A stretch of DNA of 33,059 nt from an uncultured Thermococci archaeon (GTDB lineage: Archaea; Methanobacteriota_B; Thermococci; Thermococcales; Thermococcaceae). The notes beneath the pieces were generated by a model. That model did no database searches. It saw only the letters and a list, made by a program, of their open reading frames with translations, and was not told the origin of the DNA. Both the position numbers and the translations under genes were made by a program. The stretch spans positions 1-33,059 of the forward strand of contig CAZTOS010000018.1 of NCBI GenBank assembly GCA_964615185.1, read 5' to 3'. Numbering within the stretch: position 1 is the stretch's first letter; every line of letters starts with the position of its first letter. Of the stretch, positions 1 to 33,059 are shown piece by piece.

Positions 1-106
1 AGTGACATTTCTGAATGGCTCCAGGAGGTGATGCCACAGTTATCCTGACAGTATCACTGTGCCAAAGGATAAAGCTTTAATAACGGTTTTTTTCAACTTT
101 TTAAAC

Positions 107-466
107 ATGAAAGAGAGACCAAAAACTTTACCTCCAACGCTTAGAGATAAGCACCGCTACATTGCTTTTCAGGTAATTGGAGAAAGGGAATTCAAAAAAG
201 ATGAAATAAAAAAAGCAATTTGGGAGGCTTCCCTAAGGGTTCTTGGAGAATTAGGAACTGCAAGGGCAAAACCTTGGTTCATCAAGTTTAACGAAAAAAC
301 TCAAACTGGAATCCTTAGATGTGACAGAAGGCATGTAGAAGAGGTTCGTTTTGCTTTGGCTATGCTAACCGAGATTAACGGCTCAAAGGTTATAATAAGG
401 ACGCTTGGAGTTTCCGGGACGATAAAGCGTTTAAGGATGAAGTTTCTGAAAGAGTTCGGATGGTAA
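107..466 (+). CDS. rnp2: Ribonuclease P protein component 2 (Pop5/Rpp14 family)
   Basis: [12 protein letters not shown]-terminus and [12 protein letters not shown]-terminal motif of Pop5. ATG at 107 preferred to GTG 59; a TATA-like CTTTAATA lies about 25 nt upstream, so the mRNA is probably leaderless. Confidence 0.95.
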
Positions 467-613
467 GAGTTGGGCTTATATTCTCTGTGCACTTGTGTAT
501 ACCTTTATTCACTCCATTACTCTCGCTTCTTTTGATCACTATGACATATAAAATTGCAGTTGAAACGTAAATACCACGAAAAAAAAAAGCGTAACGAATT
601 ACAACTAGTAAAA

Positions 614-628
614 GAAAAAGTTTATAAA
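614..628 (+). promoter_or_regulatory. BRE/TATA promoter of the 678-2320 gene pair
   Basis: GAAAAAG-TTTATAAA matches the archaeal BRE-TATA consensus; RBS GGAGGTGA at 664-671. Confidence 0.7.
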
Positions 629-677
629 GATTAAATAAGTAAGTATAAATGCAACAACTTGTTGGAGGTGATACTAA

Positions 678-1751
678 GTGAAGTGGAAGCTTTTGTTAGT
701 ACTTTTTGTGGGATTACTAACAGTAGGATTTGGCTCGTCTGCACTTATTTCAGAGACGACAGGAGTGCCAGTAACTCCATTAGCAATTGAAACAAAAGGT
801 GGGTACTTACCAGATACCGGGGATGTTTGGATTGATAGTACAGGGGTTATAGTATCCTCGTTTAAATGGGTAAATCCTCAGTTTGGAGGATATTACCCAG
901 GAACTTACTACGAACATGAGTTTAGAGTGGAAGCGGATCCAAATTGGGATAAAATTTCTTATGGGGGACAATACATAACAAATTTACCTGACGGGTACGT
1001 TGATGAGGATGACTTAGGAGTAGGAGGTAACGCAGAAAAAATCCAAGATGGAAAGTGGTATTATTCCTATGTATGGATATCTGGACCTTCCGGAGTACAT
1101 CATACAAATTGCTACTTGGAAGGAGAAGAGGGCATTTATTATCCAGGGGCTCCGTCTAATGGTGTTCCAATACGATATTGGGCACTAGTTAAGAACATTG
1201 AATTTTATATGGGAAGTGATAGCCAAGTTTACACTTGGAATGAAAACTTTGAAGATCCTTGGACACTAACTAAGACCTATAATACTGTTTTGAAAGGTCA
1301 TAAGAACACCAAAAACAGATACAGTATATCTTTAAATAACGAAGCAACAATAGAAGATGTCCAGCAGATTATAAACGGACTGCCTGATAATAGTGTTGTT
1401 CACGTTGAGGTTCTAATAAATACTAACAATCCTGCTATTGGCACAATAACAGTTGGATTTAAAACCAATAGAAATCTAAAAGACTCATACAGGGAAATGA
1501 TAACAAAAATTTTGACATTGCAAGACTCCCTTAGAGTAAACTTCATGAGAGATGGTTATTTGGACGAAAGGGAAAAATCTCACCTAGAGTTCCTAGAAGT
1601 GACATATAAGGAAATGCTGAAAAAGATAGAAGGCTCAAAGGTATCAAACATAAAGTTTAGGATAATAGTAGAGAATATTGATCTTGTGAAATTACAAAAA
1701 CTTAAAGAAACCAATACTATAATCGAGGAGATAGGGGGCCAATATAGATGA
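678..1751 (+). CDS. Hypothetical secreted protein (signal peptide, G/Y/W/acid-rich N-terminal domain, charged C-terminal domain)
   Basis: 357 aa ORF with strong RBS; MKWKLLLVLFVGLLTVGFGSSA resembles a Sec signal peptide; no family recognised. Confidence 0.85.
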   Translation: MKWKLLLVLFVGLLTVGFGSSALISETTGVPVTPLAIETKGGYLPDTGDVWIDSTGVIVSSFKWVNPQFGGYYPGTYYEHEFRVEADPNWDKISYGGQYITNLPDGYVDEDDLGVGGNAEKIQDGKWYYSYVWISGPSGVHHTNCYLEGEEGIYYPGAPSNGVPIRYWALVKNIEFYMGSDSQVYTWNENFEDPWTLTKTYNTVLKGHKNTKNRYSISLNNEATIEDVQQIINGLPDNSVVHVEVLINTNNPAIGTITVGFKTNRNLKDSYREMITKILTLQDSLRVNFMRDGYLDEREKSHLEFLEVTYKEMLKKIEGSKVSNIKFRIIVENIDLVKLQKLKETNTIIEEIGGQYR

Positions 1752-2320
1752 CTAAAACAATAAGAATTTTGTTCCTCCTTCTTTTAATTTTGTTAATCTT
1801 GCCTGTTGGATTAACCCATGTGATGGTGGAATATTACGAACACAAATACTCCAATCCAATTCAAGAGGGAAGAATGCCAAATGAAGTTCTCAAAACTTGT
1901 GAAATTACAGATGATGAAAAATCTGAATACTCTGCAGAGATCATAAATAACTCTGTTGTTCTAATTAGGGACGGAAATATATTTTGGAAATCTCAAAATC
2001 TTGAATATCTAAACTGGTATTCTCATGTGGATGTTCTAATTCACAATAACATGATATATGTCGCAATAATCAAAGAAAAGGGAATCGTTGGAATTGAGGG
2101 ATTTTATAGGGACATCGACGTTGTGTATCATCTTCAAGAACGCTATTTGCTGACATTTGATTCAGATGGTGATCTTAAGTGGTACTACAAAGAACTCAAA
2201 GGATGCAAACCCGGTGGAGGTTGCTATCCCCCAGAAATAGAGCTGAAATTAAAGGACAGCAAATTATATGTAACGTATGCGCCACTTGAAAAGAGAACTC
2301 TTGTTTTTGATATTGATTAG
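1748..2320 (+). CDS. Hypothetical membrane-anchored/exported protein
   Basis: 190 aa; N-terminal hydrophobic helix; ATGA overlap with the upstream gene; beta-strand-like segments (LLTFDSDGDLKWYY) and a CKPGGGC Cys pair. Confidence 0.8.
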   Translation: MTKTIRILFLLLLILLILPVGLTHVMVEYYEHKYSNPIQEGRMPNEVLKTCEITDDEKSEYSAEIINNSVVLIRDGNIFWKSQNLEYLNWYSHVDVLIHNNMIYVAIIKEKGIVGIEGFYRDIDVVYHLQERYLLTFDSDGDLKWYYKELKGCKPGGGCYPPEIELKLKDSKLYVTYAPLEKRTLVFDID

Positions 2321-2522
2321 TATAGCTTCTTCTCAATTCTTTGTGAGAGTGCCATTACCTAGCAAATTTTGCTGATAATGTAAAAGCTGTTATATGGTAG
2401 CAACTTCAACAGGGAAAAGCTTAATTATCAACTTCAATAACTTATCAATCGGAGAGTATATAAAGCAAGGAACGGAAGTTTAACTTAATCAAAATTTACG
2501 ATAATTCATGAGGTGATGTAAA

Positions 2523-3305
2523 ATGGCATTTGTACCACCACAAGCCGGGTATGATAGGGCTATAACTGTTTTCAGCCCTGATGGAAGGCTTTTCCAAGTA
2601 CAATATGCAAGAGAGGCCGTTAAGAGAGGTGCAACAGCTGTAGGAGTAAAATGCAAGGAAGGTGTAGTTTTAGCTGTAGAAAAAAGGGTAACAAGCAGGT
2701 TAATTGAGCCAGAAAGTTATGAAAAGATTTTCCAGATTGATGAGCACATAGCAGCTGCCTCAAGCGGTATAATAGCAGATGCCAGGGTTTTGGTTGATAG
2801 AGCTCGTTTAGAGGCTCAGAGTTATCGCCTAACATATGGTGAACCAGTTCCACTTACCGTTTTGGTGAAGAAGATTTGTGACCTCAAGCAGATGCACACA
2901 CAATATGGTGGTGTCAGGCCTTTTGGGGCCGCTCTTTTAATGGCGGGCGTTAATGAAAAGCCCGAACTCTTTGAAACAGACCCAAGTGGAGCATACTTTG
3001 AATGGAAGGCAGTGGCAATTGGCAGTGGAAGGAACACAGCTATGGCAATTTTTGAAGAGAAATACAGAGAGGACATGACACTTGAGGATGCAATAAAATT
3101 GGCAGTATTAGCTTTGGCAAAAACAATGGAAGAACCTTCACCGGAGAACATAGAAGTTGCAGTGATTACAGTTGAGGAAAAGAAGTTCAAGAAGATAAGC
3201 AAAGAAAAAGTTGCAAAATGCCTTGAGGAGGCAATAAAAGAGGCGGAAGAAGAGGAAGTTGCTGAGAAAGAAGAGGACTACACCGAATTAGACAGCAACT
3301 ACTGA
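2523..3305 (+). CDS. psmA: 20S proteasome alpha subunit
   Basis: [21 protein letters not shown] signature; RPFG motif; RBS GAGGTGA. Confidence 0.99.
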
Positions 3306-3315
3306 GGTGATAGTT

Positions 3316-4026
3316 ATGCCAATAAGCGTTGACAAAGCAGTGATTGCAAGGTTAAAGACACATGGGGAAACATTTGAGATTTTGGTAGATCCCTATCTTG
3401 CCAGAGATTTCAAAGAGGGCAAAGATGTTCCAATAGAGGAAATTCTTGCCACTCCTTATGTTTTTAAAGATGCACACAAGGGAGATAAAGCAAGCGAGCA
3501 TGAGATGGAAAAAATCTTTGGCACAAGTGACCCATATGAAGTTGCGAAGATAATTCTCAAGAAGGGAGAAGTTCAGCTCACAGCCCAGCAGAGGAGGGAG
3601 ATGCTTGAAGAAAAGAAAAAGCAGATAGCTACAATAATTCACAGGCACGCAGTTGATCCAAGGACTGGTTATCCTCATCCTGTTGACAGAATCTTGAGGG
3701 CTATGGAGGAGGCAGGAGTTAGAGTTGATGTATTTAAAGATGCCGAAGCTCAAGTTCCAGACGTCATAAAGGCTATTCGGAGATTTTTGCCTCTTAAGAT
3801 TGAGGTTAAAGTGATAGCTGTAAAGATACCTTCTGATTATGTAGGAAAAGCTTATGGAGAAGTTAGAAAATTTGGAACGATTAAAAGAGAAGAATGGGCA
3901 AGTGACGGCTCATGGATGTTCCTCATTGAAATCCCTGGTGGAGTTGAGGAAGAATTTTATGAAAAGCTCAATGCCCTTACAAAGGGTAATGTTATAACTA
4001 AACTTATAGAGAGGAAGGGGCTATGA
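3316..4026 (+). CDS. Ribosome maturation factor SBDS/SDO1
   Basis: [19 protein letters not shown] motifs; conserved position between psmA and rrp4; ATG 3316 follows GAGGTGA. Confidence 0.97.
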
Positions 4027-4790
4027 GAAGGATTTTTGTACAAAATAGAGAGTTAGTGGTTCCAGGAACACTATTGGCACAGGGGCCGTTCAAGAACGGC
4101 AGAGGGACTTTCAAGGAAGGAAACAGAATTTATTCAACGGTTGTTGGTCTTGTGGACATAAGAAATGACTTCATAAGGGTCATCCCACTTGAAGGACCCT
4201 ACATCCCAGAAGTTGGAGATAATGTCATTGGAAAGATTGTTGATGTAAAATTCTCAAGCTGGACTGTAGACATTGGAGCGCCTTACCAAGCAACATTAAG
4301 AATACAGGATGCTGTTGAAGAAAAAATTGATTTGTTGAAAACAGATTTAAGGAAAATATTTGATATTGGGGACATAATCTACGCAAAAGTGAAAGCCTTC
4401 AATGAAGTGAATCAGATTGATTTAACAACAAAGGGAATGCCTTTTAACGGTGGCCCATTAAAGGGTGGACAGATTGTAAAAATAACCCCCTCTAAAGTGC
4501 CCCGTTTGATTGGTAAGGGCGGTTCTATGATAAATCTAATCAAAAAAATGACACAGACAAGGATTATTGTTGGACAAAACGGATGGGTGTGGGCCAGTGG
4601 AAGAAAAGAAGAGCTTGAGAGAGTGGCAATTGAGGCAATACTGAAGGTTGACAGAGAAAGTCATACACAAGGGCTAACTGATAGGGTAAAAGAACTGCTT
4701 TTGACAAGATTGAGGGAACTTAAGGAACAGGGAATTGTTGAGGAAATACCTCAAATAGAAGAGGGTGAAGGAAATGATGGGAAAGCCTGA
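4023..4790 (+). CDS. rrp4: Exosome RNA-binding cap subunit Rrp4
   Basis: [11 protein letters not shown] (S1), [11 protein letters not shown] (KH), IIVGQNG motifs. Confidence 0.98.
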
Positions 4791-5517
4791 GGATATAAAG
4801 CTTATTGATGAGAATGGAAGGAGAATTGATGGCAGAAAAAAGTATGAGCTCAGACCGATTAAAATGGAAGTTGGTGTTTTGAAAAATGCTGATGGTTCTG
4901 CTTATATAGAATGGGGTAAGAATAAAATTCTCGCTGCGGTGTATGGGCCAAGAGAAATTCATCCAAAACATTTGCAGAGACCAGATCGAGCAATATTAAG
5001 AGTTAGATACAACATGGCTCCCTTTAGTGTTGAAGAAAGAAAAAAGCCCGGACCAGACAGGAGAAGTGTTGAAATAAGCAAGGTCATTAGGGGAGCATTA
5101 GAACCGGCAATCATACTTGAATTATTCCCAAGAACTGCAATTGATGTGTTTATTGAGGTTCTTCAAGCAGATGCAGGAACGAGAGTTGCTGGAATTACTG
5201 CTGCCTCTTTGGCACTGGCGGATGCAGGAATTCCTATGAAAGATTTAGTCTCAGCATGTGCTGCTGGAAAGATCGAGGGGCAGATTGTTCTTGATCTGAA
5301 CAAGGAAGAGGACAACTATGGAGAAGCAGATGTTCCGGTTGCAATAATGCCAATAAAGAACGACATAACCCTTCTGCAGATGGATGGCTACTTGACAAAA
5401 GATGAGTTCCTTGAAGCCGTGAGATTAGCGATAAAGGGAGCAAAGGCAGTCTACCAGAAACAAAGGGAGGCATTGAAGGAGAAATACCTCAAAATAGCCC
5501 AAGAGGTAGGTGAGTAA
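4774..5517 (+). CDS. rrp41: Exosome catalytic subunit Rrp41
   Basis: RIDGR, ADGSAY, VYGPRE and QADAGTR RNase PH motifs; start at 4774 or 4777. Confidence 0.98.
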
Positions 5518-6331
5518 AATGGAAGTTATGGCTTCAATTATGAAAGACCACATCATTGAACTCCTCAAAGAGAAGAAGAGAATTGACGGGAGAGGTTTGG
5601 AGGATTTGAGGCCTCTTGAAGTGAAAGTAAATGTAATTGGAAAAGCTGAGGGTTCAGCATGGGTTAAACTTGGTGATACTCAGGTTCTTGTTGGAATTAA
5701 GCTTGATTTAGGTGAGCCTTTTCCAGACCTGCCTGATAAGGGTGTCATGACAACGAACGTTGAGCTCGTTCCATTGGCTTCACCAACCTTTGAGCCGGGT
5801 CCTCCAGATGAGAGGGCAATTGAGCTGGCAAGAGTTGTTGACAGAGGGATAAGGGAAAGCCAAGCAATTGACTTGGAAAAACTTGTCATTGTTCCAGGAA
5901 AGCTCGTCAGAGTGGTCTTCATTGACGTGCACGTCCTTGACCACGATGGAAACCTCATAGATGCCGCAGGAATTGGAGCAATTGCAGCTCTGCTTTCAAC
6001 AAAGATGCCAAAAATTGAATACAACGAAGAGACTGGCGAAGTTGTGATGCTTGATGAGTATGAGCCATTGCCCGTAACTAAGATTCCAATTCCAGTAAGC
6101 TTTGCTAAGATTGGGGGAACAATAGTTGTTGACCCAAATCTTGAAGAAGAGCAGGTAATGGATGGAAAATTAACAATAACAACAGATGAGAATGGTCACA
6201 TCTCAGCAGTGCAAAAGAGCGAAGGTGGAAGCTTCAAGCTTGAGGAAGTCATGTATGCAGTTGATGTCGCATTCAGAAGAGCCCAGGAGATTAGAGAGAA
6301 AATTCTTGAAGCTGTGGGGAAGAGGGAGTAG
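5510..6331 (+). CDS. rrp42: Exosome subunit Rrp42
   Basis: [28 protein letters not shown] motifs; overlaps rrp41. Confidence 0.98.
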
Positions 6332-6355
6332 TTTTTCTGTCTTCTTTTTCTTTTC
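6332..6355 (+). terminator. Oligo-T terminator after rrp42
   Basis: TTTTTCTGTCTTCTTTTTCTTTT directly after the stop codon. Confidence 0.6.
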
Positions 6356-6484
6356 AGATAAGGAATGCAAGAAAGATTTATAAACTAAATTTTTGTTCTT
6401 TAGTTGGGTTTTAGGAAAAGCCTTTTAAATAAAAATCTGCTATACCCATCAGCTTAAGCTTAAAGATCATTAGGGGTGATGCTC

Positions 6485-6739
6485 ATGGCAACTAAAAAGG
6501 TTGGTTCAGCTGGAAGATTTGGTCCAAGATATGGTCTCAAGATCAGAAGAAGGGTAGCTGCTGTAGAAGCAAAGATGAAGCAAAAGCACACATGTCCAGT
6601 CTGCGGAAGGAAGGCTGTAAGGAGAATAAGCACCGGAATTTGGCAGTGTCAGAAGTGTGGTGCAACCTTTGCTGGCGGAGCTTATCTGCCGGTAACACCA
6701 GCTGGAAAAGTCGCTAAGAGAATAGTTTCAAGGGTTTGA
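6485..6739 (+). CDS. rpl37ae: 50S ribosomal protein L37Ae (eL43)
   Basis: [12 protein letters not shown]...CQKC zinc finger, FAGGAY. Confidence 0.98.
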
Positions 6740-6768
6740 GCCCTAATAAATCTTTTTTGGTGGGAAAA

Positions 6769-6918
6769 ATGGTTGAAGTTGTTTATAGATGTGCAAAATG
6801 TGGAAAGGAAGTTAAGATTGATTTGGCGATTACAAGGGAAGTTCGCTGTACATACTGCGGAAGCAAGATACTTTATAAGCCAAGGCCTAAAGTCGCAAGA
6901 AGAGTAAAAGCAATCTGA
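6769..6918 (+). CDS. rpoP: RNA polymerase subunit P (Rpo12)
   Basis: 49 aa; YRCAKCG...RCTYCGSKILYKPR zinc ribbon; follows rpl37ae. Confidence 0.96.
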   Translation: MVEVVYRCAKCGKEVKIDLAITREVRCTYCGSKILYKPRPKVARRVKAI

Positions 6919-6977
6919 ACTCTTTTTGCGTTTTCAAAAAGCTTTTAATTGCTTTGCATTACTTATGAGTGATAGCG

Positions 6978-7616
6978 ATGATGCTGATAACAACCTCACA
7001 CAGACCTACAAGAAGAACGAGGAGTTTTGGACATGATTTAGAAAAAGTATTCCCCAATTCTACCTATCTGACCAGGGGAAAGAAAACAATCCAAGATCTG
7101 CTTATGGAGGCTTATGACAGAGGTTATGAAAGACTCTTGATAATAAATGTCTGGAAAGGAAATCCACTTAAAATGACTTTCATCAAAGTTTCTCCTGACG
7201 ATTGGGGATATCTTGGCTATCTCTACCTTCATGGAATTAAATTGCAGAGAGAGATTGGTTTTAGGAACATAAGACCAATCCGTGAGGAGATGCCGTTTAT
7301 TGTTACAACTGCTAAGAGAGTTGGTCTCGACCACATAGCCTTTGCTCAAGCTTTTGCCGAACTTACAAACGGAAAATTCATCCCAAGAGGAGACAAGAGC
7401 TTAACCTATATAGCGGACAAATACAACACGGATGTTCTTGGTGTTATTGAGAGACATCCAAGAGGAATGGCAATCAACTTCTACCGCTTAGATATAACAA
7501 AAGAAAGACCAGTTGGGCCGTTAATCAGTGTAAAAATCTGGATTATGGAAGATGGAAGGAGATGGGATTACAAGGAGGCGTTGGGCATTAAAGTCAAAAG
7601 GAGAGAGCGTGAATGA
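6978..7616 (+). CDS. Brix/Imp4-domain ribosome biogenesis protein
   Basis: LITTSHRPTRRTRSF, TRGKK, KGNP Brix motifs; superoperon position. Confidence 0.95.
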   Translation: MMLITTSHRPTRRTRSFGHDLEKVFPNSTYLTRGKKTIQDLLMEAYDRGYERLLIINVWKGNPLKMTFIKVSPDDWGYLGYLYLHGIKLQREIGFRNIRPIREEMPFIVTTAKRVGLDHIAFAQAFAELTNGKFIPRGDKSLTYIADKYNTDVLGVIERHPRGMAINFYRLDITKERPVGPLISVKIWIMEDGRRWDYKEALGIKVKRRERE

Positions 7617-7855
7617 ATAAGATAAAGGGAACCATAGAAATTGAGTTCCCAAGTGAAGAGATTGCGAAAATTGTTTATGAGAGCGTCCTTTTTGAGCATT
7701 TAAGTGTTCCCTATCGGAGGAGTGAAATCGAGTTTAAGAGGGAAGGGAATAAAATTGTTTTGCATTTCACAGCTCAAGATAACTCAGCTCTAAGGGGAAC
7801 TCTCAATTCCTATTTAAGATGGATTAAAGTTGCTATGGATGTTACTGAGGTCTAA
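7613..7855 (+). CDS. pcc1: KEOPS complex subunit Pcc1
   Basis: 80 aa; DNSALRGTLNSYLRWIKVA motif. Confidence 0.93.
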   Translation: MNKIKGTIEIEFPSEEIAKIVYESVLFEHLSVPYRRSEIEFKREGNKIVLHFTAQDNSALRGTLNSYLRWIKVAMDVTEV

Positions 7856-7856
7856 G

Positions 7857-8870
7857 TCATATGGAATAACCTTTTTCCTCTAATTCCTTTATCCTTTTAA
7901 TAACCTCATTCCTCATTTTCAGCAATTTTTCTTTTAACTCTTCGATTTCCTGTTCTTTTCTCTCTAATTTTTTCTCCCTTTCCTCGAGTTCTTCCTTTTT
8001 GCGAAGATATTCTCTGATTAGGGTATTTAAGTAACGTTCTTGACTCATTAGTTCTATCGCTTTTCTGTTTATCTTATCCTCTTCCTCTTTGAGTTTTTCA
8101 TATTCTTCTTGTATCTTCTTTTTCTCAGCTTCTATTTTTTCTAATTCACTATTCAGCAACTCTTCCTTTTCATGAAGCATGTTTTCTTTTAGCCTCAATC
8201 TTCTATCTTGTTCTTCTAATTCCTTTTGAAGCTTTACTACTTTCTCCTCTTGGATTTTTAATTTTTGTTCCATAGCCTTTATTTGCTGTTCTTTTTCAAT
8301 TATTTCTGCTTTTTTAGCTTGAAGCTCATTTAATTCAACTAATAAACTCTCGACTGTATTTTTAAGCTCGTCTCTCTCTTTGTTTAGTTTTTTTATCTCT
8401 GAAATTAGAGCATTTAATTCCTCCTCTTTTTTTATTTTTTCTTCTTTTAGCCTTTCTATTTCTTCTTTTAATTTTTTGAACTCCTCGTTCAATGCCTTTT
8501 CTTTTTCAATAAGACGCATCCTTTCCTCTTCCAATGTATTCACGACGTTCATGAGTTCTCTGGTTGCCTTGAGTATTTCAGTATTTGTCGGTTCTAAAGT
8601 TGTGGCTATTAAAGCTTCAAGTCTCTCTCTAAGCTTTTCGGCTTGTTTTACATCTTTTTCAATTGCATCTACCAAGTTTTCGATTCCCAATATTGTTTTT
8701 TTAAATAAGGTTGATAAGTTTCGTTGATTTTCAGAAACTTCAGGCAATAAAACCAAGATTAATTCTTCCTTTGAAAGCTTTTTGCCTTTCTTTATTTTTT
8801 CTATAACTTTCTTTATGTCATCTGAATATTCTCTGTATTCTCCCACAACTTCAATGTTAATTTTTTTCAT
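7857..8870 (-). CDS. Hypothetical long coiled-coil protein
   Basis: 337 aa, extremely E/K/L-rich with heptad pattern; RBS GGAGGAG upstream; no Walker motif or transmembrane segment. Confidence 0.85.
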   Translation of the reverse strand: MKKINIEVVGEYREYSDDIKKVIEKIKKGKKLSKEELILVLLPEVSENQRNLSTLFKKTILGIENLVDAIEKDVKQAEKLRERLEALIATTLEPTNTEILKATRELMNVVNTLEEERMRLIEKEKALNEEFKKLKEEIERLKEEKIKKEEELNALISEIKKLNKERDELKNTVESLLVELNELQAKKAEIIEKEQQIKAMEQKLKIQEEKVVKLQKELEEQDRRLRLKENMLHEKEELLNSELEKIEAEKKKIQEEYEKLKEEEDKINRKAIELMSQERYLNTLIREYLRKKEELEEREKKLERKEQEIEELKEKLLKMRNEVIKRIKELEEKGYSI

Positions 8871-9204
8871 TCTTAATCTCCTCCTTGTCCCAAACTTTGA
8901 AATTAAGTTCCAATGCAGAGATCTTATTATTCAACTCACCAATAAGGTTTAAGAAGTCTGAATGTTGTTTTTCAAGAAGACTTATTATAAAAAGTAGTTT
9001 GTCTATTTGAACATCTAAAATTTCTCTTTCCCTCTTAATTTCCTCGGACATTGTGTTGGTTATTTCCTTCAGATTTTCTATTTCGGATCTCAACTGAATA
9101 ATCTCCTGTTGCAGTGCTTGAAGTATTTTCTCACAATCTTCATCTTTTTCCTTACTCTGGTTCTTGGACATACTCTGTTTGGTTTCTATGCTTTTATCAA
9201 TCAT
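8857..9204 (-). CDS. Hypothetical short coiled-coil protein
   Basis: 115 aa heptad-rich ORF; RBS GGTGA upstream; overlaps the next gene by 14 nt. Confidence 0.8.
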   Translation of the reverse strand: MIDKSIETKQSMSKNQSKEKDEDCEKILQALQQEIIQLRSEIENLKEITNTMSEEIKREREILDVQIDKLLFIISLLEKQHSDFLNLIGELNNKISALELNFKVWDKEEIKNEKN

Positions 9205-9280
9205 TAACTATCACCACACTGAAGGGGAAATATCCTAAAATAAATTTGGAAACTTTTGCATTTATGTTTTTTGCTATGTG

Positions 9281-9299
9281 GAAAAACTATTTAAATAGT
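9281..9299 (+). promoter_or_regulatory. BRE/TATA promoter of pfdB
   Basis: GAAAAAC-TATTTAAATA; RBS GGAGGTG before ATG 9344. Confidence 0.65.
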
Positions 9300-9343
9300 C
9301 TAAAAGAGTATAAAGCGAAAATTACGATTATGGAGGTGTCGAA

Positions 9344-9694
9344 ATGCAGAATATTCCACCACAAGTTCAGGCTTTATTGGGACAGCTTGAGAGCTATCAA
9401 CAGCAGCTACAGCTTGTTATCCAGCAAAAGCAGAAAGTTCAAGTTGATTTAAATGATGCCAAGAAGGCTCTTGAGGAGGTTGAAAAGGTTGAGGAGAACA
9501 TTCCAATCTACAAGACTGTTGGAACCCTAATAGTAAAAACCAGCAAAGATAAAGCTGTTGAAGAGCTTAAAGAGAAAATTGAGACCCTTGAGGTTAGGCT
9601 GAACGCCCTTACCAGACAAGAGCAGAAGCTTAATGAAAAAATCAAAGAGCTGACTCAGAAAATACAATCAATGCTCAGACCAACAGCTGGCTGA
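9344..9694 (+). CDS. pfdB: Prefoldin beta subunit
   Basis: MQNIPPQVQ N-terminus; IYKTVGTLIVK hairpin between two coiled-coil helices. Confidence 0.98.
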   Translation: MQNIPPQVQALLGQLESYQQQLQLVIQQKQKVQVDLNDAKKALEEVEKVEENIPIYKTVGTLIVKTSKDKAVEELKEKIETLEVRLNALTRQEQKLNEKIKELTQKIQSMLRPTAG

Positions 9695-9738
9695 TTTTCT
9701 GCTTAATTTTACTCTTTAAACTTTGTTTGGTGAATCAT

Positions 9739-10059
9739 ATGGCAAAAAGGGTTATTCACATTGGACTGCCAGAGCTCAGCGAAGATGAGCTCATTGCTTT
9801 AGGGGAGCTGGCTCAAGAAACTGCAATTGAATACATATTTGAGCATCTAACACGGAGTGAAGTGAAGGACATAGAAGTTACAGCGAGAATAAATAAAGAT
9901 GAAACTCTCGATTTGGAGCTTGAGATATACCTTGAGGTGCCGATATTTGTGAAGGTTGATGTTGATAAGCTGGTTGAAGAGGCCTTGGAATTAGCATACG
10001 AAAAAGTTGAGGAAAGGTTGAGGGAGATGGCTCATGAAGGATTACAAAAAAATAGCTGA
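9739..10059 (+). CDS. DUF3194 family protein
   Basis: HIGLPELSEDELI motif; usual position after pfdB. Confidence 0.85.
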   Translation: MAKRVIHIGLPELSEDELIALGELAQETAIEYIFEHLTRSEVKDIEVTARINKDETLDLELEIYLEVPIFVKVDVDKLVEEALELAYEKVEERLREMAHEGLQKNS

Positions 10060-10357
10060 GGAATTTGGGAAAGAGGTTTCAAAGCTTCTGGGGGATAAAT
10101 TGGTGAGGGTTGTCCTCTTTGGGTCTGTAGCAAGAGGGGAGGAGAGGGAGAACTCGGATATTGATGTTCTAATTATAGTGAGAGGTGATTCGTGGAAAAT
10201 CCAGCAAGATGTAAGTGGGATTGTTCTCAAGTATCTTCTCAAGTATGGTGTTTATATCTCTGCCAAGGTTGTAACCAAGGAGGAATTTGAAATAATGGGG
10301 GATATACACTCCCCATTTTATCATGAGGTTCTCAGGGAGGGTATAAGGATTGCGTGA
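10034..10357 (+). CDS. Minimal nucleotidyltransferase (MNT) antitoxin
   Basis: LFGSVARGEERENSDID = GS-x10-DxD; 107 aa; directly upstream of a HEPN gene. Confidence 0.93.
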   Translation: MKDYKKIAEEFGKEVSKLLGDKLVRVVLFGSVARGEERENSDIDVLIIVRGDSWKIQQDVSGIVLKYLLKYGVYISAKVVTKEEFEIMGDIHSPFYHEVLREGIRIA

Positions 10358-10758
10358 GTTTGAGGACTACCTTCAAAAGGCTCATGAGAAGCTAAAAGCT
10401 GCAGAAATTTTATTAGGCAATGGGTTCTATGAGGATGCCATAAGTAGAGCATACTATGCAATGTTTTATGCGGCTCGAGCACTTTTATCCACTAAAAACA
10501 TTTATCCAAAAATACATAGGGGTACAGTTCAGAAATTTGGGCTTGAATTTGTAAGCAAAGGGTTAATAGAGGGGGTTTTATGCAAAGGCACTTATTGCAG
10601 TTCAGGAGAGAAGAGAAAGAGCTGATTATGATGTATATTATGTCCCAACTTTTGATGAAGCAAAGGAGATATTTGAAACTGCTTAACGTTTTGTGGAGAG
10701 AGTTGAACAAGCAATTTTGGAAATGGTGAAAAATCATGAGGGGCAAAATAAAACTTAA
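10350..10758 (+). pseudogene. HEPN-domain protein, disrupted (frameshift plus nonsense codon)
   Basis: AISRAYYAMFYAARALL HEPN motif. Removing one G from the G5 run at 10571-10575 gives EGFYAKALIAVQERRERADYDVYY (R-x-x-ADY motif), then an in-frame TAA at 10684-10686, with the frame continuing RFVERVEQAIL to TAA 10756-10758. Confidence 0.9.
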
Positions 10759-11713
10759 GCGATTTTTGGAAGAAGCAAAAGAAAAGAGATACTCTTTTCT
10801 GCTCCTATGTCATCATAATGCTGATCCAGATTCATTGGGTAGTGCGATTGCGTTTTCTAGATATCTCAACAGTATAGGTTTAGATAATCGAATTGGTGTT
10901 GCCCAAAGTGTCTCTTCTTATGCCAAGCGTTTGCTATCTTTTGCAAAAGTAGAAAAAGACCCCCAAGTTGAAGAAGACGTGATTGTCATATTTGATACTT
11001 CATCAATTGAACAGCTTGAACCAGTTGAAATTCCAAAAGACAAGTTTGTCATTGTCATTGATCATCACATCGAAAAAGAGAATCCAATAAAATCTCACAT
11101 AAGAATTGTTGATTCTTCAAGAACATCAACAGCTGAAATAGTGTGGGAGCTCTTAAAGTACTTCAACTTTTATGATGAAATTGCAGCAAAAGCAATACTT
11201 GCGGGAATAGCGACAGATACGGCTAATTTTAGATATGCAAATGCAAAGACATTCAAAACTGTAAGCGAGATTCTTGAGAGATTTCCAATCCAGATGGGAG
11301 AAATCTACAACCTAACAGCCCCAGTGAGCGATGAGAACATTGACCAAGCAAAGAGAATGGCTATTTTAAAAGCATGCCAGAGGATGGAAATTAAAAAATT
11401 CAGGAAATACATAATAGTGACATCCAAGGTTTCTGCTTATGAATCTTTAGCGTGTAAAGTCTTTCTCCAACTGGGGGCTGATGTTGCAATAGTGGGAAGT
11501 GAAAAGAAGGGTGTTAGGATTTCTGCAAGAGCAAAGGAGCATTTAGTAAAGAGAGGACTTCACTTAGGCAAAATAATGGAAAAAGTTGGCCCAATCATTG
11601 AAGGCTCAGGGGGAGGTCATGCTGGAGCAGCTGGGGCAAATGGTAGGAAAAATCTTGATGAAGCCATTAAGTTTTTAGTGAAAGAGATTGAGAAATTTTT
11701 GAGGGGGATTTAG
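10736..11713 (+). CDS. DHH/DHHA1 family phosphoesterase (NrnA-like)
   Basis: HHNADPDSLGS, FDTSS, IDHH and GGGHAGAAG motifs. Confidence 0.95.
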   Translation: MRGKIKLKRFLEEAKEKRYSFLLLCHHNADPDSLGSAIAFSRYLNSIGLDNRIGVAQSVSSYAKRLLSFAKVEKDPQVEEDVIVIFDTSSIEQLEPVEIPKDKFVIVIDHHIEKENPIKSHIRIVDSSRTSTAEIVWELLKYFNFYDEIAAKAILAGIATDTANFRYANAKTFKTVSEILERFPIQMGEIYNLTAPVSDENIDQAKRMAILKACQRMEIKKFRKYIIVTSKVSAYESLACKVFLQLGADVAIVGSEKKGVRISARAKEHLVKRGLHLGKIMEKVGPIIEGSGGGHAGAAGANGRKNLDEAIKFLVKEIEKFLRGI

Positions 11714-12040
11714 ATGGCAAGATGTCCAATATGTGGTGAGGCATTAAAATGGGAAGAGCTAATTGAGCAGATGCTTGCACTTGAAAACTTTAGTGAGCTG
11801 TTGGCTGATAAGGAGGAATTCATTTCTACATTCAAGGGATTTGTTTTCACGTGTCCATATTGTAAAGAGGAATTTTATGGTAAACATCTTGAAATCAGAG
11901 AGGCAGAAAAAATCTTTGAGCTGTTAAATGATTTTAAAGGTGGAATAGATTACGAGAACAAGAAAGTTAGGCTGAAGCTTACTAATCTGCTTGCTCTTGA
12001 CGTAATGCTTGAGGAGTGGGACAGAAGAGTTAAGCGGTGA
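11714..12040 (+). CDS. Hypothetical protein with two CxxC pairs (putative zinc binding)
   Basis: CPIC and CPYC; starts directly after the DHH stop. Confidence 0.85.
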   Translation: MARCPICGEALKWEELIEQMLALENFSELLADKEEFISTFKGFVFTCPYCKEEFYGKHLEIREAEKIFELLNDFKGGIDYENKKVRLKLTNLLALDVMLEEWDRRVKR

Positions 12041-12042
12041 AT

Positions 12043-13116
12043 ATGATGGGAGATTTCAGAAAACTCCTTAAGAACCGAAAAATAAAAGATGCCATAGAAG
12101 TCGCTCTTAAGATGGAGAATACCATTTTAAAACTTGAAGTCTTAGCTTATATCTTACGATCTGTTGACAATAGAGACCATCAGGAGTTCATTTTCTCTCA
12201 AATGTTTGAGGTTGCTGAGTCTTTGGATCACCTCCAAGACAAAGCAGTCGCCCATGCTATACTGGCATATTCTGCATATGTCATGGGAAAGGAGAAAACT
12301 GATGAGATTCTCTTTCAAAAGGCACTTGATCTTGCTAAGTCCCTGCCACATCCTTCATGGAAAGCTGAGACTTTAGCCGACATTGCATATTACATGGCAG
12401 AGGCAGATTTGTTTGAAGAAAGCTTTAAAACTTTTCTTTTGGCTTATAATGCAATATGGGGTTCAAAAGAGCCTTATTCAATTGTTGTGTCCGTTCTCTC
12501 GAATATTGCAAAGAAGTTAGTTAGAGTCGGAGACAACATTCCAAACAGGATTGCAATTCAATTTTACACCCTTGCAAAGGAGATTTACCAGTCCATTCGT
12601 TTCATGACTCAAGCAAAACTGGTTAATGAAAAAATAAAATTTGTTCAAGATGTCCTTAAACGGAAAAACTTAGCCATAACTGAATTTCTTGAGCAGGGAG
12701 ATATTGATAAGGCCATTATGTCAATAAAATATCTTGAACCAAAAGAGAGAACTTTGGCATTATTGGAGATTTCTCACTGGTTATTTTTACATAAAAAGGA
12801 CGAATTGGCAAGAAAAACCCTATTGGAAGCATTGAGAATGGTAGAGGATGGGAAGTTTAAGCCAAATGACAGAGCATTGGAAAAGCTTGTTTGGAAATTC
12901 ATGAGAATAGGGCATTGGGATGAGGCACTTAAAATAGCAAGAATTATTGGAGATAATGAAAAGGCTTCTAAAATCCTGGAGAGCATAGCTTTGACATATG
13001 CTCGCTTTGGAAAAAAGGAGAAAGCCCTTTCAATAGCTGAGAGCATTCAAAACGAAATCATTAAGAGTAAAGTTATAAAAGCTCTGAAAGGTGAGGAAGA
13101 TGTGGGACACCAGTAA
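12043..13116 (+). CDS. Hypothetical alpha-solenoid (TPR-like) protein
   Basis: Repeated A/L-rich helical units ([27 protein letters not shown]); tightly coupled to neighbours. Confidence 0.8.
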
Positions 13117-13825
13117 GGATTATCGTTTACTCGTTGCAGAAAAAGCTGTTGAACTATTCTTGAAAACAGTTGAGCACGCCAAATTTAAAGGCAGATGGGA
13201 CAAGAAGAAGGCGATAAAGTTAGCCAAAGAAATGCTTCCTGAATTACAAGCCATGAGATACTCATACCTTGACCCCAAGGAGCTTGTTGATACTCCACAA
13301 ATGAAGACCCTTAAAGAGAAAGCTCAGGGGATAATTGAGGCATTAGGCGGAGAAGACTGGCATCACAAATTCTTAAGCTTGGCTGACAAGAACGAAAAAA
13401 AGAAAGTGGAGGAAGCAGTTGCTAAAGTTAGATTTTTCCTCAACACAATACTTAATTTGGACAAGAGATTAGCTTTAGGAAAAATCAATGACCCAGTAAT
13501 TGCCGTGGATATAAAAGTCGGTGAGGTCATGAGCGTAGGAAAGCATCCAAATGCTGACAGACTTTTGGTTTGTAACGTGAACATTGGGAATAGGGCAATA
13601 ACAGTGATAACAAACGATTTGACAGTTAAAGAAGGGAACAGGGTGGCTGTTGCTTTATTGCCACCAGCGAACTTCAGAGGAATTATCAGCGAAGGAATGT
13701 TCCTCAGTGCTGGAGAAGGAGTGCTGAAAGATGTAAAAGGGGAAATTGGAGGATTGCCTAAGGGGATTCCGCTCGATGCCTTGAAGGAGACAAGGAACTT
13801 AGTGGAGGCATTCTTGAAAAGCTGA
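13100..13825 (+). CDS. tRNA-binding protein (C-terminal Trbp111/MetRS-type OB fold)
   Basis: [35 protein letters not shown] 13100 after GGTGAGG. Confidence 0.92.
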
Positions 13826-13880
13826 AGAATGATGAATATGAGGGCAATGAGTGGTGATGAAATTTCCCCAATACTGATAT
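13826..13880 (+). ncRNA. Box C/D guide sRNA (putative)
   Basis: Box C ATGATGA 13829-13835, 11-nt guide, D' ATGA 13847-13850, C' GTGATGA 13854-13860, 13-nt guide, box D CTGA 13874-13877. Size and spacing are canonical for archaeal sRNAs. Confidence 0.85.
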
Positions 13881-13923
13881 GCCAAAAATCTAAATACTCT
13901 CATATCCTTAACTCTATTGTGGG

Positions 13924-15072
13924 ATGAAAATGGTAAGCTCGCACTTCAAACATATTCTCCTCAAGCTTGGGCTTGACAAAGAGAGAATAGAGATCTTAGA
14001 AATGAAAGGTGGCATAATTGAGGATGAATTTGAGGGTTTACGCTATCTTCGGTTTAAAGACTCAGCCAAAGGTTTGAGAAGAGGAACGGTTGTTTTTAAT
14101 GAATCTGACATTGTTCTTGGGTTTCCTCACATAAAGAGAATTGTTCATTTGAGAAATGGGATAAAGCGAATTTTTAAAAGCAAGCCATTCTATGTGGAGG
14201 AGAAAGTTGATGGCTACAATGTTAGAGTCGTAAAAGTTGGGGAGAAGATTTTAGCTTTAACAAGAGGTGGTTTTGTTTGTCCATTCACCACTGAAAGGAT
14301 TGAAGACTTCATAAACGAGCAGTTCTTTAGGGATTTCCCTGATTTAATTCTATGTGGAGAGATGGCAGGTCCAGAGAGTCCATATTTAGTCGAAGGTCCG
14401 CCATATGTTAAGGAGGATATTCAGTTTTTCCTCTTTGATATTCAAGAAAAGAGAACTGGAAGAAGTTTACCAGTTGAGGAAAGGATAAAGCTTGCTGAGG
14501 AGTATGGAATTAAGAGCGTTGAAGTCTTTGGAATTTACAGCTATGAGAAGCTTGATGAGCTTTACGAGTTGATTGAAGGACTTAGCAGAGAAAGGCGAGA
14601 AGGCATAGTCATGAAAAGCCCGGACATGAAGAAAATCGTGAAGTATGTAACGCCCTATGCAAATGTTAACGACATAAAGATTGGCTCAAGGGTTTTCTTT
14701 GATCTGCCTCACGGCTACTTCATGCAACGCATAAAGAGGTTGGCATTTTATATTGCAGAGAAGCGCATGAGGGGAGAGGACTTTGATGAGTATGCAAAAG
14801 CTCTTGGAAAAGCTTTGCTCCAGCCATTTGTGGAGTCAATATGGGACGTTGCGGCTGGAGAGATGATTGCTGAGATTTTCACGGTTAGGGTGAAGAGAAT
14901 TGAGACCGCTTATAAGATGGTATCCCATTTCGAGAGGATGGGGCTCAACATTCATATCGATGACATTGAGGAACTTGGCAATGGCTACTGGAAGATTACA
15001 TTCAAGAGGGTTTATGACGATGCGACAAAAGAGATTAGGGAGCTTTGGAATGGACACGCTTTTGTGGATTAA
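13924..15072 (+). CDS. ATP-dependent RNA ligase, Pab1020/Rnl3 family
   Basis: Motif I EEKVDGYN, TRGGFVCPFTT, LCGEM, FLFD, REGIVMK, IVKY; 382 aa. Confidence 0.96.
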   Translation: MKMVSSHFKHILLKLGLDKERIEILEMKGGIIEDEFEGLRYLRFKDSAKGLRRGTVVFNESDIVLGFPHIKRIVHLRNGIKRIFKSKPFYVEEKVDGYNVRVVKVGEKILALTRGGFVCPFTTERIEDFINEQFFRDFPDLILCGEMAGPESPYLVEGPPYVKEDIQFFLFDIQEKRTGRSLPVEERIKLAEEYGIKSVEVFGIYSYEKLDELYELIEGLSRERREGIVMKSPDMKKIVKYVTPYANVNDIKIGSRVFFDLPHGYFMQRIKRLAFYIAEKRMRGEDFDEYAKALGKALLQPFVESIWDVAAGEMIAEIFTVRVKRIETAYKMVSHFERMGLNIHIDDIEELGNGYWKITFKRVYDDATKEIRELWNGHAFVD

Positions 15073-15171
15073 GCGACGAAAGTGATAAATCACTGGAATG
15101 TGAGATTTTGTTGGGTAGACTATTCTTAAACATGGGGGAATATAATGTTTTTGTTCTTGCTTTTAAGAAGC

Positions 15172-15765
15172 CTAACCCTTCCCAACTTTCTCCACAAGCT
15201 CATCCAACACTTCTTTGAACTTGGCCGCATCCACCCATTTAATCCCCATCTTTTCAGCCCATGTTAAAATTCCAACATCAGCTGAAACTATTATTGCATC
15301 GAGCTCTTTAGCCAACAAAATCAGCTCAAAATCCTCTTTGCTGTCTACTATTCCTTCTCTTAGAGCCTTTCGGTAGTTTCTGCGGAGCTTTTGGATTATC
15401 TTATTAACGTTATCTGTATCGAGAACGCTCTCCCTAACAGCTTTCTCCGCAACTCTCAACCCTTTATCAATTCTCCTTCTAATGTCCTCAATCAGCTCAT
15501 AGACTACAAAAGCCGGGATTTTAATATCGTGAACATTTGGAGGCTTCTTTATTATGTAAAGCTCAACATCGGGAGAAACTTCGCTCTCTTCAACAAAGTG
15601 CATAATCTCTCTATAAATTCCGGGAGACATGTAAAACTCAACCTTACCAAACAGCTTTTCAGCGTATTCTAAAAACTTCTTCATAGCTTCAGTTGGTGTT
15701 TTGCCAAATTTTGCCCTGACATCTGGATTGACGAAAATGCTGGTATCAAGGACAAAGCGAATCAT
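15172..15765 (-). CDS. HARP, RNA-free ribonuclease P (PIN-like; 'RNA ligase partner' family)
   Basis: FVLDTS, RIDKGLRVAE, YRKALREGIVDSKEDFELILLA, SAD motifs. Confidence 0.95.
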   Translation of the reverse strand: MIRFVLDTSIFVNPDVRAKFGKTPTEAMKKFLEYAEKLFGKVEFYMSPGIYREIMHFVEESEVSPDVELYIIKKPPNVHDIKIPAFVVYELIEDIRRRIDKGLRVAEKAVRESVLDTDNVNKIIQKLRRNYRKALREGIVDSKEDFELILLAKELDAIIVSADVGILTWAEKMGIKWVDAAKFKEVLDELVEKVGKG

Positions 15766-15818
15766 TGCAACCACAAGTTTATTTAGTTCTTTTTGGTTTA
15801 AAATCCTTAGGTGATAAA

Positions 15819-17027
15819 ATGAAAGTTGGAGTTGTCTTTGGGGTTAGCGAAATCGCAGATCCAAAAAAGTTTGAGAAAAAAGCGTCGCAGTTTTTAACAA
15901 GACTTTCTGAGGAGTTTGAAGTTGTTGGTGGGGCATTTATTTCGACAAAAAAAGAGTTCAAAGACCTTAAGGAGGAAATAGACTTCAATAAGGTTGATGC
16001 AATTGTTTTATACCCATTAACCGGTGGAACTGAGAATCCTCTGAAGGAGTTTGCAATCTACAGAAAGCCGGTGATTCTCTTTGGTGATCCTTTCAACAAC
16101 TCAATAGCAGCTGCCGTGGAGATTAGAGAATACCTTAGGGACAGGCTTATACCTTCAACACTGGTTACAAGTTATGAAGAGCTTAAAGCAGCCCTTCTTG
16201 GCCATGAGGACATGAAGGAAGTACTCAATAAGTTCCTAAACTTGAGACTCGGTTTGATTGGTAGAATCTCTCCATGGCTCATTAATGAGAAGTTTGAGCT
16301 GCCTTATGTCCATATAAGCTTGAAGAAGTTTTATGAATACTATGAATCTGTAACTGAGGCAGAAGGATGGAAAGTTGTTGAGAACATTGTTGCAAAAGCG
16401 AGAGAAATTAGAGAGCCCAACAGGGAAGACCTTGTAAAGGCTGGCAGAATTTATGTTGCACTGAGGAGAATTGTTGAAGATTACAGACTTGATGGCTTCA
16501 CAATAGGCTGCTTTGATTTAATTGGGAAGATTAAAGCAACACCATGCTTGGCATTAGCGTTATTTAACGCAGAGGGAATCCCAGCGGCTTGCGAAGGAGA
16601 GCTAAACTCGCTCCTTGCGATGGCAATAATTAGAAGATTTTTCAATAAACCTGCTTTCATGGGAAACATAGCTGACTACGGCGATGACTACATAATCTTA
16701 GCCCACTGTACGGCTCCTCTGATTGCGGGCTATATTCTAAGATCTCACTTTGAGAGTGGCATGGGAGTTGGCGTAGAGGTGGATTTGCCCAAGAAAAAAG
16801 CTTCTCTCCTTAAGATAAGAGGAAGAAAAGCTGTTGTGACCAGTGTTATGGTAGCTGAAAGAGAAAGAAGCGAGCAGAGATGCAGAACTCAGCTTAAGCT
16901 CAAGATTGAAGATGCTAAAGACTTTGTGGATGGCACATTAGGAAATCATCATCTTTTGGTCTATGTGGACAGCGAAGAGCTGGCAGATCTGTTAAGTGAG
17001 CTTGGCTTTGAGGTCATGTTATATTGA
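15819..17027 (+). CDS. L-fucose/L-arabinose isomerase-like protein
   Basis: TPCLA, ACEGE, LAHCTAP, CRTQL, LGNH motifs; ATG 15819 after AGGTGA. Confidence 0.8.
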   Translation: MKVGVVFGVSEIADPKKFEKKASQFLTRLSEEFEVVGGAFISTKKEFKDLKEEIDFNKVDAIVLYPLTGGTENPLKEFAIYRKPVILFGDPFNNSIAAAVEIREYLRDRLIPSTLVTSYEELKAALLGHEDMKEVLNKFLNLRLGLIGRISPWLINEKFELPYVHISLKKFYEYYESVTEAEGWKVVENIVAKAREIREPNREDLVKAGRIYVALRRIVEDYRLDGFTIGCFDLIGKIKATPCLALALFNAEGIPAACEGELNSLLAMAIIRRFFNKPAFMGNIADYGDDYIILAHCTAPLIAGYILRSHFESGMGVGVEVDLPKKKASLLKIRGRKAVVTSVMVAERERSEQRCRTQLKLKIEDAKDFVDGTLGNHHLLVYVDSEELADLLSELGFEVMLY

Positions 17028-17031
17028 CGTT

Positions 17032-17217
17032 TTATTTTTCAAATATTTTTGCCAGAAACCCTTTTATCTTTGAAATAATCGGTTCATATTCGCTGTTCTC
17101 AGAAACAACATTTTGTTGATATTCCTTTGCCCATAACTCGGCGTCTTTCCTCTTCATTTCATAACGTGATGTTGGATCTTTTATTGCCCCACTTATGCTG
17201 GGACTCAGGGATACCAC
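17032..17217 (-). CDS. Small hypothetical protein
   Basis: 61 aa ORF filling an otherwise empty gap, with protein-like composition and an amphipathic C-terminus; start codon uncertain. Confidence 0.5.
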   Translation of the reverse strand: MVSLSPSISGAIKDPTSRYEMKRKDAELWAKEYQQNVVSENSEYEPIISKIKGFLAKIFEK

Positions 17218-17322
17218 CAGAGTTTATTACCCTCACATTACTTAAAACTCTATGCTCTATAGCCAATGAGAGAGCATACAAAACTTCAGAAGCTTCACTC
17301 AAAATATTAAGAAAAAGAAAGG

Positions 17323-19614
17323 TCAAGATTTTCTGGCATATATCATAATACCAATAATTGAAATCACAACCAATGCTACTGGGATTGGATGTAATGTTGC
17401 TCCAGCAAGTGCTAAGGCACCAAGTATAACTCTTATCTCCTTTCTTAATGGTTTCTTGTAATAACCTATAATCGCCATTGCCAAGAGATACATTATGAGT
17501 ATTGTTGCTATGAAGTAATAGAGTATCCTAAGTGCAACTCCCGGAGTCCAGTGCTGAACTGTAATGAGGAACATCTCTGGATGAGTGAAATATATGTATG
17601 GTCCGATATAACCAGCTAAAGCATATTTTACCGAGTTAGTTGCTGTCTTCCAGAAGTCTCCTCCAGCCAATGCTGAACCTGCATATGCTGCCAACGCAAC
17701 TGGGGGTGTCAAGTCTGCAAGTATACCAAAGTAGAACACGAAGAAGTGAGCAGCAAGAAGGGCTATTGGTGTTGTATAACCTGGAACTGATGCAGAATAA
17801 ACTGGATTGCTTGCTACAGCGTTAAAGACTGCTGGGGCTGCTACTAATGATGTAATGACATAGTTTGCAGTTGTCGGCACACCCATACCAAGAATGAGGC
17901 TGAATATCATTGCCATCATTAAGAGCAACAGCAGATGTCCTCCAGCCAAGTCAACAAGCTTGTATCCAAGGGACGTAACCAGTCCGGTCATTGTTAGGAC
18001 ACCTTGGATTAAACCCGCACTTGCTGCAGCGAGCATAACCGTTGTGCTTGTTTTACCAGCGCTTATCATAGATTCGTAAGTTGCTGAATACATTGCCTTA
18101 CCGCCTTCTGTCTTGGATATGTAGCCGACTATCAAAGAGAAAATTATTCCAAAGATACCGCTCATTAAGAGGATTTCCTCTTTCCTCATGTAAAGGAGCT
18201 TTCCAAGTGCCACAAGGAAGATAAATAGAATGCTTATGTAAAACTTTTCATTGAACTGCACCTTTTCTGTTGCAAATGCCATAGCAATTAAAGCCAATCC
18301 AAGAATTAGGAGAATAATTCCAACAGGTTTTGCAATTTCTTTACCTGTAAACATTAAGAGGGTCGTAATGAGAACTGTTGCCACATAAAGTGGTTCATGT
18401 CCTGGAATTTCATCTTTTGAAACCCATGCAACCCAGATTGCAATACCTAATGAGGAAACTGCTGCAATGTGTGGTGCAATACCCCATACCAACGCAACGG
18501 TAATCACAATAATTGGTAGCAGTATGTAGAGCTTCCTTAGGAAGTATCTAATGGGCTTAAACTGCTCTCTTGGCATTCCCTTTAAACCTAAGCGCTTGGT
18601 TTCAAGGTCAATGAATAAATAGACACCTGAATAGTAAATCAACGCTGGCAACACTGCTGCAATGATAAGCTTGTTATATGGAATCCCAAGAAACTGGGCC
18701 ATAATGAACGCAGCAGCTCCCATTACTGGTGGCATCAGCTGTCCTCCTGTTGAAGCCACAGGCTCGACAGCACCGGCTATCTCCGGTGGATAACCAGCTT
18801 TTTTCATCAGCGGGATTGTAAAGGTTCCTGTTGTTAAAACATTGGCAACTGAACTTCCACTTACTGTTCCCATTAGACCACTTGAAATAACTGCTGACTT
18901 TGCTGGACCACCTGGTCTTGGTCCAAAGATGGATATCATGAACTCTGTAATATAGTCGCTAACTCCAATTTTCAGCAGGAATGCACCAAAGAACACGAAC
19001 GCAAAGACGTAAATTGTCATAACGTAAAATGGGATACCGAAAATACCTTGATCAAGGTAAAGATACTGGGCTATACGGGTCCAGTTATAGCCTGCATCCC
19101 TTATACCATATAAAATGAACACAGCGACGATTGTTGGCAGAATCCATCCTATTGCTCTTCTTGTGGCTTCTAAGACCAAGATTATGGCGAGGAAACCAAA
19201 TATAACATCAGTCTGGTTAACATCATAGTAGACCATGTAAGTTGGCCATCGCCAGAACTTGTACAGTGCGGCTGCTAATCCGAGGAGTATTAGGATGTAA
19301 TCTATCAACTGCACTTTTTTGAGGTACTTGTCCTTCTTCATTATTGGGTATCTAAGGAATGCTATAACGAATATCATACCCAAGACGAATGCCATCACTT
19401 GCTGATCTTGGAAGTCAAACTTCAGTATCCCAATTCTTATACCCAATTTGTCAAAGAGGGAATATACCGTAAAAGTAAAGTTGAATATAAATAGAATTTC
19501 AAAGATACCAATGAGTATTGCTGCTGCCTTTACTATATTCTCCAGTTTTGGGGAGAGCGTTCTTGTTTTTTCAATCACTATCTTCTTTTCGATTTTTTCA
19601 AGGTTTTCTCCCAT
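17323..19614 (-). CDS. TAXI-type TRAP transporter fused permease (4TM/12TM)
   Basis: GSSVANV, ASTGGQLMPPVMGAAAF, LGMGVPTTANY, DLTPPVALAAYA motifs; ATG 19614 after GGAGGTG. Confidence 0.96.
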   Translation of the reverse strand: MGENLEKIEKKIVIEKTRTLSPKLENIVKAAAILIGIFEILFIFNFTFTVYSLFDKLGIRIGILKFDFQDQQVMAFVLGMIFVIAFLRYPIMKKDKYLKKVQLIDYILILLGLAAALYKFWRWPTYMVYYDVNQTDVIFGFLAIILVLEATRRAIGWILPTIVAVFILYGIRDAGYNWTRIAQYLYLDQGIFGIPFYVMTIYVFAFVFFGAFLLKIGVSDYITEFMISIFGPRPGGPAKSAVISSGLMGTVSGSSVANVLTTGTFTIPLMKKAGYPPEIAGAVEPVASTGGQLMPPVMGAAAFIMAQFLGIPYNKLIIAAVLPALIYYSGVYLFIDLETKRLGLKGMPREQFKPIRYFLRKLYILLPIIVITVALVWGIAPHIAAVSSLGIAIWVAWVSKDEIPGHEPLYVATVLITTLLMFTGKEIAKPVGIILLILGLALIAMAFATEKVQFNEKFYISILFIFLVALGKLLYMRKEEILLMSGIFGIIFSLIVGYISKTEGGKAMYSATYESMISAGKTSTTVMLAAASAGLIQGVLTMTGLVTSLGYKLVDLAGGHLLLLLMMAMIFSLILGMGVPTTANYVITSLVAAPAVFNAVASNPVYSASVPGYTTPIALLAAHFFVFYFGILADLTPPVALAAYAGSALAGGDFWKTATNSVKYALAGYIGPYIYFTHPEMFLITVQHWTPGVALRILYYFIATILIMYLLAMAIIGYYKKPLRKEIRVILGALALAGATLHPIPVALVVISIIGIMIYARKS

Positions 19615-19616
19615 AA

Positions 19617-20063
19617 CTAACACCTCCTGCTTATTATCAATAGAATGGGGGCTTTCTTAACCTCAATTTTCATGATTCCTTCTTCTTTAGGTTGAACAAA
19701 CACAACTTTTTCATCAATTTTTACGGTGACATTGTTAATTGGAATGAACCAATATTCCCATGATTTTCCAAGAAATGTGTTTAAGTTCTTTACATAGAAT
19801 TTACCTGCTCTATAATCGAAGTTTGTAGGTTGCCCTGCAAGGAATTCCTGCCATTTTTCTTGAAAAGCATAAATGCCATCTTTTGAAACTCGATATATGT
19901 CTATAACTTTAGTTAATGAAACGCTATGAGTGTAATCAATCTCAAGGGTAGAATTTGAGCCAAGGGGATAATAACACACATTTTCATTGAATCCTATTCT
20001 AATTGCAGATACGGGAAAAAACAATACAATGAGAAGCAAGAAAAAAAGAAAAGATTTGTTCAA
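19617..20063 (-). CDS. DUF1850 family protein
   Basis: YTHSV motif, N-terminal hydrophobic segment, usual position between TAXI receptor and permease; TTG start with GGGGTGA RBS. Confidence 0.85.
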   Translation of the reverse strand: MNKSFLFFLLLIVLFFPVSAIRIGFNENVCYYPLGSNSTLEIDYTHSVSLTKVIDIYRVSKDGIYAFQEKWQEFLAGQPTNFDYRAGKFYVKNLNTFLGKSWEYWFIPINNVTVKIDEKVVFVQPKEEGIMKIEVKKAPILLIISRRC

Positions 20064-20077
20064 AAAATTTCACCCCT

Positions 20078-21124
20078 TCATTCCTTGGGCTTTAACTTAT
20101 CTGGAACAGTTATGCCATGGTCTTCATAGTACTTGATTGCTCCTGGGTGGAGTGGTATCATCAGACCATCAAATGCGTGGTTTATGTCAATCTGCTTTGC
20201 TACCTGGTGGGCTTTAGCCAGTTCATCAATGTTCTCATAGAGAATCTTGGTAATCTCGTAAACGACTTCATCCGGAACGTCTTTGTGAACAACAAGGGTG
20301 GACTTAACAGCTATTGTTTGTGTATCTTCGGTCATTCCTTTATATGTTCCCTTTGGAATAATTACTTTAACATAGAATGGATATCCCTGGTCATGGAGTT
20401 TCTTTATAACATCATCTGGAACTGGAATTAATCTGACTGGGACTTTGACTGCAATTTGATTAATTGCTGGTGCTGGGTAAGCAATAACTGTGAACTCTGC
20501 ATCAACCTGTCCGAGAACTAAGCTCTGTGCTGCCTCTTCGAAAGTCTGATAAATTGGCTCGATTTTGTCCCAGACTCCAGCGGCCTTAAGAACTCTCTCA
20601 GCTGTTGCAGCACATCCACTTCCAGCGGCACCAACGACAACCTTCTTACCAGCTAAGTCTTGGAGGGTCTTAATGTCACTGTCAGCTCTTACGACAATTT
20701 GAATTGGCTCTGGATAAAGGGTACCAATACCTCTAAGAACTTTAATTGGTTTGCCTTCAAACTGATACTTCCCTTCCCAGGCGTACCAGGTTACGTCGTT
20801 CTGTATAATTGCTACTTGGGCTTCACCTTTTGCAATAGCCTTGGCGTTAGCAACACTTGCACCGCTTGTAACTGCTTTAGCTGCAATTAACTTGCTCTTC
20901 TTGTTTGTAACTTTTGCAAGCATGGAACCGATGGCAAAATAGACGCTACCGGGTCCAGAACCGGTATAAATGGTAATTTCATACTTTCCTTCTTCGTTCT
21001 TCTGTACAATACCGGTGCTGGTTGGAGTTGCAGTGCTGGTTGTGGTTGTTTTTTGAGTACATCCAGCAGCGACCAAAGCCAATACCAAAACAAAAACCAA
21101 ACCAAGGGCTTTCCACTTTCTCAT
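20078..21124 (-). CDS. TAXI family TRAP solute-binding lipoprotein
   Basis: LVAAGC lipobox, Thr-rich linker, TSGASVAN, LYPEPIQIVVR, IPLHPGAIKYY. Confidence 0.96.
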   Translation of the reverse strand: MRKWKALGLVFVLVLALVAAGCTQKTTTTSTATPTSTGIVQKNEEGKYEITIYTGSGPGSVYFAIGSMLAKVTNKKSKLIAAKAVTSGASVANAKAIAKGEAQVAIIQNDVTWYAWEGKYQFEGKPIKVLRGIGTLYPEPIQIVVRADSDIKTLQDLAGKKVVVGAAGSGCAATAERVLKAAGVWDKIEPIYQTFEEAAQSLVLGQVDAEFTVIAYPAPAINQIAVKVPVRLIPVPDDVIKKLHDQGYPFYVKVIIPKGTYKGMTEDTQTIAVKSTLVVHKDVPDEVVYEITKILYENIDELAKAHQVAKQIDINHAFDGLMIPLHPGAIKYYEDHGITVPDKLKPKE

Positions 21125-21190
21125 TTTTATTCACCTCATGTAAGGAGGGGACTATGTCCCCAACATCTTAAATATTTACAAACTTAAACA

Positions 21191-21234
21191 TTATATATTT
21201 TTTGTTTTTTTTGGAAGATTTACATGCAAGTAAA
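21191..21234 (-). promoter_or_regulatory. TAXI promoter (TATA) with upstream palindrome TTTAC-N6-GTAAA
   Basis: Minus strand reads AAATATATAA at 21200-21191; TTTACATGCAAGTAAA at 21219-21234. Confidence 0.6.
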
Positions 21235-21264
21235 CGAAGGAAAGGGTAGAGAGGCGAAAATTTT

Positions 21265-23184
21265 TCAGTAGTAATACCAGATTGTCCAGTAGTCATTGGG
21301 GTCTTCTCCTATGCTCTCAAGGTACTCAAGGTACTCTTTGATTGGTACATCTGGATATGTATAGAGTTTGGTTTCGCTGATACCCTTCTCCCATGGATGC
21401 ATAAGATAGATTCTGCTTCCATCTGGTCTGATTCCAACTAATTCTCTGTCCTGCCATGCTCTCAGATGATTCTTACCCATTCTTGGGACATTGAAGATGG
21501 GTTCGTCTGTTCTGAATATTCCGGGGAGTAATCTTGCTTCCTCTTTTCTCTCCTGAACAACCCTTGCAATTGGCACGAGATAGTCTTTCTGCTCAATTTT
21601 GCCCTTTGGATAGAACGTGTAGTATGGATCGATACCAACTTTCTTCAATGCGATTCTTAGTGCAACGTTTTCAAACCTTCTGCTAACATTTCTCTGGTAA
21701 ACAAGCTGGTTATAGAGGTAAATCCCTTGTCTCCTTAGTTTATACACTGCATCCCCCATCTCAGGGGTGACTTCATAGGCGGTCTCAACATGTGTTACAA
21801 CATGGACGTTTCTCCTTCCTGGCTCAATATAACTTCCAAGAATTTCCGCTAACTCGTCAGTGATTCTCATTGGAACTGTGACAGGTATTCTACTGCCCCA
21901 TCTGATGTTAACAACATGATCAAGTTCTGAAAGCTTACTCATTATCTTATCGATTATCTTGTCACTTAGAGCTAAGGGATCTCCACCGGTAATTAGGACG
22001 TCAAGCATTGATTCATGTTCCCCAAACCACTCTATTGCTGCTTCAATCTTGTCCCATCCTGGGAATGCGCCTGCCATGAATGGCTCAAGAACTTCCCAGT
22101 TTCTCTGACAGTAGACACATATCTGTGGGCATGTATCGTAAGCTTTGAGAATCGCTATCGTAACATACCTTCTTGTAATAAGGTCAAGTGGTGATGTGTC
22201 GTGCTCACCCATGAAGTCGAAGTAATATTCCCGGTCTTCCCTGTGCTGGAGCATGTTTGAAACATACCATGCAGGTGGCATTACTTGTCTTCTTACATGC
22301 CTGTCTTCTTTATATGGGTTCTCAAAGTCCCAGAGGTGTAGATAGTATGGAGTTATACCCCAAGGTATGCTGTATTTTACAGCAATTTCTACTTGTTTTA
22401 GGTCTTCTTCTGGAACTTTTACTATTCCAAGCTCATTTAGCTCTCTAAGTGTTTCAAGGCCTTTTTCCCTCTTTAGCACGTGGGAGAACTGCCATCTATA
22501 GTCGAACCACTCGTCTTCGGTTATACCCCAGTATTCCATAAGTTTTTCTCTCTGCTTCTTTCTCTTTTCGATAATATGCTTGTCAAGACCGCTTGGATAC
22601 TTTTTGAGGTATCCTTTGATGTATTCCCACACCTTGTCGAGGTATTCAGACCTCATGAGGGCAGCTTTTCTTCCTTTAATTTTGCTGAAATCAACGAACT
22701 TAGCTCCAGCAGCTTCAAGCTTTGGCCCAAGCCATCCTTTTGAATATCCACTCACTCCGGCCATAGCTTTGAAGAGATGCTTAAACTCCTCCACAAATCC
22801 TTCTGTGATTATGCTTAGAACCCTTTTATCACCTTTTGTAGCCTTCCAGAGGTATTCAAGGGTTGAGAATCCAGCGGCTTTTTCACCATATTCGGAGATT
22901 ATGTTTAGGAATACATTGATAACTTCAATTGCGAGCCATCTATCAATAGCATCAACCTTGAATTCACCGTCCTTGTACTTCCACAACAAATCTTCTGCAA
23001 ATTTACTGAGCTTGTCTCTTGCCTCATCAAGTGTTTCGCTGGTGAGCAGGATTTCTTTAATTTCAGGGAGAGGTTCAAAAATTTTCAAAAAATCTTCATA
23101 GTTAATTCCCTGCTTTAAACCCCAAGGGGATTCTTCAACATTAAATGTGGAAATTGCACTTTCCATTTGTTTTTCCATATCCAT
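21265..23184 (-). CDS. KamA-family radical SAM/PLP aminomutase, long form (probable glutamate rather than lysine 2,3-aminomutase)
   Basis: TRRY...CPQICVYC (CxxxCxxC), DVLITGGDPL, IRWGSRIPV, YNQ, PYY, and PRMGK (putative PLP lysine). The family call is firm; the substrate is inferred. Confidence 0.9.
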   Translation of the reverse strand: MDMEKQMESAISTFNVEESPWGLKQGINYEDFLKIFEPLPEIKEILLTSETLDEARDKLSKFAEDLLWKYKDGEFKVDAIDRWLAIEVINVFLNIISEYGEKAAGFSTLEYLWKATKGDKRVLSIITEGFVEEFKHLFKAMAGVSGYSKGWLGPKLEAAGAKFVDFSKIKGRKAALMRSEYLDKVWEYIKGYLKKYPSGLDKHIIEKRKKQREKLMEYWGITEDEWFDYRWQFSHVLKREKGLETLRELNELGIVKVPEEDLKQVEIAVKYSIPWGITPYYLHLWDFENPYKEDRHVRRQVMPPAWYVSNMLQHREDREYYFDFMGEHDTSPLDLITRRYVTIAILKAYDTCPQICVYCQRNWEVLEPFMAGAFPGWDKIEAAIEWFGEHESMLDVLITGGDPLALSDKIIDKIMSKLSELDHVVNIRWGSRIPVTVPMRITDELAEILGSYIEPGRRNVHVVTHVETAYEVTPEMGDAVYKLRRQGIYLYNQLVYQRNVSRRFENVALRIALKKVGIDPYYTFYPKGKIEQKDYLVPIARVVQERKEEARLLPGIFRTDEPIFNVPRMGKNHLRAWQDRELVGIRPDGSRIYLMHPWEKGISETKLYTYPDVPIKEYLEYLESIGEDPNDYWTIWYYY

Positions 23185-23284
23185 CACCTCATGCCCATAT
23201 ATGGGCGTTGATGCCCCTCAGGTCATCATTGCACATATTCCATCATTGGAGCGATTTTACAGATATTAGTGAATATGTGTGGTG

Positions 23285-23314
23285 TTATATATTTTGCGTT
23301 TACAAGCTTGTAAA
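23285..23314 (-). promoter_or_regulatory. Aminomutase promoter (TATA) with adjacent perfect 16-bp palindrome
   Basis: Minus strand AAATATATAA at 23294-23285; TTTACAAGCTTGTAAA at 23299-23314. Confidence 0.65.
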
Positions 23315-23531
23315 ACATTACAAACTTCAAATTTATCTGTTAATATAATGAAAAAATTTTACATATTGGCAAGTTTGTTCCTAAAATTTTGCTGAACATT
23401 TCAAAATATCTATGTTATAAGCCAGATTAACTTTACAAATGTAAAGTCTGAGAATGATGTGAAAGATGTATGGTGTCACAACAACTTTTATTAATATCTA
23501 CTATGTTTTGGGCTTTTGGAGGTATGTTTAG

Positions 23532-24350
23532 ATGAAGATCATAATGACGACCAAGATTGATTTGGCATCAATGAACATAAAGGAAAAACTAATCGAGAAA
23601 TTCAAGTTTAAGGAATGTGGATATACTTTTGATGGCAATCCAGTCTACCAGCTGAAAGATGTGATGATCCTTACAACAAATCAAGAAATGATATATTACG
23701 ACTATTTAGACAAGGAAATTGAAAAACAGCTGAGCATCAAACCAGAGATAATTATTTTTGCTTCAAGACATTCAAGCAAACAGAAATTACCAGCTTTGAC
23801 GACTCATGTTACTGGAAATTGGAATAAATCAATGTATGGGGGGAAGGATTACAGTTTGGCTATGGCTCGGCCAAGTGCAATGAAACTGGCATTGTTAAAG
23901 ATGAATGAGTTGAATGATTTGGGGTGGACAGTTTGTTATGAAGCAACACATCATGGACCAAGTGAACTTAATATTCCATCCCTTTTCATTGAAATTGGCT
24001 CAAGTGAGGAAGAATGGGTCAATGAGAGAGCGGGGGAAATTCTGGCGGAAACAGTAATGTATGTCATCAACACTTATCAAAAAACAAAATTTAAAGTTGC
24101 TATTGGAATTGGTGGTGGACATTACGCCCCAAAACAGACCAAAGTTGCATTGAACTCGGAACTTGCTTTTTCTCATATAGCAGCAAAGTATGCTCATCCT
24201 GTATCCAGAGAAATGCTGCTAAAAGCTATTGAGAGAACTGCAGAAAAAGTTGAGGCAATATACGTGGATTGGAAAGGTAGCAAGGGTGAAACAAGACAGT
24301 TAGCAAGAAGTTTAGCTGAAGAGCTTGGATTGGAGTTTATTAAAGATTAA
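23532..24350 (+). CDS. dtdA: D-aminoacyl-tRNA deacylase (DTD2)
   Basis: [34 protein letters not shown]; upstream of ftsZ as usual. Confidence 0.96.
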
Positions 24351-24482
24351 CTAAACAAAACCTTTAAAGACTTGCACTTTCAAATTTAAGAATTAGCTGT
24401 GCAATCTTAGCTAAAATTTATATATTGCTTTAAACTACAGAATTTACCAGATGTTAAATTGTTTCCCTGGGAGGGTGAAAAG

Positions 24483-25604
24483 ATGCTAAAGTTAATTGAA
24501 AATGCGATAGAAAGAACATCTCAAGAACCTGAAAAAGTAAATGAAGTGCAAGTTCCTCAAACCGATGTTGATGAAGAGCTTAAGAGAATCCTTGAGCAAA
24601 TACAGGCAAAAATCTATGTTGTTGGCGTCGGTGGTGCCGGTTGTAATACAGTTAACAGGATGATGGAAGTTGGTATTCAGGGTGCTAAAGTTATTGCAGT
24701 TAACACAGATGCTCAAGATTTGCTTAAGGTTAGAGCTCATGAAAAGATACTCATTGGTAAGGATTTGACAGGAGGATTAGGTGCTGGGAATAACCCAAAG
24801 ATTGGTGAAGAAGCAGCGAAAGAAAGTGAGAAAGATATCAGAGATGCTCTTGAAGGGGCGGACATGGTTTTCATTACCTGCGGTCTGGGTGGAGGTACTG
24901 GAACGGGTGCGGCTCCAATTGTTGCTGAACTGGCAAAGAAGATGGGTGCCTTAACGGTTTCTGTCGTTACACTTCCATTCACAGTTGAAGGGATCAGGAG
25001 AATCAAAAATGCAGAATATGGTCTTGAAAGACTTAGGAAAAACAGTGATACCGTTATTGTTATACCAAACGACAAGCTCATGGAAGTTGCTCCAAACTTG
25101 CCAATTCACTTGGCATTCAAAGTTGCTGATGAGATACTTGTTCAGGCAGTTAAGGGAATTACGGAACTGATAACGAAGCCTGGCTTAGTTAACCTCGATT
25201 TTGCTGATGTTAGAGCCGTCATGAAAGACGGCGGTGTTGCTATGATAGGCATCGGTGAGAGCGATAGTGAAAAGAGAGCACTTGAAGCTGCAACCCAAGC
25301 TTTAAACAGTCCATTGCTTGATGTTGACATCAGTGGTGCTAAGGGAGCATTAATAAGCATTGCTGGAAGTGATGTGAAGCTTGAGGAAGCACAGCAGGTA
25401 ATTGAGCTTGTTACAAGTAAGCTTGACCCAGAAGCTCAGGTAATCTGGGGAATCCAGCTTGATGAGGAACTCGGTAAGACAATCAGGGTCATGGTCGTAG
25501 TTACTGGTGTAAGTTCTCCATATGCAGTTGTTGAAGAGGAAACGACGTATCTCCCGGAAGAAGGTGAGAAAAAGATAATCCATCTTGATTTAGAGGAACT
25601 TTGA
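24483..25604 (+). CDS. ftsZ: Cell division protein FtsZ (FtsZ1-type context)
   Basis: [30 protein letters not shown] 24483 after GGAGGGTGA. Confidence 0.99.
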
Positions 25605-25689
25605 TCACCTCTTTTTTACCCCAAACTTTTAAAACCCAAACCCATACCTAAGATTAGCAAAGATTTAAAAAGCCATTGAGGTGTTAGAT

Positions 25690-25881
25690 GTGCCAGCAGG
25701 GGGATACATGGAAAAACTTAAAAACTTCTTATCAGAGTCCAAGAGGGTTTTGCTGGTTACAAAAAAACCAAGCGGCAAAGAGTATAAAATGGCCGCAAAG
25801 ATTACTGGCCTTGGAATACTCCTTATTGGTTTAATAGGCATGATTATTCGTATTATAGGCATCTTAATAACAGGTCAATGA
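25690..25881 (+). CDS. secE: Protein translocase subunit SecE/Sec61-gamma
   Basis: [12 protein letters not shown] plus one transmembrane helix; start either GTG 25690 (RBS GAGGTG) or ATG 25708. Confidence 0.95.
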
Positions 25882-25897
25882 CCTCTTGGTGATAAAG

Positions 25898-26356
25898 ATG
25901 AGTGACAGCAAAATCTTCGCAGTAAGGGTTACAGTAGGACAGGAAGAAACGACAGCACGGTTAGTGTACAGTAAGGCAAGGACATATAACTTGCCAATTT
26001 ATGCTATATTAACTCCTTCCAAAGTTAAGGGATACATTTTTATTGAAGCACCAAGCAAGAGTGCAGTTGATGAAGCCATAAGAGGAATAAGACATGCAAG
26101 AGGAACCCTTCCAGGGGAGATTTCATTCAGTGAGATTGAGCACTTCCTTGAGGAGAAGCCAGCTGTCAGTGGCTTTGAGCCTGGAGACATAGTTGAACTC
26201 ATTGCCGGTCCATTTAAAGGCGAAAAGGCCAAGGTCGTTAGAGTTGATGAGGCAAAAGATGAAATTGTCGTTGAACTCATCGGAGCAATAGTTCCAATCC
26301 CCGTTACAGTTAGAGGGGAATACGTTAGACTTATAAGCAAACGGTCAAAGGAGTAG
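25898..26356 (+). CDS. spt5: Transcription elongation factor Spt5/NusG
   Basis: KGYIFIEA (NGN domain) and [13 protein letters not shown] (KOW domain). Confidence 0.98.
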
Positions 26357-26369
26357 AGGGGTGAAGAGA

Positions 26370-26864
26370 ATGCCAAAGCAAGTTGTTGAGGTTTTAGTTG
26401 AGGGTGGTAAAGCTACTCCCGGTCCTCCACTTGGTCCAGCTATTGGTCCACTTGGATTAAACGTTAAGCTTGTTGTTGACAAAATAAACGAAGCAACAAA
26501 GGATTTTGCGGGAATGCAGGTGCCAGTGAAGATTATCGTTGACCCAGCAACAAAGCAGTTTGAGATTGAAGTAGGTACACCGCCAGTTAGCCAGCTCATC
26601 AAGAAGGAGCTTGGGCTTGAAAAGGGTTCAAGCGAACCAGTAAGAAACATTGTTGGTAACTTAACAATGGAGCAAGTCATAAAGATAGCAAAGGCTAAAA
26701 AGCACCAAATGCTTGCTGCTGGCCTTAAAGCAGCCGCAAAGGAAGTCATTGGAACAGCTTTAAGCATGGGGGTTACAGTTGAAGGCAAAGACCCAAGGGT
26801 TGTGCAGAAAGAAATTGATGAAGGAGTTTACGACGAGATATTTGCAAAGGCTGAGGAGAGCTGA
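26370..26864 (+). CDS. rpl11: 50S ribosomal protein L11
   Basis: [18 protein letters not shown] motif. Confidence 0.99.
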
Positions 26865-26870
26865 TTTAGG

Positions 26871-26883
26871 GAAAAGTTTAAAA
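26871..26883 (+). promoter_or_regulatory. BRE/TATA promoter of the rpl1-rplP0-rpl12 operon
   Basis: GAAAAG-TTTAAAA in the rpl11-rpl1 gap. Confidence 0.6.
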
Positions 26884-26950
26884 GCTCCTCTTTTTACGAA
26901 ATTTTGATTTTTCAATTTAGCTTAAATAAAAAAGATTGGAGGTCAGAAAA

Positions 26951-27604
26951 ATGGCCTTTGACAGGCAAAAAATCGTGGAAGCGGTGAAGGAGGCAAAGGC
27001 CCGGGCTAAGCCGCGTAACTTCACACAGACCGTCGAAGTGGCAGTAAACCTCAAGGATATAGACCTTAGAAAGCCTGAAAACAGGTTTAAGCTTGAGGTT
27101 GTTCTGCCGCACGGTCGGGGGAAGGAGCCCAAAATCGCGGTCATCGCTGATGGTGCCGTTGCTGAGGCGGCTAAAAAGCTCGGGCTTGATGTTATTAGTG
27201 GTGAGCAGCTTGAGGAAATAGCTAAGAGCCCAAGGGAAGCGAGAAAGTTGGCTAAGAAGTATGACTTCTTCATTGCCGCAGCACCACTGATGCCAAAGAT
27301 TGGTAGATACTTGGGTAGGTACTTAGGTCCAAGAAACAAGATGCCAGTGGTTGTTCCACCAACAATGACAAACTTAGAGCCAATTGTCAACAAGCTCAAG
27401 AAGACAGTAAGAATACAGCTTAAAAACAATCCAGTCGTCCACGCTCCGGTAGGAACAGAGACCATGGAGGATAAAAAGATTGCAGAGAATATAGAAACAG
27501 TTCTCAATGCAATCATTGGTAAGCTTGAGAGAGGAGAGAACCAAGTCAAGTCAGTGTACGTTAAGACAACAATGGGTCCAGCTGTAAAGGTGGAGGTGAG
27601 ATAA
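26951..27604 (+). CDS. rpl1: 50S ribosomal protein L1
   Basis: [26 protein letters not shown]. Confidence 0.99.
26984..27024 (+). promoter_or_regulatory. L1 autoregulatory binding site within rpl1 mRNA
   Basis: GTGAAG-GA-GGC...GCC-GCGTAA-CTTCAC: two stems around an asymmetric loop about 30 nt into rpl1, like the Methanococcales L1 mRNA site. Confidence 0.8.
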
Positions 27605-28623
27605 TGGCTCATGTCGCTGAATGGAAGAAGAAGGAAGTGGAAAGACTCGCTGAGATTATCAAAAGCCACCCAGTGGTAGCGTTGGTTGACGTTGCTGGAG
27701 TGCCAGCTTATCCCCTCTCAAAGATGAGAGAAAAGCTCAGAGGAAAAGCATTGCTTAGAGTCTCAAGAAACACACTCATAGAACTTGCAATCAAGAAGGC
27801 AGCAAAAGAGCTCGGAAAACCGGAGCTGGAGAAGTTAGTTGACTACATTCAGGGTGGAGCTGCAATCCTCGCAACTGAAATGAACCCATTCAAGCTCTAC
27901 AAGCTCCTTGAAGAGAGCAAGACTCCAGCTCCTGCCAAGCCCGGCGTCCCAGTTCCGAGAGATGTTGTTGTTCCAGCTGGTCCAACTCCACTATCACCAG
28001 GTCCAGTTGTCGGTGAGATGCAGGCTTTAGGAATTCCAGCCAGGATTGAGAGAGGTAAAGTCACGATCCAAAAGGACACGGTTGTTTTAAAGGCTGGAGA
28101 GATTATTACCCCACAATTGGCAAACATCCTTAACAAACTTGGCATTGAGCCTCTTGAAGTCGGACTTAACCTGTTGGCAGCTTACGAGGATGGAATCATT
28201 TACACACCAGAAGTTCTTGCAATTGATGAGGAAGAATACATAAACATGCTCCAACAGGCTTACATGCATGCATTCAACCTGTCAGTCAACATAGCATATC
28301 CAACAGCCCAGACAATCGAGGCAATCATCCAGAAAGCATTCCTCAACGCAAAGAGCGTTGCTGTGGAGGCTGGATATATCACAAAAGAAACTGCTGGAGA
28401 CATATTTGGCAAGGCGTTCAGGGTTGCTCTGCTCATAGCACAGCAGTTGCCAGAGGAGTTGCTTGATGAGAAGACCAAAGAGCTTTTAAATCAACAAGCT
28501 CAATTAGCAGTTGCCGCTCAACCTCAGCCAGAAGAGGAGAAAGTTGAAGAGGTTGAGGAGGAAGAAGAGGAGGAAGCATCTGAGGAAGAAGCCCTCGCTG
28601 GGTTGGGGGCATTGTTTGGTTGA
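27604..28623 (+). CDS. rplP0: 50S ribosomal protein L10/P0
   Basis: VAEWKK, SRNTL, acidic hinge, [12 protein letters not shown] tail. Confidence 0.99.
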
Positions 28624-28671
28624 CGCGCATCTAATAATTGAAAACTAAAGCTAATTTGGAGGTGTAAGGAG

Positions 28672-28989
28672 ATGGAGTATGTATATGCTGCTTTATTGTT
28701 ACACGCCGCTGGAAAGGAAATAACTGAGGAGAACCTTAAGGCTGTGTTAGAGGCCGCTGGAGCCACTCCGGATGAGGCAAGAATCAAGGCATTGGTTGCT
28801 GCACTTGAGGGAGTTAACATCGATGAGGTCATCGAGAAGGCTGCAATGCCAGTTGCAGTTGCCGCTGCTCCAGCTGCTGCTCCAGCCCCAGCTGAGGAAG
28901 CACCAGCTCAGGAAGAGGAGGAAGAAGAGGAAGAGGAGGAAGTAAGTGAGGAAGAGGCTCTCGCAGGACTTGGAGCCCTCTTCGGCTGA
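28672..28989 (+). CDS. rpl12: 50S ribosomal stalk protein L12/P1
   Basis: [11 protein letters not shown], Ala/Pro hinge, GLGALFG tail. Confidence 0.99.
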
Positions 28990-28991
28990 AA

Positions 28992-29010
28992 TCTCTCTTT
29001 TTCTCTCATT
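28992..29010 (+). terminator. Pyrimidine-rich terminator after rpl12
   Basis: TCTCTCTTTTTTCTCTC just after the stop codon. Confidence 0.6.
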
Positions 29011-29088
29011 CCATTCCTTCATTTCAAATTTTCTCTTAGGCACAAAACTTATCTTTCTGAGACCTCATTCTTTTAATGGTGACATATT

Positions 29089-29800
29089 GTGAATGAGATA
29101 TTGCCTCCTGATATTCGAAAAACGGAGGAGAAAGATATTGATGAATATCTTTCGGAGGGATTTAATTTAATAATAACAAATCCCAAGATTCTAATTCCCT
29201 TTACTGTGCCTCTCGTTGTTAGTATTTTTTATGGGGTATATCTTCTTGAAAACCTTTTCAGGGGGAGGATTTTTGCTTTTTCTATGATTTCAGAAATTTC
29301 TCAGCTAACTTGGAGACAGTTTTTGATGATTTCAGCTTTCACAGTTACAGTGATTGTTGTATTCATGTTGTGGGGGGGTTGAAGTAGTTGCATATTTCGT
29401 TGTAAAGAAGCGGGACGTATCGGATGCTATGAGATACGGGATAAAACGTTTGCCGATAACCTTCGTGAATTATACCGTATTATTAGCAATTATCTTTGCT
29501 TTCTTTGCTCCTATTGTGGTTGTACGCTCTCTATGGTTTGTTCTCCTCTACAGCTTTTTGGTTGCCATTTTGGTTTCCCCTCTGATTTTTCTCCTATCAC
29601 CGGTGATAGTCGAGAAAACTTTTGGAGTAGTTGATGCCTTTGTACTCTATAAACGTACCTTCAAAAAGAGTCTGATTCTTGGGCTTCTTTACTCTCTTGT
29701 CTCATCTGCAGTTAGCTCTTTAATTCCAGTAATTGGAGGAGCGTTAAATACAATCATTGTTGTCCCGGGATTTATTGCTGTACTCTCTCCTGTACACTGA
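29089..29800 (+). pseudogene. Multi-pass membrane protein split by a frameshift
   Basis: Two overlapping hydrophobic ORFs (29089-29382, 29354-29800) fuse if the G7 run at 29372-29378 is G6; probable second shift at CTCTCTC 29783-29789. Confidence 0.8.
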
Positions 29801-29819
29801 CTATAAGGAAACTAAGGAA

Positions 29820-30293
29820 TTAAAATTTCTTCCTTCTCTTTGATAAAGCTAAATGCTGGCTTCCTTGGTAGTTCCCCCTATATGGCTTTGATGCTGGTTC
29901 TTCCAAGCGATGAAATACTATTTGGACAAATCTCTCGCCGTATTCAAGTTCAATTTCTTCGTTTGAGCCGTTAAAAATTCCCAGAGTCAAATTGCCATCC
30001 CAACCTGGATCTACCCACGCAAAGCTTCCAATGAGGCCTTCTCGTGCTAATGAGCTTCTCAGCCTCATCTCACCCATAACATCATCTGGTAGCTTAATCC
30101 TCTCAAGGGTCAGAATTAGGGCATATCCTTTAGGTGGGATAACCACTTTCCCTTCTCTCTTAACATCAATGAGCTTTTCGTTGACCATGGCTTCCTTGCC
30201 AACTCTCAGATCATATCCTGCAGGCTGAAGGGATTTTTCACTGAATGGTTCGATTAAAATTTCCTTCACAATTTTATGGTCTGGCAGTATCAT
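29820..30293 (-). CDS. dUTPase of the dCTP deaminase/dUTPase family (often annotated dcd)
   Basis: LQPAGYDLRVG, RSSLAREG, WVDPGWDGNLTL, YRGNYQG; closely resembles the Pyrococcus dUTPase and lacks the TLE glutamate of deaminases. Confidence 0.93.
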   Translation of the reverse strand: MILPDHKIVKEILIEPFSEKSLQPAGYDLRVGKEAMVNEKLIDVKREGKVVIPPKGYALILTLERIKLPDDVMGEMRLRSSLAREGLIGSFAWVDPGWDGNLTLGIFNGSNEEIELEYGERFVQIVFHRLEEPASKPYRGNYQGSQHLALSKRRKKF

Positions 30294-30340
30294 TTAATCA
30301 CCGTAAGCTTTATGTAAAGCGCAAATTAAAATCTTTCTGG

Positions 30341-30416
<76 letters not shown>

Positions 30417-30754
30417 ACTTAGTTGTAATTTTTAAATTAGGTGGTTTTCCTTGAACAGTGTTTACATGCCTTGATTACACTTGTTTTAGCACTCCCTATT
30501 CAAATTTAATCTCGTGCTTTGTAATGTCAATAGTTCTCATGAGTCTTTCGGATTGATATGAGCTACATCAGATGTCCCCATACATATCTCCGTATCTGAA
30601 TAGAAGCCACTACCCAGGTGGTGCCTTATATTTCGCTGATTGTCTATATATCGGGGTATATCAAACCCAGCATATCTAAAAATTTTCAGTTGAGGATTTA
30701 CATGTGATATATTAGCGTACAGCTGATTAAAAGCCATGAGATTGCTTTATTCAC

Positions 30755-30769
30755 CGAAAGGTTTATATA
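30755..30769 (+). promoter_or_regulatory. Consensus BRE/TATA promoter of the histone gene
   Basis: CGAAAGG-TTTATATA; RBS GGAGGTG before ATG 30820. Confidence 0.8.
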
Positions 30770-30819
30770 TCTTTAAATGCAAAAAAAATATTGAAGAACC
30801 CTTTAAGGAGGTGTTGTAA

Positions 30820-31023
30820 ATGGCTGAGTTGCCAATTGCCCCAATTGACAGACTGATTAGGAAGGCTGGTGCTGAGAGAGTTAGTGAGGAAGCGGCCAAG
30901 GTTCTCGCCGAGTACCTTGAGGAGTACGCAATTGAGCTTTCAAAGAAGGCTGTTGAGTTTGCCAGACACGCTGGCAGAAAGACAGTCAAGGCCGAGGACA
31001 TTAAGCTCGCTATTAAGGCTTGA
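30820..31023 (+). CDS. hpkA: Archaeal histone (histone A type)
   Basis: [21 protein letters not shown]...[15 protein letters not shown], 67 aa. The A versus B assignment rests on recalled sequence and synteny. Confidence 0.95.
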
Positions 31024-31103
31024 TGTTATTGTCTGGTTTGCTTCTCGGCTTTTCTATTTTGATTTTGAGCAATTTTTAAAAGCTTATTCTGAAAGTTTAT
31101 ACC

Positions 31104-32378
31104 ATGCATGAAATAGCAGTTCGTATGACAAAAAGGAATCATAATGCGTTTGTTCATCTTCTTGGCGCATTGGAGGCTCAAGGATTTGATATTAGTGAGC
31201 TTTTAATAACCAAGGACTTTAATGAGATCCTTAAAGTCAAACCTAAAGTTGTTCTATACTCATTCTTCACTGAGGAAATCTGGGAAGTTGAGAAAGAGGT
31301 TAAAATCCTAAGAGAGAAATTTAATCCTCTCTTAGTTGCTGGTGGTTATCATGCCACTGCAATGCCAAAGCACACTTTGAATGTTTTGGGCTTTGATATT
31401 GCTGTAATTGGAGAGGGGGAAGAGGTTATCTATCAGCTTCTGACAACCCTAAAACGAACCAAATTTAAAATTACAAAGGAGCTATTGTCTATTCGCGGTC
31501 TGGCGTTCTATTTGAATAGAGAATTTGTGTTTACGGGCTTTGCTAAAGTTGATGACTTTGCTAAATTTCCTCCTTTTGCAGAGAGTTCTCTTTTAATTGC
31601 ACCCATTGAGATAACAAGAGGCTGTCCTTTTGGTTGCTACTACTGCCAGACACCTTACGTCAAAGGTTTTCGCATGAGGCACAGGCCGATAGATCAGATT
31701 GTGAAGTATTCAAGAAGAATGAAGGATATGCGTTACATCACTCCAAACGCCTTTGCCTACGGAAGTCCAGGAGCAATTTTAAAACTTGATAAACTTGAAG
31801 CCCTCCTAAAAGCTTTACAACCGTTAAGAAAAGAAGGGCGGCGCTTGTTTTACGGAACGTTTCCGAGTGAAGTGAGACCAGAATTTGTAAAACCCGAGAC
31901 TCTTGAGCTTCTCATCAAATATGCAGATAACAGGAGACTCGCCATTGGAGCACAGAGCGGAGATGATGCCATGCTTAAGGCTATGCACCGTTTACATACA
32001 GTTTGCCATGTGAAGGAAGCCGTTGAATATATGGTTGAATACGGTATTGAGCCGGTTGTCGATTTCATTGTCGGCTTGCCAAATGAAAGCGAAGAGAGCC
32101 AAAGAAAAAGCATTGAACTAATGAAGTGGATTATGCGTAAGGGTGGAAAAGTTAGAGCGCACTATTTCATGCCCCTACCAGGAACTCCTTGGGCTAAGTG
32201 TAAGCCTTCACCATTAAGCGAGGAGATGAAAAAATTTTTGGGCAGGATGGCCGCTAAAGGCTACATTGAAGGAGCATGGGGCATTCAGATGCAGCTTTCC
32301 AAAAAATTGCAAAGATTGATTGAGGAGTTTTATGAAGAACCTATGAGTTACGTTGGAGATATTGAGGAGGTTTGCTGA
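31104..32378 (+). CDS. B12-binding domain/radical SAM protein
   Basis: VAGGYHAT, IGEGE, TRGCPFGCYYC, FPSEVRPE, FMPLPGTP. Confidence 0.93.
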   Translation: MHEIAVRMTKRNHNAFVHLLGALEAQGFDISELLITKDFNEILKVKPKVVLYSFFTEEIWEVEKEVKILREKFNPLLVAGGYHATAMPKHTLNVLGFDIAVIGEGEEVIYQLLTTLKRTKFKITKELLSIRGLAFYLNREFVFTGFAKVDDFAKFPPFAESSLLIAPIEITRGCPFGCYYCQTPYVKGFRMRHRPIDQIVKYSRRMKDMRYITPNAFAYGSPGAILKLDKLEALLKALQPLRKEGRRLFYGTFPSEVRPEFVKPETLELLIKYADNRRLAIGAQSGDDAMLKAMHRLHTVCHVKEAVEYMVEYGIEPVVDFIVGLPNESEESQRKSIELMKWIMRKGGKVRAHYFMPLPGTPWAKCKPSPLSEEMKKFLGRMAAKGYIEGAWGIQMQLSKKLQRLIEEFYEEPMSYVGDIEEVC

Positions 32379-32456
32379 GTAAAATTATCATATTTATGTC
32401 AATTCTCTTCCCAAAAATTTATAACCTCATAAACTTCTCATCAACACGACGGCAAA

Positions 32457-32834
32457 ATGTATGCCGAAAACTATAAAAGATTCGAACTGCTGATAGATAA
32501 ATTGCGAGAGTTTGATGGTGCTATCATTGTGGAAGGTTTGCGAGACGAGGTGGCTTTAAGGAAATTGGGGGTCAGAGCGGAGGTAATAAGGCTCTCACGA
32601 TTACCACTCTCAGAAGTGGCTTTAATTGCTTCACAGTATCATGAGGTCATGATATTAACTGATTTGGACAGAAAAGGTGAAGAGTTGGCAAAAAAGCTGA
32701 CTCAATATTTGGAGGGCTATAAGTGCAGGGTAGATACAGAGACGAGAAGGGAGCTCAAAATGATTGCAAAAAAGGACATTAAGGGCATTGAAGATCTGTA
32801 TGGGCTCTATACTAAAATCACTCTCCGTTTCTGA
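32457..32834 (+). CDS. Small TOPRIM-domain protein
   Basis: IIVEG..D and [18 protein letters not shown] motifs. Confidence 0.93.
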
Positions 32835-32856
32835 CCCCCTTAAGGAGGGGATTTCC

Positions 32857-33059
32857 TTGAAGAGAAAGAGGACAGTACTTCAACATATTTTGTCGGAAAA
32901 GCAAAAGTTTGAAAAAAAGAGGGTAGGTGGGAACATGTCAGCAAAAGATGATTTTGGAACGACTAAATATGTGATCTACGCTGAATTTGAAGCAAACGGT
33001 GTTGTTGAAAGACCTGATGTTGTTGGTGCTATTTTTGGTCAAACCGAAGGTTTACTTGG
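32857..33059 (+). CDS. dnaG: Bacterial-type DNA primase DnaG (archaeal exosome-associated), 5' part, truncated by the window end
   Basis: Not in the ORF track. From ATG 32935 it reads [41 protein letters not shown]; an in-frame TTG at 32857 with its own RBS adds 26 residues. Confidence 0.95.

What the first reader, a model, noticed from the sequence alone, without database searches (positions are those of the whole stretch)
17323..23184. Candidate glutamate-import / beta-glutamate synthesis module: TAXI-TRAP transporter plus aminomutase
Seen: four co-oriented genes (aminomutase, TAXI lipoprotein, DUF1850, fused permease) with shared promoter motifs; no acetyltransferase (AblB), 5,6-aminomutase or lysine-fermentation genes in the window. 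Established: several characterised TAXI receptors bind glutamate or related acids, and beta-glutamate is a compatible solute in marine methanogens and some thermophiles. Inference: a co-regulated unit that imports glutamate (or beta-glutamate) and interconverts the alpha and beta forms for osmotic, thermal or pressure protection, or for catabolism. I do not know of this being described in Thermococcales.
Basis: partly seen in the sequence, partly recalled or inferred. Interest (0 to 1): 0.8.

Follow-up and report, generated by a model that had tools for sequence, protein, structure and literature searches.

The report
Likely beta-glutamate scavenging cassette in Thermococcus
A deep-sea-vent archaeon carries four linked genes, an importer with its own remodelled binding protein and an enzyme predicted to interconvert glutamate and beta-glutamate, that likely let it take up beta-glutamate (a salt-protective solute made by methanogens) and use it as food rather than make it for its own protection.

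Summary
The four co-oriented genes are real. The 640-aa radical-SAM aminomutase is a long form: Lys528/Asn566 replace the two lysine-binding aspartates in 189 of 189 long sequences. It groups with Methanococcus long forms, recalled as glutamate 2,3-aminomutase.

The TAXI receptor belongs to a derived clade with a remodelled ligand loop. In 97 Thermococcaceae genomes it lies directly behind the aminomutase in 20 of 20 cases; 55 genomes carry another receptor clade, at the same locus in 12 of 14 checked. Two Atribacterota share the four-gene order. Elsewhere this clade often sits beside class-III aminotransferases, an amine dehydrogenase or CoA-transferase/thiolase, which points to a beta-amino-acid ligand that is degraded.

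T. barophilus MP has the aminomutase and receptor genes, yet published NMR over 27 stress conditions reports only mannosylglycerate as stress solute. That argues against the osmolyte reading. Best explanation (0.5): beta-glutamate uptake, isomerisation, then GDH/KGOR catabolism. Ligand and direction are untested.

The shared palindrome is real but also precedes receptors lacking the aminomutase. Both parts are known families; my searches found no paper on the pairing. The scan noted this cassette before on other DNA.

The parts
21265..23187 (-). Long-form KamA-family radical-SAM/PLP aminomutase, likely glutamate 2,3-aminomutase (C353/C357/C360; R362; K528; N566; PLP-lysine position K572; about 170-aa N-terminal extension; likely start 23178)
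   Evidence: 64% to MJ0634, 46% to M. maripaludis C5 long forms, 35% over 281 aa to AblA
20078..21124 (-). TAXI solute-binding lipoprotein of a derived clade (clade A) with a one-residue insertion in the side-chain-carboxylate loop; keeps Y62, S90, Q108, E139
19617..20063 (-). DUF1850 protein with one N-terminal hydrophobic segment; present between receptor and permease in both receptor clades; role unknown
17323..19623 (-). Fused TRAP permease (DctQM type)
   Evidence: at least 14 hydrophobic segments by a crude scan
23299..23314 (.). Palindrome TTTAC-N6-GTAAA 4 bp upstream of the aminomutase TATA-like box (23285-23294, minus strand); candidate operator
21219..21234 (.). Palindrome TTTAC-N6-GTAAA 18 bp upstream of the receptor's own TATA-like box (21191-21200, minus strand); internal promoter

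Best explanation
The cassette likely scavenges beta-glutamate: the membrane-anchored TAXI receptor is predicted to capture it, the fused permease would import it with an ion gradient, and the aminomutase, likely a glutamate 2,3-aminomutase, would turn it into L-glutamate for the cell's glutamate dehydrogenase and 2-oxoacid:ferredoxin oxidoreductase route. Shown: genes, families, active-site residues, linkage, RNA cover in a relative, GDH and KOR homologues in the genome. Inferred: enzyme substrate (about 0.85), receptor ligand (about 0.5), direction (about 0.6). The cassette occupies the usual Thermococcales TAXI slot next to dtd-ftsZ, where most species carry a different receptor clade without the enzyme.
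For: (1) Enzyme: K528 aligns with D293 of C. subterminale lysine aminomutase 2A5H. N566 matches the D of the xVDAPGGGGK motif; I mapped this by eye, as MAFFT offset the block. K/N in 189 of 189 distinct long sequences; D/D in the short AblA types. Best specific NCBIfam model is glutamate 2,3-aminomutase, and it matches from residue 173, 50 residues earlier than AblA. One long-form clade with SH-aLRT 100 holds the window protein and the Methanococcus and Methanothermococcus long forms. (2) Linkage: 20 of 20 clade-A receptors lie 122-169 bp behind the enzyme; clades A and B never share a genome (0 of 97). Same four-gene order in 2 Atribacterota, receptor 78-79% identical. (3) Receptor: keeps the VcGluP amino/alpha-carboxyl residues Y45, S75, Q93, E125, but the loop that binds the side-chain carboxyl is changed (S56, P58, S60 in 49 of 49 clade A, 0 of 71 clade B). 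(4) Partners: of 15 metagenome clade-A loci with upstream DNA and no aminomutase, 7 have a HemL-like class-III aminotransferase (6 with an NrpR-like regulator, 3 with divergent GDH), 1 an Ord-like amine dehydrogenase, 1 a class-III aminotransferase + 3-oxoacid CoA-transferase + thiolase. These would remove a non-alpha amino group. (5) In 4 of 4 extended Atribacterota loci the aminomutase-TAXI block is followed by KorAB, acetate kinase, Nfn and GDH. (6) No stress solute other than mannosylglycerate reported for T. barophilus MP. (7) In 3 of 4 RNA runs (one study) one contig covers the aminomutase to past the permease and stops about 60 nt upstream of the start (weak, contigs only).
Against: No ligand or activity was measured. 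The receptor still has the core residues of alpha-glutamate binders, and its closest structures are glutamate binders. 15 of 27 informative metagenome clade-A loci lack the aminomutase, and 6 of those 15 show no obvious beta-deaminating partner. The enzyme often stands without this transporter: 5 Thermococcus copies of a second clade, 32 of 34 Atribacterota genomes, 31 of 35 non-Thermococcales loci without any TAXI gene in the flank, and Methanococcales. The TAXI receptor beside most Atribacterota copies lacks the Q93 and E125 equivalents (15 of 15). The aminomutase equilibrium favours the beta form (recalled, not checked), so an active enzyme should build up beta-glutamate; the NMR paper never names beta-glutamate (0 occurrences), so it was not explicitly excluded. 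Kin genomes are not independent.
Confidence: 0.5

Rival explanations
1. One reading: the transporter imports L-glutamate and the aminomutase makes beta-glutamate, which the cell keeps as an inert compatible solute under salt, heat or pressure stress.
For: The long form is tied to beta-glutamate and salt tolerance in methanogens (title seen in reference lists; content recalled). Methanothermococcus and M. jannaschii carry long forms, and beta-glutamate is an osmolyte in Methanothermococcus and Methanotorris (PMC1224877 passages). The receptor keeps Y45/S75/Q93/E125. The equilibrium favours the beta form (recalled).
Against: T. barophilus MP has the genes but reported solutes are MG, aspartate and glutamate only, with no shift in MG-less mutants. 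Clade-A partners elsewhere are catabolic or nitrogen-regulated. An alpha-glutamate importer would not need the remodelled loop.
Confidence: 0.2
2. The receptor and enzyme handle a related but different compound: a broader set of beta-amino acids (beta-glutamine, beta-lysine derivatives, 3-aminobutyrate), or 2-aminoadipate or glutamine as enzyme substrate.
For: The aminotransferase beside clade A in L199 scores over the cut-off for PRK06917, which I recall as the B. subtilis YodT family linked to beta-lysine breakdown. Long forms in Pyrodictiaceae and DHVE2 lie next to homocitrate/aconitase/isohomocitrate-type genes. The window enzyme is only 46% identical to the Methanococcus forms.
Against: The pocket residues are invariant from Methanococcus to Thermococcus, which argues for one substrate; Lys/Asn suits an acidic side chain; AblB was not found in the genome.
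Confidence: 0.15
3. The linkage is positional: the aminomutase inserted into the promoter region of an ordinary amino-acid TAXI locus and is inherited with it; the two parts work independently.
For: The TAXI locus, its position next to dtd-ftsZ and its palindrome exist without the enzyme (12 of 14 and 13 of 14 clade-B loci). The receptor has its own promoter. A second Thermococcus aminomutase clade is unlinked.
Against: The receptor allele changes exactly with the enzyme's presence at this locus. The same order recurs in a bacterial phylum, and other TAXI clades sit next to long forms in Atribacterota (15 of 28 other loci) and Desulfurococcales (L079, L083).
Confidence: 0.15

Closest known systems
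Glutamate 2,3-aminomutase of methanogenic archaea (Tunckanat et al. 2022, Biochemistry 61:1077, doi 10.1021/acs.biochem.2c00014; only the title seen; details recalled: M. maripaludis C7 long form with N-terminal extension)
   Same: Long architecture, K/N pocket, same clade as the M. maripaludis C5 and M. vannielii 594-aa proteins (46% and 44%).
   Different: Here it is joined to a TAXI-TRAP importer in a peptide-fermenting non-methanogen with no reported beta-glutamate pool. The C7 protein itself was not retrieved or compared.
Clostridial glutamate 2,3-aminomutase Eam (TIGR04368; Ruzicka & Frey 2007, cited; not read)
   Same: Best specific model; shares an N-terminal stretch that AblA lacks.
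   Different: Score 196 against cut-off 650; about 230 aa longer.
Lysine 2,3-aminomutase KamA/AblA (2A5H; TIGR03820)
   Same: CX3CX2C, carboxylate Arg and PLP Lys positions.
   Different: Side-chain aspartates replaced by Lys/Asn; score 148 against cut-off 525; no AblB found.
Glutamate-binding TAXI receptors TtGluBP (1US4/8U79) and VcGluP (8S4J; PMC11574862, sections 4, 17, 22 and part 1 of 25 read)
   Same: Same fold (TM-score 0.77-0.78, 33-38% identity); Y45, S75, Q93, E125 kept.
   Different: Insertion and Pro in the S40-V44 loop; Y46>F, H123>Y, D157>C, Y200>T, M201>V, G203>A; DUF1850 gene in the operon.
Common Thermococcales TAXI locus (clade B, e.g. T. kodakarensis, T. litoralis)
   Same: Same genomic slot, same three transporter genes, same palindrome.
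   Different: Receptor 54-62% identical, canonical loop, no aminomutase at the locus; ligand also unknown.

Membership tests
Archaeal long-form glutamate 2,3-aminomutase | Radical-SAM CX3CX2C, carboxylate Arg and PLP Lys | tested here: met
   C353/C357/C360, R362, K572
Archaeal long-form glutamate 2,3-aminomutase | Lys/Asn in place of D293/D330 (signature recalled; no paper on it could be read) | tested here: met
   K528 by HMMER alignment to 2A5H; N566 mapped by motif; 189 of 189
Archaeal long-form glutamate 2,3-aminomutase | N-terminal extension and orthology to Methanococcus long forms | tested here: met
   46% over 608 aa to M. maripaludis C5 protein, one clade in a quick tree; the characterised C7 protein was not itself compared
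Archaeal long-form glutamate 2,3-aminomutase | Converts L-glutamate to beta-glutamate | not testable with these tools
   needs an enzyme assay
Clostridial Eam (TIGR04368) | Score above the curated cut-off of 650 | tested here: not met
   195.7 bits
Lysine 2,3-aminomutase AblA/KamA | Cut-off 525 and two aspartates for the epsilon-amino group | tested here: not met
   147.8 bits; K/N instead of D/D
TAXI-TRAP transporter | TAXI receptor plus single fused permease | tested here: met
   TIGR02122 and TIGR02123 over cut-off; fold matches TAXI structures
L-glutamate-specific TAXI (VcGluP/TtGluBP type) | Binding-site residues as in VcGluP | tested here: inconclusive
   Y45, S75, Q93, E125 kept; side-chain-carboxyl loop, Y200 and M201 changed
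L-glutamate-specific TAXI (VcGluP/TtGluBP type) | High-affinity binding of L-glutamate | not testable with these tools
   needs DSF, ITC or native MS
Compatible-solute synthesis operon (abl type) | Product accumulates with salt or stress | tested here: inconclusive
   Literature only: none reported for T. barophilus MP, but beta-glutamate is not named in that paper

The most novel reading that the evidence does not exclude
Clade A is the first beta-amino-acid-specific TAXI receptor and marks an undescribed beta-glutamate economy at vents and in anoxic sediments. Methanogens release their osmolyte. Thermococcales and Atribacterota recover it through the aminomutase run in reverse, while Archaeoglobi and some bacteria recover it through beta-transamination to 3-oxoglutarate and on to acetoacetate/acetyl-CoA, a catabolic route with no described enzymes.
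Probability: 0.35. Interest if true: 0.78.

Novelty: new variant of a known kind. Interest (0 to 1): 0.58.

Why it matters
Beta-glutamate is described as a metabolically static osmolyte (PMC1224877), and my searches turned up no paper on who consumes it. This cassette names a candidate importer and two alternative entry routes. It can be tested directly in T. barophilus MP (TERMP_00188 and the adjacent receptor), where deletion mutants are made. It would give a TAXI receptor with a new ligand class, a catabolic role for an enzyme known as biosynthetic in archaea, and a natural experiment: two receptor alleles at one locus, with and without the enzyme. Many proteins annotated 'lysine 2,3-aminomutase' in Thermococcales would be mis-annotated.

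Tried and rejected
Papers not held: Tunckanat 2022, an id I recalled for Ruzicka & Frey 2007, Lamosa 1998 on Thermococcus solutes. The K/N signature, the C7 details, the equilibrium position and the YodT link are therefore recalled.

Literature searches without a description of the pairing: (0 papers; the comma-free phrase may have missed). Subscription journals and supplements were not seen; T. barophilus transcriptome supplements could bear on regulation.

The sigma-70 scan is irrelevant for an archaeon and at chance level. The palindrome does not define a clear regulon: 10 exact sites in the genome, 5 in repeated IS-like sequence; one-mismatch intergenic counts 36 against 23-45 for other spacers.

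DUF1850: single-sequence model poor (pLDDT 59), no fold match above Z 4.0. The complex prediction with the permease gave no verdict.

No curated short Eam was found in 121 genomes of the phylum of G250 for a direct signature alignment. Genomes behind the metagenome loci are not held, so whether Archaeoglobi with clade A have the aminomutase elsewhere was not tested. No clade-A loop among 150 best 50% representatives. No full-length long form on plasmids. The careful KamA tree did not finish; the quick tree is used. Receptor and permease trees are FastTree, unrooted, so no donor or order of events is claimed.

Rejected: lysine fermentation or N-acetyl-beta-lysine synthesis (pocket, cut-offs, no AblB); EF-P beta-lysylation (EpmB 108 against cut-off 369).
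Full report
OBSERVATION. The window (G000:C18) is from a Thermococcus-type archaeon. Four minus-strand genes lie between an isomerase-like gene and the divergent dtd-ftsZ pair: a 640-aa KamA-family protein, a TAXI receptor, DUF1850 and a fused TRAP permease. All are single-copy. AblB was not found with working controls; the lysine 5,6-aminomutase search was inconclusive. The palindrome TTTAC-N6-GTAAA occurs twice in the window, against 0.05 expected, each time upstream of the same TATA-like box.

THE ENZYME. It passes only the subfamily model TIGR00238. Among specific models, glutamate 2,3-aminomutase scores best (196, cut-off 650), ahead of AblA (148, cut-off 525). Against the solved lysine aminomutase 2A5H, the cysteine triad and carboxylate arginine are kept and D293 is replaced by K528. 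The second aspartate corresponds to N566 by motif; I mapped this by eye. C353, C357, C360, R362, K528, N566 and K572 are invariant in 189 of 189 distinct long sequences, while short AblA-type proteins keep D/D. The protein is 64% identical to MJ0634 and 44-47% to 594-600-aa proteins of M. maripaludis C5, M. vannielii and Methanothermococcus; all fall in one long-form clade (quick tree). [quoted passage not shown] I saw only its title. That it is this long form, and that Lys/Asn is the glutamate signature, is recalled. An older review says early NMR ruled out an aminomutase route and proposes another path in M. jannaschii (PMC1224877, passages). I put the enzyme assignment at about 0.85.

LINKAGE. 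Of 97 Thermococcaceae genomes, 78 had a receptor match: 20 at 77-100% identity (clade A), 55 at 54-62% (clade B), 1 broken and 2 spurious. The long aminomutase was in 25 genomes, 26 copies. All 20 clade-A receptors lie 122-169 bp behind it, and no genome has both clades. Five copies form a second clade (77-79%) elsewhere in the genome, four of them in clade-B genomes; one copy is cut by a contig end. Clade B occupies the same slot next to dtd (12 of 14 loci fetched) with the same three transporter genes and, in 13 of 14, the same palindrome within one mismatch. So the motif is a property of the TAXI locus, and the two forms are alternative alleles. These genomes are kin, so the counts are not independent events.

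Outside Thermococcales, the identical four-gene order occurs in 2 Atribacterota (enzyme 59-60%, receptor 78-79%), though 34 of 86 genomes there have the enzyme. In 15 of the other 28 loci fetched it is followed by a different TAXI clade lacking the Q93 and E125 equivalents. Two Desulfurococcales loci have a divergent TAXI unit; 31 of 35 non-Thermococcales loci show none in the flank, some cut short.

THE RECEPTOR. The model matches glutamate-binding TAXI structures best (TM-score 0.78). Mapping VcGluP residues (PMC11574862 section 22) through the alignment: Y45, S75, Q93 and E125, which hold the amino and alpha-carboxyl groups, are kept. The S40-V44 loop, which contacts the side-chain carboxyl, carries an insertion and a proline; Y200, M201 and G203 are changed. 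S56, P58 and S60 are in 49 of 49 clade-A and 0 of 71 clade-B proteins; clade B keeps the canonical loop. An amino dicarboxylate with shifted geometry fits, but this is inference. The same paper says Y200 matters little and that known TAXI ligands are diverse.

PARTNERS OF CLADE A. Of 34 metagenome loci, 12 have the aminomutase upstream, 7 are too short to tell and 15 lack it. Of the 15, seven carry a HemL-like class-III aminotransferase (below or barely at HemL cut-offs; close homologues named from Archaeoglobales), six of these with an NrpR-like regulator and three with a divergent GDH. One has an Ord-like amine dehydrogenase. One has a class-III aminotransferase, a 3-oxoacid CoA-transferase and a thiolase. 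Six show no such partner. A homologous aminotransferase (43-46%), CoA-transferase-like genes and a thiolase flank the long aminomutase in two Anaerolineae loci. In 4 of 4 extended Atribacterota loci, the block is followed by GntR, KorAB, acetate kinase, Nfn and GDH. One compound that needs either an aminomutase or a non-alpha deamination explains all three settings; beta-glutamate is the simplest candidate.

DIRECTION. T. barophilus MP encodes the enzyme (TERMP_00188, 93%) and the adjacent receptor. Cario et al. 2016 (PMC4932500; parts 1-2 of 5 and passages read) tested 27 salt, heat and pressure conditions by NMR. Mannosylglycerate was the only responsive solute, glutamate stayed near 0.14 umol/mg, and MG-less mutants did not switch to other solutes. 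The paper never names beta-glutamate, so this is evidence, not proof. It also sits uneasily with any constantly active aminomutase, because I recall the equilibrium favouring the beta form. RNA contigs from one study of a roughly 97%-identical organism, laid on L103, cover all four genes in one piece in 3 of 4 runs, end about 60 nt upstream of the start codon and are separate from the dtd contig. The tool warns that contigs do not prove a single transcript. The genome has GDH and two KOR gene sets; glutamate catabolism through them is established for Thermococcales (own knowledge).

MECHANISM. Most likely: receptor captures beta-glutamate (inferred), permease imports it with an ion gradient (family knowledge), aminomutase gives L-glutamate (likely), GDH and KOR degrade it or it enters the glutamate pool (family knowledge). 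Probability 0.5. Rivals: osmolyte synthesis 0.2, another beta-amino acid or substrate 0.15, positional linkage 0.15.

NOVELTY. Both parts are members of known families. The pairing, the derived receptor clade and the catabolic reading were not found in searches, which miss most subscription journals. The scan's own notes describe this cassette in two other archaeal genomes and similar pairings in bacteria; these are unchecked AI notes and add no independent support. Verdict: new variant of a known kind, interest 0.58.

Noticed in passing
L184:2492-4841 (also L187-L190, L193, L194): Archaeoglobi-type operon: HemL-like class-III aminotransferase + NrpR-like regulator + clade-A TAXI, with GDH divergent in three loci; candidate beta-glutamate transaminase.
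   Followed up: partly
L087:4620-15632 and L089:74-5894; L199:910-4792: Class-III aminotransferase, CoA-transferase and thiolase flank the long aminomutase in two Anaerolineae and a clade-A TAXI in L199; possible glutamate fermentation through beta-glutamate and 3-oxoglutarate.
   Followed up: partly
L211-L220, L255-L258: Atribacterota block RpiR-aminomutase-TAXI-GntR-ferredoxin-KorABG-AckA-Nfn-GDH; its TAXI receptor lacks the Gln and Glu that bind the amino group in VcGluP.
   Followed up: partly
L072, L078, L080, L081, L062, L064: Long aminomutase next to homocitrate-synthase/aconitase/isohomocitrate-dehydrogenase-type genes in Pyrodictiaceae and DHVE2; may supply glutamate or 2-aminoadipate.
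   Followed up: no
L098-L102: Second Thermococcus aminomutase clade (77-79%) between a proline-dehydrogenase-like FAD oxidoreductase cluster and pyrH; G022 has both clades.
   Followed up: partly
window 15765-17027: Uncharacterised fucose/arabinose-isomerase-like gene (weak sulfoquinovose isomerase hit) convergent with the permease, conserved beside both receptor clades.
   Followed up: no
G000:C4:6935, C17:22321, C69:5478: Other intergenic exact palindromes lie before a peptide ABC binding protein, a sugar ABC binding protein near a GH38 mannosylglycerate-hydrolase-like gene and inositol-dehydrogenase-like genes, and an Lrp/AsnC regulator.
   Followed up: partly
L266-L282: 17 of 121 genomes in the phylum of G250 carry the long aminomutase with the K/N pocket; no TAXI hit was seen in the 1.5-kb flanks shown (output partly cut).
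   Followed up: partly
P0479, P0481, P0482, P0493: TAXI proteins with three or four tandem receptor domains (1063-2478 aa).
   Followed up: no
window 17028-17322: 295-bp gap between isomerase-like gene and permease with sequence also seen in RNA contig ends of the relative; no Rfam match.
   Followed up: partly
window 2523-6331, 13924-15774, 24459-28623, 30341-30413, 31104-32378: Housekeeping context: proteasome alpha/SBDS/exosome genes, RNA ligase and its PIN partner, ftsZ and ribosomal genes, one tRNA, a B12-binding radical SAM protein.
   Followed up: no
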